Origin: Planctomycetota bacterium
Lineage (GTDB): Bacteria; Planctomycetota; Brocadiia; JAADGH01
Reading direction: 5' to 3'
Assembly: GCA_013152475.1 (NCBI GenBank)
Contig: JAADGH010000213.1
Coordinates: forward strand, 2,271-66,270
Length of the DNA: 64,000 nt
Shown piece after piece: positions 1-64,000 of this stretch. A model generated the notes under the pieces. That model worked only from the letters and a program-made list of their open reading frames with translations. It was not told where the DNA came from and searched no databases. The position numbers and the translations under genes were made by a program. The stretch's first letter is position 1; each line of letters opens with the position of its first letter.

Positions 1-54
1 ACCGGAATCTCTCGTGCCTGTTCGGTTATTGTCTTCACTTGGATAGCTCCTGTT

Positions 55-1332
55 CTATGCGCTCTTCACGTGAGCGAGTTCCTGGTAGAGACCCGTCCCC
101 GGCGTGCATTGCGGCCCGCAGTTGCAGAAATAGCGCTCCGGCTTCATACCGAGCTCCGGTCCGAATTTTTCCCACATCTGCACCGACTCCAGGCAGAGCG
201 ACACGGGGATGTCCGGGTTCGCCGCGCGAACCTCGTCGATGAGGAAGCGATAGATCTCCGCGCGGGCGTCGTGCGGGAGCGGGCCGAATTTCTTGCCCTG
301 CATCTCAACGGCGGCCGCTTCCGCGGCTTCGAGCATCTTCGGGTCCATCAGCGAGAGGTCCATCGCCCGCTTCATCTGGTAGACATCCATCCACCCGAAG
401 ACGCACAACGTAATGACGTCCGGCGTGACCCTCTCAAGCAGCAGCTTGACCATGTCGCGGTTTTCCTCGCGCCAGTTCTTTACGGGGAAGACCGGACTGA
501 ATCGAACACGGACGATATAGCCCCTCTCCTGGCACTTGCGCAGCGCCTCAATCCGCTGCTCGGTCGCTGCTGCACCCTTCTCGATCTGCGTGCTCTGGGT
601 CTTGGCCGTGATGCTGAAGGCAACGATGGTTTTGCCCCGGTGATCGAAGTCCAACAGGAAGTCGATGTCGGCGCACTTGCCCAGGTAGAGCAGCAGGTAT
701 TTATCGGGCTTCCGGGCAAAGTAATCGATCAGCAGCTTCGTCCCGCCATACTCCGGCTCGAAGCAGGGCGCGTCGGTGGCGTTGTCCCACTTGAAGAGCG
801 TCTGTTCGGGACAGGCATCCACCCAGTCGTCCATGCGCTCCATCAACTCCTCAAGGTTCAGCATGATCACCATCACATCACCCAGGTGCGCGCAGTAGGA
901 GCACTGGAACGGGCACCCGGCGATGGTGTGGATCTCATGCGCCGGCTGGCACACGCGAACGCCGCTGCCGGCCTTGAACTCCTTCGGCGCGCCGCGGTAG
1001 TCCCAGCCGATGTATCCGGCGAGCTTGCCGCTTGGAAAATCGCCAAGCTTCAGGGCCGGGAATTTTTCGTACCGTGCATCCTGCTCTTGTTTGGTGTGCC
1101 ACTTCATCGTGTTGAAGACGATGGGTGGATCGGCGTAAGGGCGAATTTCGCCCTTCAGTCGCGTCTTGTGCCAGCCGTTGGCCAGACAGAGGCGGCTCAG
1201 CTCGGCATCGTCCACCTTCACCACATCATCCCGCCCCAGGGCCTTGAGCATTCGGTTCATCCGCTCGACACATCGCGGGTCGTCGAACACCTCTTCCGTC
1301 GCGTAGATCGCGCTCGGGTTCATCGGATACAT
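55..1332 (-). CDS. radical SAM protein, SPL/COG1533 (DNA-photolyase-like) family, downstream paralog
   Basis: ORF 55..1602 trimmed to the ATG at 1332 (MYPMNPS...), with GGGGAG 6 nt upstream. Has the CxxxCxxC motif GCPFQCSYCAH. Alignable by eye over most of its length with ORF 1344..2606. Confidence 0.8.
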   Translation of the reverse strand: MYPMNPSAIYATEEVFDDPRCVERMNRMLKALGRDDVVKVDDAELSRLCLANGWHKTRLKGEIRPYADPPIVFNTMKWHTKQEQDARYEKFPALKLGDFPSGKLAGYIGWDYRGAPKEFKAGSGVRVCQPAHEIHTIAGCPFQCSYCAHLGDVMVIMLNLEELMERMDDWVDACPEQTLFKWDNATDAPCFEPEYGGTKLLIDYFARKPDKYLLLYLGKCADIDFLLDFDHRGKTIVAFSITAKTQSTQIEKGAAATEQRIEALRKCQERGYIVRVRFSPVFPVKNWREENRDMVKLLLERVTPDVITLCVFGWMDVYQMKRAMDLSLMDPKMLEAAEAAAVEMQGKKFGPLPHDARAEIYRFLIDEVRAANPDIPVSLCLESVQMWEKFGPELGMKPERYFCNCGPQCTPGTGLYQELAHVKSA

Positions 1333-1343
1333 GATAGACTCCC

Positions 1344-2606
1344 CTATGCCGATTTTTTCTTGGGAACGCTCTTCTGCCCGCAGCAGCAATACAGATTGTC
1401 CGGCGACATCTCCAGATGGTCCGCCAGCATGTCCCACATCGCCCGCTCCTCCGTGCACAGGTTGACGGGTGTGCCGGGGGCAATGCGCTTGATCTCGTCG
1501 ATGTAGTGGGCATATATCTCGGCCCGGACATGGCGCGGGAAGGGCCCGCTGTGCTTGCCGTCCATGTCGGTGGCGTGCTTGCGCATTTCGTCGAGACACC
1601 ACGGGTCGAGATTCTCGGCGCCGAAGATCTGCTCCGCCTCATCGGCCAGCATCATGGCCACCACCCATAGACGGACGGTATCCACATCCGCCGCGGCGAA
1701 CAGCTTCTCCAGCGCAATCGTCGCCTCCTCGCGCCAGTTTTTGTGCGGAACAATCGGCGAAAATCCGGCGCGGACCACATACCCCGCCTCCTGGCACTTG
1801 CGCATGGCCTCCAGGCGCTCGTCGAGGTTGGGGGTGCCGCGCTCGATGGTCTGGGTCTGGGTGTCGGTCGCGACGGTCCAGTAGCACGGCATGTGCTCCT
1901 TGTAGGGCAGGTCGAGCAGGTGGTCGATGTTGTTGCTCTTGGTGTAGACGAGCAGGTATCGGTCGTTCTTCGCAAAGCACTCGCCTAACAGTTCTGACGC
2001 GCCGTACTCCGGCTCAAAGCAGGGGTAGTCGCTGGTCAGGTCGTAGCGGTAGAGCTTCTGTTCGGGGCGCTCTTTGAAGTTCCGTTCGAGCTCTTTGGCG
2101 AACTCCTCCAGGTCGAGCATGAAATTGATGGCATAGCCCATCTGACAGTAGTCGCAGCGGTGGGCGCAGCCGTTGATGGTGTGGATGCTCCACCCGCCCT
2201 GGCAGACGTAGGGCCGCTTCGGGTCGCTGCCGTCGCAGTGGTCGCGCCTGCCGTAGATGCTTGCCGGTCCCTTGCCCGCCAAAGAGTGGGCGATCATGCT
2301 CGCGCGGGGGTTCTTGTACTTCTTCGCCATCGGCTTGATTTTGTCGGGATCCCATACATACGTATTGAAGATGAACAGCGGATCCTGGTCGCGCTTTTCG
2401 ATACCCATCCGAACACGACTGGACTGCACCGGCAGGTCGTCTGAAGCGCCGGCGGCCTCGACCACCATCTCCGTGTCGGTCTCGTCGATTTCCTCGATGG
2501 GCGGGTTCTTCAGACCTTTCATCATTCGTTCGAGTCGCGCGACGGCCTTCGGGTTCTCGTATACCCTTTTGTGAACAAACACTCGCGGCGGGTTCAGGTC
2601 ATACAT
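1344..2606 (-). CDS. radical SAM protein, SPL/COG1533 (DNA-photolyase-like) family, upstream paralog
   Basis: ORF 1344..2657 trimmed to the ATG at 2606 (MYDLNPPRVF...). Has the CxxxCxxC motif GCAHRCDYCQM. The start overlaps the iclR stop by 8 nt (ATGTATGA). Shares blocks with 55..1332, e.g. RKCQE.GY.VR..FSP..P.KNWREE. Confidence 0.8.
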   Translation of the reverse strand: MYDLNPPRVFVHKRVYENPKAVARLERMMKGLKNPPIEEIDETDTEMVVEAAGASDDLPVQSSRVRMGIEKRDQDPLFIFNTYVWDPDKIKPMAKKYKNPRASMIAHSLAGKGPASIYGRRDHCDGSDPKRPYVCQGGWSIHTINGCAHRCDYCQMGYAINFMLDLEEFAKELERNFKERPEQKLYRYDLTSDYPCFEPEYGASELLGECFAKNDRYLLVYTKSNNIDHLLDLPYKEHMPCYWTVATDTQTQTIERGTPNLDERLEAMRKCQEAGYVVRAGFSPIVPHKNWREEATIALEKLFAAADVDTVRLWVVAMMLADEAEQIFGAENLDPWCLDEMRKHATDMDGKHSGPFPRHVRAEIYAHYIDEIKRIAPGTPVNLCTEERAMWDMLADHLEMSPDNLYCCCGQKSVPKKKSA

Positions 2607-3420
2607 TGCTCTCTTCCTTCTGCTCTGACACGGGAATCTCCGGCTCAACATAACCAAGGTCTGTCGATATCTTATTCGCGGTTTCTTTCACCGCCCCTAC
2701 GACGACGTCATGTTCCGATTTTTTGAAGCGAACCCCGGGCATGCCCAGCCCGACCGACGCGACCACCTCGCCGGTGAAGTCGCGGATCGGCGCGGCAATG
2801 GCGAGCACCGTGTTGTTCTCCCGCCAGTATTCCAGGTACCCATCGCGGCGGGCCTGGGCCAAAATCCGATCGAGATCTTCGCGGGAGTGCACATCCTCAC
2901 TCTTGGCGTCTTCGATGGGGTGCACCGCGAGGTATCGCTCCAGCATGTGATCGGGAAGATGCGCCAGCAACACACGGCCACAGACACTCGTGAATCCCGT
3001 GCGAACTAACGAGCGCTCGAAGTTGACCGTGAGCATCTGGTTGCCAGCCGCACGCGCCACGAACAGAATTTCCCCGCCTTCGATCATCGCCACGATAACG
3101 GATTCGTTCAGCCGCTGGGCAAGTTCTTCGATGTGGGGGCGGGCAATTTCGGGGACGCGGAGCGTGCGGCGGTAGGCCCGGCCAAGAGACGCGCAGTTGA
3201 ACCCCAGCCGGTAGCGCTGGCTGGTCGCATCCTTCGCAACGTACCCCTTGGCGACGAGCGTTCGCAGCAGGTTGTGCGCGGTCGGCACTTTCAGGTCCAC
3301 GGCCTTCGCGAGCTCGGTGACGCCAAGCCCCCGCTCCGAGCGCCCGAGCACCTTGAGGATGTCGAGGGCCCGAACAACCGACTGAACAAGGCCGTTTCCG
3401 TTAGCTTTTATATTCAACAT
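2599..3420 (-). CDS. IclR family transcriptional regulator
   Basis: N-terminal wHTH (SVVRALDILKVLGRSERGLGVTELAKAVDLKVPTAHNLLRTLV) followed by an IclR-type effector domain of about 270 aa, the typical length. Confidence 0.9.
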   Translation of the reverse strand: MLNIKANGNGLVQSVVRALDILKVLGRSERGLGVTELAKAVDLKVPTAHNLLRTLVAKGYVAKDATSQRYRLGFNCASLGRAYRRTLRVPEIARPHIEELAQRLNESVIVAMIEGGEILFVARAAGNQMLTVNFERSLVRTGFTSVCGRVLLAHLPDHMLERYLAVHPIEDAKSEDVHSREDLDRILAQARRDGYLEYWRENNTVLAIAAPIRDFTGEVVASVGLGMPGVRFKKSEHDVVVGAVKETANKISTDLGYVEPEIPVSEQKEESNV

Positions 3421-3441
3421 AGTTGAATCCTTTCTCGTATT

Positions 3442-3469
3442 ATTGTATCCTCATTTCCCAGGGTGTCAA
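3442..3469 (-). promoter_or_regulatory. putative sigma70-type promoter of the iclR-rSAM-rSAM operon
   Basis: Minus strand reads TTGACA-N16-TACAAT, about 20 nt upstream of the AAAGGA RBS and the iclR ATG at 3420. Confidence 0.45.
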
Positions 3470-3610
3470 GTAATAGCGGGATTTTTCAGATGAAATTATC
3501 CATAATTGCCTTTTTTCACAGAAGTTAGGATCGGGGAAAATTTTGGAAAAGCCAGACAGGTGACAGACAGGAAGTGCGCACAATCCGTGGCGGGAGCGAT
3601 ATTGGTGGGC

Positions 3611-4093
3611 CTAACCCTGCTTCAGATCGACGGTGCGGATGAGGACCTGCGCTGCCTCGCCGGTGTCGGAGTAGTAGTTTTCGCGGATGTGGTCGAGGGT
3701 AAAGCGGAATCTCTTGTAAAAGTCCTGCGCCCCCACATTGCTGGGGCGGACCTCGAGATACACGGCCTCGATGCCGGCGGTCTTGGCTTGGTCGAAAAGG
3801 AACTCCATGAGGCGGGCGCCAATGCCGCGCCGTCGGAACTGTTTCGCAACTGCGATTTTCTGGAGATGGACCTGACCCAGATGCAGCCGGTACAGGATAT
3901 AGCCGACGACGCGCCCTTCCGCCTCCGCTACATAGCCCCTGTGGTCCGACAGGAGCAACCGCGAGGCGAACGTCCGCCGCCGCCACGGTGTCGGGAACGA
4001 TGCCGACTCGATGGCATGCACCGCGCCCACATCCAAGAGGGACATCTTTCGGATGTTTATTGAAATGGATTGTTCAGCGGCCGCAGCCGACAT
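3611..4093 (-). CDS. rimI: GNAT N-acetyltransferase, RimI-like (ribosomal-protein-alanine acetyltransferase)
   Basis: ORF 3611..4222 trimmed to MSAAAAEQ, 11 nt after the nth stop. Has the acetyl-CoA motif QFRRRGIGARLMEFL and an overall RimI-like layout. Confidence 0.75.
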   Translation of the reverse strand: MSAAAAEQSISINIRKMSLLDVGAVHAIESASFPTPWRRRTFASRLLLSDHRGYVAEAEGRVVGYILYRLHLGQVHLQKIAVAKQFRRRGIGARLMEFLFDQAKTAGIEAVYLEVRPSNVGAQDFYKRFRFTLDHIRENYYSDTGEAAQVLIRTVDLKQG

Positions 4094-4104
4094 GTCCTTC
4101 TCCG

Positions 4105-4755
4105 CTACTTTTTCTCGCGCTTCGGGCAGATCGCCTCGACCGGGCACTCGTCGTGCATCGGCTTCCGCGCCGAGCAGATACGCCGCCCGTGCCAGATCAG
4201 CAGATGTCCCGCCATGATCCACCGCGACGTTGGAAAGACCTCCATCAGGTCTTTCTCCATCTTCTCCGGGTATTTCGTCTCATCGGACAGGCCCATGCGA
4301 TAGCTAAGGCGGAAGACGTGGGTATCGACCACCATCCCCGTCGCCTTGCCGAAGGCCGTGCCGAGGACCACGTTCGCCGTCTTGCGCGCCACGCCGGGGA
4401 GGGTCAGCAGCTCGTCCATGGTTTGCGGCACCACGCCGCCGAAGTTCTCGCAGATCGCCTTGCTTGCGCCGAGGATGCTCTTGGTCTTGTTGCGGTAGAA
4501 CCCAGTGCTCTTGATTTCTTTCTCCAGGGTCGCGGGGCGGAGTTTCGCAAAGTCCGCCGGGGTCCTGTATTTTTTGAACAGGTCCACCGTCACGATATTC
4601 ACCCGCTCATCGGTGCACTGGGCCGAGAGGATCGTGGCGATGAGGAGCTCGAAGGCGTTCTTGTGGTGCAGCGCGCACTTGCAGTCGGGGTACGTCTTTT
4701 TCAGGATATTGAAAATCTTCCGCGCGCGCTTCTTCTTGTCGGCAAGCGATTCCAT
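4105..4755 (-). CDS. nth: endonuclease III (HhH-GPD DNA glycosylase/AP lyase)
   Basis: Has the HhH motif LLTLPGVARKTANVVLG, the VDTHVFR block and a C-terminal FeS-cluster loop (see the finding on its His substitution). Confidence 0.92.
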   Translation of the reverse strand: MESLADKKKRARKIFNILKKTYPDCKCALHHKNAFELLIATILSAQCTDERVNIVTVDLFKKYRTPADFAKLRPATLEKEIKSTGFYRNKTKSILGASKAICENFGGVVPQTMDELLTLPGVARKTANVVLGTAFGKATGMVVDTHVFRLSYRMGLSDETKYPEKMEKDLMEVFPTSRWIMAGHLLIWHGRRICSARKPMHDECPVEAICPKREKK

Positions 4756-5009
4756 TCGATTCTCCGTTTGAGGGGCGTCAACGCCATATCGCCCTTCTAT
4801 GTTACATCAGCCGCGCGAATTTGTCGATAGGGAAACCGCGAAGAGAATGATGAATGTAGAAACCGCGGTTGCTCGCGATCGTCTTTCTTGATCGGAGAAT
4901 CCGGTGGCAACGAAGTGGGATGCGATACGGCCAAGCCAGCCACGATCACGCAACTGACCGCAAAGACGCCGCCACAAACGGCACACGCGGTCTACTGCGA
5001 ATACCGCCC

Positions 5010-5204
5010 TCAGCCAAGCTTTCCGTCGATCTCTCCGTCGCCGAAGAAATCGACCCAGGCGTCTTCGTCCTCGCCAAGCGACGCTACGTCACCGTCGCAG
5101 TTTGGGGCGACACAGTAGCCCTCGTTCTCCAGCAGGGCGACGAGGGCCTCCTCCGTACCATATATAGTCCCGCACTTTGGGCATTTGAGCGGGCTGGCAG
5201 ACAT
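5010..5204 (-). CDS. small Cys-knuckle (zinc-ribbon-like) protein with acidic C-terminus
   Basis: 64-aa ORF with a GGGGAA RBS 5 nt before the ATG. Has CPKC ... CVAPNC cysteine pairs and a D/E-rich tail. Confidence 0.5.
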   Translation of the reverse strand: MSASPLKCPKCGTIYGTEEALVALLENEGYCVAPNCDGDVASLGEDEDAWVDFFGDGEIDGKLG

Positions 5205-5556
5205 GACCGTTCCCCGTGTATCAAAACCTATAAACTAATAACTTTCCTATTATACCACATATCTTGGCCGAATGAGGAGAAAAAATCCTACCCGCGCCGT
5301 TTTTGGCCACGAGTCTACGCGGCGATCTGGCATTTTCTGTTGTTTTGGTGTTCCAGTAGGTGTCCCAGTGTTGTGAGAGGAAGAAATCTGAATCCGTGAG
5401 AACCGAGCGGGAATGCGGTCGTGTGATTGGCATAACCCATTGGAAAATGGTAAGATACGGGCATTAAACATATCCGATCTACCCTAACCCAACAGGTGAA
5501 TGCCATGGGCTACATTCTAAGCGCTTTAACCAAAGTGAGTTGTGATTTTCTCTGGG

Positions 5557-5614
5557 TATAATGTGCGTTGCGTTCAACCTCCACCATGATACCGACCCTT
5601 TGGTTGGGTGGAGG
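5557..5614 (+). promoter_or_regulatory. perfect TATAAT box followed by an 8-bp GC-rich hairpin that includes the Shine-Dalgarno of the downstream HTH ORF
   Basis: TATAAT at 5557-5562. CCTCCACC (5578-5585) pairs with GGTGGAGG (5607-5614). GGAGGAG lies 8-10 nt before the ATG at 5625. Confidence 0.35.
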
Positions 5615-5624
5615 AGATCTGCCC

Positions 5625-5835
5625 ATGCCCGGTTGCACCAAACTTCGCCCTGCGTCCGAAGCCGAACGGGCCGAGCTGGAACGTCTCGTTCGGAGCAATC
5701 CCGATGCGCGGGTCCTTCGTCGAGCTCAGATTGTCCGACTACGGCTTCTGGGCCACAAGCACGGGGAGATCGCCGAACTGCTCGGGCACTCGATGCCGTT
5801 GGCGGCAGTCCCTCCTTTTCCAGCGAGAGAAATGA
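5625..5835 (+). pseudogene. IS630-family-like transposase N-terminal HTH fragment (relic, no DDE domain)
   Basis: The translation LRPASEAERAELERLVRSNPDARVLRRAQIVRLRLLGHKHGEIAELLG resembles IS630/Tc1-type transposase N-termini. The reading frame decays after about 75 aa. A possible frameshifted continuation (..TRCRWRQ..) is seen in another frame. No catalytic domain follows. Confidence 0.4.
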
Positions 5836-5889
5836 CATGCACCCGACCGATCGCTCTTGGAATTAGACACCATCGAAGACGATTTTTCC

Positions 5890-5918
5890 TTGACACGCTA
5901 TGGCTCTTGTTTTACTTT
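5890..5918 (+). promoter_or_regulatory. putative promoter of the 6000-20853 operon
   Basis: TTGACA (5890-5895)-N17-TACTTT (5913-5918), about 80 nt upstream of the ATG at 6000. Confidence 0.3.
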
Positions 5919-5999
5919 ATGTAGCTCTTGCGGAGGGGGCGCGATTGGATCAGTCACAAGAGGGCGGAGGGAAATCACAGCTTCAAGCATAAGGATAGC

Positions 6000-7970
6000 A
6001 TGGGAGAGATTGACTTCCGAAAGCAGACCGGCGGAGGTGTTACGTTCCGCGCAGTCGTTCTTGGCCTCCTCTTGGTGTCCTTCCTCTCGGCCATTGTTCC
6101 TTACAGCGACTATTACCTTCACAACACACCGCTTACGGGCAACCATTTTCCTATCGGCGTCGTCTTTCTCTTTCTTTTTCTCTGTCTCGGCGTAAATACG
6201 GTTGTGCGCAACTTCTTCCGCGGCGCCGAGCTCTCCTCCGGCGAGCTGCTGACGGTGTGGTGCATGATGCTTGTCTCGGCGGGGCTTGCCTCCACGGGGC
6301 TGGCGCGGTATTTCTTTGCCATGCTCATCGGGCCGTTCTATTACGCCACGCCCCAGAACCGCTGGGCCGAGACGATCCACCGGCATATTCCAAAGGCCCT
6401 GTGCCCCTCTCAGGACCCGATCAGTCCGGTGATCTCCTATTTCTTCGAGGGCATGCCGCCCGACGCGACCATTCCGTGGTCGGCATGGCAGCGGCCGCTG
6501 ATCCTGTGGGGCATCCTGATCCTTATGCTCTACGGCCTCATGTTCTGCCTCTGCGCGATCCTCCGCAAGCAATGGGCCGAGCGCGAGCGGCTCAACTTCC
6601 CCCTGATCCAACTGCCCGTCGAGATGGCCGCCCCACCCGAACCCGGGTCGCTCATCAATTCCTTCTTCAAGAGCAAGGCCATGTGGATCGGGTTCATCAT
6701 CCCCGTGTTCCTCTATTTTCTGTCCGGGATGCACCGACTGTACTGGGGGCGATACTGGCCGCAGCCGCGCCTCTTTATCTGGCTGTGGAGCTTCTTCAAC
6801 TCCGAGCCTTGGCGCCACATGCGCCTCATGCGGCTGGGCATCTATCCGTCGATCATCGGGTTCACGTATCTCCTCACGCTTGAGGTGTCGCTCAGTTTCT
6901 GGTTCTTCTACTTCTTTATGCGCATGGAATACCTCCTCTGCGCCGTGCTCTGGCAGCCGATCTGGGGCGACTATTCCTCCCGTGCCATCCATCAGCAGGC
7001 CGGCGCGTTTCTCATGATGGCGGTCCTCCTGCTGTGGCGGGCCAGATCGCATCTCAGGGACGTGGTGGGCAAGGCCTTCAACAGCGATTACCCCGTGGAC
7101 GACTCGGAGGAGCCCCTATCCTACCGGACGGCCTTTTTCGGGCTGATCGGCCTGACCATCGGCGTGTGCGTGTGGTGCTCATACCTGGCGAACATGTCGG
7201 TCTTCTTCACCCTTGTGGCGCTTATTCTCCTTCTGACGATCCTCATGGTGCTTACTCGAGTGGTCGCGCAGGGCGGGCTGATCTTCGTCTCGCAGAATTT
7301 CCAGCCCTATGACATTATGACCACCACCTTCGGCTCGGCTACCATTGGCCCATCGACGCTGACGATTCTGGCCATTCAGAACATCGTCTTCATCCACGAC
7401 TCCCGCGAGGTCATGATGCCCAATATCATGAACTCTTTCAAGATCGGTGACAACCCCCGCATCAACCAGCGCGTCCTCTGCGCCGCCCTCTTCCTCAGCG
7501 TCATCGTCGGCATGATTGTGGCGGGGTATTTCTACCTCAAGTTGATGTACACCTACGGCGCGTCGAACCTCCAGCGGTGGGACCTGCGCCGGATATTCCT
7601 CTGGCGCTTCAACTCCCTGGTCTGGCGGATCCGAAGGCCGCGCTTCACCAACTGGCTGCTGCTGCGCTGGATGGGCTATGGCGCGGTGCTGATGGCCGGG
7701 TTATATTATATGAGCACACGGTTCTACTGGTGGCCGTTCCATCCGCTGGGTTTGCTCATGGCGAACACCTACCCGATGGAATGCTTCTGGTTTTCCATCT
7801 TTGTGGGGTGGTTCCTGAAGTCCTCGATCCTGAAGTATGGCGGGGGGCGGACCTATAAGAACATGCGCCCCTTCTTTCTCGGGTTGATCCTGGGGGAGGC
7901 GTTTATTGCGGGCTTCTGGGCCGCTTACGGGTTCCACGTGGGGCGCTGGTTGGTCAGAGTGTTGCCATAG
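6000..7970 (+). CDS. large polytopic inner-membrane protein, uncharacterised family
   Basis: ORF 5928..7970 trimmed to MGEIDFRK (AAGGA RBS). Has many hydrophobic helices throughout and no soluble domain. Confidence 0.8.
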   Translation: MGEIDFRKQTGGGVTFRAVVLGLLLVSFLSAIVPYSDYYLHNTPLTGNHFPIGVVFLFLFLCLGVNTVVRNFFRGAELSSGELLTVWCMMLVSAGLASTGLARYFFAMLIGPFYYATPQNRWAETIHRHIPKALCPSQDPISPVISYFFEGMPPDATIPWSAWQRPLILWGILILMLYGLMFCLCAILRKQWAERERLNFPLIQLPVEMAAPPEPGSLINSFFKSKAMWIGFIIPVFLYFLSGMHRLYWGRYWPQPRLFIWLWSFFNSEPWRHMRLMRLGIYPSIIGFTYLLTLEVSLSFWFFYFFMRMEYLLCAVLWQPIWGDYSSRAIHQQAGAFLMMAVLLLWRARSHLRDVVGKAFNSDYPVDDSEEPLSYRTAFFGLIGLTIGVCVWCSYLANMSVFFTLVALILLLTILMVLTRVVAQGGLIFVSQNFQPYDIMTTTFGSATIGPSTLTILAIQNIVFIHDSREVMMPNIMNSFKIGDNPRINQRVLCAALFLSVIVGMIVAGYFYLKLMYTYGASNLQRWDLRRIFLWRFNSLVWRIRRPRFTNWLLLRWMGYGAVLMAGLYYMSTRFYWWPFHPLGLLMANTYPMECFWFSIFVGWFLKSSILKYGGGRTYKNMRPFFLGLILGEAFIAGFWAAYGFHVGRWLVRVLP

Positions 7971-7991
7971 AGAGGGGAAAAGGAAGGGATA

Positions 7992-10900
7992 ATGCGTAAC
8001 GTCCGGATTGCATGTCACATCCTCCTGCTCCTTGCCCTCCCTGCTGCGGGGGCCTCCGCGCAGGGCGCAGGGGACGACATCGGCAGCCGCGCGGCGCTCA
8101 AGCGCACCATCGAATACCTCTCTTCCATCAACAGCCGCGTCACCGGCTATGCCGGCTGCGACGAGGCGGCTGCGTATGTGGAGATGCGCTTCCGCGAGTT
8201 GGGCCTCAGCAATATTGCGAGCGAGGAGTTCAAGCTGGCTGTGCCCGTGGACAGGGGGGCGCTCTTGACCGTCGGGAAGGGAAAAAACGCCAAAGAAATC
8301 CTCATCCACAGCCTGTGGCCCAACATGGTTCGCACCTCCAAGCTCCCGCCCACGGGGATCACGGGCTGCCTTATATACGGCCGCGGGGGCTACATGCTGG
8401 ACTTCAATGGGAAGGATGTCAAGGACAGCATCGTCTTGATGGAATTCAGCTCATCCACTCGCTGGCTGAACGCCGCACAGTTGGGCGCAAAGGCGATCAT
8501 CTTTATCGAACCACCTGGGGATATTCTGTTCCGCACCGATGCGGAGGAAAAATTCTTCGAGATTCCACTGCCCATGCCCCGCTTTTGGATCGCAAAGGCC
8601 GATCTCGCGGCGCTCGTGAAGGCGTTGGGCGTGAAGGCCCCACCGGTCGAGAACCGCCGCAAGCTCGAAATCAGCTTGCGCGAGGTCTTGTCCAAGAAGC
8701 GGCACTCCGTTCGGATCAAGGCCGACATGGCCTGGGAGATGCGCACGGCGCGCAACATCATCGCCACCATTCCCGGCACCGACCGCGAGCTTCGCAAGGA
8801 TACGATTATCCTCGAGGCCTACTATGATTCCATCTCGATCGTCCCCGGCCTGGCGCCGGGCGCTGAATCGACCTGTGGCCTGGCGATGATGCTCGAGCTG
8901 GCGCGATGGGCCGTCAAGCACCCCCCCCGGCGAACCCTCAAATTCGTTGCGGCGCCGGGGCATTTCGAGGCCCTGGCGGGCATCCGAGAGTATTCGAAGA
9001 AGCACTACTACACCCGGTACGAGCCGGAAGAGTCCTCAGAGCAGGAGGCCCGCGAAGAAGAAAAGGCCGAGCTGGAACAGGCCGAGCGCGAGGGGGTGCG
9101 AAAGCCCGGCCACCTCATGATCTCCCTCGATCTGTCCAGCGGGGAGAACCAGCTGGCTCTTTTCTACAAAGGGCATTTCTACGACCAATGGGCCGCTTGG
9201 GGCGAAGGACAGGAGGGGCGGCACCAGCGCCAGTTCATCCGCCTCGCCGAGCGAATCATGACGTACTACGAGGACCTCGACTCCGCCGAGTTTGACTCCA
9301 CACTCCTCAACGGCGTCGTGCCGAAACGGGATCGAGACTGGCAATCGATGGTCCCAGGCAAGATTGCCCTCGACAGCGAGGTGGTATGTCTCGCAGGCCG
9401 GCAGGCCGTGGCGTTTGTTACGGCCAACGACTCCCGGAGTTATGTAGACACGCCGCTGGATGTCGTCGCGAAGGTTCGATTTGACAATCTCGAGGCCCAG
9501 GCGAAGCTCTTGATCGCCCTGTTTGGGAAGATCTTCAACGACCCGGAGCTCCCGCTCACCGATAAACTGCACCAGGGATGGGTGGGCGACTCCTTCGGCA
9601 AGGTGCGCGAGGACCTCCTGCTGGCATACCTTCCCGAGACGGCCATCCCCGGCGCCGTCGTCGGCGTCCTGCTCACCAACGAAACGAAACCGCTGTTCGG
9701 CGTCCGGCCGCGGGCCTACACCATCAGCGAGTCGCATGGATTGTTCGAGTTCTTCGGCCTGGACCGGAACGCGCGGCCCTACTGGCGGAATGTTGTGGCC
9801 TTCAAACTGGACCCCAAGGACGGCAGCATCTCGTGGGCCTTGAAGCCGCGAAGCGAAAACCGTCAGTTCGGCCTGCATCCGATCTGGTGGCGGAGGCGGA
9901 ATAAGGACTGGACGAAACGGGCCATCGACATCCGCCTGCCCGTGTTTCAGTGCACCTCATGGGTGATCTACGACCTGATCGACCAACTGGACCTGCAAAG
10001 CCTGGGGAAGCTGACGGTGCTGGACGCGAGCACAAACGCGAAGCCGCGCAAGGCCGTCTACTTCCTGGGGGAGGTGGGGGAGGGCACGTCCTTTTCCGAA
10101 CCGTGCGCCGTGGTATTTACCGAGCCGGACACGCACATCAAGCTGACCATGGAGCCGCGCGGCCGTGGCATCCAGCAACAGCGCCTTACCCTCCTGAATG
10201 TTCCCCCCGGCATCGTGACGGTCGTCAATGTGCGGACCAACAAGGAACTGGCCATATTTCCGGGGCACAAGGGCGAGGTGGACGCGGTGGCCTTCGCCCC
10301 CGACGGGGTGACTGTCGCGTCGGGCGGCGAGTCGGGGCTCTGCCGCATATGGCCCCTGGCCGTTCACAAGGAGGGGGAGACCGTGAAGGGGGAGGTGCTT
10401 CGGGGACATACGGCCCGGATCAACGACCTGGATTTTTCGCCCGACGGCCGATTCCTGGTGTCGGCGTCGGACGATCACACGTGCCGCGTCTGGGACTGGA
10501 AACGCAAGGAAGAGATCGGGCGGTTCGAGCAGCACGGGGCGCCGGTGCTGTCTGCTCGGTTCTCCCCGGACGGGCGGCGCGTGGTTTCGGGCAGCGCCGA
10601 CGGGAAGGTGTGGATCTGGCCGATTCGCCCTGACAAGAAGGCCAAGATCGAACCGAAGAGCGTTCTCCTTGCCGGGCACACAGGCGGGGTGAACGCGGTC
10701 GCGTTTTCTCCGGACGGAACGCGGGTGGTTACCGGTTCCGACGACATGACGTGTCGCGTCTGGGACGCGGCCACCGCAAAGGTCCTTTGTACGTTTGCGG
10801 GGCACCGCGGCGCGGTGAACGCCGTCGCGTTCTCGCCGGATGGGAAGCGTGTGGCGTCAGGGTCGGACGATACCACATGCCGCGTCTGGAACGCAGAGAA

Positions 10901-13859
10901 CGGGACCGGGCAACTGGTCCTTGAGGGGCACACGGGCGACATCCTGACCCTTCTCTTTTCGCGGGACGGGAAGGAAGTCGTCACGGCAGCAGATGACGGG
11001 ACCAGCCGCCGGTTCGACGCCGCTACGGGCAAGGAAATCCAGCGGCAGGACGTACGGGCCTGGGACGTGGCGCGGCTGGGCTTGCGAAAGGGGGACCCGA
11101 TCCTTGCCATGATGGACCCCTCTCGGCGCAAAGAGAGCCAGGAGGGCGTCGGTTTCGCGCCGGTACCCGGCAAGTCCGAGAATTTTATCTACAACACCTC
11201 ATACCGCGTGGCCCGGGATATGTGGGGGCTGGATGCCTTCCGGATCGAGAAGCTGCGCGAGACGGGCATCGCAAACAAGCGTGTGGATGAGCTGCACTCC
11301 CTGGCCGGGCGGTGTCTCCACAAGGCGAAGAAGCATTGGCGACAAAGGAACTACGACAAATTCCTCGATGCGGTCCGATCGTCCTGGGCCTTCGAGTCGG
11401 GGGCCTACCCCCATGTCCACCGGACGGCGAATGACGTGCTCATCGGGATTATGTTCTACTTCGCCGTGCTTATGCCCTTTGTTTTCTTCTGTGAGCGGCT
11501 GCTCATCGCCGCCGCCGACATCCGCCGACAGCTCATGTGGCTGGGGATCATCTTTCTGATCGTCTACCTCATCCTGTATGGGGTGCATCCGGCCCTCCGG
11601 CTGTCGAGCACGCCGATTATCATTATCGACGGGTTCTTCATGATCGCCTTGGGTCTGCTGGTGATCTTCTATATCCTGAACAAGTTTAATCAACAGATGG
11701 AAGACGCCCGGGCCAAGTCCACGTTTGTCCACCGGACCGATGTGGCCCGGGGCTCTGCGGCGGCGGCAGCCTTTCTGCTGGGCATCTCGAACATGCGGAA
11801 GCGAAAGGTCCGCACGGCCCTGACGTGCATTACCTTGATCTTGCTCACGTTTTCGCTTCTTTCGCTCGCGTCCTTCGAGACCGAGCTGCGCTCCTACAAG
11901 GTGGCCACAAAGTACAACAAACCCTACGAGGGAGTGCTCCTTCGGCGGCTCAACTGGGCGCCCATCGAGGAGCACGCCTATTATACACTTTTGGAACACT
12001 TCCGCGACGCCGGCGGGCTGTGCTGCCTTCGGTCGTGGATTTCTCCGGAACGGGGCCAGAACCTTGCTCTGGATGTGACCAACGTGGAGAACCCGCGGTG
12101 GGGGGCCTATGCGGCCAGGGGCGTTCTGGGGCTGGATCCGCGCGAGCCAGAACTGACCGGGCTGGACAGACACCATCTCAAAGGCGCACGATGGTTTACC
12201 GGGAAAGAGGAACGGTATCCCTTCGTCTGCCTGCTGCCAAAACATATGGCTGAGGAAATCGGAATCGAACTGAAGCCGAACCAGCCGCCGCCGCAGGTGC
12301 GACTGCTTGGCAACGACCTGGATGTGATCGGAATCTTCGACGACTCCATCGGCATGCTCGACCACATTCGTCTCGAACACTTTCGCAAGCCTCCTGAAGG
12401 CGAGGATTTGGACGCCTGCAAGAAGGGCGAGTGGTATGTCTGCCCGTACTGTGGGGAGCAGTTCGCCTCCAAGACAGGTTTCTACGGCACCACGGACCTT
12501 GACAGCGAGCCGCTCACACCGGTGGACTTTGCAGAGATGCAGGAGCGTCACGAGGAAGAGGAGTCTCTGGACCTGCAGGAGGAGGACGAGAGCGGGACCA
12601 AGAGCACGAAGAGCGAGCTGCTGCCGGACCCCGATGACTACTACCACCAGGATCCGGGCAACGTGGTGATCGTGCCCAACGACCTCGCCATCAAGATGGG
12701 CGCGACGATTCGCTCGATCGGTGTGAAGCTGCAGGGCCGGAAGGTAAAGCAGATCGTCGAGAAGTTCACGCAGCGGACGAATCTGCTGCTCTTCACCGGT
12801 GTCCCCGTTTCGCCGGAGGAGGAGGCGCGGGGGTCGAAGGGCGTTTACCTCTACCGGTCGAGAGGGCAGCTCTCGGTGAAGGGCATTGCGAACCTGCTTG
12901 TGCCGATGGCGATTGCCGGCCTGATCGTCTTCAACACCATGCTTGGCTCGGTGTATGAGCGAATGAAGGAGATCAGCATCTACGCCTCGGTGGGTCTGGC
13001 GCCTATGCACATCTCCGCCCTCTTTCTCGCGGAGTCGACGGTGTATGCCATCATCGGCGCTGTGGTGGGGTATCTGATCGGGCAGATTGGGGCGCGGTTC
13101 CTCACGCTGAATTTCCCGAACATCGGGCTGAACCTGAACTATTCCTCGACGGCCGCGGTCTGGGCCACGATGATGGTGATCGGGATCGTCATTCTGTCCA
13201 CGGCCTATCCGGCGCGCAAGGCGGCGCAATTGTCCGTGCCCGATGAGACGCGGAAGATGAAGCTGCCGAAGCCGGAAGGGGACATATGGAAATTCGTGTT
13301 CCCCTTCACCGTCAGGCACACGGAGACGATTGCCGTGAGCATGTTCCTCCACGACTACTTCACCTCCCACGACGAGGACGCACTGGAGGGGTTCACTGCG
13401 GACGAAGTGGGTCTGGCCGAGAAGGAAGCGGGGGACAGGACGGTGTACATCCTGACGAGCAAGGTATGGGTGCAGCCGCTTGACATGGGCATCAGCCAGT
13501 GGGTGAAGATCACGACCTTCCCCGATCCCACCGATGAACAGCTTTACCTGATGGAGTTCGAAATCCACCGAGAGAGCGGCGAGGTGGAGGCATGGGGGCG
13601 GATGAACGTGGGGTTCTTGCGGTTGGTGCGGAAGCAGCTCCTCATCTGGCGGCTGGTCGAGTCCGACTACAAGAAACGGCTCGACATGCGCGGACGCGCC
13701 GTTCTGGCCGGAGAGCCCGTGCCCCCGCCGTATGAGGATGAGCCGGAGGCCGAGGAGACCGAAACGGCCTCGGAATCCGCGCAGGGGGGAGAGGATGGCG
13801 ACGACGAGGCGCTCGATCCCGAAGAGTTCAGGAGTGAAGGAAGCGGAACGACTACGTGA
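7992..13859 (+). CDS. 1955-aa fusion protein: signal peptide, degenerate PA/M28 peptidase-like domain, WD40 propeller, 3 TM helices and an FtsX/MacB-type permease with a large extracytoplasmic loop and acidic tail
   Basis: AAGGAAGGG RBS. Signal peptide ILLLLALPAAGASAQG. M28-like block LEAYYDSISIVPGLAPGAESTCGLAMMLELAR. At least six WD40 units (GH..FSPDG....DD.TCRVWD). FtsX TM1 RKRKVRTALTCITLILLTFSLL. FtsX C-terminal helices LVPMAIAGLIVFNTMLGSVYERMKEISIYASVGL...AYPARKAA. Confidence 0.9.
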   Translation: MRNVRIACHILLLLALPAAGASAQGAGDDIGSRAALKRTIEYLSSINSRVTGYAGCDEAAAYVEMRFRELGLSNIASEEFKLAVPVDRGALLTVGKGKNAKEILIHSLWPNMVRTSKLPPTGITGCLIYGRGGYMLDFNGKDVKDSIVLMEFSSSTRWLNAAQLGAKAIIFIEPPGDILFRTDAEEKFFEIPLPMPRFWIAKADLAALVKALGVKAPPVENRRKLEISLREVLSKKRHSVRIKADMAWEMRTARNIIATIPGTDRELRKDTIILEAYYDSISIVPGLAPGAESTCGLAMMLELARWAVKHPPRRTLKFVAAPGHFEALAGIREYSKKHYYTRYEPEESSEQEAREEEKAELEQAEREGVRKPGHLMISLDLSSGENQLALFYKGHFYDQWAAWGEGQEGRHQRQFIRLAERIMTYYEDLDSAEFDSTLLNGVVPKRDRDWQSMVPGKIALDSEVVCLAGRQAVAFVTANDSRSYVDTPLDVVAKVRFDNLEAQAKLLIALFGKIFNDPELPLTDKLHQGWVGDSFGKVREDLLLAYLPETAIPGAVVGVLLTNETKPLFGVRPRAYTISESHGLFEFFGLDRNARPYWRNVVAFKLDPKDGSISWALKPRSENRQFGLHPIWWRRRNKDWTKRAIDIRLPVFQCTSWVIYDLIDQLDLQSLGKLTVLDASTNAKPRKAVYFLGEVGEGTSFSEPCAVVFTEPDTHIKLTMEPRGRGIQQQRLTLLNVPPGIVTVVNVRTNKELAIFPGHKGEVDAVAFAPDGVTVASGGESGLCRIWPLAVHKEGETVKGEVLRGHTARINDLDFSPDGRFLVSASDDHTCRVWDWKRKEEIGRFEQHGAPVLSARFSPDGRRVVSGSADGKVWIWPIRPDKKAKIEPKSVLLAGHTGGVNAVAFSPDGTRVVTGSDDMTCRVWDAATAKVLCTFAGHRGAVNAVAFSPDGKRVASGSDDTTCRVWNAENGTGQLVLEGHTGDILTLLFSRDGKEVVTAADDGTSRRFDAATGKEIQRQDVRAWDVARLGLRKGDPILAMMDPSRRKESQEGVGFAPVPGKSENFIYNTSYRVARDMWGLDAFRIEKLRETGIANKRVDELHSLAGRCLHKAKKHWRQRNYDKFLDAVRSSWAFESGAYPHVHRTANDVLIGIMFYFAVLMPFVFFCERLLIAAADIRRQLMWLGIIFLIVYLILYGVHPALRLSSTPIIIIDGFFMIALGLLVIFYILNKFNQQMEDARAKSTFVHRTDVARGSAAAAAFLLGISNMRKRKVRTALTCITLILLTFSLLSLASFETELRSYKVATKYNKPYEGVLLRRLNWAPIEEHAYYTLLEHFRDAGGLCCLRSWISPERGQNLALDVTNVENPRWGAYAARGVLGLDPREPELTGLDRHHLKGARWFTGKEERYPFVCLLPKHMAEEIGIELKPNQPPPQVRLLGNDLDVIGIFDDSIGMLDHIRLEHFRKPPEGEDLDACKKGEWYVCPYCGEQFASKTGFYGTTDLDSEPLTPVDFAEMQERHEEEESLDLQEEDESGTKSTKSELLPDPDDYYHQDPGNVVIVPNDLAIKMGATIRSIGVKLQGRKVKQIVEKFTQRTNLLLFTGVPVSPEEEARGSKGVYLYRSRGQLSVKGIANLLVPMAIAGLIVFNTMLGSVYERMKEISIYASVGLAPMHISALFLAESTVYAIIGAVVGYLIGQIGARFLTLNFPNIGLNLNYSSTAAVWATMMVIGIVILSTAYPARKAAQLSVPDETRKMKLPKPEGDIWKFVFPFTVRHTETIAVSMFLHDYFTSHDEDALEGFTADEVGLAEKEAGDRTVYILTSKVWVQPLDMGISQWVKITTFPDPTDEQLYLMEFEIHRESGEVEAWGRMNVGFLRLVRKQLLIWRLVESDYKKRLDMRGRAVLAGEPVPPPYEDEPEAEETETASESAQGGEDGDDEALDPEEFRSEGSGTTT
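10263..11024 (+). repeat. intragenic tandem ~126-nt (42-aa) WD40-coding repeats
   Basis: Six consecutive units with recurring nucleotide strings, e.g. gacga...acgtg(c/t)cgcgtctgg(g/a)ac, encoding DD.TCRVW(D/N). Confidence 0.85.
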
Positions 13860-15811
13860 GCATTCTCCAAGAAGACTATTTATCCATACGTGAGCTTCAG
13901 GAAGAACCGCAGGAATACCAGGAAGGGTTTGGCTGGAAGGCCGTGATCGGCGGCCTTTTTGTCGGCTTCTTAATGGTTCCGGGCAACATGTTCCTGGAGC
14001 TTATGGTCGGGAGCCACATCGGGGCCGCAGCGGACTGGGTGACGGTCATCATCTTCATGGAGATCGCCAAGCGCTGCCGGTCGAAGCTGACGAAACAGGA
14101 GATCGTCATCCTCTACATGATCGCGGGCGGCGTACTGGGCAGCGCCACCGGGGGGTACTTCAAGACCTTTATCTGGAACCAGTATTTCGTGCGATCGGAG
14201 GCGGCGGTCAATTTCGGGATCGGCGAGCGTATTCCCATCTGGGTCGCCGCCCCGCCGGAGTCGGAGGCCTACAAGATCCGGTCCCTGCTCCACCGGGACT
14301 GGTGGCCCCACATCGCCTTGATCGGGATCGGCATTATCTGGGGGCGGCTCAACCTCTACTCTCTGGGCTACACCTTCTTCCGGCTCACGTCGGACATCGA
14401 GCGCCTGCCGTTTCCGCTGGTTCCCATCGCGGCCCAGGGCATCACCGCCCTGGCCGAGTCCGATAAAGAGACCTGGCGCTGGAAGTGTTTCAGCATCGGC
14501 GCCACCATCGGCATCGTCTTCGGGGCGATCTATATCGGTGTGCCGACGCTCACGGCGGGCATTTTAGGGAAACAACTCCAGATTATTAAAGTACCCTTTT
14601 ACGACTTCACCCGGAATCTCGAGACGATCCTTCCCGCCGTGCCGATCAAATTACCGACCAACCTGGGTCAGGTGTTCATCGGGTTCGTCTTGCCCTTCTG
14701 GATGATCATGGGGTCGGCCATTGCCGGCGTCATCGGCCAGCTTGTCATGAACCCGATCCTGTACCGATGCGGTATCCTGGTGAAATGGCACCCGGGCATG
14801 GGGTTCATCGAGACGAGCATCGCCAACAATCTCGACTTCTGGCTGAGCTGGGGGATCGGCGTGGCCCTTGCCGTCGCACTGATCGGCTTTTACGAGGTCA
14901 TCAAGACGCTGTGGAAGGCCAGGACGCAGAAAAAGGAGTACCAGCACATCTATGAACCGCCGAAGGGGCGGGGGGACATACCCGTTCCGCTGTCGATCCT
15001 CTTCTACATCGCCACGACATCCTGGAAGATCATCCTCTGTCACATGCTGGTGCCGAAATTCCCGGTCTGGATTATGGTTGTCTTCGGCTTCCTCTATACC
15101 CCGCTCATGTCCTACATCTCGGCCCGCATGGTGGGCCTGACGGGACATGGCGTGGGCTTTCCCTACATTGATGACGCGGCCTATATCCTGAGCGGCTATA
15201 AGGGCATCGACATATGGATGGCCCCCATGCCGATGGGCAACTATGGAGGGCAGGCGGCAAGTTTCCGAAAGACGGAGCTGACGGAAACGCGCTTCACCAG
15301 CCTCTTCAAGATGCAGCTCTACATCATTCCGCTGGCCTTCTTCTGCAGCCTGTTCTTCTGGTCCTTCATCTGGCGTATGGGCAAGATACCCTCTCACCTC
15401 TACCCCTACGCCGCAATCTATTGGCCCATGGGGGCGTTTCAGCGCGCCTTCTGGCTGACGGCCACCACCACGGGCAATGAGTTCTTCTTGAGCGCAATCA
15501 AGTTCCGGGTGATCGGCGCGGGCCTGACCTTCGGCATGGTCGGCTATCCGATCATGCGGATTCTGGGGTTGCCCACGCTGTTGCTCTACGGCATGATTCG
15601 CGGCATGGCGACGGACCCGATGGACTGCATCCCGGAGGTGCTGGCTGCGTTCACGGGAAGATGGTACTTTGCGAAGCGATTCGGCGAGCAGAACTGGCGC
15701 CGATACACCCCCATCCTGGCGGCGGGATTCGGGTGCGGAATGGGCCTGATCGGCATGGTCTGTGTGGCGGTGAGCCTGGTCTCGAAGGCCATTTCGTCCC
15801 TTCCTTTCTGA
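13856..15811 (+). CDS. large polytopic membrane protein, possibly OPT-superfamily-like transporter
   Basis: The GTG start overlaps the upstream stop (GTGA). The N-terminal pattern FGWKAVIGGLFVGFLMVPGNMFLELMVGSHIGAAADWVTVIIFMEIAKR...KQEIVILYMIAGG is reminiscent of OPT N-termini (weak, by eye). Hydrophobic throughout. Confidence 0.82.
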   Translation: MSILQEDYLSIRELQEEPQEYQEGFGWKAVIGGLFVGFLMVPGNMFLELMVGSHIGAAADWVTVIIFMEIAKRCRSKLTKQEIVILYMIAGGVLGSATGGYFKTFIWNQYFVRSEAAVNFGIGERIPIWVAAPPESEAYKIRSLLHRDWWPHIALIGIGIIWGRLNLYSLGYTFFRLTSDIERLPFPLVPIAAQGITALAESDKETWRWKCFSIGATIGIVFGAIYIGVPTLTAGILGKQLQIIKVPFYDFTRNLETILPAVPIKLPTNLGQVFIGFVLPFWMIMGSAIAGVIGQLVMNPILYRCGILVKWHPGMGFIETSIANNLDFWLSWGIGVALAVALIGFYEVIKTLWKARTQKKEYQHIYEPPKGRGDIPVPLSILFYIATTSWKIILCHMLVPKFPVWIMVVFGFLYTPLMSYISARMVGLTGHGVGFPYIDDAAYILSGYKGIDIWMAPMPMGNYGGQAASFRKTELTETRFTSLFKMQLYIIPLAFFCSLFFWSFIWRMGKIPSHLYPYAAIYWPMGAFQRAFWLTATTTGNEFFLSAIKFRVIGAGLTFGMVGYPIMRILGLPTLLLYGMIRGMATDPMDCIPEVLAAFTGRWYFAKRFGEQNWRRYTPILAAGFGCGMGLIGMVCVAVSLVSKAISSLPF

Positions 15812-15818
15812 GGCGGCG

Positions 15819-17477
15819 ATGAAAGCAAGCACAAAGAGGTTCCTGATTGCGTTCGGCTATCTCGCCACGCTGGCGTGGATCGTCCCCGCGTTCATGCACA
15901 TCGTGTATCAGTCTGTGGAACAGCACCACATCTTCGCCATGCTCCGAACCGTCCGGTACAATCAAGACGAACCGGCGATCGGCGAGGCCGAGAAGGGCCT
16001 CAGCGAGTTCGGCTTGGAGGGCCTCATCTATGTCATTCAGGAATTGAAACAAGATGAGGAGCGTGACCGGCGAATCAAACTGACCAATGTGTTGGAGCGA
16101 TTCCTGACGGGCGATTCGGACCGCGGCCGCTGGGGATGGGGCGAGAATCACGCCCTGCGTCAGCTTCTCGATACCTGGCCGAAAACACCCGGGCGAAGGA
16201 TGGCCGAGCTGAACATGGAGCAGATGAAGGAGATCCTGTTACACAGGAAACCGGGGGAACTCAAGCCGCACGAACGGCGGCAGCTCCTGAACTTCGCAAT
16301 TGAGTATGCCCTGATCACCTTGCGGTGGGACATTGACGAGAAGACCCAGGTCTTTCGGAACCGAGGGGAGCGGCTTCGGTTCAGCGAGTTTTTGGCGCTT
16401 GTGCGCAGCGAGCAGCTCCGAATGCAATTCCAGGTGACGGAGGCGAAGCCCGAAGTCGAGCTCAGCGGCGATCAGATGAAGCGCGCGGAGGACTTCGCCA
16501 AGGATTGGCTGGACAAGGAGGCGGGGCTGAGTAACAAGCTTGGACAATCCGAAGAGGCCGATCTCGCCTGGAAACTCCAGGGCTTCCTCGGCGGAGCCCC
16601 CGTTGCCTTCGTCCCCGAAGAGTGCGACAAGATGATCCGGATACTGGAGGACCAGCGGGCGAAGGAGGCGATGCTTTCCCCCAAGCTGTTGCCTGCGGCA
16701 TACGCCTCCTTGCAGCAAAAACTCCGCATGTTTTCGGACGGGGCGGCGGTGCGCTTTCCGGATGAGGACATGAAAGACGTCTGCACGAGGCTGGAGAAGT
16801 TCAAGGATGACTACATCAGCTACGCCGTCGAGATGAAGTTCAAAAAAACCACGGAAGGCCACTTTCTCAAACTGAAAGACGCAGGCGTCAATCTGTTCGA
16901 CATCCGCAGGGACGAGGTGCCCGTTGTCCTGAAGATCATCCACGAATGCCGGCGGGAGTATGCCTACGCGCGGGTCCAGATGGCCCGCACGGCGCGGCGG
17001 ATCGTTCTCGACCTGACGGGGCGGCGGGTTCGGTTTCAGACCCTTGTGAGAGACCTGAGCCCGGACCTGGGAATTTTCGAACATATCAAAAAGGCATGGA
17101 AGGCCAAGAACGACGAGATCGTCATGCTCGATCTCATCGACCTGCTGCAGGACGATGACTTCGGCGTGCGAGTGAACATCTCCGATGCGCTCGTCGCCAT
17201 CGGAAATCCCGCCGTCTATTACCTGGTCGAACAACTGAAGAAGGAGCGGGTCAACTCCACGGCTGTCGTCCCCACGCGGGACAAGAGCCGGGCCGAGCGG
17301 GAAAAAGAGCTCAACGCCAAGAACACCCAGGCGCGCAAGGCGGTGGCCATGATCCTGGGGCGAATCGGATCGAAGGAAGCGGAGTTTCAACTCCAGCTGA
17401 TGACTCGAGACCCCGTCATTGGCGCAACCTGCCACAAGGCCCTCGAACGGCTGCGCAGGCAGAAAGCGAGGAAATGA
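15819..17477 (+). CDS. N-terminally anchored alpha-helical protein with C-terminal HEAT/PBS-lyase-like repeats
   Basis: TM helix FLIAFGYLATLAWIVPAFMHIVY. C-terminal LLQDDDFGVRVNISDALVAIGNPAVYYLV and ARKAVAMILGRIGSKEA repeats. The start lies 7 nt after the upstream stop. Confidence 0.78.
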   Translation: MKASTKRFLIAFGYLATLAWIVPAFMHIVYQSVEQHHIFAMLRTVRYNQDEPAIGEAEKGLSEFGLEGLIYVIQELKQDEERDRRIKLTNVLERFLTGDSDRGRWGWGENHALRQLLDTWPKTPGRRMAELNMEQMKEILLHRKPGELKPHERRQLLNFAIEYALITLRWDIDEKTQVFRNRGERLRFSEFLALVRSEQLRMQFQVTEAKPEVELSGDQMKRAEDFAKDWLDKEAGLSNKLGQSEEADLAWKLQGFLGGAPVAFVPEECDKMIRILEDQRAKEAMLSPKLLPAAYASLQQKLRMFSDGAAVRFPDEDMKDVCTRLEKFKDDYISYAVEMKFKKTTEGHFLKLKDAGVNLFDIRRDEVPVVLKIIHECRREYAYARVQMARTARRIVLDLTGRRVRFQTLVRDLSPDLGIFEHIKKAWKAKNDEIVMLDLIDLLQDDDFGVRVNISDALVAIGNPAVYYLVEQLKKERVNSTAVVPTRDKSRAEREKELNAKNTQARKAVAMILGRIGSKEAEFQLQLMTRDPVIGATCHKALERLRRQKARK

Positions 17478-18268
17478 TGGGGGCGCGCATCTTCAGGGTC
17501 CTGTTGGCGGCGGCCGTCATTTCCATTTTTGCTTCCGTGGCCATCGGGACGTATCTGCGCGGCAAACAGGCGTGTTTTGTGGTGACCCTTTCCCCCGAGG
17601 GCGAGCCCGCAGAGGGCGTCATCCAGGCGGTGGTCAAGGCGCTTTCCCGCCGGACCGCCCAGTATGGCAAGGACTTCGGGGTTGTTCGGAGCACGATCTC
17701 TGCGGAGGAAGACGGTCCCATCACGATGAAGATCTGGGCGGAGGGTGAAATCGATGGGTTTCTGCGCTGTCTTACGCAGACGGGGGAGATGGAGTTTCGC
17801 CTCGTGAAGGGAAGGGGGAAGGATCAAAAGCCTGATGCCGAGCACGAGCTGGTCTCATGGCGCCAGGAGTACTATAGCATTCGGGAACTCGGCCAGAAGG
17901 TCGTGGAGGTGATGCCGTTCCTCGTCAGAAAGAAGCCGGAACATCGGGTGCGGTCCTTTGCGTCCGTATCGTGCCGGACGGAAGGGCTGGGGGGCAACCC
18001 CGTCATTACACTCCAGCTCCATCCCGAGGACGCCCGCGCCCTGAATCAGGTCCGTCGGGCGAACACGGGGAAGGAGATGGCTGTGGTGATCGACGGGGCC
18101 GTCCTGGTCTCCGCGGTGGTCGCCGGTTCGGTGGAGACGGACCGGATCGAGATTCGCGGCATCCGCGGCGTGATAGAGGCCCGTCGTGTCGCCGCCATGC
18201 TGGAAATCGGCGCGTTGCCGGTGAAACTCACGGTTACGAAGGTTGAGAAGGTCAAATCAGCGACATGA
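17474..18268 (+). CDS. membrane-anchored SecD P1-head-like domain protein (no SecDF transmembrane core)
   Basis: ATGA overlap with the upstream gene. TM helix FRVLLAAAVISIFASVAIGTYL. GEMEFRLV and GGNPVITLQL..DARALNQVRRANTGKEMAVVIDGAVLVSAVVAGSVETDRIEIRG.....EARRVAAMLEIGALPVKL match the SecD periplasmic head pattern. Confidence 0.72.
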   Translation: MMGARIFRVLLAAAVISIFASVAIGTYLRGKQACFVVTLSPEGEPAEGVIQAVVKALSRRTAQYGKDFGVVRSTISAEEDGPITMKIWAEGEIDGFLRCLTQTGEMEFRLVKGRGKDQKPDAEHELVSWRQEYYSIRELGQKVVEVMPFLVRKKPEHRVRSFASVSCRTEGLGGNPVITLQLHPEDARALNQVRRANTGKEMAVVIDGAVLVSAVVAGSVETDRIEIRGIRGVIEARRVAAMLEIGALPVKLTVTKVEKVKSAT

Positions 18269-20853
18269 ACGATTTCGTCCGAAAATATCTCGTCATTGCC
18301 CTGGTTATGGCGTTTGCCGCGTGCAGCGTCGGGTACGGGATTTGGGCCGCCCTGAACACCAGAGAAGCCGGACTGAAGGAGGATGCGGACAAACTGGCCG
18401 CCCAGGACGAAAGCGTTCGGAAGGCGGCGCGGGAGCGGCTGCTGAACGCCGGCATCCGTTCGATCAATCCCCTGCTTCGGGCGGTCAAATTGGGCGACCT
18501 CGATCTTCGCATCGCCGCGACTGAACTGCTGGGCGAGGTGGGAAGGCGTGACCAGGAACGCCTCGTGGACGCGAACATTGAGAAAGTGGTGAAGACCCTG
18601 GCCGAGGAAATTGCCAAGGAATCCCCCAGCGGAGGCTTTGTGATCGTGTCGCCCAGCCATGAAATGCGGGTGCGCGTGGCGCGGGCGCTGGGGCAGTACT
18701 CCTCCGAGGCGAGCGTGGAGCTGCTCCTTGTCCTGCTCGACGACAAGGAACAAGATGTCCGTCTTGCAGCGCGCGACTCGCTTGTCAGCGCCGGGATCCG
18801 CGGCTCGCGTGTGCTGGCGCGGCGCTTGGCGGACAAAAAGCGGGGGAAGAACCCGCTCCTGGCGAATGCGGTGGATGCCCTCGTTCAGAACATCGTCAAG
18901 GATGTGCTGGACAAGAACGCCTACGGGGATGTTCGCATGCGTGCGGCCCGCGCGCTTCGCGACCTCGGGGGCTCGCGCATCGAAAATGCCAAGGGGATGG
19001 TGGAGCTGATGCTCAACGAGGACGGGGAACTGCGGCTGCGCAAGGTGGCGGCCGACGTAGTGCCCGACATCGCCCCGGACCGGTTGAGGCCGCTCGCGCC
19101 CGAGCTGAAAAAGGGCCTGGAGAAGGATGAGGAAGGCGCGATCTCGATCAAGAACGGGACCATCGCCCTCGGTGTGGCCAAGAGCCTTGCGCGGATTGGT
19201 GAGCCGGAGGGGATGGAGTACGTCATCGAGTGCCTGGAAAACGGCGATGCCATGGTCCGCCTGTCGGCCGCGGAGGCATTGAATGAGCTCGGCGTCAAGG
19301 CAAAGAAGGAGATCATCAAGAACCTGGACAATCCGGCCGCCATGGTTCGCGGGCCGGTGTTGCGCGTGCTTCCTGATGTGGAAGCTCGGCCGGAGGCGGA
19401 GAAGGAGTTGATGGAGGGCCTGGACGACACCGACGGCGACGTCCGTACGGCGGCCGCCATCGGTCTGGGACGGATGGGCGATGACGATGCCATTCCCAAG
19501 CTCATCTCGCGCCTCGATGACCGCCGCTCGCGGGTCCGGCACTATGCCGAGTGGGCCGTTCAGGACATGGGGCCGGCCGCAAAGCCTTACCTGGAGGCCA
19601 CCCTGGCCTCTCGCACAGACTGGCCCTGCGAGAGCTTCGTGGCCGTTGTCTCGGACATGGTGATTGATGCCTTCAAGCGCCGGGGGCTTGCCACGCGGAA
19701 GGATGCGGTGGATGAGGCGATCCTGGAGGAGCTGGAGTTCCGGCGTATGAATCTGCCCACGCCGTGGGCGGTTCGTGTCGTTGTGAAAGGGGAGAACGGA
19801 AAGGACCTGGCACCCCTCATCCTGGATGTGCGCGAGGTGTTTGTGTTTCTCACCACCCTCTCGCGGATGACCGGCGTGCCGCAGGAGCGTTTGCTGTTCA
19901 TGGGGCGGGATGTGGTGGAATGCCTGGAACGCCGCGGAATTCGGTTTCAGATGTTCGACCAGCTTGATCCCTCACTGAAAAAGGGTCCCAAGAACGTCGT
20001 GCCGCTGCAATACAGCTCCTTCTACATGATCGCGGGGATGCTGGGGATCCTTGGGGACAAGGGGTCCGTGCCTGCCCTTCTGAATGCGCTGGAGTCCGGC
20101 GACCTCGACCTGCTGTCTCCGGCGGCGTGGGCGATCGGCATGATTGCCGACAGAACGGCGGGCCCATTGCCTGAGGAGGAGAAGATCGTCGAAAAATTTA
20201 TGGATCTGGCGCTGAACAGCAAGCCCGGAGCGAATGACCCGACCGCGGTAAAGACGGCCCACATGCTGGTTCGTGAAAAATCCGTCGAGGCGCTCGGAAA
20301 AATTGCCGATCCGAAAGCGAAACCTACCTTGCAGAATATCCTCGTCTGCGACGACCAGGGCCGCGTCCGGACCGCCGCCAGCATTGCCATCGCAAAGATT
20401 GATGGCGGCGAACGACGCATTTTGTTTGACCAGTACGTGGACATCCTTGACCACCATGAAGACCAAAGCGTCCGCACCGCCGCGACGAAGAAGATCGGCG
20501 AGCTCGGCAGCTTTGAGGCCAGGAATCTACTGCTCGGACTGATCCGCAAGGAAAAGGAATATGCCCCCGTGCTGGACGCGGCTGAGGCCGCCCTCAAGAC
20601 CCTGACCGGCAAGGACTACAGCAAGGAAGTCACTGCGAAACGTCTTGATGTCCCCAAGGAAGAGGAAAAAACTGAGGAGTCGAAGAAAGCCGAGGAAACA
20701 AAAAAAACCAAAGACTTGAACGCCCCCGTCGCATCCACTCCCAAGGCATCCAAATCCGTGCCGCCCAAACCGGCCGGGAAGCCCAAGGGGAAAGCGATCC
20801 CACCGAAGGGGTCTTCCAAGAAATCGAACCAACCTGCTGCACCCGGGCCGTAA
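18265..20853 (+). CDS. N-terminally anchored HEAT-repeat protein with Lys/Pro-rich basic C-terminal tail
   Basis: ATGA overlap. TM helix YLVIALVMAFAACSVGYGIWAAL. Many HEAT-like units (D..VR.AA..ALG.IG). The last ~70 aa form a K/P/E low-complexity region. Confidence 0.85.
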   Translation: MNDFVRKYLVIALVMAFAACSVGYGIWAALNTREAGLKEDADKLAAQDESVRKAARERLLNAGIRSINPLLRAVKLGDLDLRIAATELLGEVGRRDQERLVDANIEKVVKTLAEEIAKESPSGGFVIVSPSHEMRVRVARALGQYSSEASVELLLVLLDDKEQDVRLAARDSLVSAGIRGSRVLARRLADKKRGKNPLLANAVDALVQNIVKDVLDKNAYGDVRMRAARALRDLGGSRIENAKGMVELMLNEDGELRLRKVAADVVPDIAPDRLRPLAPELKKGLEKDEEGAISIKNGTIALGVAKSLARIGEPEGMEYVIECLENGDAMVRLSAAEALNELGVKAKKEIIKNLDNPAAMVRGPVLRVLPDVEARPEAEKELMEGLDDTDGDVRTAAAIGLGRMGDDDAIPKLISRLDDRRSRVRHYAEWAVQDMGPAAKPYLEATLASRTDWPCESFVAVVSDMVIDAFKRRGLATRKDAVDEAILEELEFRRMNLPTPWAVRVVVKGENGKDLAPLILDVREVFVFLTTLSRMTGVPQERLLFMGRDVVECLERRGIRFQMFDQLDPSLKKGPKNVVPLQYSSFYMIAGMLGILGDKGSVPALLNALESGDLDLLSPAAWAIGMIADRTAGPLPEEEKIVEKFMDLALNSKPGANDPTAVKTAHMLVREKSVEALGKIADPKAKPTLQNILVCDDQGRVRTAASIAIAKIDGGERRILFDQYVDILDHHEDQSVRTAATKKIGELGSFEARNLLLGLIRKEKEYAPVLDAAEAALKTLTGKDYSKEVTAKRLDVPKEEEKTEESKKAEETKKTKDLNAPVASTPKASKSVPPKPAGKPKGKAIPPKGSSKKSNQPAAPGP

Positions 20854-20858
20854 TTTCC

Positions 20859-20887
20859 TTGACACCCAAGAGCAAAGCGATTAGAAT
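20859..20887 (+). promoter_or_regulatory. near-consensus sigma70-type promoter upstream of purA
   Basis: TTGACA (20859-20864)-N17-TAGAAT (20882-20887), immediately after the HEAT gene stop. Confidence 0.5.
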
Positions 20888-21080
20888 GCATACTTGCAGT
20901 GTGTGTACGCACATGCGCAGAGCGGAGTTTAAAACTCATTTGTACCAGCGTTTGCTTCATGTCAACACATCCAGTTTGTCCTCATAGTCCCGGCGTCCCT
21001 CCTGTGACGCGCCGGAACTGGGGACGCCCGTCCCGATGTCAGATGAAACGACCCGTATGATTGTCGATAGGGAGCGACAG

Positions 21081-22358
21081 ATGTGCCCAAATATGTCCGT
21101 TGTTGGTATGCAGTGGGGTGATGAGGGGAAAGGGAAAATCATCGACCTCTGTACCGAGGAATTTGACGTCATCGTTCGCTACCAGGGCGGAAGCAACGCG
21201 GGACACACGGTGGTCGTAGGCGAAAAGAAATTCGTTCTCCATCTGGTTCCCTCGGGTATTCTACACGAGCGCAAGCTCTGCGTGGTGGGGAATGGCGTGG
21301 CCTTCGACCCGCCCCTCTTTATCGAGGAGATGGAGGGGCTGCGCCGGGAGGGGGTAGAGATCAAGGACAACCTGAAGGTCAGCGACAGGGCGCATGTGGT
21401 CTTTCCATACCACAAAGTCCTGGACCAATTGGGCGACGGCAGAGGCGGCGACCCAAAGATCGGCACCACCGGGCGGGGAATCGGCCCGTGCTACACCGAC
21501 AAGATGGCGCGGTGCGGCTTCCGCGTGGCGGAGCTCCTCGACGGGGAACACTTCCGCGAGAAGCTGAAATGGGTCCTGGAGGCGAAAAACCTGGAGATTC
21601 GGACACGATACGAACAGGACCCGCTTTCCTACGACGAAATCGCCGATACCTTCAGCGGATACGCCGAGACCATCCGGCCCTTTGTGGCCGATACGGTGAC
21701 CTTGCTGGACCAGGAGATGAAGCGGGGCGCGCGAATCCTCTTCGAGGGGGCCCAGGGCAGCCTGCTCGACGTTGACTTCGGCACCTATCCGTTCATCAGC
21801 TCCTCGAACGCCAGCGCCTGCGGCGTGTCGGTCGGCGCCGGTGTGCCGCCGAGGGCCGTAGGCAAGGTGCTTGGCATTATGAAGGCCTACACAACGCGGG
21901 TGGGCGAGGGCCCGTTCCCCACAGAGCTCACCGGCGATCATGGCGAGGAACTGCGGCAGAAGGGGGGCGAGTTCGGCGCCACAACCGGTCGGCCGCGGCG
22001 ATGCGGCTGGTTGGACGCGGTGGCCGTGCGTCATGCGGCTACGATCAACGGCGCCGCCAACGTGGCGCTTACCAAGCTCGATGTGCTGAGCGGCCAGAAG
22101 AATGTGAACATCTGCACGGCATACCGCTGCAATGGCGAGACGCTGACGCACTTCCCGGCCAATACCGCAGTGCTGGACCATGTCGAGCCCGTCTACGAGA
22201 CATTCTCGGGATGGGACGAGGATATCTGCGGCGCCAGAAAGTTCAGCGATCTGCCCTCCGAGGCAGGCGCATACGTCCGGGCCATCGAGGACGCGGTCGA
22301 GCTGGATGTGGAGATCATCTCCGTGGGGAGCGAGCGGGACGAGATCATTCGCGTGTAG
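21081..22358 (+). CDS. purA: adenylosuccinate synthetase
   Basis: ORF 21036.. trimmed to the ATG at 21081 (GGGAG 6 nt upstream). Has the QWGDEGKGK P-loop and the GTTGRGIGP and GATTGRPRRCGW motifs. Confidence 0.93.
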   Translation: MCPNMSVVGMQWGDEGKGKIIDLCTEEFDVIVRYQGGSNAGHTVVVGEKKFVLHLVPSGILHERKLCVVGNGVAFDPPLFIEEMEGLRREGVEIKDNLKVSDRAHVVFPYHKVLDQLGDGRGGDPKIGTTGRGIGPCYTDKMARCGFRVAELLDGEHFREKLKWVLEAKNLEIRTRYEQDPLSYDEIADTFSGYAETIRPFVADTVTLLDQEMKRGARILFEGAQGSLLDVDFGTYPFISSSNASACGVSVGAGVPPRAVGKVLGIMKAYTTRVGEGPFPTELTGDHGEELRQKGGEFGATTGRPRRCGWLDAVAVRHAATINGAANVALTKLDVLSGQKNVNICTAYRCNGETLTHFPANTAVLDHVEPVYETFSGWDEDICGARKFSDLPSEAGAYVRAIEDAVELDVEIISVGSERDEIIRV

Positions 22359-22368
22359 AGGACCTTCG

Positions 22369-23100
22369 GTGAGCGACGAGGAACGGCAACAGCGGGCGCC
22401 CAAACATGTGGCCATCATCATGGACGGCAATGGGCGCTGGGCGCGACGCCGGGGTCTGAGGCGGACCGAAGGACACGCAGCGGCCATTGAGACGGTTCGC
22501 GGGATTATCCGCGCCTGCGCGCGCAAGGGCATCGAGCAATTGACGCTCTATGCCTTCAGCACCGACAACTGGAAGCGACCCAAGTCCGAGATCAGTTTTC
22601 TCATGCGTCTCCTGGCAAGATACCTTGTGGATGAGCGCAAAGAGATCCTGGAGAACAACCTGCGCTTTACGAGCATCGGCGACCGAAGCCGCCTCCCCAA
22701 GGCTGTCGTGCGAGAGCTTGAGAAAACGGAGAATCTGAGCCGCAAAAACACCGGCATGCTCGTCTGCCTGGCGTTGAACTACGGGGGGCGCGACGAAATC
22801 GCTGCGGCCGCGAAACGCATAGCACGCGATGTGGCCGAGGGAAAACTGAACCCCGATGAGATCGACCAGGAACGGTTCTCCAGCTACCTCTACACCGCCG
22901 GCATGTCGGATCCCGATCTCCTGATCCGCACGGCGGGAGAGCTGCGGCTGAGCAACTTCCTGCTTTGGCAGATATCATACAGCGAGTTCTGGTTTACCGA
23001 CGTCTGCTGGCCGGATTTCCGGGAAAAGCATCTTGATCGGGCACTCAAGGACTACCACGACCGTGAGCGGCGGTTCGGCGCCCTGGAGAAAAAGGCTTGA
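22369..23100 (+). CDS. uppS: di-trans,poly-cis-undecaprenyl-diphosphate synthase
   Basis: In-frame GTG at 22369 just after the purA stop. Has the HVAIIMDGNGRWA, DNWKRP and RTAGELRLSNFLLWQISYSEF motifs. Confidence 0.92.
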   Translation: MSDEERQQRAPKHVAIIMDGNGRWARRRGLRRTEGHAAAIETVRGIIRACARKGIEQLTLYAFSTDNWKRPKSEISFLMRLLARYLVDERKEILENNLRFTSIGDRSRLPKAVVRELEKTENLSRKNTGMLVCLALNYGGRDEIAAAAKRIARDVAEGKLNPDEIDQERFSSYLYTAGMSDPDLLIRTAGELRLSNFLLWQISYSEFWFTDVCWPDFREKHLDRALKDYHDRERRFGALEKKA

Positions 23101-23936
23101 CCATGCTGCGCGCCCGGTTGCAGGTGGGAACTATCATCATCGCCTTCATGTGCCTGGCCTTTGCGGCGGACTATGTCTGGCAGCAGCCGCTCATCGTGGC
23201 CGGAATCTCGGGTCTGGTGGGGGCCCTGGGGGCCTACGAGCTGTGCGCCATGGCGCGGCGCGCAGGCAGGGAGCCGTTTCGCGGCCTTGCGGTGGGAGGG
23301 ACGGTGGCATGTATTGCTGCGGCCTGTATCCCGGAGGACGGGAGCTTCGGGTGGCGCTGTGGCGATGTGCTGGCTGTGCTTCTCGTTGTTCTGGTGGCGG
23401 CGGCTCTGCTTCGGCAGCGGCTCCGCGGGACGCTTCGCGGCGCGTTGGTCAACGCGGGCATAACGGTGTTTGTGGTACTGTATGTGGGGTTGCTGTTGTC
23501 CTTCGTCATGCGGATTCGGCTCCTGTCGAACGGCGGGCTGGCGGGTGTGGCCCTGGTGGTCTTTGCGCCGAAGTTGGGCGATGTGGGGGCATACGCCTTC
23601 GGCAACCTGGTGGGTGGGTGGAAGCTTGCGCCGATGATCAGTCCGAACAAAACCGTATCGGGGTCGATGGGGGGGCTGATCGTCTCGGTTGTCGTGGGGG
23701 TGGCGGTGTGCCTCATATCGGGGCTGTTCGCCTTTTGGCCGGCGTTGGGTGTGAGCGCCATGATCGGTATTCTGGGCCAGTTGGGGGACTTGTCGGAGTC
23801 GGTGATCAAACGGGACCTTGAGGCCAAGGACTCGAGTTCGAGCCTGCCGGGTTTTGGGGGAGTGTTGGACATCCTGGACAGTCTCCTCTTTGTCGCTCCG
23901 GCGCTGTATGTCGTGCTGAGACTGAGCGGGGCGTAG
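23097..23936 (+). CDS. cdsA: phosphatidate cytidylyltransferase (CDP-diglyceride synthase)
   Basis: ATGA overlap with uppS. Polytopic. Has SPNKTVSGSMGG and a CdsA-like signature SVIKRDLEAKDSSSSLPGFGGVLDILDS. Confidence 0.88.
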   Translation: MTMLRARLQVGTIIIAFMCLAFAADYVWQQPLIVAGISGLVGALGAYELCAMARRAGREPFRGLAVGGTVACIAAACIPEDGSFGWRCGDVLAVLLVVLVAAALLRQRLRGTLRGALVNAGITVFVVLYVGLLLSFVMRIRLLSNGGLAGVALVVFAPKLGDVGAYAFGNLVGGWKLAPMISPNKTVSGSMGGLIVSVVVGVAVCLISGLFAFWPALGVSAMIGILGQLGDLSESVIKRDLEAKDSSSSLPGFGGVLDILDSLLFVAPALYVVLRLSGA

Positions 23937-23948
23937 ACGGCTGGACGG

Positions 23949-24896
23949 GTGATGAAGGAAAGCATCCTACTGGAAAGCGAAGACGAAGCCATAGCGCTTC
24001 GCGGCAGCCGCGACAGGCACGTGGCCATGATCCGCGACGCCTTCCGCGTGGAGATCATCCCCGATGGGACGACGCTCCGGCTCTCCGGGGAGGCGGAACC
24101 GGTGGCCCGTGTCAGGAATGTGATCGCACGGCTCTGCGAAGTGGCCGGGCAAAAGGGGGTCGTTCGCGTGGTCGACGTGGAGGAGGCCATCAGCGGGGAG
24201 CGGCGGCTGGAGGTCTCGCATGACGGCAAGGACGGCATGCCCATCGTCTCGGGGGTGGTCGCCCGGACCGGCGGCCAAGCGGCTTATGTGCGCGCCATGC
24301 GAAAGTTCGATCTGGTCTTCTGCATCGGACCTGCCGGGACGGGGAAGACATACCTTGCCGTTGCCGCCGCGGTGGCGGCGCTCAAGGAAAACCAGGTCCG
24401 TCGAATCGTTCTGGCCCGTCCGGCGGTGGAGGCCGGGGAGAAGCTGGGCTACCTGCCGGGCGACATGCACGCGAAGGTGAATCCCTATCTCATGCCCCTG
24501 TATGATGCACTGCGGGACATCATGGGCGTCGAACAGATGACGCGATACATCGAGCACAACATCATCGAGATCTCCCCGCTGGCCTACATGCGGGGGCGGA
24601 CACTCAATGATGCGTTCGCGATCCTTGACGAGGCGCAGAACTGCACGAAGATGCAGATGAAGATGTTTCTCACTCGCCTGGGCATGCGCTCGCGCAGCGT
24701 GGTGACGGGCGACATCAGCCAGGTCGATCTGCCCTCGGGCGAGATGTCAGGGCTGATGCACGCGTGCAGTATCCTGGGGGGGGTGCGCGGGGCCAAGTTT
24801 ATCCGGCTGGGGCCGAAGGATATCGTACGGCACCGGCTGGTTCAGGACATTGTGGATGCATACGACGCCCACGAGAGGGGCGAGAGGGAGTCGTAG
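23949..24896 (+). CDS. phoH: PhoH family ATPase (YbeZ-like)
   Basis: Has Walker A GPAGTGKTYLAVA, the RPAVEAGEKLGYLPGD block and Walker B AILDEAQN. Confidence 0.92.
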   Translation: MMKESILLESEDEAIALRGSRDRHVAMIRDAFRVEIIPDGTTLRLSGEAEPVARVRNVIARLCEVAGQKGVVRVVDVEEAISGERRLEVSHDGKDGMPIVSGVVARTGGQAAYVRAMRKFDLVFCIGPAGTGKTYLAVAAAVAALKENQVRRIVLARPAVEAGEKLGYLPGDMHAKVNPYLMPLYDALRDIMGVEQMTRYIEHNIIEISPLAYMRGRTLNDAFAILDEAQNCTKMQMKMFLTRLGMRSRSVVTGDISQVDLPSGEMSGLMHACSILGGVRGAKFIRLGPKDIVRHRLVQDIVDAYDAHERGERES

Positions 24897-24899
24897 GCG

Positions 24900-27104
24900 A
24901 TGGCCATACGGTGGAAGAAAGCGAAAGGTCGGCGTGTCGCGCCCGAGCGGGCCCGAGCCGTCGGGAACCGGCGACGTTTCGACGCCCTTCCCTCGCCGCG
25001 GGGCATCAGCCGTGTTTTCATTATTTTGCTCTTCTACGTGGCCACGGTGGCCCTCCTCTTCTTCGGGAATCCTCCTTTGGATATTCGGCCCGGCGAGGTG
25101 GCGCACAAGCACTATATCTCCCGCGTGCGCTTTACGTGCGAAGACCAGGAGCTTACGGAGAAGCTGCGGGAGGCCAAGCGGCAGGAACAACCGAACGTCT
25201 ATGTTTCCGACAGGGGGATCGTCACGGCCATGTCGGATGCCGTGACGGCCGAGCTGAAAGGCGGCCTTCTGGCGGGGACGGGGGCGGATGGCAAGTCGTC
25301 CAAGCGAACGGCCCTGTTGGCCGAGATCAAGAAGATGGGGGCCAAGCAGGCCGCTGACGCGGTGAGGGCGATTTTCGTCGACGCCCGACGACGGGGTGTG
25401 ATCGACGACCTGAAACGGACGACGGAGACGAAGTTGAACAACCGGGTGATTGTTGTTCTCGACAAGCCGGAAGGCGTGGAACGACAGGTGCGTGTGGATG
25501 AGACCATCAGCCTGCAGAACGGCTTGAAGGAGTTTCTGAAAGAGGAGATTGGACTCCATTTTTCCAAACTTCCCGAGGAGGCAAGAACGGAGATTCTGTC
25601 CATCCTGTTGCGGAACTTCAAGTTCACGACGCTGAAACTCGATGCGGGGGAAACGGCAAAGGCCCGGGAAGAAGCGGCCAAGACCGTGCCCCCGCAGATG
25701 CGGACAATTGAAAAGGGCGCGGTGCTCCTCGCCCAGGGCGCGACGACGACGCCCTACGATGCCTATCTGCTCGAACAGGAACGTGCGGAGTACGCCCGGT
25801 CGGAGCCGGCTGTCCGGCGGATAGAGAAGCTGGTGGGCAGCATACTGCTCGTCCTGATCGCGTTTGTCATTCTGGGAGTATACATCTACCGCTTTGAGGG
25901 GTCGCTGGTTCGGTCGAATAACCGGCTCTTCATGCTTGCGACGCTCTGTTTCGCCACCCTGTTCATTGCGAAACTGTTCGTATTCAAGGCGTGGCCGCTG
26001 TTCCTGGTGCCAGTGCCTCTGGTGGGTATCATCGTGGCGCTGGCCTATGGGCAGCAGTTTGCATTGATGCTTACGTTTGCCGTCGCGGCGTTCATTGCTG
26101 TGGTTGCCGGCCACAGCTTTGATTTCTTTATTATCTTCATGGCCGGCGGTGCGGCGTCGGTGCTCGCCACACGGAATGTCCGGAACCGCACCCGGTTGAT
26201 TCACGTGGGGATCCTGGCCGGGGTGGTGCTCTGCGCGGCCACATGGACGGTGGGCCTGCTGGGGGGACAGAGAATCACGAGGCTCTTCTGGGAATCCCTT
26301 ATGTTCCGCGACGGACTCCTGGCCCTGGGCAACGGTGTTTTGGTGGGCCTGGCGGTTACGAGTCTGCTACCGCTGATCGAGAAGGCCTTTGGGATCATGA
26401 CGGACATTAGCCTCCTCGAATGGTGCGACCAGAACCAACCCCTCCTGCGCAGGCTGGTCCTCGAAGCGCCGGGGACCTATCACCACAGCCTCGTGGTCGG
26501 CAACCTGGCCGAGGCCGCTGCCGAGGCGATTGGCGCCAACGCCCTCCTGGCCAGGGCCGGGGCCTACTTCCATGACATCGGCAAGCTCAACAAACCGGAG
26601 TATTTCGTCGAGAATGTGGGCAACGACCACAGCCGTCATGACCATCTGAGCCCGACAATGAGCACACTGATTATCACCGCCCACACGAAAGACGGCGCGG
26701 AGTTGGCCGATCACTACGATCTCCCGGGCCCGATCCGGGACATGATCCTCCAGCATCACGGCACAACGCTGGTGGAGTTCTTTTACGAAAAGGCGAAGCG
26801 AATGGCGGCCGACAACGGCGGTCCCGCTGCGGACGAGGATTTCTTCCGATACCGGGGGCCGCTGCCCCGGTCCAAGGAAGCAGGGATCGTGCTCCTGGCC
26901 GACTCCGTGGAGTCGGCCTCGCGAACCCTTTCCGAGCCGACGCCCGCGCATGTGCGGCAGTTGGTTCGGGAGGTATCGGCAAAGAAGCTGATGGATTCAC
27001 AGTTCGTGGAATCGGGCCTGACGCTGACCGACATCCGGCAGGTCGAGGATGTCCTGATCCGGGGCTTGACGGCGATCTTCCACAGCCGGATTCGATATCG
27101 GTGA
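24900..27104 (+). CDS. pgpH: 7TM-receptor HD/HDIG phosphohydrolase (PgpH/YqfF-like, candidate c-di-AMP phosphodiesterase)
   Basis: Extracytoplasmic N-domain, seven hydrophobic helices, and an HD domain HHSLVVGNLAEAAAEAIGANALLARAGAYFHDIGK ... HHG. Confidence 0.85.
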   Translation: MAIRWKKAKGRRVAPERARAVGNRRRFDALPSPRGISRVFIILLFYVATVALLFFGNPPLDIRPGEVAHKHYISRVRFTCEDQELTEKLREAKRQEQPNVYVSDRGIVTAMSDAVTAELKGGLLAGTGADGKSSKRTALLAEIKKMGAKQAADAVRAIFVDARRRGVIDDLKRTTETKLNNRVIVVLDKPEGVERQVRVDETISLQNGLKEFLKEEIGLHFSKLPEEARTEILSILLRNFKFTTLKLDAGETAKAREEAAKTVPPQMRTIEKGAVLLAQGATTTPYDAYLLEQERAEYARSEPAVRRIEKLVGSILLVLIAFVILGVYIYRFEGSLVRSNNRLFMLATLCFATLFIAKLFVFKAWPLFLVPVPLVGIIVALAYGQQFALMLTFAVAAFIAVVAGHSFDFFIIFMAGGAASVLATRNVRNRTRLIHVGILAGVVLCAATWTVGLLGGQRITRLFWESLMFRDGLLALGNGVLVGLAVTSLLPLIEKAFGIMTDISLLEWCDQNQPLLRRLVLEAPGTYHHSLVVGNLAEAAAEAIGANALLARAGAYFHDIGKLNKPEYFVENVGNDHSRHDHLSPTMSTLIITAHTKDGAELADHYDLPGPIRDMILQHHGTTLVEFFYEKAKRMAADNGGPAADEDFFRYRGPLPRSKEAGIVLLADSVESASRTLSEPTPAHVRQLVREVSAKKLMDSQFVESGLTLTDIRQVEDVLIRGLTAIFHSRIRYR

Positions 27105-27119
27105 GGGGGGAACGGAAGA

Positions 27120-27578
27120 ATGAGAATTCAGATCGGCGACTTCCGGCGGGGCATGCGAATCGACCGCCGGGGGCTGACGGCGCTTCTGCGGCGCGCCTTA
27201 CGGGGGCGAAAGGGGGAGGTGAGCGTGGCCGCCGTCTCCAGACAGAAGATCCGAGCGATCAATCGGCAGTTTCTCGGACGAGATCGCGAGACGGACGTCA
27301 TTGCGTTCGATCTCGCCGATTCGGAGGAAAAGGCGAGTGGGGCGGTGATCGGAGAGATTGTGGTCTCTCTCGATCGGGCGCGATCCGAGGCCAAGCGGCG
27401 CGGTCATTCCGCGCGGGTGGAGTTGGCCCTCTATGTCGTGCACGGGGCGTTGCACCTGTTGGGAATGGACGATGCGAACGCGGCCGACGCGGCGGCGATG
27501 CGTCGAGCCGCGAGGGAGATTTTGAGAAAAGGCGGGTTCGCCCTCTCGAACTCCGCCGGGCATCTTTTGGAGGACTAA
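27120..27578 (+). CDS. ybeY: rRNA maturation endoribonuclease YbeY
   Basis: Has VVHGALHLLGMDD, a variant of the metal motif H-x3-H-x5-H. The size and the phoH/corC gene context fit YbeY. Confidence 0.9.
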   Translation: MRIQIGDFRRGMRIDRRGLTALLRRALRGRKGEVSVAAVSRQKIRAINRQFLGRDRETDVIAFDLADSEEKASGAVIGEIVVSLDRARSEAKRRGHSARVELALYVVHGALHLLGMDDANAADAAAMRRAAREILRKGGFALSNSAGHLLED

Positions 27579-27585
27579 CGGCTCC

Positions 27586-28878
27586 TTGTATCTCTACGAC
27601 AATGGTCTGACCTCGACGTTCTGGGGCCTGTGTGTGCTGTGGTGGTTGTTCTTCCTCGGCTCATCGTTCTTCGAGGTCGCTTTTGGGACCTTCTCACCGT
27701 CGCGGCTTGGCGATCGACCCTGGTGGCGCGAGCGCAGGAGCCTGCTGGAAAGGTATCTCGATAAAACCGAGCGGATGCGCCTGCTGTGCGTCGGCGCTGT
27801 GCTGGCATCCACAGTGGCCTTTAGCGTGGTGGTGAGTTTCGGTGTGTCGGAGATGGCCGACACACTGGCCGTGGGGGGCGAAAGGCCGCCCGTGCTGGTG
27901 GGCGTGTTTTTTGTTACATTGCTCTTGCTCATGGTGGGCCGGGTCTTCGGCAGGGCAGTTGGGGTGCGTTTCAACGAAGGCATTGTCTCGGGGAGTGTCC
28001 GGCTGCTGTATCCGATTTCCATCGTCTGTGAGCCGCTGCTTCGCCTTCGGGCTGCGTTCGATCACCTGCTTGCGGCCAAGGATACGTCGGTCGGCGACGA
28101 GCTGGCCGATGAGATTCGATCCGCCGTGGAGAACGGCGAGAGCGAGGAGCCGCTGGAGGATGTACACCGAGAGATGATCCAGAGCATCGTTGAGTTCCGC
28201 GATGTCGAGGTGCGCGAGATCATGACCCCGCGAACCGAGGTGGCGGGCATCGAGATCGGCACACCGCTGAGCGAGGCGCGACAGATTGTTGTGGATGAGG
28301 GGCACACCCGCCTGCCCGTCTATGAGAATGATCTGGACAACGTGGTGGGCATCCTCAACGCCAAGGACCTGATCGGACGGATCGGGCGGCCGGGATGGGA
28401 GTCGGTTCATCTGAAGGACATCATGCGGAAGGCGCGCTATATCCCGGAGACGAAAAAGATCGACGAACTCTTTGAAGAGCTCCGCGCCCAGAAGACCCAC
28501 ATGGCGATCGTCCTGGACGAGTATGGCGGCACGGCGGGTGTGGTGACCATCGAGGACATCCTTGAGGAGATCGTCGGGGAGATCGAGGACGAATATGACG
28601 CCGAAACACGGGAGGCGGTGGAGCACATCGATGCCGACACGATTGAGGTCGACGCGAGGATGCGCGTCGGGGAACTGAACGACATTCTGCCCCTTGACAT
28701 CCCAGAGGATGATGATTTCGATACGGTGGGGGGGTTCGTGTTTTCTCACCTCGGGCGGATTCCCCGAGTGGGAGAGCGATTCGATTACGGCGGTGTGGAA
28801 ATCACGGTCCTGGATGGGAGCGAGCGGTGCATCAATCGCCTGCGGCTGTCGAAGCGAAAAGGGGGGGGATCGGCCTGA
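27586..28878 (+). CDS. corC: CNNM/CorC-TlyC family protein (DUF21 TM domain, CBS pair, CorC_HlyC)
   Basis: TTG start. TM N-domain, CBS region (VREIMTPRTEV...VDEGHTRLPVYE..LDNVVGILNAKDL) and the C-terminal transporter-associated domain. Confidence 0.9.
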   Translation: MYLYDNGLTSTFWGLCVLWWLFFLGSSFFEVAFGTFSPSRLGDRPWWRERRSLLERYLDKTERMRLLCVGAVLASTVAFSVVVSFGVSEMADTLAVGGERPPVLVGVFFVTLLLLMVGRVFGRAVGVRFNEGIVSGSVRLLYPISIVCEPLLRLRAAFDHLLAAKDTSVGDELADEIRSAVENGESEEPLEDVHREMIQSIVEFRDVEVREIMTPRTEVAGIEIGTPLSEARQIVVDEGHTRLPVYENDLDNVVGILNAKDLIGRIGRPGWESVHLKDIMRKARYIPETKKIDELFEELRAQKTHMAIVLDEYGGTAGVVTIEDILEEIVGEIEDEYDAETREAVEHIDADTIEVDARMRVGELNDILPLDIPEDDDFDTVGGFVFSHLGRIPRVGERFDYGGVEITVLDGSERCINRLRLSKRKGGGSA

Positions 28879-29642
28879 TGGCCTACTGCAAATCGGAGGC
28901 GATTGTTCTCCGGCGGTTTGACTACAGCGAGACCAGCCAGATCGCATGGGTGTACACCCGCGAGTACGGCAAAGAAAAACTGATCGCCAAAGGCGCCAAG
29001 CGGTTGACCAAGAACGCCCTCGGTGCGCTGGACCCGCTGACGCACATCCACGTGGTGTATCTGGATCGTCAGAGGGAGGGCCTGCGCACGCTCACGGAGT
29101 GGGACCTGCTGGATAGTTTCTATGGTCTGAGAGAAGACCTTGACAGACTCTATCTGGCATCGTATGCTGTACAGTTGGTCAGCGATCTGACCGAGGATGG
29201 GGAAGCGAACCCGCGGGTGTTCGAGATCCTCCTTCGGGTCCTCAAGCGGTTGTGCCAGGAAGGGGATCACCGCAAACTGGTGTTTGCCTTCGAGCTGGCC
29301 TTGCTGCGGTCGGTGGGGTTCCTGCCTCGGCTGGTTCGGTGCGCCCATTGCGGGTGCGATTTGGCGGCGGGGGGGCGGAGATATTTCAGCATCCGCGAGG
29401 GGGGGGCGCTGTGTGAAGAATGCGGCGGTGTGGACACGGAAGCGAGCCCCGTTTCGCCGGCGATGCTGCCCGTTATGTCGGTGCTGGCCCATGGCGACCG
29501 GGCCCAGGTAGATCGTCTGGTTTTGCCGCCGGAGGTCGGGGTGGAGATGCGCCGCGTGATGAACATGCACCTGTCCGCCCTGCTGGGCAGGGAGCCGAAG
29601 CTGACGAAACATCTGAATTTCGAGATGAGGAAGATATCTTGA
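28878..29642 (+). CDS. recO: DNA repair protein RecO
   Basis: ATG overlaps the corC stop (TGATG). N-terminal OB fold AIVLRRFDYSETSQI. Zinc finger CAHCG..17..CEECG. Confidence 0.88.
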   Translation: MAYCKSEAIVLRRFDYSETSQIAWVYTREYGKEKLIAKGAKRLTKNALGALDPLTHIHVVYLDRQREGLRTLTEWDLLDSFYGLREDLDRLYLASYAVQLVSDLTEDGEANPRVFEILLRVLKRLCQEGDHRKLVFAFELALLRSVGFLPRLVRCAHCGCDLAAGGRRYFSIREGGALCEECGGVDTEASPVSPAMLPVMSVLAHGDRAQVDRLVLPPEVGVEMRRVMNMHLSALLGREPKLTKHLNFEMRKIS

Positions 29643-31207
29643 ACCGAAGTTGGATAGGGCCGGTTGGGGTTGTTTTGATCCTGTGCTGGACCGGCGGCGC
29701 CTGGGCCGACTGGGTCTGGCACAAGGAGCGTGGCTGGATCGAGACGGGAGCCCTGCCCCGAAACACGGACCAGGAATGGTACGACCATGCCCTGGCCCTT
29801 CTTACCGATGAGAAGTATGAAAGCGCGTTGGCAGAGTTCAAGGACCTGGCCAAGTCTTCAGGCGGGGAAGAGCTTGGGGAGCGGGCCGAGGTCCGATGCG
29901 TGGAGTGCTGCTATCGGATGGGCAAGGGGTGGGACGCTTACCGTCGGGCGGAGGCGTTCTTTGCGGCGCACCCAGGTTCGCGCTTTGCGGATGAGGTGCT
30001 GACGTTGGAGTTTCGAGCCGGGGTGGGTCTGCTGGAGCGCGAGAAACGCTCGGGCGTCACGGTGCTGGAGGCGGTATTGGCCCGCCGGGCGGACGGCCCG
30101 CTGGCCGACGACTGCTATTTCGAGATCGGGAAATATCATCAGAGAAGAAAACACTACGGCCGGGCGCAGGTTTGCTACGGGAATGTGGTGGACAAGTTTC
30201 CCGATAGCGAGCTGGCGCCGGAGGCGCTCTTCGCCGCGTCGGTCTGTGCGCTGTATAAAAGCCGCGAGCGAAGGCCGCCGGCTGTCGAAAAAATGGCGGA
30301 GGCGCAGGCGAATCTGGAGCACTACCAGAAGGCCTATGGCAAGCGGCCGGGTGCGCGGGACGTGTCGCTCTACATCCAGATTGCGGAGGGCCTCCAGCAC
30401 TACAAACAAAAGTACGAGATTCGCTTTTTCTATGGTCTGCTCTATTACGCCGGGGAGCGGTACAAGAAGGCGCTGAATACCCTCTGGAAGTGTGCGAAAA
30501 AACTGAAGGGGACGGATCTCGGAGGTGAGGCGCGGTACTATGCCGGCGAATGCCAGTTCCACATGAAACAATACTACAAGGCATTTAAGACGTTCGAGAA
30601 GTTCTTCGAGGAAAACCCGGGTCACGTTCGACAGACCGATGCGGGCAGGAGGCAGTTCGATATCTGTGCCCTCCTGAAGAAGGAGAACCTCAAGACCGCG
30701 GCGTGGGCCTATGAGCGTGTGGTGCAGCGCTCGCCGTACAGTGCTTTTGCCGATGACGCGCAGATGGAGCTGGGCAACTGTTGGTTTGAGTTGGGGAGCT
30801 ACGGCGAGGCGCGGACGGCCTACGAGGCCCTGCTGAAGGCCTACCCCGACAGCGAGTGGTACGGCGCGGCGATCTTCCAAGCGGGGCGGTGCTACCTGGA
30901 CGAAAGCAAGCACGTAAACGTCGGCACGTCACTTCAACTGAAGGCGGAGGAACGGTTCGACGAATACATCACCAAGTATCCCACGGGGATCAAGGTGGCC
31001 GATGCGCGGAACTACATGAAGGAGATCAAGGAACTGAAGGCGAAGCAGCACTTCGAGGTGGGGGAGTTCTACCTCCGGGTGAAACAGCCCGCGGCGGCCC
31101 TGGTATACTTCGAGGTGATCAAGCGCGACTTTGCGGACACGAAATGGGCTTCCCTTGCCGATGAAAAGGCAAGGAAGATTCGCAACGGGAGGCGAGGCAA
31201 GGGATGA
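29639..31207 (+). CDS. secreted tetratricopeptide-repeat protein (BamD/YbgF-like repeats)
   Basis: In-frame TTG at 29639 preceded by GAGGAAG. Signal-like VGVVLILCWTGGAWA. Has repeated TPR units with ...YY.G.C....Y..A...F. Confidence 0.7.
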   Translation: MNRSWIGPVGVVLILCWTGGAWADWVWHKERGWIETGALPRNTDQEWYDHALALLTDEKYESALAEFKDLAKSSGGEELGERAEVRCVECCYRMGKGWDAYRRAEAFFAAHPGSRFADEVLTLEFRAGVGLLEREKRSGVTVLEAVLARRADGPLADDCYFEIGKYHQRRKHYGRAQVCYGNVVDKFPDSELAPEALFAASVCALYKSRERRPPAVEKMAEAQANLEHYQKAYGKRPGARDVSLYIQIAEGLQHYKQKYEIRFFYGLLYYAGERYKKALNTLWKCAKKLKGTDLGGEARYYAGECQFHMKQYYKAFKTFEKFFEENPGHVRQTDAGRRQFDICALLKKENLKTAAWAYERVVQRSPYSAFADDAQMELGNCWFELGSYGEARTAYEALLKAYPDSEWYGAAIFQAGRCYLDESKHVNVGTSLQLKAEERFDEYITKYPTGIKVADARNYMKEIKELKAKQHFEVGEFYLRVKQPAAALVYFEVIKRDFADTKWASLADEKARKIRNGRRGKG

Positions 31208-31683
31208 GACGAAGCGCAGTCCTGCTGGTGTGCCTCTTGGCGGGGTGTGGCTACAGTTCACGGTCGGTCCTGAAGAGCGGAGTGGGATCGGTTTACGTCC
31301 CAATTTTTGACAACAAGACGTTCCGCCGCGAACTGGAGTTTTCGCTCACAGAGGCGGTGAAAAACGAGATTCTGTACAAAACCCAACTGAAGATCGCCCC
31401 AAAGAAGAAAGCCGACTCGATTCTCACGGGCGAGATTGTGGAGTATAAGGAGCGTGTCCTTACCGAGGATACCAACGATGACGTGATGGAAACGCGCGTA
31501 TTCATCTACATCAATGTTCGTTGGATTGATCAGCGCACCGGGCGTGTGATCATGAAGCGAGACCGTCTGGTGCGCCCGACGGAATTCGTTGTTGCCAAGG
31601 GGGAAACGCTTGCCACCGCGAATGCCGAGTCATTCGACGACCTGGCCGAGTTGATCGTCCAGGCGATGGAAGCGGACTGGTAG
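31204..31683 (+). CDS. lptE: LptE-like outer-membrane lipoprotein
   Basis: ATGA overlap. Lipobox LLAGCGY. The ~160 aa size and the VYVPIFDNKT...E...... pattern fit the LptE family. Confidence 0.6.
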   Translation: MRRSAVLLVCLLAGCGYSSRSVLKSGVGSVYVPIFDNKTFRRELEFSLTEAVKNEILYKTQLKIAPKKKADSILTGEIVEYKERVLTEDTNDDVMETRVFIYINVRWIDQRTGRVIMKRDRLVRPTEFVVAKGETLATANAESFDDLAELIVQAMEADW

Positions 31684-31695
31684 AAGGAGCAGGTT

Positions 31696-33723
31696 GTGGA
31701 CCCAAAAAAAACTCGCAGACCGGACCGAAGGCGTCTTCCCGACCTTGATGGGGACCAGGAGCGGCCGCCGCGGATGCGCGGTCTGCTGTTGTGGATCATT
31801 ATTTTCACAGGCGCAGCCCTGTTCGTGTACATGGTGCATAAGTCGTCGAAGGGCGAGCGGGAGAAGGCCCCGCTGAGCCAGTTTCTCACCGACCTGGATT
31901 CGGGCGCTGTGGCGGAAGTGACTGCCCGAAGCAGCGAGGTCGAATGGCGCACGCGCGAGGGCGGCAGCGTTCAGCATACGGCGAAGACCAGCCCGGACTA
32001 TATCAAGGAAATCATTAAGAAGATTGACGGGATCAACGCAAAGCACGGGCGAACCGGCGGGCAAATCGTCCTGAAATACGATCAGTCGAACGAGCTCCTG
32101 TGGGGCTTCCTCATCCAGATCTTTCCGTGGATCCTGTTCATCTTCATTGCCTGGTTTTTCCTGTTCCGGCAGCTCCGTTCTCCCGGTGGCACGGGGGGCG
32201 TGCTCTCCTTCGGCCGTAGCCGGGCGCGCCTGGCGAACAAAGAGCACACGGGCGTCACCCTCGACGACGTGGCCGGGATCGACGAGGCAAAGGAGGACGT
32301 GACGGAGATCATCGCGTTCCTGCAGAACCCCACGAAGTTTCAACGCCTGGGCGGGCGCATCCCCCGCGGCGTCCTGCTTGTCGGCCCGCCGGGCACGGGC
32401 AAGACCCTTTTGGCCAAGGCCATCGCCGGAGAGGCGGACGTGCCCTTCTTCAGCGTGAGCGGGTCGGACTTCGTCGAGATGTTCGTCGGCGTGGGCGCCT
32501 CGCGCGTCCGCGACCTCTTCCGCCAGGCGAAGGAGAACCATCCATGTATCATCTTCCTTGATGAGATCGACGCCGTGGGTCGGCGCCGCGGCTCCGGGCT
32601 CGGCGGCGGGCACGACGAACGGGAGCAGACGCTGAACGCCATCCTGGTCGAGATGGACGGCTTTGAGCGCGACGAGGGCATTATCATGCTGGCGGCCACC
32701 AATCGGCCGGATGTCCTCGATGCTGCGCTGCTCCGGCCGGGGCGGTTTGATCGCGAAATCATCATTGATATGCCGGACCTGATGGGCCGCCAGGAGATCC
32801 TGGCCGTCCATGCCCACAAGATCAAGTTGGCGTCCAATGTGGACCTGACTGTGATCGCACGGGGCACGCCGGGCTTTTCCGGGGCGGACCTGGAGGCGAT
32901 CATCAACGAGGCCGCTATCATCGCAACCATGCGCGAAAAGGAGGCCGTGACAGTCGAAGACCTCGAAGAGGCCCGCGATAAAGTTCGATGGGGGCGGCAG
33001 AAGCGCAGCAAGGTGATGGACGAGGAGGACAAGAAAATAACGGCCTATCACGAGGCCGGGCATACGCTGATTGGAAAACTAATCCCCGAGGCGGAGCCGA
33101 TCCACAAGGTGTCGATCATCCCGCAGGGCCGCGCCCTCGGCGCCACGATGTACCTGCCGGAGAAAGATCACTATCACATGCAGAAGAACAAACTCCTTGC
33201 CTACATTTGCGCCAGCCTCGGGGGGCGCGTTGCCGAGGAGATGTTTTGCGATGACATCTCGTCCGGCGCGCAGAACGACTTCGAGCAAGCCACGGAGATC
33301 GCGCGGCACATGGTCTGCAAGTGGGGCATGAGCGAGAAGATGGGGCCGATTAACTACATCGACTCCGAAGAGCACCTCTTCATCGGTCGCGAGATCACCC
33401 GCACGCGCCTGCACAGCGAGGCCACCGCCATCGCCATCGACAATGAGATCAAACGCATCATTGACGAATGCTATGAGCGGGTGCAGAAGCTCATGCTCGA
33501 TCACAAGGTGGAAGCCGAGCGCATCGCCGAAGCGCTCCTGAAACACGAAACCCTTCACAGCGGCGAGATCGATCAGGTCATGGAGGGCAGGGAAATCCAG
33601 CGGCCGCAACCCGCGCCGAAGAAACCACCGGACAAACAAGCCGAACCTGAAGCAGCGAAGGAAAAGAAACCGCACCTCGAAGGCGAGGAGCTCAGCGGCG
33701 GGCCGGAGCTGGCCAAGGCGTGA
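31696..33723 (+). CDS. ftsH: ATP-dependent zinc metalloprotease FtsH
   Basis: AAGGAG RBS and a GTG start. Has Walker [14 protein letters not shown], Walker [32 protein letters not shown] and the HEAGH zinc site. Confidence 0.96.
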
Positions 33724-34577
33724 GCGGGGACAGGGTGCGTCGGAGGCGGAACATCCTCAAAGACCTGGGCCTGGGTCGGCGCACCCTGGTCATGGCCATC
33801 CTGAATGTCACCCCCGATTCCTTTTCAGACGGGGGGCGGTTTTTTGACCCCCCCGCCGCCGTCGCGCACGCCCGCCGCATGATCGCAGAGGGGGCGGACC
33901 TCATCGACATCGGGGGTGAATCCACCCGCCCCGGCGCAGAACGCCTGTCAGCCGAAGAGGAGCTCAAACGGGTGCTCCCGGTGATTGAGGCCCTGCGGAG
34001 CGATTCCGATGTCGCCATCTCGATCGATTCGTGGAAGGCAGGCGTGGCCCGCGAGGCCATTGCTGCCGGGGCGGATATGATCAACGACATCGGCGGCCTT
34101 CGCCTCGACGCCGCGATGGCGGAGCTGGCGGCGGAGACGGGCGCCGCCGTGGCGATCATGCACATGCAGGGCACGCCCCAGACGATGCAGAAGGACCCGA
34201 CGTACGACGATGTGGTGGAAGACATCAAGATCTTCCTACGAGAGAGCATCGAGCGCGCCCTGGCCGCAGGGGTGGATCGGGACAGCATCCTGATCGATCC
34301 CGGTATCGGCTTTGGCAAGACGCTGGAGCACAACCTGGAAATCCTGCGCCGGCTGCGTGAGTTCAGCGACTTGGGCGTGGCGGTGCTGATCGGGACGTCG
34401 CGCAAGTCGTTCCTCGGAAAGATTCTTGACGTTCGAGCGGAAAAGCGTATGATCGGCACCATGGCCACGGTGGCCCTGGCCGTGAGGGAAGGGGCGAGCG
34501 TCGTGCGCGTCCATGACGTGCGCGAAGCGGTCGAGACGGTGCGTGTGGCCGACGCGATTTGCAGACAGGGAAGCTGA
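33720..34577 (+). CDS. folP: dihydropteroate synthase
   Basis: GTGA overlap with ftsH. Has the ILNVTPDSFSDGG, DIGGESTRPG and INDI.G motifs. Confidence 0.92.
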   Translation: MSGDRVRRRRNILKDLGLGRRTLVMAILNVTPDSFSDGGRFFDPPAAVAHARRMIAEGADLIDIGGESTRPGAERLSAEEELKRVLPVIEALRSDSDVAISIDSWKAGVAREAIAAGADMINDIGGLRLDAAMAELAAETGAAVAIMHMQGTPQTMQKDPTYDDVVEDIKIFLRESIERALAAGVDRDSILIDPGIGFGKTLEHNLEILRRLREFSDLGVAVLIGTSRKSFLGKILDVRAEKRMIGTMATVALAVREGASVVRVHDVREAVETVRVADAICRQGS

Positions 34578-34581
34578 GAGC

Positions 34582-35349
34582 GTGCAGACACTGAAGCCCA
34601 TTATCGAGATCGCGCTGATTTTCCTTCCTGTGTACTGGATGCTGCGCTTCATGCAGGGCAGCATCGGCGCGGGTATCCTGCGGGGTCTCGTGCTGCTGCT
34701 GGTGGGCGCGCTGATCTTTCTGGCGGTTATTACAAAGGGGATGGCGCTCGATAACATCGAGTGGCTGGCCAAGGGATTTCTGGTCTTCACACCGATCTAC
34801 ATCGTGATTCTGTTCCACCCGGAGCTGCGGCGGGCACTGATCCGAATTGGCCAGAAACCCCTTGTCGGTCGGCTGCTCAAGAGCGAGATATCGGCGGCGT
34901 CGGAGATCGTGGAGGCCGCTATTGTCCTGAGCAAGAACAAGATCGGGGGCTTGATAGCCATCGAGCGCGACGTGGGGCTGGGCAGCTTTATCGAGCGGGG
35001 GATCAAGATCGAGGGCCAGGTCAGCAGCGAGCTGCTTGTAACGATCTTCTGGCCGGGCACGCCGCTCCACGACGGCGCGGTTGTCATACGCGGCTCGGAT
35101 GTCATTGCCGCCGGCTGCCTCTTCCCGCTGACGGAGCGGGCCGATTTCGGCAGGCCGGTGGGCACACGGCACCGCGCGGCGATCGGCATCACGGAGCAGT
35201 CCGATGCGGTCTGCGTCATCGTGTCGGAGGAAACGGGGGGGATCTCTGTTGCGGTGGAGGGGCAGATTACCCACGATCTCGACCGCGTGGCGCTGCGCAA
35301 AGTCATCGAAGAACTTACCGTGGGCACGCGCGAGACCGAGGAGCCGTAG
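34582..35349 (+). CDS. cdaA: diadenylate cyclase CdaA (three N-terminal TM helices plus DAC domain)
   Basis: In-frame GTG at 34582, 4 nt after the folP stop. Has the DAC motifs LHDGAVVI and GTRHRAAIGITEQSDA. Confidence 0.9.
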   Translation: MQTLKPIIEIALIFLPVYWMLRFMQGSIGAGILRGLVLLLVGALIFLAVITKGMALDNIEWLAKGFLVFTPIYIVILFHPELRRALIRIGQKPLVGRLLKSEISAASEIVEAAIVLSKNKIGGLIAIERDVGLGSFIERGIKIEGQVSSELLVTIFWPGTPLHDGAVVIRGSDVIAAGCLFPLTERADFGRPVGTRHRAAIGITEQSDAVCVIVSEETGGISVAVEGQITHDLDRVALRKVIEELTVGTRETEEP

Positions 35350-35351
35350 GC

Positions 35352-36413
35352 ATGTTCATCGAGATGGTGACAAAGAACCTGGAAACGAAGGCGATGGCGC
35401 TGATGATCGCCGTTGCACTGTGGTACTATGCGCTCAACGAGCATTCCGGCAAATGGTCGTGCTATGTGCCGGTGGTGGTTGAGGCCGATGACGATGTCGC
35501 CATTCTGAACGAACCGCAGGAGTCGATCTATGCCACGTTTAAGGGGCCGGAGAAACTCATTCGTGACCTGAAACAGGAGCACCAAAGTGGAAACGTGAAA
35601 GCCGTCTGCCGGATCGAGGTTGGCGCCGACTCGACGCTCACGGAGAGAGAATTTAAGATACAGTTCAAAGATGCCCGGGATTTTACGGGCGTGCCGGAGG
35701 GGGTGTGGCTCGACTCGGTTCCGTCGCCGGAGTACATCCAGATCATCGCCATGCGTCACAGTGCGAGGAGCCTGCCCGTTAAGCTGCAAACCGAGGGCAA
35801 TGTGCCGCCGGGGTATGAGATCGTTCCCAACAGCGAGGCCATCTTTCCGGCCGAGGTCACGGTGAAGGGGCCGAAGAAGGCCCTCGATGCGGCCAAGTTC
35901 GTCTATACGAAGCCCTTCCGTATCTCGGAATGGCCTACGCTTGGGGGGGAAAAAGTCAGCATTAACGATACCATTGGGCTGGAACAAGTCCTTCGCGTTC
36001 AGACGCCTAATGGCGAAAAGACCTACCCCGTAACGTGCGAGGGGACGGTGCAGTTTTGGATCGATCTGGTGCGAAAACGGGAGGAAATCACGATCAGCAA
36101 GATCCCGCTCAAGGTCCTGCAACCCCCGGGTTTTCCATACGCCGCCCGGCCCGTGGAGGAGCGCATCGAGATCAAGGTGCGGGGGCCGAAAGCCATGCTG
36201 ACCAAGTTGAACAATAAGAATGTGACGGCCTATGTGGATGTCAGCGGGTTGCAGCCGACCAAGGCGCCGCACAACCTATCCATTGGTTATGTCCTGCCCG
36301 TCGAGGTCCAGGGCAAGGTGGAGGTGACGGTGAATCCCGCGAAGACAGGCGTGGATGTGCTGGCGCCGCCGAAGCCGCCAAAGACCAAGGAGAAGCCGCC
36401 GGCAAAACAGTGA
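35352..36413 (+). CDS. cdaR: YbbR-domain protein (CdaR-like regulator of CdaA)
   Basis: ATG 2 nt after the cdaA stop. N-terminal TM helix, then repeated YbbR-like beta-rich modules. Position is directly downstream of cdaA. Confidence 0.78.
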
Positions 36414-36451
36414 ATGGCGGAGCAAGATACAGAGGAGGGAGACGGACAGCC

Positions 36452-37177
36452 ATGACGGAACTTGGTGTCAACATTGACCACGTCGCGACGGTGCGGCAGG
36501 CCCGAAGGACGTTCGAGCCGGACCCGGTGGGGGCAGCCTTTGCCGCCGACCGAGGGGGGGCCGATGGCATCACCATCCACCTGAGAGAGGATCGGCGCCA
36601 CATCCAGGATCGCGACTTGGAGCTCCTCCGTAAGGTCGTGTTTACCAAACTCAATCTCGAGATGGCCACATCCGAGGAGATCATCCGGATCGCCCTCCGG
36701 ACTGTGCCGGACCAGATCACCCTGGTGCCGGAGAAGCGCCAGGAGGTGACCACCGAGGGCGGGCTCGACGTCAAGTCACAGGTCAAGAAACTGGCCAAGG
36801 TCGTATCGCGCCTTCAGAAGAAAGGGATCGTGGTGAGCCTGTTCATCGATCCTGAATCGGAACAGATCGAGGCAAGCCGCGACGCGGGCGCCGACGCCAT
36901 CGAGCTCCACACCGGGGAATATGCGAACGCGCCGAGGGCAAAGAGGCAAATGGCCGAGCTGAACCGCCTGGTTCGCGGCGCCGACAAGGCCCGAGACATC
37001 GGACTCATCGTCAATGCGGGGCACGGATTAACCTACAAGAATGTGGGCCCCATCATCCGGGAGCTGCGGGCGGCCGAGCTGAACATCGGCCACAGCATCA
37101 TCGCCCGGGCTATTTTTGTGGGTCTGGAGGAGGCGGTGCGACAGATGAAGGAACTCATCGTCCAATATTCCACATGA
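36452..37177 (+). CDS. pdxJ: pyridoxine 5'-phosphate synthase
   Basis: [18 protein letters not shown]... matches the PdxJ N-terminus, followed by [12 protein letters not shown] and TLVPE blocks. The longer GTG start at 36410 is less likely. Confidence 0.93.
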
Positions 37178-37204
37178 ACTCGATCACAGGAGGAGACCGA
37201 ATCC

Positions 37205-38089
37205 ATGTTTCACGGATGCATTGTTGCTCTCGTTACACCGTTCCGAAGCAATGGCGACGTTGATTTCAAGAGGCTCGATGAGCTGATTGATTTCCATCTG
37301 GCGCAGGGAACGGATGCCATCTCCCCGTGCGGCACAACCGGCGAGTCGCCCACCCTGTCGCACGCAGAGCATGAGGCCGTCATCGAGGGCGTTGTTAAGC
37401 GAGTGCGCGGGCGGGTGCCGGTGATCGCGGGGACGGGGTCGAATTCGACGAGCGAGGCCATCCGCCTCACCCGGTTTGCCGAGAAGGTCGGCGCCGACGG
37501 GGCCCTGCTCGTGTCGCCGTACTATAACAAACCCGAGCCCGAAGGGATGTACCAGCATTACGCGGCCATCGCGAGAGCGGTGGGCATTCCGTTGGTTTTG
37601 TATAACGTGCCCGGCCGTACAGGACGGGCCATCGAGCCGACGACCGTCGCCAAGTTGTCCACGATCAAGAACATCGTGGCGGTCAAGGACGCCAGCGGGG
37701 ACCTCGACGTAGCGAGCGAGATCCGGTCGCTTTGCGATATTACCATCCTGTCGGGCGATGACTCCCGTACGCTGCCGCTGATGGCCGTGGGCGGCAAGGG
37801 CGTGATCTCCGTGGTTGCGAATATCGTTCCGCGAGACGTCAAGAAGATGATCGCCGCGTTCGACAGGGGCGACACCGCCGGCGCGGAGAGGGTGCACCGA
37901 AGGCTCTTTCCCCTCTGCAAGGCGATGTTCTACGAGTCGAATCCCATTCCTGTGAAAACGGCCATGAAGATGCTGGGCCGCCTGAACGGTGTGATGCGTC
38001 TGCCGTTGAGCAAGATGAGCGCCGGGAAGGCGCGGATGCTTCGCGGCGAGTTAAAGAAGTACGGTCTGATGAAGGGAACCAAGCGCTGA
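37205..38089 (+). CDS. dapA: 4-hydroxy-tetrahydrodipicolinate synthase
   Basis: AGGAGGAG RBS. Has the G.IVALVTPF, GTTGES.TLS..EH and YNVP.RT motifs. Confidence 0.94.
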   Translation: MFHGCIVALVTPFRSNGDVDFKRLDELIDFHLAQGTDAISPCGTTGESPTLSHAEHEAVIEGVVKRVRGRVPVIAGTGSNSTSEAIRLTRFAEKVGADGALLVSPYYNKPEPEGMYQHYAAIARAVGIPLVLYNVPGRTGRAIEPTTVAKLSTIKNIVAVKDASGDLDVASEIRSLCDITILSGDDSRTLPLMAVGGKGVISVVANIVPRDVKKMIAAFDRGDTAGAERVHRRLFPLCKAMFYESNPIPVKTAMKMLGRLNGVMRLPLSKMSAGKARMLRGELKKYGLMKGTKR

Positions 38090-38649
38090 TGGATCGGGAG
38101 AAGATGGAAAGAGCGGTGCGCCTGATGCTCGAAGGGATGGGGGAGGACCCCGATCGCCCCGGGTTGCGCGCCACCCCGGCGCGAGTGGCGCGCATGTACG
38201 AGGAAATCTTTTCGGGCATTGGGGAAGACGCCTGCGAGGTCCTGAAGGTCCTGCACTCGGAGAACCACGACGAGATCGTTCTCGTGAAGGATATCCCGTT
38301 CTACTCGGTTTGCGAGCATCACATGCTGCCCTTCCTCGGCGTGGCCCACGTGGCGTACATTCCGCAGGAGGCCCGAATTACCGGCATCAGCAAGCTTGCC
38401 CGGGTGGTGAAGTTGGAGTCGCAGCAGCTCCAGGTGCAAGAGCGGCTGACGACGGCGGTTGCCGAAGACATCATGAAGGTGCTGAAGCCGAAAGGGGTCA
38501 TGGTGGTGATGGAGGCCGAGCACCTGTGCATGACGATGCGAGGCGTTAAGGCCCCGGGAAGCAGGACGGTCACGTCTGTCGTCCGTGGCATCTTCCGAGA
38601 GAACCCCGCCACTCGCGCCGAGACCATGGCGCTCATCAGGAGCTCCTGA
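38089..38649 (+). CDS. folE: GTP cyclohydrolase I (FolE type 1)
   Basis: TGATG overlap with dapA. Has the F.S.CEHHMLPF..GVAHVAYIP and KLARVV motifs. Confidence 0.94.
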   Translation: MDREKMERAVRLMLEGMGEDPDRPGLRATPARVARMYEEIFSGIGEDACEVLKVLHSENHDEIVLVKDIPFYSVCEHHMLPFLGVAHVAYIPQEARITGISKLARVVKLESQQLQVQERLTTAVAEDIMKVLKPKGVMVVMEAEHLCMTMRGVKAPGSRTVTSVVRGIFRENPATRAETMALIRSS

Positions 38650-38662
38650 GCGGAGGCATGCT

Positions 38663-39451
38663 GTGCTGATCGAGGAACGATACGCGCGACAACTTTCCCT
38701 GCCGGAGATCGGCCCGGAAGGACAGAAGAAGATCTGCGGGGCGTCCGTGCTGTGCGTGGGCGTTGGGGGGCGGGGCAGCGCCGCGATCCAGTACCTTGGC
38801 GCTGCGGGTGTGGGGCGGCTGGGGCTGGTGGACAGGGAGACGGTGGCGATTACAGACCTTCAGCGCCAAGTCGTGCACACCATGACACATCTGGGCGCGC
38901 CCAAGGTCTTTTCGGCCGAGCACGCCCTGCGGGAACGCAACCCGGAGCTTCGCATCGAGGGCTATCCGGTGGATATGTCCGCCGAAAATGCCATCGACAT
39001 CCTATCGCGATACGATGTGGTGCTGGACTGCTCGGACAACTTCGAGACGCGCTTCCTGGTCAACGACGCATGCTTTTTTGCCCAACGTCCTCTGGTTTCC
39101 GGCAGTGTGTTTCAATGGGGGGGACAGGTGACTACATTTCTCCGCGTGGACAACGGGCCGTGCTACCGATGCATGTTTGCCGAGGGCGCGCAGGACGATG
39201 TTCTGCCGCCGGAGGAAGAGGCCGGTGTGTGTGGCGTCGCCTCCGGTGTCATTGGCCTTCTCCAGGCGGGCGAGGCCCTGAAGCTGATCCTGGGCGTGGG
39301 ACATATCCTACACGGACGGCTGCTGATCTTCGACTCTCTGGCCACGTCCTTCCGAACGGTTCATGTGCGGAAGGACCCCGACTGCGCGCTGTGCGGCATT
39401 CAGCCTACCATCACTGGAGTAGGCGAAGCGAGTGAGGCCTTACCGGTCTGA
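38663..39451 (+). CDS. moeB: HesA/MoeB/ThiF family adenylyltransferase
   Basis: In-frame GTG at 38663 (GGAGG 6 nt upstream). Has RY.RQ, the GVGG.GS nucleotide loop, CSDNFETRFLVNDAC and the cysteine pairs CYRC ... CALC. Confidence 0.85.
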   Translation: MLIEERYARQLSLPEIGPEGQKKICGASVLCVGVGGRGSAAIQYLGAAGVGRLGLVDRETVAITDLQRQVVHTMTHLGAPKVFSAEHALRERNPELRIEGYPVDMSAENAIDILSRYDVVLDCSDNFETRFLVNDACFFAQRPLVSGSVFQWGGQVTTFLRVDNGPCYRCMFAEGAQDDVLPPEEEAGVCGVASGVIGLLQAGEALKLILGVGHILHGRLLIFDSLATSFRTVHVRKDPDCALCGIQPTITGVGEASEALPV

Positions 39452-40750
39452 ACCCTCGGCGACTTTCGCTTCCGCCTCTGCCACTGCCTCCTTATATCGT
39501 CCATTGTCAGGGTCGAGATGGGCGGCCTCTCGATAGGCGGCGAGGGCCTGTTTGCTCTGCCCGTTCGCCAGGTGCGCTGATCCCAGGGCATGGTAGGCAA
39601 GGGCCTGGTCCGGGAAGACACGTACCACGTGGTCTGCGGCCTTGACGGCCTTCTTCCTCTGTTTGGTCTGAATGTAGAAGTCGATCAGGCGTAGATGGTA
39701 GTAGATGCTATGCGGGTTCAGGTCAATGCCTTTCTGGAATTCCTCCTCGGCGGCGTTCAGATCGCCCTTCCGGTGAAACAGGTCGCCGAGCAGCATGTGC
39801 GCGGCGTGATCGGAGGGCCTCTCTTTGACGAGTTCCCCGGCGATCTGCACTGCCTCATCCGTCTTGCCTCCGCTTCGCAGCGAGACCGCCAGCTCGCGCC
39901 GGAGGATGTAGCTCTTTGGGGTTTTCTTCAGCCAGCGCCGCAGGAAGAACACGGCCATCAGGTGTTGTCGCATGTGGTTAAGCAGTGTGGCCAGTTGTTG
40001 CTTCGTGTTGTCGGGTGCGTCGGTGGCCTGCCGGCACAGAGAGATGCACTCGCGCAGGGCCGCCGAGTGCTCTTTCTTTTCACGAAGGAAGCGAACGGAC
40101 GCGATTCGGAGCGCCCAATCGTCCCCGGCAAAGCGGCGGAGTTCATAGGCGCTGTGGGTGAAGGTCCAGATGGCATCGAATACGGCGGGCAGACGCGTCG
40201 GGTCAAGCTCGACGGCGCGGCGGAAGGGGGAGATCCATTGCTGGTTGCCTCCTCGTTTCAGGTGTTGCCGGCCCACCTGTTCGTGGAAATTTGCGTTGCA
40301 GGGGGCAAGCTTCAGGGCTTGATCATATGCCTTCTCGGCCTGGCCCGGATCGCCTTTCAGCAGGTTGCAGTTCCCGAGCTCGAAGTAGCCGGCGGCGTTG
40401 GTGGGTTCGGCCTTCAGCGCGGCCTGGAGATGGTCCTCAGCCTGTTTTAGGAGGGTATGGTTGGCCTTGAGATCGGCCTCGGCGGCGCGCATGGATTCAC
40501 GGGCGGCGGCGCGATGGTAGAGCGCGTTGCCGGGGGCCAGGCGAATGGCCCGATTTAGCAGCTCCCATCGGGCGTCGGAAGCGTCCGGGGTGTTGGATGC
40601 CGCAATGTAGGATCGATACGCGACGTATCCCTTTACAGCGCTGAGAGTTACGGCCGCCGCTACGAACGTGGCGAGGAGGATGGGAAGCCTTGTTTTCAGA
40701 CGGGCGAGGCGCATTGCACGTGTACTTGTTCCTGGCGAAATTGTTGCCAC
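39440..40750 (-). CDS. membrane-anchored tetratricopeptide-repeat protein
   Basis: N-terminal TM helix LPILLATFVAAAVTLSAV, then multiple TPR units (A...Y..AL.L.P.N). The 3' end overlaps the moeB 3' end by 12 nt. Confidence 0.75.
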   Translation of the reverse strand: MATISPGTSTRAMRLARLKTRLPILLATFVAAAVTLSAVKGYVAYRSYIAASNTPDASDARWELLNRAIRLAPGNALYHRAAARESMRAAEADLKANHTLLKQAEDHLQAALKAEPTNAAGYFELGNCNLLKGDPGQAEKAYDQALKLAPCNANFHEQVGRQHLKRGGNQQWISPFRRAVELDPTRLPAVFDAIWTFTHSAYELRRFAGDDWALRIASVRFLREKKEHSAALRECISLCRQATDAPDNTKQQLATLLNHMRQHLMAVFFLRRWLKKTPKSYILRRELAVSLRSGGKTDEAVQIAGELVKERPSDHAAHMLLGDLFHRKGDLNAAEEEFQKGIDLNPHSIYYHLRLIDFYIQTKQRKKAVKAADHVVRVFPDQALAYHALGSAHLANGQSKQALAAYREAAHLDPDNGRYKEAVAEAEAKVAEGSDR

Positions 40751-40871
40751 AGCATCATGCTAACATGGCCAAGAGGGTCGTGCAACTGGTTTCTCGGGTC
40801 TGGCGGGGCGCAGAGGTGGGATGTGCTGCACATCGTTGGACGACAAAATGGCTAAATGTGCCATTTCAGGC

Positions 40872-40900
40872 TTGACAAGTGGGGCACACCGTGGTTCAAT
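40872..40900 (+). promoter_or_regulatory. possible promoter of the FecR-domain/EPS gene set
   Basis: TTGACA (40872-40877)-N17-TTCAAT (40895-40900). Confidence 0.3.
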
Positions 40901-41030
40901 AAAAGGGCGGATTTGTGGGGAGAGTACACATCTGCAACACACGCATAAGGGGATAGATCACGTTCGGTCTGTCCGCCAGTAATGCTCTGTACCCGCAGGC
41001 TGAGAAGTCGCCGACACGGCGTCGGGAGGT

Positions 41031-41972
41031 GTGATGATGAGAGGCCCCATTCGTTTTATGTCTGTTATGGCGGTTCTCGCATGGGCTTTCCTCGGCAGCA
41101 GCGCACAGGCGCAGAGGAGCATCGGGCGCGTTCATCGTTTTTCGGGAGAGTTCGAAATCCAACATGAGGGGCACATCCTTGTACCGGCGAAGGCCGGTCC
41201 CCTGTTCCGTAATGCGAACCTCTATTCCGGGGACACGGTGCGCACCGGCAGAGGGGCGGCGGAGCTGTTGTTCGAAGATGCGTCCATGCTGAAGATGGAC
41301 AGCCACACGGTTGTGCAGCTTGACGAGAGCAAGCTTGGTGCGGGCGAGCGGTCGGAACGGAACATCCGGGTGGTGGTGGGCCGCGTCTGGTGTAAGATCC
41401 GGCAGTCGAGCGGGAAGCAACAGACGATTTTTGAGGTGCCCGATGGGGTGGCTGCGGTCCGGGGGACTATTCTGGAGGTCTGGGTTGACGACCTGGGCAA
41501 TTGGGATATCTATGTCCACGAAGGCATGGTCGAGGTCACGGACTACCGAGTTGGCGCTATGTTTGCGATTTTCGCGGGTTGTGGGGTTGAGCTGACGCAG
41601 ATGGGCGAGAACGAAGTGGAACTGAAATGTCACGGTGCGGGCAAGGGTACGGTGAAGGGCATGGATGTGTTTTTCCGCGCGGCGCCCATTTACAAGCCCG
41701 ATGGAAGCGTGATGCTCGTACCGCCTATGGTAAAAGACTTCACCGACGGGGATGTGCTGCGCGTGACGCACAACCCGGATGGCACCTACGAGTTTACTGA
41801 AGTGCAAGGCAAGGTGGCGGTCTTGAAGATACGGCCTGGGGAGGATACGCTGCTGCTTCCGTGGTGGCTTGATGACCCGGTTATTCCGCGGCGGTTGGTC
41901 GGCAGTCCGGGCATCGGCCGGGCCGGCGAAGGGGGGCTGCCTCCGGCCACAGTGATCAATCCCGGCGGCTGA
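41031..41972 (+). CDS. secreted FecR-domain protein
   Basis: Signal peptide VMAVLAWAFLGSSAQAQ. FecR-like block ...LYSGDTVRTGRGAAELLFEDASMLKMDSHTVVQLDE. The true start may be the ATG at 41034 or 41037. Confidence 0.7.
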   Translation: MMMRGPIRFMSVMAVLAWAFLGSSAQAQRSIGRVHRFSGEFEIQHEGHILVPAKAGPLFRNANLYSGDTVRTGRGAAELLFEDASMLKMDSHTVVQLDESKLGAGERSERNIRVVVGRVWCKIRQSSGKQQTIFEVPDGVAAVRGTILEVWVDDLGNWDIYVHEGMVEVTDYRVGAMFAIFAGCGVELTQMGENEVELKCHGAGKGTVKGMDVFFRAAPIYKPDGSVMLVPPMVKDFTDGDVLRVTHNPDGTYEFTEVQGKVAVLKIRPGEDTLLLPWWLDDPVIPRRLVGSPGIGRAGEGGLPPATVINPGG

Positions 41973-42047
41973 TCGATTTTGTGCAAGCATTTTGGCGTTG
42001 CTTGTTTGCGTGATCGCTCTTTACCCGTGTATCCCGAAGGGAAACCG

Positions 42048-43430
42048 ATGTCACGAACGGCAAAGGTGCTTTTGACCTCTGTGCTCTTGAGCGTGGCCCT
42101 TCAACTCGGTGTGGGGATGGCGCAGGACCCGAAGGTAGGCACGACAACGCTTCACAACTTCCGACGCCGAGGCGAAGCGGCGCAGCGATTCGACGCCGGC
42201 CGCGGTCGCTCACGTCTGCCGGAAGTGGACCTCTCGCTCGAGACGCCCGCGGAGGGGGTGGAAGAGGAGGAGCCGCTCTTTCTTGAGGGCCTGGCGAAAA
42301 TGCTTCGCGTGCATGGCGGAGTGGGCTTTCAGGAGAAGTATTCGAACAACATATTTCTCCGTGCGGGCGGCGCCATTCCAGGTCGGCACACGCCGGGCGA
42401 TTTTATCCACATGATATCGCCTAGCCTACACCTCGAGACGCCGTCCAAGAGAATGCCGATCAAGGTGGATTATACTCTGGACATCATTCGCGCGGGGCAG
42501 TTCGAGCACTTCGATACCGAAGAGCACAATCTCTCTGCGGTTACGGACCTGAAAATCACCCCGAGGCTCACACTGAGGATTTCGGACGTGTTGCAGAGGG
42601 CGGGCGTGGAGCCCCGGGAACCAGATGCGACCATCGTGAATTACTATTCGAACGAGTCCGAGGCCTCGCTCACGTACAATTTCGGTGAGAGGGGGAGGGT
42701 GCAGGGCGGCTTCCGGCATGGTTTGGCGCGGTTCGATTTGCGTAGATTCAGGTCCTCAGAATACGACACCGACACTGTTTTTGTGAAGGGATATCACAGA
42801 ATACTCCCCCGCGTCGGTGTGATCGCGGAAACGAGCCATGAGTGGGTGGACAACAAAGAGTTTATGATCGACAACGAGAGAGACCGCGTTGGCGGCGGAT
42901 TGCAGTGGGATATTACGTCGAGGCTGAAGGGAAGCGCGCTTCTCGGGTATGAAATACTGCATCTGGAGTCGTCGCCGAATGACCATGGACTGTATGGCCA
43001 TGCGGAGTTGGTTTACGACTACTCGCGTCAGCTCCGGTTTGGGCTGTACGCCGACCGGTCACTACGCGAGACGACCCTGGTGGCGGAAAACGTCTCCTAT
43101 GGTCGGGCCTTTGATGACACGCAGTTGACGCTGAACTCCATTTACAAGATCACGCGCAGGATCAGCTTCCTCAGTGGTGTGTTCGCCATCATTGACGATT
43201 ACAAGACACCTCCGTACGGGGTGAAGCGGTTCCTGATCAGTTCGAACCAGGACAGCCGGGCCCGGAAGGACGACCTGTTTGGCTTCTCCCTGGGGCTGCG
43301 ATGGCAGCCGAGCCGATATGTGAGTCTCGGGGCTACGTATGAGCACCAGAAGAACCGCTCCAACATTCGCAGGCCCGATTTCGACTACGAAGAGGGCGTG
43401 TTCCTCTTGAACGCCTCGCTGGGGTTCTAA
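42048..43430 (+). CDS. putative outer-membrane beta-barrel protein (EPS-locus associated)
   Basis: ORF trimmed to MSRTAKVLLTSVLLSVALQLGVGMAQ (signal peptide, GAAGGGAA RBS). Alternating amphipathic strands. The C-terminus ...LNASLGF ends in Phe. Confidence 0.6.
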   Translation: MSRTAKVLLTSVLLSVALQLGVGMAQDPKVGTTTLHNFRRRGEAAQRFDAGRGRSRLPEVDLSLETPAEGVEEEEPLFLEGLAKMLRVHGGVGFQEKYSNNIFLRAGGAIPGRHTPGDFIHMISPSLHLETPSKRMPIKVDYTLDIIRAGQFEHFDTEEHNLSAVTDLKITPRLTLRISDVLQRAGVEPREPDATIVNYYSNESEASLTYNFGERGRVQGGFRHGLARFDLRRFRSSEYDTDTVFVKGYHRILPRVGVIAETSHEWVDNKEFMIDNERDRVGGGLQWDITSRLKGSALLGYEILHLESSPNDHGLYGHAELVYDYSRQLRFGLYADRSLRETTLVAENVSYGRAFDDTQLTLNSIYKITRRISFLSGVFAIIDDYKTPPYGVKRFLISSNQDSRARKDDLFGFSLGLRWQPSRYVSLGATYEHQKNRSNIRRPDFDYEEGVFLLNASLGF

Positions 43431-43497
43431 TCTGCGAATGGAAGCCAACGTGCAGCCTCCCGCAAAGACGTACCCCTGACTGGAAAGGAGGTTCCCC

Positions 43498-44592
43498 ATG
43501 GCACGTTCCATGTCGGCCGCATTCGCGGCGCTTGTGTGTTCCCTTCTGATTGGATCGGCCTCCTTCGGGCAGCAGGTCCAGGAATTCCGATTCGGGCCCG
43601 AGGACGGCCTCCGTATTCAGGTGTGGGATCACGATGACCTGACCCGGGAAGTCACCCTGGACCGCAACGGGGACTTCAAATTCCCTCTCATCGGTACCGT
43701 CCATGCCAAGGGGCTTACCCTCAACGAGGTGCAGAAACTTCTGACCGAGAAGCTCGCGGACGGTTACATTGTCAATCCACAGATCAATGTGGAAATCGCC
43801 GCCCATCGCAGCCGGAGCATCACCGTCATCGGCCCGGTCGAGAACCCGGGCGCCATCCAGATCACGCACAATATTACCCTCATGGATCTGCTGGCGAAGG
43901 TCAATGTGCAACAGGAAAAGGCCGACGACATTCTTCGCATCCTCCACCCCCGGCGAGAGAAAGGAATGGACGCCACCGGCGCTCTCCCCATTGAGGTGAA
44001 CTGGAAGAAGCTCATGGAGGGCCAGACAAAATACAACTATGAACTTACCGACGGCGATGTCGTCGTCTTTCGATGGAAAACCGACCGCCGCGTGTTTGTC
44101 CTCGGGGAGGTGAAGAACCCCGGCCCCGTACCGCTCAAGCCCGATATGAGAATCATGGATGCCATCGCCGGCGCGGGGGGGCCGACCGACGCGGAGGTGG
44201 AGGAGCTGATCCTCATCCAGCGGCCCACGAATTTCCCCGGCGAGAACGACCCCGGCATCCAGCGGTTGAGCTTCCCTGATGTCTGCTCAGGGAAGGTGGG
44301 AATGGACATAATCCTCGAGGACGGCAATACCCTCTTCATACCCGAGTGCGACAAGAAACTGGTCTTCGTTCATGGCTATGTGCAGAAGCCGGGGGCCTTT
44401 GAGTGGACCCCCCGCATGACCATCGAGAAGGCAATAGCCACGGCCGGTGGCCTGAGCGAATTCGGCACGTGGAAGGGTGTGCGGATTACGCGTGACAAAG
44501 GCAACCGCCACAAGACGATGAAGCGCGTGGAGTCCCGAGCGGACGAAGTGCTGCCGGGGGACATTATTTACGTGCCGGAAACATGGTTTTAA
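43498..44592 (+). CDS. polysaccharide export protein (Wza/Poly_export plus SLBB domains)
   Basis: AAGGAGG RBS and a signal peptide. Has the D.L.I.VW......V..DG.I..PLIG.V...GLT..E....L motif. Confidence 0.88.
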   Translation: MARSMSAAFAALVCSLLIGSASFGQQVQEFRFGPEDGLRIQVWDHDDLTREVTLDRNGDFKFPLIGTVHAKGLTLNEVQKLLTEKLADGYIVNPQINVEIAAHRSRSITVIGPVENPGAIQITHNITLMDLLAKVNVQQEKADDILRILHPRREKGMDATGALPIEVNWKKLMEGQTKYNYELTDGDVVVFRWKTDRRVFVLGEVKNPGPVPLKPDMRIMDAIAGAGGPTDAEVEELILIQRPTNFPGENDPGIQRLSFPDVCSGKVGMDIILEDGNTLFIPECDKKLVFVHGYVQKPGAFEWTPRMTIEKAIATAGGLSEFGTWKGVRITRDKGNRHKTMKRVESRADEVLPGDIIYVPETWF

Positions 44593-44610
44593 GCCGGGGA
44601 GCATTTCGCG

Positions 44611-46851
44611 TTGGCTAAGGAAGCGCCGAAGTCAGAAAAAAAAACCGAGGCGGATGTCCGCATCCAGGAATACGTCTGGGTGCTGCAAAACCGCCGGTGG
44701 CTGATTATCGGCTGCGCCGTCGTGTCTGCCGTGCTGGTTCTTGTGTTGAGCATTGGCAAGAAGCCCCGCTACAGCGCCACTGTGCAGATCCAGATTGATC
44801 CGGCACGCACCCGCGAAACCCTGAAGCGCGTTGAGGCCCCGCCCGTTGCGGGATACGAGGACCGCGCCTACCTTGAAACGCAGTTCGAGCTGTTGAAAAG
44901 CGATCCGCTGTGTGATGCGGTCATCAACGACTTACGACTCGATCAAGTGGAGGAATTCAACAGCACAAAGCCGGAGTCCATCACGGACTATGTGCGCAAA
45001 TGGACCAATGGTCTGCTCCATATGTTCGACGAGCCGGTTTCGGACCCGGAGCAGATCGAGCGCGGCAAGCGAGCGAACCGCCTCCGGCGGTTCCACACGC
45101 GGCTTTCGGTCTCCCCCATCGAAGGAAGCAGGCTGGTGGAGATCTCTTTCTGGTCCTATCAGCCCAAGCTGGCCGCCGATGTGGCGAATGCGATCGCCAA
45201 GAAGCACATCGAGCTCGATCTGAAACGACGCCTCGGGTCGTTGGAGGATGTGTTTGACTATCTCGAAAAACAACAGGAGGCCTACCGGAAGAGCATGATG
45301 GAGACCGAGGAGAAGTTCCAGAAATATCGAAGGGAACACGACATCGTCGGTCTCGATGACCAGAAGAATATCGTGGCGAAAAAACTGCAGCAGCTCAACC
45401 TCGATCTGCTTGAGGCCGAAAACCGCCTGCGCCGGGCGGAGACGTCGTACAACAAGCTGGTGGAGGTGCAAAAGGCGGGGGGGGTTATCGAGGCCGTGCC
45501 GGAGATCGCCGAAAACCATGTGCTTCAAGATCTGAAGGCCAATTACTTGAAGCTGTTGCTGAAGAAGGAGGAATACTCCAAACGCTACGGTCCCAAACAC
45601 CCGAAAATGATCGCCCTCAATGCACAGATCACGATGCACAAGGAGAAGGTCGATCGCGAGATCAAACTGGCCGAGATGGCCCTCAAGAACAAGTACGAAA
45701 ACGCCGCAGGGGATGTGAAACGGCTCCGCGCAGCGCTCGAAGAAGAAAAGAAGCGCGAGCGCGATCTGGCGGAGAAGGGCATCCAATACAAGGTGCTCCA
45801 GCGCGAGTTGGAGAGCAACGAGGAGGTCTTCAAGGAAGTCCTGGGCAAGGTGAAGGAGAGCGCCGGGGAGATGGACTACCACACGTCCAACATCAAGGTG
45901 GTCGTCCCCGCGACGATCCCGCCCAGGCCCACCAACCTGCACCGCATCCGAAACCTGTTCATGGGCATTGTCCTCGGCGTGGGCCTCGGCGTGGGCCTTG
46001 CGTTCTTCCTGGAGTACCTCGACAACTCCATTCGCACCATCGAAGACATCGAGGAGCACATCGAGCTCCCCTTTCTCGGCCCGATCGCAAAGATGGAAGG
46101 AAAAATTGAGGACGATTGGCCCAAGACACTCGTAGCGCAACACGAACCCGAGTCCCAAGTGGCCGAAGGCTTCCGCACCGTGCGGACAAACATCATCTTT
46201 TCCACATCGGAGGAGAGCCGAAAAACCCTGATGGTCACGAGTGCAACACCGCGTGAGGGCAAGACCACCGTCGCCGCAAACCTTGCCGTGGTCCTGGCGC
46301 GGACCGGCAGGAAGGTGCTTCTCGTCGATGCCGACATGCGTCGCCCGAATGTGCACCGGCTCTTCGACCTCGAAAACCCGAGGGGGCTCAGCTCCATTCT
46401 CACCAAGCAGGAATTCCTCTGCAACGCGGTCCAAGAGTCCGGCATCGAGAACCTGACCGTACTCACCGCCGGACCCGTCCCGGCAAACCAAACGGAACTG
46501 CTCGGATCGGCCGCGACGGAGGAGTTTCTGAAGGAGGCGCAGAAGACCTACGACATCATCCTCTTCGACTCCCCCCCGGTTGGCAGCGTCTCCGACGCGG
46601 TCATCCTTTCCAAGTACGTCGGCGGGATCGTGGTGGTCATCGGTTGCGGCGGCGCCTCGCGGTGGATCATCAGGCGCGCCGTTCAACAGCTTCGGGATGT
46701 GGAGGCAAAGCTCATCGGGGTTGTGTTGAACAACGTGGATATGCTGCGCGACGGGTACGCCCGTTATCACTACTACCGCTACTACCGCGACTACGCCGAA
46801 GGCGGCAAGAAGGAAAAGCAAGACCGGCAATCGGCCTCCAAGGAGGCATAA
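44611..46851 (+). CDS. polysaccharide co-polymerase / tyrosine autokinase (Wzc/EpsG-like)
   Basis: Wzz N-domain with a TM helix, a long coiled coil, a second TM, then the P-loop kinase TSATPREGKTTVAANLA, VLLVDADMRRP and a Tyr-rich tail YARYHYYRYYRDY. Confidence 0.9.
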   Translation: MAKEAPKSEKKTEADVRIQEYVWVLQNRRWLIIGCAVVSAVLVLVLSIGKKPRYSATVQIQIDPARTRETLKRVEAPPVAGYEDRAYLETQFELLKSDPLCDAVINDLRLDQVEEFNSTKPESITDYVRKWTNGLLHMFDEPVSDPEQIERGKRANRLRRFHTRLSVSPIEGSRLVEISFWSYQPKLAADVANAIAKKHIELDLKRRLGSLEDVFDYLEKQQEAYRKSMMETEEKFQKYRREHDIVGLDDQKNIVAKKLQQLNLDLLEAENRLRRAETSYNKLVEVQKAGGVIEAVPEIAENHVLQDLKANYLKLLLKKEEYSKRYGPKHPKMIALNAQITMHKEKVDREIKLAEMALKNKYENAAGDVKRLRAALEEEKKRERDLAEKGIQYKVLQRELESNEEVFKEVLGKVKESAGEMDYHTSNIKVVVPATIPPRPTNLHRIRNLFMGIVLGVGLGVGLAFFLEYLDNSIRTIEDIEEHIELPFLGPIAKMEGKIEDDWPKTLVAQHEPESQVAEGFRTVRTNIIFSTSEESRKTLMVTSATPREGKTTVAANLAVVLARTGRKVLLVDADMRRPNVHRLFDLENPRGLSSILTKQEFLCNAVQESGIENLTVLTAGPVPANQTELLGSAATEEFLKEAQKTYDIILFDSPPVGSVSDAVILSKYVGGIVVVIGCGGASRWIIRRAVQQLRDVEAKLIGVVLNNVDMLRDGYARYHYYRYYRDYAEGGKKEKQDRQSASKEA

Positions 46852-46878
46852 CCATGCACCGGAGGTGCGGGCGCCGCG

Positions 46879-48270
46879 ATGGGCACGTCTAACCACATCT
46901 TATCCCGTGCCTGCGACGCGGTCATCAACGCCGGGATGGTATTTCTCCTTCTCTTTCCCCCGTTTTTTTTCGGCTCCGTCTCCCCGGGCGGACGCCTTCT
47001 TGTCGAAGTGGCAGCCATGGTCGTCTTCGTGGCGTGGCTCTGGCGGCCGCGCGGGGAAGCGGGCTACCTCTCCGGCTCGCGATCCTACACCTCCCGCCTG
47101 CCGAAACTTGCGCTGATTCCACTGGGCGGGTTCTGCGCATACGTCTTTCTGCAGACGGTGCCGCTGCCGGCCGATATGATCGCGGCCCTCTCTCCCGCCA
47201 CTGTCGCCCAGCACCGCATGGCCCCTGGTCTGGGCGAGAGACTGACCCTCAGCCTCAGCCCGGAACGAACCACGAATGACCTGCTCTTGCTCTACGCGTG
47301 CGTGGCGGTTTTCCTTGTCGCGGCGTTTCCGACCAAAGGGCAGATCAACCGGCGAAGGCTCAGCGTGATCCTTGTCGGGACAGGCGTGGCCGTTTCCCTT
47401 CTTGCCATACTCCAGAAGGCCACTCAACACGGGAACGCGAAGATCTACTGGGCCATCTCCTGCCGCCAGGACCCCTGCGGTCCCTTTGTCAACCCGAGTG
47501 ACTTCGCCGGGTATGTCATTCTCTTGATTCCCATCGCCCTGGCGGTTGGCTTTGGCCGGTCGCCGGGCGCGGGGCCGAGAGGATCGGGGAAATGGACGGT
47601 GTTCGGTGTTGTCTCGGCTGTCATCATGACGATTGCGCTGGTGTTGAGCGCGTCGCGGAGCGGGATCGCCGGCGTTCTGGTTGCGGTGGCGCTCCTGAGC
47701 GTTACGCTGGCAATCGGGGCCCGGAGCCGGAGGAAGCGAGTTGCCGTCATCACCGCGGCGGTTCTCATCTGCGTGCTTGGTGCGTGGGCGGCGACATCGC
47801 GCCTCATGGAGAAGATGGAGCGCGCCGGGGTGGCCTGGGGGGAGCGGGCGCTCCTGTGGCGGGAGTCGAGCGTCCTTGCGCGCGACTTTCGGATATGCGG
47901 GACGGGCCTCGGCACCTTCGGCGTGGTCTTCCCCCAGCACCGGAAGGGCCTGACGCAGCAGGTGAGTTTCACAAATGCGGAGAATGACTTTCTGGAGCTG
48001 CTTATCGAAACCGGGCTCATCGGCGGTGTGCTGTTCGGGACGTTTCTCGGGCTCTGGGCGGCCTCCGGGGTGCGTGCGGCGTCCGCAATGTTCGGCGGGT
48101 TCCGGGCCGCGCTGATCTGCGGGGCCGGGGCCGGCTGCGCGGCGATGCTGGTTCACGATTTCTTTCACTTCAGTCTTCGTATCCCGGCCAATGCGGTACT
48201 GTTCGCTGTCTGCCTGGCCCTGTTGCACCCCGCGTCGAGAGGATCGGGGAAAGGATCATCCGATGATTAG
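46879..48270 (+). CDS. O-antigen ligase/polymerase-like (Wzy_C) membrane protein 1
   Basis: Polytopic. Has the SASRSGIAGVLVAV and ENDFLELLIETGLIGG blocks typical of Wzy_C. Confidence 0.78.
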   Translation: MGTSNHILSRACDAVINAGMVFLLLFPPFFFGSVSPGGRLLVEVAAMVVFVAWLWRPRGEAGYLSGSRSYTSRLPKLALIPLGGFCAYVFLQTVPLPADMIAALSPATVAQHRMAPGLGERLTLSLSPERTTNDLLLLYACVAVFLVAAFPTKGQINRRRLSVILVGTGVAVSLLAILQKATQHGNAKIYWAISCRQDPCGPFVNPSDFAGYVILLIPIALAVGFGRSPGAGPRGSGKWTVFGVVSAVIMTIALVLSASRSGIAGVLVAVALLSVTLAIGARSRRKRVAVITAAVLICVLGAWAATSRLMEKMERAGVAWGERALLWRESSVLARDFRICGTGLGTFGVVFPQHRKGLTQQVSFTNAENDFLELLIETGLIGGVLFGTFLGLWAASGVRAASAMFGGFRAALICGAGAGCAAMLVHDFFHFSLRIPANAVLFAVCLALLHPASRGSGKGSSDD

Positions 48271-49357
48271 GATAATCAATGTGGTGGGCGCCCGGCCGAA
48301 CTTCATGAAGATGGCGCCGATCCTGGCGGAGATGGATGCGCCGGGGTGCTTCGATCCGATTCTTGTCCACACGGGCCAGCACTACGACGACAACATGTCG
48401 GGCGACTTCTTCCGGGACCTGGGCCTTCGAGAACCGGACGTGAACCTGGATGTGGGTTCGGCTTCCCATGCCGTCCAGACGGCGGAGGTCATGCGGCGGA
48501 TCGAGCCGGTGATCCTGGAGCGGAAGCCGGACGTTGTGCTCGTGGTCGGCGATGTCAACTCCACCCTCGCCGCGGCCCTTGTCAGCGCAAAGCTGCACGT
48601 GCCCGTGGCCCATGTGGAGTCCGGGCTTCGGAGCTTCGACCGGGCGATGCCCGAGGAGATCAATCGGATCGTGACCGACGTCCTGTCCGACTATCTCTTT
48701 GCCAATGACGGGGATGCGGCGGAAAACCTGGGGCGGGAGGGGATTGCCCCGGAGAAGGTTCACGTCGTCGGTGATGTCATGGTGGACACGCTCCTGATGA
48801 ACCTCGACCGGGCGCGGACGTCCGGTATCCGCGACCGGCTCGGTCTGGTCGGCGACTACGCCGTTCTCACCCTCCACCGGCCGAGCAATGTGGACGACCC
48901 GGCGGCGCTGCGCGAGGTCCTTGGCGCGCTGGCGGACCTCAAGGAGGACCTGACCATCGTCTTTGCCATCCACCCGCGAACGAGAAAACGCATCGCGGAG
49001 TTTGGCCTGCAAGACGTGCTGGAGGCATCGGGCGCACTCACGGTGGACCCGTTGGGCTATCTCGACTTTCTCGCCCTGCAGGCGAACGCGCGTGTGATTC
49101 TGACGGACTCCGGCGGCATTCAGGAAGAGGCCTTCACGATGGGTGCGCCCTGCGTGACGCTGCGCGACACGACGGAGCGGATGTATACGATCGAGCAGGG
49201 GGGGAATGTGCTGGTTGGCCATAACCGGGCAAGGATTGTCGTCGAGGTCCGTCGTGTATTGAAGAAAGGAGCGGAGCGCATCGCGGAGCCGAGAAGGGAC
49301 CGTGCGGGCGCCGCGAAGAAGATCGTTGAGATACTGGCCCGGCATCCGACGCCATGA
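48263..49357 (+). CDS. wecB: UDP-N-acetylglucosamine 2-epimerase (non-hydrolysing)
   Basis: Trimmed to MIRIINVVGARPNFMKMAPI, overlapping the upstream stop by 8 nt. Has the HTGQHYD, GDVNST, HVESGLRSFD and TDSGGIQEE motifs. Confidence 0.93.
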   Translation: MIRIINVVGARPNFMKMAPILAEMDAPGCFDPILVHTGQHYDDNMSGDFFRDLGLREPDVNLDVGSASHAVQTAEVMRRIEPVILERKPDVVLVVGDVNSTLAAALVSAKLHVPVAHVESGLRSFDRAMPEEINRIVTDVLSDYLFANDGDAAENLGREGIAPEKVHVVGDVMVDTLLMNLDRARTSGIRDRLGLVGDYAVLTLHRPSNVDDPAALREVLGALADLKEDLTIVFAIHPRTRKRIAEFGLQDVLEASGALTVDPLGYLDFLALQANARVILTDSGGIQEEAFTMGAPCVTLRDTTERMYTIEQGGNVLVGHNRARIVVEVRRVLKKGAERIAEPRRDRAGAAKKIVEILARHPTP

Positions 49358-50742
49358 GCAGGACCATCTTATTTATCTCGAAGTTCCTCTGGACCACCGG
49401 AGAGCGCGCCGGTGTGCAGGTGGTCTACCGTGCGCTTCGGGCCTACCGTGATGCGGGGTATGATGTGCGCCTCTTCGTTCCGACAAACACCCGCCGGACG
49501 CCCCGGAAAGTTGTATACGACGGCATGATTGTCGAGAACATCTACGTCGATGTTTGGCCATTCGGCGGCGCCTGCGACTACCTCGGATATCGTCCGCGAG
49601 ACCTGTCGCCGCCCGTTCTTTCCTCCCTGCTGTGGCGTGCGACGATCTTGATCTTCACCATGAAGGCCGTCGCGCGGGGGGTGCGGATTGCGCGTGGTCG
49701 TAACGTTGCGCTTGTGTACGCCTTCAGTGCCTTCGCGTGCCCGGCTGCCTACCTGATATCCTTCCTGACGGGCTTACCGGTGGTTACGCGCCTGATCGGT
49801 ACCACCCGGTTTTTCGACGCCCTGCAGAGACGCTTCGGCGCGATTGTGCAACACCTGTGGTGGATCGCAATCAAGGGCGCGCGAGATTTGATTATCACGA
49901 CAAATGACGGTTCGCGTACGAAGGATGCCTGCCTGCGCCTCGGTGTGGAGGAGAAAAGGATTCGGTTTTGGCTCGACGGGATCGAGAAGGGCCCGTTCCG
50001 CAAACGCGCGAACCCGGCCCTTCGGAAGAAGCTGGGCATCCCCAAGAGTGCGGCGGTGCTCGGCATGTTCACGCAGCTTATTCGCTATCGTGGCGTTCAC
50101 CGCGCCATCAATGCCATGGCCGAGGTCGCCAAGCGATCTCCCGATGCACGGCTCCTTATCGTCGGTGACGGCATCGAGCGGTTGCGGCTCGAACGGCAGG
50201 TCGCCGCGCTGGGCCTGCGGGATGCCGTCATGTTTCTGGGTCGCGTGCCGTGGGCCGAGGTGGCGGGGCTTATGAAGATCGTGGACATCTGCGTGGCCTG
50301 TGGCGACGGGTCGAACCTGCCGAATTCAATTCTCGAAGCGATGGTCTCCGGCCGGTGCGTCGTTATCCGCGATACGGGCGGCATGGGGGAGGTTATACAG
50401 AACGGCGAAAACGGCCTGCTGGTTTCCGCCGATGAGGGAAAGGCGCTTGGCCGTGCGCTTGTGGACCTTGTTCGGGACAAGATGCGCCGCCAGAGGCTTG
50501 GGCGCAATGCGCGTAAATGGGCGGCGGAAAACATCCCCGACTGGCCGGAGCGCATGGCTCGGGAGATCGAGACGATCGAGCGCGATGTCCTTGCCGAGGT
50601 CCCGAATCACGACCGAGGCGCCTTGTGGGCTGCGCTCTTCGGGATGCTCGCCTTGGCTTGGTTTCTGGCGTTCAACATCGCTTACTATTGCGGTCAGATG
50701 GGTCTTGTGAGGAGGGCCTGGTCGGCGTGGTTAGGCAATTGA
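49354..50742 (+). CDS. glycosyltransferase family 4 (GT-B) with C-terminal TM segment
   Basis: ATGA overlap. Has the E..G motif region NSILEAMVSGRCVVIRDTGGMGEVIQNGENGLLV. Terminal hydrophobic helix ALWAALFGMLALAWFLAF. Confidence 0.85.
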   Translation: MSRTILFISKFLWTTGERAGVQVVYRALRAYRDAGYDVRLFVPTNTRRTPRKVVYDGMIVENIYVDVWPFGGACDYLGYRPRDLSPPVLSSLLWRATILIFTMKAVARGVRIARGRNVALVYAFSAFACPAAYLISFLTGLPVVTRLIGTTRFFDALQRRFGAIVQHLWWIAIKGARDLIITTNDGSRTKDACLRLGVEEKRIRFWLDGIEKGPFRKRANPALRKKLGIPKSAAVLGMFTQLIRYRGVHRAINAMAEVAKRSPDARLLIVGDGIERLRLERQVAALGLRDAVMFLGRVPWAEVAGLMKIVDICVACGDGSNLPNSILEAMVSGRCVVIRDTGGMGEVIQNGENGLLVSADEGKALGRALVDLVRDKMRRQRLGRNARKWAAENIPDWPERMAREIETIERDVLAEVPNHDRGALWAALFGMLALAWFLAFNIAYYCGQMGLVRRAWSAWLGN

Positions 50743-50746
50743 GACA

Positions 50747-52708
50747 ATGAACGCGCTTGTCGGCGCCATCACACTCTTCCTGCTCAACATGATCGCTGTT
50801 GGCATCGGCCTGCCGGTGCTGCGGTGGGTGTTGGGACGCGAGGACTTGCGACTGGAGCATCTCCTGGCCTCGCTCGCGGTCGGCATGGGAATTATCGGCA
50901 CGCTCGTCCTGTTTCTGGGGCTTGTCGGTGGTCTGTATGTGTGGGCGGCGTGGGTGTTCGTGGTTGTGTTGCTGGCCTGCGCACTGCCGGGGCTGAGGCG
51001 GGTCGCCGGTGAATGGGGGAGAGGTGTGCAACCGGCAATGCCTCAACTGAGCACTGTGGGCTGGGTGATGCTTTTCTTCATCGCCCTCCATGCGCTCATG
51101 AACCTCGCGGTGGCGCTGACCCCCCCGACGGAGGCCGACACGCTCATTTACCATCTATTGCTTCCCAAAAAATATGTCGAGGCGCACCGGATCTACTTCA
51201 TGGGCGAATCCTACTTTGCGACCATGGGGTATCTGATGGAGTGCCTGTATACGCTGGGCCTGCTTGTGGGGTCCGACCGTCTGCCCGCGCTTCTCCAGTT
51301 CGAGTTCGGCCTCCTGACAGCGACCCTGATTGCTCTCTGTGCGCGCCGATGGTTTGGGCTGAGGGACTCGCTCGTTCCCGCGGCCATTTTCTATTGCATG
51401 CCCATCACGGCGGTGTCATCGACAAGCGCCATGGTCGAAATGGCCGCCGTCTTCTACAGCCTGTTGGGGGTTTTCTTTGCCATTGAGTTTCTTCAAGGTG
51501 GAGACCGGAAGCGGCTCGTAACGGCCGGCATCTGTGTGGGGCTAACGGCTGCGATCAAGCTTCTGGGATTTCTCACATGCGCCGGTCTGCTTGTGGTCGT
51601 TTTCGTTGGATCGATGACCATGCTGAAACGAGGGAAAAGGGCGATAGTGGATGCCGCTATCCCTGCGGCAGTCGCCTTGGCCGTGGTATCGCCGTGGCTC
51701 CTTCGCAATCTCGTATGGTGCGGCAATCCGTTTTTCCCCGAACTCTACGGCCTCTTCGGGGCGTCGCACTGGAACGATTACTCCCACAGCGTAGTTGCCG
51801 AGATCCATCGCGGCTATGCCGGACGGTATGCTGGCCGGCCGTTTTTCGGGCTTTTCACTGCGCTCTGGCGGCTGACCAATTTCACGGAACCGGGGCGGTC
51901 AGTGTCGTCCAGCGTTGGTCCGCTGTATGTGGCGCTGCTTCCCTTCTGTGTTTGGGCCGCGGTACGAAGTTGTGTTGCCCGTATGCTCTTTGTGTTTGCT
52001 GTCTTGTACTATATAATGTGGTACTATACGGCGCCGTATGTTGACTTGCACCACCTGATGCCGGCGCTGCCCGCGCTGGCGCTGATCGGCGCGGCAGGGC
52101 TGTCTGCGTCGTCTCTCTGTCGAGGGCGGTTGAAGATTGTGCCCACAGGTTTCGTCGTCGTCGCCTTGCTGTATAGCTACGCTGTGACGGCGATTTACGC
52201 GGCGCAGTTTGCCCCATATGTCTTCGGCAGGACCGGGCGCGACGACCTGCTGCGACGAACAACCTGGTATTATGACGACATCGTTTGGATGAATCGGAAT
52301 CTCGGGAAGGAAGACAAGGTGGCGATGGCTGTCGCACCGACGTACTACCTGGACATCCCGCACATCCACTTGGCGCCCTATCGCCAGGGGTGGATCGATT
52401 TTTCGAAGGTGCACGGCGCGGGCGAGGTGGCGCAGGCGCTGCGACGCAAGGGCGTGACGCACGTTTTCGTGGTGATGAATAGCCTCAGCGATGACATGGT
52501 GCGGTCGCTGCCGACGCTGGGTCCGTATGTGGATGCCATGCGCAGGTTCGTGGATTCACCCCATGTGTTTCTGGTCCACATCAATCCCTTCGGGCAAAAG
52601 GGGAGCCGAAAGCCCGCGTGGGCTCGTGGGCGGCGGCAGTTGTGGGAGACGCGCGTATATAAATTGGCGCCGGACGGGGGGGAAAGGCCGGCTACCGAGG
52701 CGCAATAG
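50747..52708 (+). CDS. polytopic membrane protein, putative GT-C (ArnT/PMT-like) glycosyltransferase
   Basis: About 12 N-terminal helices with an early acidic loop (PPTEADTLIYH), followed by a soluble C-terminal domain. The family call is tentative. Confidence 0.6.
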   Translation: MNALVGAITLFLLNMIAVGIGLPVLRWVLGREDLRLEHLLASLAVGMGIIGTLVLFLGLVGGLYVWAAWVFVVVLLACALPGLRRVAGEWGRGVQPAMPQLSTVGWVMLFFIALHALMNLAVALTPPTEADTLIYHLLLPKKYVEAHRIYFMGESYFATMGYLMECLYTLGLLVGSDRLPALLQFEFGLLTATLIALCARRWFGLRDSLVPAAIFYCMPITAVSSTSAMVEMAAVFYSLLGVFFAIEFLQGGDRKRLVTAGICVGLTAAIKLLGFLTCAGLLVVVFVGSMTMLKRGKRAIVDAAIPAAVALAVVSPWLLRNLVWCGNPFFPELYGLFGASHWNDYSHSVVAEIHRGYAGRYAGRPFFGLFTALWRLTNFTEPGRSVSSSVGPLYVALLPFCVWAAVRSCVARMLFVFAVLYYIMWYYTAPYVDLHHLMPALPALALIGAAGLSASSLCRGRLKIVPTGFVVVALLYSYAVTAIYAAQFAPYVFGRTGRDDLLRRTTWYYDDIVWMNRNLGKEDKVAMAVAPTYYLDIPHIHLAPYRQGWIDFSKVHGAGEVAQALRRKGVTHVFVVMNSLSDDMVRSLPTLGPYVDAMRRFVDSPHVFLVHINPFGQKGSRKPAWARGRRQLWETRVYKLAPDGGERPATEAQ

Positions 52709-54103
52709 ATGGAAGAACGGATCATTCCATTCGTAGGCGTGATGTTGCTGCTGGCGCTGGCCCTCTGGCGCAAGCCGGCCATTTTGGTGGCGCTGCTTGC
52801 CGTGGGAAGCGAGTATCTCCGGGCCGTGTTTGGGCTGATCGGCATCTCGGACCGAGCCGAGTTCATCCATGTCTTGCTTCCGGCCGCCTTCGGGGCGGCG
52901 ATCGCGATCCTGCCCATCAAACTCTACACGGAACGTCGGCTCCACCGCGTGGTACTGCGAGAAGTGGTGGCCGTGTCCCTTTGCGCCATGCTCTTCGGTG
53001 CGATTGTGGTGCTGGGGATGATGCGCTCCCCGGCCGATGTGCGACTCTATGGACGGAGCAAAGTCCTGAAGTTTCTCCTCGCATGCTTCTTCCAGTTTTT
53101 TTTCGTGTTGCTTTTCATCATCGACAGACGTGAGATCCGGCACTGCATGATCTTCATGCTGGGTTGTGCGTTCCTCCAAACCGTCTCGATCTTTCTTGTG
53201 CGGGGCAGCGAGGCGTTTCATACATACTTCTACTACGTGGACCCTCCGGACCGGATCGGTCCCATCGTCCTGGTGCAGGGGCTTGAAATGGGGTATCGAT
53301 TCAGTCTGTACACGGTTATGCTGTACTTGCTCTGTCTCTACTTTCGTTGGCCCCCCGTGCGATTGATGCTTTTTGGGTTGGCCGGTTTTTCCGCATTCCT
53401 CTGCTTCATGACCGCCTGCCGGGGGGCGATGCTCTTCGCCGTCATTCTTGTTTTGGGGGTCACAGTGGTCTGGTACCGATTTCGAGTCGTGCCGGTCGTG
53501 CTGATCGTGCTGCTGATCGCGCCGCTTGTGTTGGTGTTCCGCAGCCTTGCGCCCGGGCTGCACCAGGAGCGGTGGTCAGAGTTGACCGGGGAGATGGGAC
53601 TCGGCTCGTCCCGGGCCTACATGGTCGGCTGGGCGCTCCGGGATGCACAGCGGCACCTGTTGCTCGGCGGGGGGGCGGGCGCCGGGGCGCATATGCCCCC
53701 GGTCCTGGAGCAGCGGAAGCTGGGGTGGTATTTTTCCGATGGCATCGACCGCGTGTATCCGCACAACGGCCCGGTGGAGGTGTTGCATGAGTTTGGGATT
53801 GTCGGCCTGGTTCCGTACCTTCTCTTTTTCGGACTTACGGCATGGAAGGGTCTGCGGACATTGTTTCGCCTGGAACCGCGCTCCGAGGGCTTCCTTCTGT
53901 GCCTTTGGTGCCTCACGATGTTCGGGCAGGACTGCATGCGGCTGATGATCAGCGGAGACATCAGCGATTCCTTCCGGGCATGGATATTCGCGGGCATGAT
54001 CCTGGCATTCGTCAGGGCGAAGACAGTTGAGCAGGAGGAGGCCGCCGAGGCCGAAGAGCCCGGCGAAGACAGCGTGCCGGAAATGGCCCCATCAGGTCCA
54101 TGA
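52709..54103 (+). CDS. O-antigen ligase/polymerase-like (Wzy_C) membrane protein 2
   Basis: The start is directly adjacent to the upstream stop. Polytopic. Has the TACRGAMLFAVILVL and YPHNGPVEVLHEFGIVGLV blocks. Confidence 0.75.
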   Translation: MEERIIPFVGVMLLLALALWRKPAILVALLAVGSEYLRAVFGLIGISDRAEFIHVLLPAAFGAAIAILPIKLYTERRLHRVVLREVVAVSLCAMLFGAIVVLGMMRSPADVRLYGRSKVLKFLLACFFQFFFVLLFIIDRREIRHCMIFMLGCAFLQTVSIFLVRGSEAFHTYFYYVDPPDRIGPIVLVQGLEMGYRFSLYTVMLYLLCLYFRWPPVRLMLFGLAGFSAFLCFMTACRGAMLFAVILVLGVTVVWYRFRVVPVVLIVLLIAPLVLVFRSLAPGLHQERWSELTGEMGLGSSRAYMVGWALRDAQRHLLLGGGAGAGAHMPPVLEQRKLGWYFSDGIDRVYPHNGPVEVLHEFGIVGLVPYLLFFGLTAWKGLRTLFRLEPRSEGFLLCLWCLTMFGQDCMRLMISGDISDSFRAWIFAGMILAFVRAKTVEQEEAAEAEEPGEDSVPEMAPSGP

Positions 54104-54963
54104 CTCACATGGCGCGATCGAGAAGCGAAGACAGGAAAGCGGGGGTCGATTGGTGGGAGACCAATCCACTGGTCTACGACCGCTGGGGTCGCGAACCCAT
54201 CGAGGCGAAGCCCGGGAGCCGGGAATACTTTTCGGAGATCGACGAGCGCCTCTTCCGTGCGGTTGAGCCGGCAACCGAGAACGGCGGCAGGCCCTTCGGC
54301 GCGTGGATTCCATATGACCGTCTGCGGGGCAAACGCGTCCTCGACCTGGGCTGTGGATCGGGTGTGCACGCGGGCCTCTTGGCGGCGAATGGTGCAAGGG
54401 TAGCCGCCTGCGATTTAACACAGAGCGCGACGCGCCTGACGAAAACGCGCATGGAGGTTGGCCGCACGGCTGCGGCCGTTGCACGCGCCGATGCTGCGGC
54501 CCTGCCGTTCAGCGACGGCGCCTTCGATCTCGTTTGGTCCTGGGGGGTGATCCATCATTCATCGCGGATGGATGGCTGCGTTGCGGAGATTGCTCGCGTC
54601 CTCCGCCCCGGCGGCGAGGCGCGGGTTATGGTCTACAACCGTGACTCCATCGGCTACTGGGTGAATATCGTTCTGCTGAAGGGGCTGCTCTTGGGCCGGC
54701 TGGCGTACCTGTCGCGAAGGGAACTGGCGGACGAACACAGCGACGGACACATCGCCGCCTTCTTAACAAGGCGGGGCGCGGCGGGATTGTTCCGGCGATG
54801 CTTTGATCGGGTTACGGTGCAGGTGTGGGGCCAGCGGAGCGAAGCCCTTCCACTGCCCCGGCGACTGCGGCGGGCGCTTCTTTCCGTGATCCCCGACGCA
54901 TTGATTCGTGCTGTGGTGCGAAGGCTCGGCGGGTTTCTGTTTGTCATTGCAAGGAAAGGTTGA
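54100..54963 (+). CDS. class I SAM-dependent methyltransferase
   Basis: ATGA overlap. Has motif I VLDLGCGSGVHAGLLA and motif post-I/II ...DLVWSWGVIHH. Confidence 0.85.
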   Translation: MTHMARSRSEDRKAGVDWWETNPLVYDRWGREPIEAKPGSREYFSEIDERLFRAVEPATENGGRPFGAWIPYDRLRGKRVLDLGCGSGVHAGLLAANGARVAACDLTQSATRLTKTRMEVGRTAAAVARADAAALPFSDGAFDLVWSWGVIHHSSRMDGCVAEIARVLRPGGEARVMVYNRDSIGYWVNIVLLKGLLLGRLAYLSRRELADEHSDGHIAAFLTRRGAAGLFRRCFDRVTVQVWGQRSEALPLPRRLRRALLSVIPDALIRAVVRRLGGFLFVIARKG

Positions 54964-54977
54964 CGGCATAAGCAGGC

Positions 54978-56876
54978 ATGTGCGGTATTTGCGGACGATA
55001 TAACTTCGACCCGGCTGACAAGGTGGCGGCGTCCACCATCCGCGAGATGCGCGATACGATGGCGCACCGCGGGCCCGACGACGCCGGGGAACGCCTGTCC
55101 GGCGCGTTCGGCATGGGCGCGCGGAGGTTGAGCATCATCGACCTGCAGGGCGGCGGCCAGCCGATCTCGAATGAGAGCGGTTTGGTGTGGGCCGTGCTGA
55201 ACGGGGAAATCTACAACTTCCGCGAGCTCCGTGACGACCTCATGAAGAAGGGGCATGTCTTCCGCACCGATGTGGATACGGAGGTCATCCCCCATGCCTA
55301 CGAGGAGTACGGAGACGACTGCGTCCGGCGCTTCAACGGCATGTTTGCCATCGCCATCTGGGATGAAGGGCGGCGCCGGCTGCTCGTCTTCCGCGATCGC
55401 TTTGGGATCAAACCGGTTTATTATTACACGAATACGAAATGCTTTCTTTTTGCCTCAGAAATCCGGGCCATACTGCACGACCCGCACGTCCCTCGGCGCT
55501 TGAACCGCCAAGCCGCCTGGGACTACATGCACATCGGCTGTGTGTGCGCCCCCGACACGATCCTGGAGGGCATCCGCAAGCTCCCGCCGGGGCAGTGCAT
55601 CGAGGTAAAAGACACATCGGTCCGGACGCGGCGGTGGTGGTCGCTGTCTGATGAGGTGAACCGCGTGAGCGATCCGCGTCCCCCGGAAGAAGCGGTGCGG
55701 GAACTGCTGGACGATGCGGTGCGCCTGCGCCTCGTCGCGGATGTTCCGCTGGGTATCTTCCTGAGCGGTGGCGTGGACTCCGCTGCGATCACGGCGGCGG
55801 CCGCGTCGGCGAAACGGCGTCCGATTCGCACGTTCACGATCGGGTTTCCCGTGAAGCCGTACGACGAGCGAAGGGCGGCCGCAGCCACCGCGCGATTCTG
55901 CGGAGCCGAACACGAGTTCCTGGTGGTCCAGCCCGACGCGATGCACATTCTGGGCGAGGTGGTCGAGCACCTTGAAGAGCCCATGGCCGATCCGGCGGCC
56001 ATCCCGCTCTATTACCTCTGCAAGATGGCCAAGGGGAAGGTCAAGAGTGTCCTCGTCGGCGACGGAGGCGATGAGCTGTTCGCCGGCTACGCAAGATATT
56101 ACTGGGACAAGTGGGCTCGCGCCTATCGGTATGTGCCGCGGCTCCTTCGCGAGTGTGTCATCGGCCCGCTGGCATCGTTTCTGCCCGAGACGATGCACTC
56201 GGACTGGCGGAACTTCTGCCGCAGGGCGCGGAAATTTGCCGTGACCTCCGGCCTGCCCCTTCCTGAGCGATGCTGTGCGTGGAGCCGGATTCTATCGCCG
56301 GATGCGCGTAACGAGTTGCTGACGCGGGCCTTCAGAGGCGATGGCCTGTCGGGTACGGAGCGGATCTATCTTCGCCTCGCCGGCGAATCGCGCACAAGCG
56401 ATCCCCTCCGGCAGATGCAATACATCGACGTCCACACGATGCTGGGCGAGAAACTGCTCCTGAAGGCGGACAAGATGAGCATGGCGCACTCGATCGAAGT
56501 ACGGGTGCCGTATCTTGATCACCGCCTGGTTGTCTACGCGCTAAGCCTCCCTGCAAAGCTGAAGGTGCGGGGCGCGCAGATGAAATGGATCCTGAAGCGG
56601 TCTCTGGCGAACAGGATCCCCGGCCGGGTGCTGGCCGAAGAGAAGCGCGGGTTCCGCGTTCCGATCTCGGTATGGTTTCAGGGAAAGCTGTCGGATTTCG
56701 CCAGCGAGATACTCGCCGAAGAAGAGATGAAGAAGATCGGCCTCTTTGATCCGAAAGCGGTCAGCCGTCTCCTTCGCCTCCACCGCGAGCAGGTGCGCGA
56801 CGCCGAGATGGCCATCTACGCGCTTATGGTCTTTCGGCTGTGGCACGCGACCTACCTGGAAGGAGCGCGGGTATGA
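54978..56876 (+). CDS. asnB: asparagine synthase (glutamine-hydrolysing) family amidotransferase
   Basis: N-terminal MCGI nucleophile, an Ntn amidotransferase domain and the PP-loop FLSGGVDSAAI. Confidence 0.92.
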   Translation: MCGICGRYNFDPADKVAASTIREMRDTMAHRGPDDAGERLSGAFGMGARRLSIIDLQGGGQPISNESGLVWAVLNGEIYNFRELRDDLMKKGHVFRTDVDTEVIPHAYEEYGDDCVRRFNGMFAIAIWDEGRRRLLVFRDRFGIKPVYYYTNTKCFLFASEIRAILHDPHVPRRLNRQAAWDYMHIGCVCAPDTILEGIRKLPPGQCIEVKDTSVRTRRWWSLSDEVNRVSDPRPPEEAVRELLDDAVRLRLVADVPLGIFLSGGVDSAAITAAAASAKRRPIRTFTIGFPVKPYDERRAAAATARFCGAEHEFLVVQPDAMHILGEVVEHLEEPMADPAAIPLYYLCKMAKGKVKSVLVGDGGDELFAGYARYYWDKWARAYRYVPRLLRECVIGPLASFLPETMHSDWRNFCRRARKFAVTSGLPLPERCCAWSRILSPDARNELLTRAFRGDGLSGTERIYLRLAGESRTSDPLRQMQYIDVHTMLGEKLLLKADKMSMAHSIEVRVPYLDHRLVVYALSLPAKLKVRGAQMKWILKRSLANRIPGRVLAEEKRGFRVPISVWFQGKLSDFASEILAEEEMKKIGLFDPKAVSRLLRLHREQVRDAEMAIYALMVFRLWHATYLEGARV

Positions 56877-58921
56877 GGATCGTCATCAATGCGGTCTCGG
56901 CCAAGATGGGTGGCGCGGCCACGTATCTCCGACACCTCGCCCGTGCGCTCAAGAATTTGCCGGGGGACGACGAATACATCCTGATCGTGCCCGGAGAGGC
57001 CCGGACAGAGTGCGCGCAGCTTGTGGGAGGGAGGGCCCTTGTCCTTGGTTCGTGCCGGGCGAACCGAAGCGCGCTCCATCACTTCGTGTGGGAGCAAGTC
57101 TATCTGCGCCTGCTCCTCGTGATCCATCGTGTTGACCTGCTTATCAATACGTCGGCCTTCGGCCTGATCTGGCCGCCATGTCCGCAGACCATCATCCTGC
57201 GGAATCCCATCGCCTTCTCCCGGCGATATCCCATTCACTTGAAGCGGACGGGGGACGGCCGCCGCGTGCTCGATGTCTTTCTCCGCCGCGAGATGATGCG
57301 CATCTCCGGCCACTGTTCCGCGAAGGTCTTCGTGCCGACGGACAGCATGGGTGAACGGGTCCTTCGATGGCTGCCCCAGTTGCGCTCGAAGATCGTGACG
57401 AATCATTACGGCGTCGAGGCGCCGCCGGCGAAAAAGGCCCCGCCGTTCCGGGTCAAAGACTTTGACGCCTGCGTGCCGTCGGATGCCGTGGTTCTGCTCT
57501 ACGTCAGCCACTACGCGCGCCACAAGAACTTCGATACGCTGGTCTCGGCCATCCCACTGATTCAGCATCGACTGAACCGCCCGGTGCGTGTTGTCGTAAC
57601 GGCCCGAATCGGTGAGGGGGTCCGGTGGTGCGGATGGGACACATCCGTCACGGCGCAGAAGATGCGCGTGCTCGGCGTCGAGGATGCAGTGATACAGCTC
57701 GGCACGATACCGCATCCAGACCTGCCGGCGCTTTACCGGTGGTGCGATCTGTTCGTGTTCCCTTCCTACCTGGAATCGTTCGGCCAACCCCTGGCGGAGG
57801 CCATGGCCTCCGGTCTGCCCGTTGTGGCCTCGGACGAGCCGGTCTGCCGCGAACTGTGCGGCGACGCCGCGCGGTACTTCGATACCTTTGATCCCCAATC
57901 CCTGGCGAGTGCGGTGGCGGATGCCCTGGGAAACTCTGCGCTTGCTAAGTCCATGTGCCGCAAAGGGATGGAACGCGCGGCGCAGTTCTCGTGGGGGCGG
58001 CATTTCCAGGAGTTGCTCCGCGAAGCAAAAGCGGTTTCCGGCAGAAAAGTGCGCCGACCCATCGTGGTAGGGAGCGGCGTTTCGGTTCTTCTGATCACAT
58101 TCAATGAGGACCCGAACATCCGGAAGTGTCTGGAGAGCCTGCGCTGGGCGGATGGAGTGTTCGTGGTGGATTCGTTCAGCACGGATCGCACCGTCGAGAT
58201 CTGCAGAGAATTCGCGGATGCGAATGTGGTGGTCGCGCAGCACCCGTTCGAAGACTATGCCTCGCAACGGAACTGGGGCCTGAAGAACCTTCCCTTTGAC
58301 ACGGATTGGGTCTTCGCCCTGGACGCCGACGAGGTGGTCCCGCGTGCGCTGGCCGACGAGGTCGTTGAAAAAGTGAAACGCGATGACGGTCGGTGCGCGG
58401 GATACCTCGGCCGGGACCGACACATCTTTCTCGGCCGCCCGATCCGCCAGGCCACGCGAAACATTGTGCGGCTGTTCCGTCGCGGGCAGGGCCGGTATGT
58501 GCGATCGGTGAATGAGAAGCTGGCCATCGAGGGAAACCTTGGCCAGTTGTCCAACCGTGTGCTTCACGATACGCGCAAGGGGCTTGCCGATTGGGTGGCG
58601 AAGAACAACCGCTATACGACGATGGAAGCTGCGGAATACCTTCGCACAAAGCGAGGGGGAGGGGGGAGGGTTTCTGTCAGGGAGGTGCTGACGCGCGCCG
58701 ATCGCCGCCGCATCGCCCTGAAAAACCTGTTTGTGCGGATGCCCTGTCGTGCGATTCTGAAGTTCTTGTATGTGTTCCTGTGGCGGCGGGGGATTTTCGA
58801 CGGCGTCCCCGGCCTGATTTACAGCGGCCTTACGGCATGGGTTGAATTTCAAATCGGCATCAAGGTCTTCGAAATGGAACTTCGCGAACGCGAAATCAAG
58901 AAGGTGGCGGCGAACAGATGA
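56873..58921 (+). CDS. bifunctional glycosyltransferase: N-terminal GT4 (GT-B) fused to C-terminal GT2 (GT-A)
   Basis: ATGA overlap with asnB. GT4 block FPSYLESFGQPLAEAMASGLPVVASD. GT2 block VSVLLITFNEDPNIRKCLESLRWADGVFVVDSFSTDRT ... ALDADE. Confidence 0.85.
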   Translation: MRIVINAVSAKMGGAATYLRHLARALKNLPGDDEYILIVPGEARTECAQLVGGRALVLGSCRANRSALHHFVWEQVYLRLLLVIHRVDLLINTSAFGLIWPPCPQTIILRNPIAFSRRYPIHLKRTGDGRRVLDVFLRREMMRISGHCSAKVFVPTDSMGERVLRWLPQLRSKIVTNHYGVEAPPAKKAPPFRVKDFDACVPSDAVVLLYVSHYARHKNFDTLVSAIPLIQHRLNRPVRVVVTARIGEGVRWCGWDTSVTAQKMRVLGVEDAVIQLGTIPHPDLPALYRWCDLFVFPSYLESFGQPLAEAMASGLPVVASDEPVCRELCGDAARYFDTFDPQSLASAVADALGNSALAKSMCRKGMERAAQFSWGRHFQELLREAKAVSGRKVRRPIVVGSGVSVLLITFNEDPNIRKCLESLRWADGVFVVDSFSTDRTVEICREFADANVVVAQHPFEDYASQRNWGLKNLPFDTDWVFALDADEVVPRALADEVVEKVKRDDGRCAGYLGRDRHIFLGRPIRQATRNIVRLFRRGQGRYVRSVNEKLAIEGNLGQLSNRVLHDTRKGLADWVAKNNRYTTMEAAEYLRTKRGGGGRVSVREVLTRADRRRIALKNLFVRMPCRAILKFLYVFLWRRGIFDGVPGLIYSGLTAWVEFQIGIKVFEMELREREIKKVAANR

Positions 58922-60366
58922 AGGTCACGTTCCTCGAACCGTCGGCGTTGAAGGGTCGCAAGAATGTGGAGCGGGTGTTCGGCTGTACCTACAGTCACTA
59001 TCCTTTTCCCAACATCTTCGCGCTGACGTGCGCCGCGGTCGTGAGGGAGAAGGGCCATGATGTGGCCTACCTGGATGCTGCCACAGCCGGCTGGGCGTGC
59101 GATCGGTTCGCGGAGTACGTGCGAGGTGATGACAGCTCGGCGTATTGCATCTACGGCGTCAACCTGTCGAAGCGGGATGATCTGGCCGCCTTGCGTTTGA
59201 TCCGGTCGCGGCGGGGCCCGCGCCCGGCGGTGATCTTTTTCGGCCCCGGGCCGACGTGGGCGGTGGGGGACTACCTTGCGGATGCCCGGTGCTTTGTCGT
59301 TCGAGGGGAGCCGGACTATGCGCTGGGCGAGTTGGTCGATGCCATTGCGGACAAAGGGATGTCGCTTGGATCGGTGAAGGGAATTGCCTACACATCGCAG
59401 GGAAAGGTTTCCGAAACGGGAGAGCGCCCGCCGATCGAGGACCTCGATGCGCTCCCGCTCCCGGCCCGCGACCTGCTGGATTGTGATCTCTATTTCAACC
59501 CGAAACTCGGGACGACGCCGTTCACCGCCATGCTGACCTCGCGGAGCTGCCCGTATCGGTGCATCTACTGCGTGCCGAATTCCTTGAGTTTTGCGCGGGA
59601 GCTCGAATACCGCCGGTTTCATCAAAACGAAAAACCACCCGTTCGACTGCGGAGCGCGGCAAGCGTGATCGAAGAGTTCCGGACCCTACATGGTGACGGC
59701 TATCGCGCCGTGAGCATCATCGACGACCAGTTCCTTTGGAACCGGGAGCGGACGAAGGCGATCTGCGAAGGCATCCGAGGGCTTCGGATGGACTGGGGCT
59801 GCCTTGCGCGGGTGGATCACATTGACGAGGACGTCGTCAGCGCGATGGCCGCCGCCGGGTGCCGGTATGTGGATATCGGGATCGAGTCCTTCGATCAGCG
59901 GACGCTCGATTTCGTGAAAAAGGGAACGACAGTCGAGCGGGCTTACCGGGCCGTTGACATTATCAAACGCGCCGGGATTTCCGTGAAAGTGAATATGCTC
60001 CTTGGCGCGAGTCCGTTCGAGACGCGGGCGAGCATCCTGCGGAACATGCGGATCGTGCGGGAACTCGCCCCCAGCGCCGTGATGTTCAGTATCGTCAGTC
60101 CCTTTCCGGGGACCGACTTCCACCGGATGGCGGTGCGGGAAGGGTGGCTCACCGGCGAGCAATATCGGGCGGTTGACGTGCAGAAGCGTTCGATAGTATC
60201 CTATCCAAACATAAAAGCGACGGAACTGGAGGCCCTGGTGCGGCGGGGCAACTGGATGTTCTATCTGATGCCCGGGTTCCTGTTGCGGAACCTGACGCGG
60301 GTGAGGTCCCTGCGGGGGTTGCTGCGAGGGGCGAGGAGTCTGGCACGGAAGTTGAGCGGAGCCTGA
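58918..60366 (+). CDS. B12-binding-domain radical SAM protein
   Basis: ATGA overlap. N-terminal Rossmann-like B12-binding region. Has the CxxxCxxC motif SRSCPYRCIYCV. Confidence 0.88.
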   Translation: MKVTFLEPSALKGRKNVERVFGCTYSHYPFPNIFALTCAAVVREKGHDVAYLDAATAGWACDRFAEYVRGDDSSAYCIYGVNLSKRDDLAALRLIRSRRGPRPAVIFFGPGPTWAVGDYLADARCFVVRGEPDYALGELVDAIADKGMSLGSVKGIAYTSQGKVSETGERPPIEDLDALPLPARDLLDCDLYFNPKLGTTPFTAMLTSRSCPYRCIYCVPNSLSFARELEYRRFHQNEKPPVRLRSAASVIEEFRTLHGDGYRAVSIIDDQFLWNRERTKAICEGIRGLRMDWGCLARVDHIDEDVVSAMAAAGCRYVDIGIESFDQRTLDFVKKGTTVERAYRAVDIIKRAGISVKVNMLLGASPFETRASILRNMRIVRELAPSAVMFSIVSPFPGTDFHRMAVREGWLTGEQYRAVDVQKRSIVSYPNIKATELEALVRRGNWMFYLMPGFLLRNLTRVRSLRGLLRGARSLARKLSGA

Positions 60367-61850
60367 TGTTGCATCTCCTGATCACATGCGTGGGCGCGTT
60401 TGCCGCGTCCTTTGCCACGGCCCTACTGATCACGCCGTGGGTGGGCCGAGTGGCCGCGCGCATCGGCGCGGTGGACGAGCCGGGCCCGCGAAAGATCCAT
60501 ACGACGCCCAAGCCGTGCCTCGGGGGCGTCGGGCTCTATCTGGCTTGCCTTGTCCCGGTCGTGGCGTCCTACCTCCTGTATGCATGTGGGAATGGGTTCA
60601 TGGCGGACGCCATCGGCGAGGATGTGGCACAGCTCTGGGTTATCACGGTCCTGAGCGGGGGCATCCTCCTTCTCGGGGTGTGCGACGACATCAAGGGGCT
60701 GGGGGTTGGGCCGAAGCTGATCGTCGAGATCGGCGCAGCGTTGCTGCTGTATTCTGTGCATATTCGATTCAGCTATATTACGAATCCATTCGGGGGGGCG
60801 TCCATCGCACTGGGATGGTTTTCGCCGATTGCGACGGTGCTCTGGGTCGTTGGCGTCACAAACGCGATCAACTTTCTTGATGGAGTGGACGGCTTGGCCG
60901 CCGGCGTGGCGGCCTTTGTGGGCTTGACGCTCTGTGTGGGTGCGTTGCAGGCAGGGGATGTGTTGTGTGCGATCCTCGCCCTGAGTGCGGCCGGTGCGGC
61001 GATTGGATTTCTGCGGTACAACTTCCCGCCCGCCCGGATTTTCATGGGCGATTCCGGCGCGCTGTTCCTCGGGTTCTTCCTCGCAACGATCTCACTCAAG
61101 GCATTGCTCAAGGGCACGGCCGCCGTGTCGATTCTCCTCCCCATGGTTGCGCTTGGCGTTCCCATCTGGGACAGTCTGCTTGCCGTCACCCGCCGCGCGA
61201 TGGACGGTCGATCGATCTTTTCGGCGGACGACGGTCATGTTCACCACCGCCTCCTCAAGCGGGGCCTGAGCCAGCGACAGGTGGCGCTGACGCTTTACGG
61301 CGTGACGGTGCTTCTGTGCACCGCCGCCATCGCACTCATGTTTCTGCGGCGTGCGGAGGCGGTTCTCATCCTCGCAATTCTCGGGGCCTTTGGATATGTC
61401 ACATCGCGATGGCTCGGTACGCAACTGCCCCGATTGCGCATGACGGGCACGTTCGAGGGCAACGTAGTGGATCGGCTCGCCGCCCGGCTTGCCAATACGA
61501 AAGACGCCGCCCGGCGGTGGCAGGTTTTCTGTTCGGCGCTCGATGTGATTACTGTTGTGTCGGCCGAGTTCATCCCGTCGGAGCGCGACTTGGATCTGGG
61601 GGAGATGAGGGGCAAGGCATGGCGGGTTGAAGGCGCGAAGGCGGCGCCTTTGACCGTCCCTATCCTGGTGGATGGGCGGCGCGTGGGCCGCTTTATGTTG
61701 TGTTGGACCGACGAACGGGAGGCGCCGCGAGGGCTCAGAGGCGACATGGCCAAACAGCTTGGCGAGTTGTTTGTGGAGCATTTCGGGTGCGCGGGTGCGG
61801 AGGCGGGTCCCATTGAGGACAGCGAGGAGCATGGCGAAGAGCCGGCCTGA
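60366..61850 (+). CDS. polyprenyl-phosphate HexNAc-1-phosphate transferase (WecA/MraY family) with a ~130-aa C-terminal extension
   Basis: TGATG overlap. Has the DD.KGL, NAINFLDGVDGLAAG, MGDSGALFLGF and VHHR motifs. Confidence 0.88.
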   Translation: MLHLLITCVGAFAASFATALLITPWVGRVAARIGAVDEPGPRKIHTTPKPCLGGVGLYLACLVPVVASYLLYACGNGFMADAIGEDVAQLWVITVLSGGILLLGVCDDIKGLGVGPKLIVEIGAALLLYSVHIRFSYITNPFGGASIALGWFSPIATVLWVVGVTNAINFLDGVDGLAAGVAAFVGLTLCVGALQAGDVLCAILALSAAGAAIGFLRYNFPPARIFMGDSGALFLGFFLATISLKALLKGTAAVSILLPMVALGVPIWDSLLAVTRRAMDGRSIFSADDGHVHHRLLKRGLSQRQVALTLYGVTVLLCTAAIALMFLRRAEAVLILAILGAFGYVTSRWLGTQLPRLRMTGTFEGNVVDRLAARLANTKDAARRWQVFCSALDVITVVSAEFIPSERDLDLGEMRGKAWRVEGAKAAPLTVPILVDGRRVGRFMLCWTDEREAPRGLRGDMAKQLGELFVEHFGCAGAEAGPIEDSEEHGEEPA

Positions 61851-62730
61851 GTTTATACCCATCAAGGCGTTGCCGGAACTGGCGGGGGTCCATGTCCTCA
61901 CGTTCGACATCGAGGACTGGTTTCACTTATGCGAAATCAAGTCTGTCCGGAACAAGACGGACTGGCCCGGGCTGACCTCGCTTGTCGTGCGGGAGACGCT
62001 CTCGATCCTTGAACTTCTCGACCGGCATGGCGTGCGCGCCACGTTTTTCATTCTGGGATGGGTTGCAGAACGGCATGCGGAGCTTGTGAGGGAGATTGCC
62101 ATGCGCGGGCATGAGATCGCAAGCCACGGATATGCCCATGAGCTCGTCTACCGGATGTCACGGGCGGACTTCCGAGATGACCTGCAACGCAGTCTCGATA
62201 TCTTGTGCGATGTTGCGGGAAACGGGATCAAGGGATATCGCGCGCCGAGTTTCTCAATCACCAACGGCTGTGAATGGGCCTTTGAGGTCATGGCTGAGAT
62301 GGGGTTGGAGTACGACGCGTCGTTGTTTCCCGCCGCGCGGGGCGAAGGAGGGTATCGGGGATTGGAGAATGCGGGGGCGCACGCTATCCAGATGAGCGGC
62401 GGGGAGAGGCTGTTCGAGATTCCCATGTCCGTTGTGCGGGTTGCGGGACTCTCGATTCCGTTTAGCGGCGGGGGATACCTTCGGCTGCTGCCGGGAAACC
62501 TGTTGGTCTATCTGTCCCGCCGGCTCGGCCGGCAGGGGATCCCGGCGGTGGTTTATCTCCACCCCCGCGACATGACGCCGCATCAGCCGCGGGTGTCGAT
62601 GCCCTGGCATCGCCGGTTCAGATCGTACGTTGGATTGGGGAGCGCAAGGGCGAAGCTTGAGCTTCTGCTTCGGGAGCTGCGATTTATTGCCTGTGAGGAC
62701 TACCTGTGGGGATGTCGCGGGGCGCTATGA
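61831..62730 (+). CDS. polysaccharide deacetylase (NodB fold, DUF3473/PEP-CTERM-locus type)
   Basis: Trimmed to MAKSRPEF. Has the LTFDIEDWFH, TFFILGWVAERH, HEIASHGYAHE and YRAPSFSI motifs. Confidence 0.85.
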   Translation: MAKSRPEFIPIKALPELAGVHVLTFDIEDWFHLCEIKSVRNKTDWPGLTSLVVRETLSILELLDRHGVRATFFILGWVAERHAELVREIAMRGHEIASHGYAHELVYRMSRADFRDDLQRSLDILCDVAGNGIKGYRAPSFSITNGCEWAFEVMAEMGLEYDASLFPAARGEGGYRGLENAGAHAIQMSGGERLFEIPMSVVRVAGLSIPFSGGGYLRLLPGNLLVYLSRRLGRQGIPAVVYLHPRDMTPHQPRVSMPWHRRFRSYVGLGSARAKLELLLRELRFIACEDYLWGCRGAL

Positions 62731-63911
62731 AGATTCTCATTCTCACACCGCGATACCCGTTTCCGCCGATTGGCGGCGACAAGCTCCGCATCTGCCATAT
62801 CTCTCGCTTTCTGGCGAAGCGTGATCACGACCTGACGCTCCTATCGCTGGTGGGAGGGGAGGATGTTGAGGGACGAGGTGAAGAGGTCTTCTCTCGGATC
62901 GTAACCTGTGTCCAGACAGAGAGTATGAGCTACGCCAGTAGCCTTGTGGGGTTGTTTTCCCGCGAACCGCTGCAAGTCGCATATTTCTATTCGCGAAAAT
63001 TTCAGAAGCTCGTCGATGCCGAGCTACGGGGCGGCGCGTACGATGCCGTTCTTTGCCATTTCGTTCGCACCGCTCAGTTTGTCCGGAGGCGAACGGCCAT
63101 TCCCCGCGTTTGCGAAATGACGGATGCCTTCTCCAAGTACTACGAAGAGGTCATCCGTCGGCGAAGGCGTGGCGTCCGAAATCTCCTCTACCGCGCCATC
63201 GAGTTCCGGCGCATGCGACGGTACGAACGGGAGGTGGGTCGAGAGTTTGATCGATGCGTTGTTGTGTCGCATACGGATATGGAGTATATTGCGGCTGGCG
63301 ATGCTGGGTTGCGTGCGAAACTGGCCGTCATCCCAAATGGTGTGGATTGCGATCGGCTTAGGTTCTATGGTGGGTCGTATGATGACCGCCTGATCGTGTT
63401 CATGGGCAACATGCGAACGCTGCGAAACGCCGATGCGTGCATCCACTTCGTAGAGGATATCCTGCCCCGTGTGCGGCGAAAGATGCACGGCGTGCGGTTC
63501 AAGATTATCGGGGCCGAGCCGCGTCGCGAGGTGCGACGGCTTGGCGAACGAAATGGCGTTACGGTTACAGGTCGCGTGAACGACATCCAGTCCGAGGCAT
63601 GCCGGGCCGCAGTGAGTGTCTGTCCCCTTCGATTGGGTGTGGGGGTTCAGAACAAGGTTCTGGAGTCCATGGCGATGGGGGTCCCGGTGGTCAGCTCGCA
63701 GGTTGGAGTTGAGGGGTTGGATGTCAGACCGGGACGGGACCTTCTGGTGGGTCGGTCGCCAGATGAATTTGCCGGGCATGTGCTCACCTTGCTGCGTTCG
63801 CCAGAGCGGCGGCGGCGCGTGGCAACGGCGGCGCGCAGGCGGGTGGAGGAGGATTATTCCTGGGAGGGGCGACTTGCGGCGTATGAACAGATATTCCAAG
63901 ACTTGCAATGA
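62727..63911 (+). CDS. glycosyltransferase family 4 (GT-B)
   Basis: ATGA overlap. N-terminus MKILILTPRYPFPPIGGDKLR. C-terminal GVQNKVLESMAMGVPVVSS. Confidence 0.85.
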   Translation: MKILILTPRYPFPPIGGDKLRICHISRFLAKRDHDLTLLSLVGGEDVEGRGEEVFSRIVTCVQTESMSYASSLVGLFSREPLQVAYFYSRKFQKLVDAELRGGAYDAVLCHFVRTAQFVRRRTAIPRVCEMTDAFSKYYEEVIRRRRRGVRNLLYRAIEFRRMRRYEREVGREFDRCVVVSHTDMEYIAAGDAGLRAKLAVIPNGVDCDRLRFYGGSYDDRLIVFMGNMRTLRNADACIHFVEDILPRVRRKMHGVRFKIIGAEPRREVRRLGERNGVTVTGRVNDIQSEACRAAVSVCPLRLGVGVQNKVLESMAMGVPVVSSQVGVEGLDVRPGRDLLVGRSPDEFAGHVLTLLRSPERRRRVATAARRRVEEDYSWEGRLAAYEQIFQDLQ

Positions 63912-64000
63912 AGCGAAACGACCAGACGAAATCTTATAGGAAGGCCTACGACGGGCTTGCCGGCGCGATGCCGGGCCTCGCGGAATGGCGGAACACGGAG
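63908..64000 (+). CDS. 5' end of a further coupled ORF (truncated by window end)
   Basis: The ATG at 63908 overlaps the upstream stop (ATGA). The open frame MKRNDQTKSYRKAYDGLAGAMPGLAEWRNT... runs to the window edge. No function can be assigned. Confidence 0.3.
   Translation, partial: MKRNDQTKSYRKAYDGLAGAMPGLAEWRNTE

Follow-up and report, generated by a model that had tools for sequence, protein, structure and literature searches.

To our knowledge, the P1 domain of SecD has been studied in the context of SecDF only. In SecDF, the P1 head has an amphiphilic cavity and crosslinks to precursor proteins, its movement and its ligand are still debated, and the proton pathway requires three essential residues, namely an Asp in TM4, an Asp in TM10 and an Arg in TM11 (PMC5974789). 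LptC (with LptB2FG) and MacA (with MacB) are bitopic inner-membrane proteins that likewise carry a periplasmic domain.

This study concerns the protein g5, encoded within a stretch of 64,000 nucleotides from a Planctomycetota bacterium (here referred to as the window). It was compared with a SecD/SecDF P1 set consisting of the Thermus thermophilus entries 3AQO, 3AQP and 5YHF, the Deinococcus radiodurans entries 5XAN and 5XAP, and the families PF22599, PF21760 and TIGR01129. Like SecD/SecDF, g5 has TM1 first and then P1-base and P1-head, with order and fold unchanged, carries the head motifs G..A.V.DG ... GALP, and has a predicted periplasmic location. Unlike SecD/SecDF, it lacks TM2-TM12, the SecD_SecF_C domain, the P4 partner of P1-base and the essential TM4 Asp, TM10 Asp and TM11 Arg, and therefore has no proton-driven motor; moreover, its gene lies in an ABC-type envelope cluster rather than in yajC-secDF, and the protein belongs to a separate clade. 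As LptC and MacA do, g5 accompanies an ABC system, here of MacB/FtsX type, through joint encoding or co-occurrence, and in one family it accompanies lptB. It differs from both in having the SecD P1 fold instead of a beta-jellyroll or a membrane-fusion-protein hairpin, and we infer its association from gene context only.

The g5 gene and its operon

The initial annotation had described g5 as a stand-alone SecD P1-head-like protein, translationally coupled to HEAT proteins and an FtsX fusion. The ORF is open, and all three peptide segments quoted in that annotation are found in its product. ATGA start/stop overlaps with g4 (17474-17477) and g6 (18265-18268) bear out the coupling to the HEAT proteins, and g5 lies in the same operon as g2, the giant FtsX fusion (Table 1). 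Its codon-position GC (0.65/0.44/0.78) is like that of g4 and g6 and unlike that of the overlapping alternative frames. The second ATG is better spaced from a GAGG motif than the first, and the database copy P0002 (263 aa) begins at the equivalent ATG.

Table 1. Genes of the operon and features of g5 (positions in the window)
Feature	Position	Strand	Remarks
g1, DUF6785/DUF6784 polytopic membrane protein	5928..7970	+	680 aa
g2, signal peptide, degenerate M28/PA, WD40 propeller, MacB/FtsX-type permease	7992..13859	+	1955 aa
g3, polytopic, weakly OPT-like membrane protein	13856..15811	+	651 aa; best-conserved cluster member
g4, N-terminal TM and all-alpha HEAT-like protein	15819..17477	+	552 aa; most consistent gene directly upstream of P1
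g5, stand-alone SecD TM1 + P1 (base and head) protein	17474..18268	+	264 aa; possible start ATG at 17477
g5, single N-terminal TM helix	17489..17560	+	residues ~6-29
g5, P1-base, N-terminal part, beta-alpha-beta-beta-alpha-beta	17564..17818	+	residues ~31-115; AlphaFold2, TIGR01129, Foldseek; boundaries approximate
g5, P1-head core	17915..18223	+	Pfam residues 148-250; most conserved part of the family
g5, last base strand, returning to base	18227-18253	+	residues 252-260; AlphaFold2; approximate
g6, N-terminal TM and HEAT-repeat protein	18265..20853	+	862 aa

Every product of the operon has a signal or anchor sequence, and large periplasmic domains are predicted for all of them. The AlphaFold model of g4 (pLDDT 62) is all-alpha, with confident HEAT-like ends and a poorly predicted middle, and g6 follows P1 in the closer relatives only (G001, L004, L024 and L025). 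The OPT Pfam model matches one of eight g3 homologs. A comparison of g1 with g3 as candidate paralogs by hhalign gave a probability of only 13%, though with a collinear alignment, and the two have an ERLxFPL motif in common; literature searches on DUF6785 returned nothing relevant.

Domain architecture, fold and topology

The Pfam family PF22599 (SecDF_P1_head) matches g5 with 54.5 bits (gathering threshold 27, E=1.2e-14) over positions 12-114 of the 114 in the profile, which places g5 in this family. Residues 43-260 align to profile positions 31-238 of TIGR01129 (secD), and phmmer against the PDB retrieved the T. thermophilus SecDF entries 3aqo and 3aqp (E=3e-11). For the AlphaFold2 model (pLDDT 78, pTM 0.70), the best 11 Foldseek matches in the PDB are all SecDF (E=5e-15 to 3e-4, ~247 aligned columns), among them 3aqo and 5yhf at E ~1e-14, and the TM-score against the isolated P1 domain of 3aqo, normalised to 3aqo, is 0.70. 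The relationship to SecD P1 proposed in the initial annotation is thus confirmed by both profile and structure; its description as a head alone is not, as the base is present too and g5 holds a complete P1 domain. Within the head core, residues G199, D207, L243, G246, L248 and P249 are nearly invariant across the stand-alone P1 family.

The protein has one N-terminal TM helix, as had been noted before. Flanking charges of +3 on its N side and +1 on its C side predict that, as in SecD, the N-terminus is inside and P1 is periplasmic, and a second hydrophobic stretch (residues 202-220) forms beta strands of the head in the AlphaFold2 model. The SecDF body is absent, again in line with the initial annotation: besides the single TM, there is no match to PF02355, and the TIGR01129 score of 62 bits falls far short of the 244-bit cut-off because the membrane core is missing. 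An RND-like core (6 TM per half, SecD_SecF_C) is therefore not present, and the protein stops at residue 264, directly after P1, without the helices that bear the proton-pathway residues. The protein g5 is not a translocase. The genome does encode a canonical SecDF elsewhere, i.e., a 1212-aa fusion on contig C187 with two SecD_SecF_C domains, a P1 head, SecD_1st and Sec_GG.

A clade of stand-alone P1 proteins

A homologue search with g5 gave 71 matches at E<1e-10, of which the best ~60 are full-length proteins of 250-290 aa. That g5 is more than a fragment is shown by at least 55 clusters of single-TM proteins of 255-290 aa, which make up one clade; in a tree this clade (68 sequences, SH-aLRT 100) is separate from all sampled canonical SecD/SecDF P1 domains. 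Its defining properties are a length of 255-290 aa, one TM at the N-terminus, a complete P1 and a position outside canonical SecD; by these, g5 is a member, and it groups with P0003, P0004 and P0005 (support 100). The stand-alone TM1+P1 proteins are a Planctomycetota clade that has split off from SecD.

The truncated architecture of g5, and nothing else, would agree with a duplicated secD that is decaying and has lost its function. However, the end of the protein coincides exactly with that of the P1 domain, and its family retains 20-70% identity and invariant head motifs across at least five families. The gene itself is tightly coupled in translation, its reading frame is undisrupted, and its GC signals are those of a normal coding sequence. 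Judged from the conservation, decay is effectively refuted and extremely improbable.

Divergence of P1 is faster than that of g2 and g3 (30-34% vs 45-71% identity in the same genome pairs), a rate typical of accessory or regulatory subunits. P1 might accordingly be a sensor or regulator that senses unfolded or translocating polypeptide, or some other periplasmic ligand, and modulates a partner without handling anything mechanically. Against this stand a cytoplasmic N-terminus of only ~5-25 residues in the stand-alone proteins, with no recognisable output domain, and the finding that no regulator gene is linked to P1 in any locus examined, so that we regard a sensory role as quite unlikely.

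Gene linkage and phyletic distribution

Among the loci examined, the tightest partner of P1 is the upstream TM-HEAT-like g4, which immediately precedes it in most lineages and adjoins it in ~13 loci: it lies directly upstream in the window, G001, L004, L024, L025, L027 and L031, and also in L050, L051, L052, L062, L066 and L068. Where contigs were long enough to judge, the full order g2-g3-g4-P1 was seen in the window, G001, L024, L027, L031 and L062, i.e., in family f1 and its close metagenomic relatives (the lineage of the window itself), in family f21 (L062) and in two unplaced lineages (L027 and L031). In other lineages P1 is unlinked from g2-g3: in family f5 it lies directly downstream of lptB on the same strand (10 of 10 loci, 10 genomes), and tblastn of the window operon proteins against these loci found none near P1; in f54 it follows serS; and in f66 the g4-P1 pair stands alone. 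The locus G019 has g2-g3-g4-lptB-P1 in a contiguous row.

The f5 arrangement, with P1 behind the only lptB of each genome, raises the question of whether the P1 family is an LPS-transport accessory with LptB2FG as its primary partner, the copy in the window being a secondary co-option. The lptB link is confined to that one family, though, and the G019 locus, with lptB-P1 directly after g2-g3-g4, suggests that a single cluster was split in the past. In f54, it is serS and not lptB that precedes P1, the lptB of the window's own genome is followed by dxr and rseP rather than P1, and LptC-like domains occur whether or not a family has P1. Taken together, this makes a primary role in LPS transport very unlikely. 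P1 as a replacement of LptC was discarded as an idea, since LptC-like domains are found in the P1-bearing f5 as well as in the P1-less f4 and do not adjoin lptB-P1.

A survey of whether P1 co-occurs with g2-type homologs, as the initial annotation had suggested, supported the association in part. A g3 homolog is present in all 27 genomes with P1 of the stand-alone clade, an association drawn from five families only, and the order g2-g3-g4-P1 recurs; beyond the unlinked P1 genes of f5, f54 and f66, many g2-g3 systems have neither P1 nor g4 (f2, f3, f6, f8 and other phyla). Across the 61 genomes of the class, 34 contain g3, and g4 and stand-alone P1 are confined to families f1 and f5. Both are found in 19 of these genomes, g4 only in 4-5 (all of them incomplete MAGs), P1 only in one (72% complete) and neither in 36. 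In the f54 genomes that carry P1, g4 was not detected.

These patterns also bear on a Sec-associated role, in which g5 would be a free P1 arm near SecYEG or the canonical SecDF, an extra passive holder of emerging chains that aids the export of very large periplasmic domains, e.g., those of g2, g4 and g6; g5 would then be part of the operon because it is co-expressed with difficult substrates, and not because it belongs to the machine. In SecDF it is P1 that contacts precursors (PMC5974789), the operon products all have signal or anchor sequences and sizeable periplasmic domains by prediction, and P1 often lies beside housekeeping genes (lptB, serS), which fits a general function in envelope biogenesis. 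Nevertheless, P1 is restricted to g3-bearing genomes and nearly always paired with g4, it is absent from genomes with an equally large g2 but no g4, no pulling is possible without a motor, and the genome already has its canonical SecDF. We therefore consider a Sec helper unlikely.

Small FtsX and ABC ATPase

Clusters of g2-g3 without g4 and P1 contain a small FtsX gene and one or more ABC ATPase genes. In the genome of the window, such a pair is unlinked to the cluster (contig C22), and as a second pair, g2'-g3', is found on contig C195, the C22 pair is not assignable to either system with certainty. Genomes of f1 and f5 have one unlinked ATPase with 61-64% identity to the in-cluster ATPases, whereas the best identity in f4 genomes, which lack g2-g3, is only 38-45%. 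Replacement of the ATPase by g4/P1 was rejected, since the unlinked ATPase at orthologue level (61-64%) and the small FtsX persist in f1 and f5. The lptB beside P1 was likewise rejected as a dedicated second ATPase; as exactly one LptB above the cut-off is present per genome, it is a housekeeping gene.

Proposed role

Both a conserved neighbourhood and a phyletic co-occurrence with g2, g3 and g4 were found for g5, as is expected for a subunit of the g2-g3 system. We give an even chance to the proposal that g5 and g4 together serve the g2-g3 envelope machine as an accessory subunit in the periplasm that is specific to certain lineages; g5 would then be physically associated with g4 and with g2-g3. 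Against this proposal stand the unlinked P1 genes of f5, f54 and f66, the f54 genomes in which P1 but not g4 was detected, the many g2-g3 systems with neither P1 nor g4, and a phyletic association drawn from five families while g3 is common in the class as a whole. TM1, moreover, is conserved among close relatives only, so that no docking surface within the membrane can be recognised as conserved. The machine itself would combine an OPT-like membrane protein with a giant MacB/FtsX-type permease whose M28/PA ectodomain is dead; its partners, a small FtsX and an ABC ATPase, are probably encoded elsewhere in the genome, on contig C22. As a bitopic inner-membrane protein, g5 would contribute the equivalent of the SecD TM1 helix and, behind it, a complete periplasmic P1 with its base and mobile head, the proton-conducting 12-TM core being dispensed with. 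By analogy with the biochemistry of SecDF (PMC5974789), and in line with the handling of an extended periplasmic substrate hinted at in the initial annotation, the head most likely still binds polypeptide, i.e., it would retain extended chains in its cavity in a transient and promiscuous manner. Even true SecDs show little conservation of the cavity residues of the P1 head (PMC5974789), and therefore ligand binding is not readable from sequence. Any movement of the head would have to come from a partner, e.g., through ATP-driven mechanotransmission via the FtsX periplasmic domain, and not by proton flow.

The accessory-subunit proposal can be extended to a reading that we hold to be unlikely, in which the P1 arm clamps polypeptides as an autonomous and transferable module, joined together with a TM-HEAT scaffold to an ATP-driven MacB-type/OPT-like machine whose ABC mechanotransmission swings the head, the assembly being a previously undescribed periplasmic system for protein or peptide capture and transport. 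The parts of such an assembly would be the dead peptidase, the propeller, the HEAT proteins, P1 and the OPT-like channels.

Implications and annotation of the clade

A natural and conserved P1 protein without a motor implies that the proton-driven core is not needed for the domain to function, and the ligand of the head can be addressed with the stand-alone P1 as a small soluble-domain system. As markers of one discrete variant, P1 and g4 also offer a handle on the large ABC/OPT-like envelope system of several phyla. A smaller consequence concerns annotation, as clade members are annotated as 'hypothetical' or, incorrectly, as 'preprotein translocase subunit SecD'. No relevant paper and no functional description came out of literature searches on SecD P1 proteins of the stand-alone kind. 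The clade members P0034, P0014 and P0021 carry NCBI PGAP or IMG names: the PGAP name is 'SecDF P1 head subdomain-containing protein' (e.g., MFP4027565.1 from Candidatus Brocadiia bacterium), and IMG uses the translocase label for clade members of 275-285 aa. Both names are automatic and domain-based, and the one used by IMG is misleading.

Domain structure of the g5 protein

The g5 gene, the fifth of the window operon, encodes a 264-aa product that contains every peptide segment quoted in the initial annotation, where it was described as a SecD P1 head detached from the SecDF membrane core. The head is indeed present (Pfam SecDF_P1_head, residues 148-250, 54.5 bits, E=1.2e-14, cut-off 27), but "head" alone describes the protein incompletely. 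Residues 43-260 align with positions 31-238 of the SecD equivalog TIGR01129, i.e., the entire P1 region; as no membrane core is present, the score reaches just 62 bits, far under the cut-off of 244. Thermus SecDF (3aqo, 3aqp) was matched at E=3e-11 (phmmer vs PDB). In the AlphaFold2 model (pLDDT 78, pTM 0.70), one long N-terminal helix leads to a base (beta-alpha-beta-beta-alpha-beta) into which the head is inserted, and the last strand returns to this base. The best 11 PDB matches of this model in Foldseek are all SecDF (E=5e-15 to 3e-4, ~247 columns aligned), with a TM-score of 0.70 when normalised to the isolated P1 domain 3aqo. Profile and structure matches thus show that g5 comprises SecD TM1 and a complete P1 domain. 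A second hydrophobic stretch (residues 202-220) forms head strands in the model and not another TM helix. The TM helix is flanked by charges of +3 on its N side and +1 on its C side, and the predicted topology is N-in with a periplasmic P1, as in SecD.

The codon-position GC of g5 (0.65/0.44/0.78) is like that of its neighbours g4 and g6 and unlike that of overlapping alternative frames, and ATGA start/stop overlaps couple it to the genes on both sides. A second in-frame ATG, adjacent to the first, is the start in the public gene call and database copy P0002 (263 aa); the spacing from an upstream GAGG motif is better for this second ATG.

Coordinates and content of the window operon and of related loci
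Feature	Position	Strand	Description
g1	5928-7970		DUF6785/DUF6784 polytopic protein
g2			1955 aa; signal peptide, degenerate M28/PA domain, WD40 propeller, FtsX/MacB-type permease
g3	13856-15811		651 aa, polytopic, weakly OPT-like
g4			TM anchor and all-alpha HEAT-like domain
g5	17474-18268	+	P1 protein
g6			TM anchor and HEAT repeats
GAGG motif	17468-17471		upstream of g5
First and second ATG of g5	17474, 17477		
ATGA overlap, upstream gene/g5	17474-17477		
ATGA overlap, g5/downstream gene	18265-18268		
Unlinked ATPase and small FtsX (328-aa frame)	L049 (G000:C22) 6358-8257		window's genome
Second pair, g2'-g3'	L061 (G000:C195) 4640-16422		window's genome; g2-like open frame ~3036 aa
lptB	L043 (G000:C63) 5220-6365	-	window's genome; before dxr
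lptB-P1 example	L017:15956-17880	-	family f5
g2-g3-g4-lptB-P1 block	L053 (G019:C121) 613-10808	-	contiguous
g3 homolog with internal TAA	G039:C15:472101-473889		family f5

A monophyletic family of stand-alone P1 proteins

A word-indexed search with g5 returned just three close relatives; an exhaustive profile search gave 1266 matches, 71 of them below 1e-10. The best ~60 are proteins of 250-290 aa, aligned over their full length and each carrying a single N-terminal hydrophobic helix, and g5 is thus a family member and not a fragment. A tree was calculated for 111 P1 regions, sampled as the top matches of a profile built on the stand-alone family itself; it groups 68 stand-alone sequences in a single clade (SH-aLRT 100), apart from every canonical SecD/SecDF P1 domain sampled. 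The head core is best conserved across the clade, G199, D207, L243, G246, L248, and P249 being nearly invariant, and TM1 conservation is limited to close relatives. P1 diverges faster than its partners (30-34% identity, compared with 65-71% for g3 and 45-61% for g2 in the same genome pairs). Given the near-invariant residues, a dead remnant is a very unlikely rival reading of g5.

Databases name clade members 'hypothetical', 'SecDF P1 head subdomain-containing protein', or 'preprotein translocase subunit SecD', and the last label is wrong. A role as Sec-associated helper is a further, less likely rival; the window's genome also encodes a canonical SecDF, a 1212-aa fusion on contig C187. The P1 domain itself is already known, and automatic annotation flags 'P1 head subdomain-containing' proteins. 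What is new is that the stand-alone architecture is monophyletic, that its pairing with a TM-HEAT protein is conserved, and that it depends on a MacB-type/OPT-like system. No paper was found in the literature on stand-alone P1 proteins, DUF6785, or the g2-g3-g4-P1 cluster.

P1 occurs in genomes with g3, mostly alongside g4

Among 61 genomes of the window's class, g3 is found in 34 (families f1, f2, f3, f5, f6, and f8), g4 in 24, and stand-alone P1 in 20, the latter two being confined there to f1 (the window's own family) and f5. Both g4 and P1 are present in 19 genomes and absent from 36; g4 occurs without P1 in 4-5, all incomplete MAGs, and P1 without g4 in one that is 72% complete. Of 301 genomes sampled evenly across the phylum, ~8 carry a clade member (f1, f21, f54, f66). 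The seven carriers other than the window's, which belong to f21, f54, and f66, have one to four g3 homologs each, and four genomes with weaker P1-like matches of another type lack g3. With both samples pooled, g3 is present in all 27 clade-bearing genomes, from five families.

Window-like clusters are also found at L003, L004, and L024 (P1 identity 70%, 49%, and 34%, respectively), and in unrelated genomic surroundings at L027 (without WD40 and g6), L031, and L062 (family f21). Other subclades are represented by short metagenomic contigs (L025, L050, L051, L052), on which a g4 homolog likewise lies immediately upstream of P1, and in f66 the g4-P1 pair stands by itself. Downstream of the window operon are the housekeeping genes purA, uppS, cdsA, and phoH.

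The Pfam OPT model matches one of eight g3 homologs (E=5e-9). An ERLxFPL motif is common to g3 and g1; their profiles align collinearly but weakly (hhalign probability 13%).

Two variants of the system and their ATPase

Where g4 and P1 are missing, the g2-g3 cluster itself encodes a small FtsX permease together with one ABC ATPase or two; this variant was seen in f3 and in MAGs labelled Lentisphaerota, Verrucomicrobiota, Sumerlaeota, and Planctomycetota. Clusters bearing g4, with or without P1 alongside, lack an in-cluster small FtsX/ABC ATPase. Genomes of f1 and f5 nevertheless encode one unlinked ATPase each, 61-64% identical to the in-cluster ATPases; in f4 genomes, which lack g2-g3, the best identity is just 38-45%. 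Retention of this ATPase implies that g4 and P1 are add-ons to an ABC machine and not ATPase substitutes. In the window's genome it adjoins a small FtsX on contig C22 and shares 64% identity with the ATPase found inside g2-g3 clusters of other phyla; the pair likely powers either the window's machine or the paralogous one on C195. That contig stops immediately past g3'.

In f3 (L056, L057, L060) the gene order is g2-g3-g1-ABC-small FtsX-ABC, and in the window g1 precedes g2. Its presence inside f3 clusters indicates that g1 is part of the system, with a variable position.

Putative role of g5

In SecDF, the amphiphilic cavity of the P1 head crosslinks to precursor proteins, and the P1-base has the SecF P4 domain as its partner; the head swings between F and I forms, a movement coupled to the passage of protons through the TM core (PMC5974789). 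Head and base are kept in g5, whereas the TM core and P4 are absent. The most economical reading is that g5 would act as a tethered periplasmic ligand-binding arm, probably for extended polypeptide, which together with g4 would dock onto the g2-g3 complex; any movement would be powered by its partners. A sensor function is a less likely rival reading.

P1 genes next to lptB or serS

In f5, P1 lies directly downstream of lptB on the same strand at 10/10 loci (L007-L016; 10 genomes, different genera), and this lptB (TIGR04406, 318-324 bits, cut-off 240) is the sole copy per genome. P1 might accordingly be taken for an Lpt accessory, which is an unlikely rival reading; LptC-like domains occur in families with P1 and in families without it. 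In the same f5 genomes a diverged g4 (hhalign probability 93.6%) comes after g2-g3, and the contiguous block in G019 bridges the two gene contexts, suggesting the break-up of an ancestral cluster in f5. In f54 (L063-L067), P1 follows the seryl-tRNA synthetase gene (serS), with one gene between in some genomes; g4 was not detected in f54 genomes bearing P1, and g3 is there in 1-4 copies. Both the lptB and serS neighbourhoods are read as relocations, not functional links.

Many f5 P1 proteins have a cytoplasmic N-terminal motif, S.L.RYL, before the TM helix. In the window's genome, the lptB frame continues ~140 aa past the LptB domain, either as a C-terminal extension or as an ORF-listing artefact. 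Lastly, in the f5 MAG G039 the P1 match is fragmented and the g3 homolog is interrupted, and the system may be decaying there.
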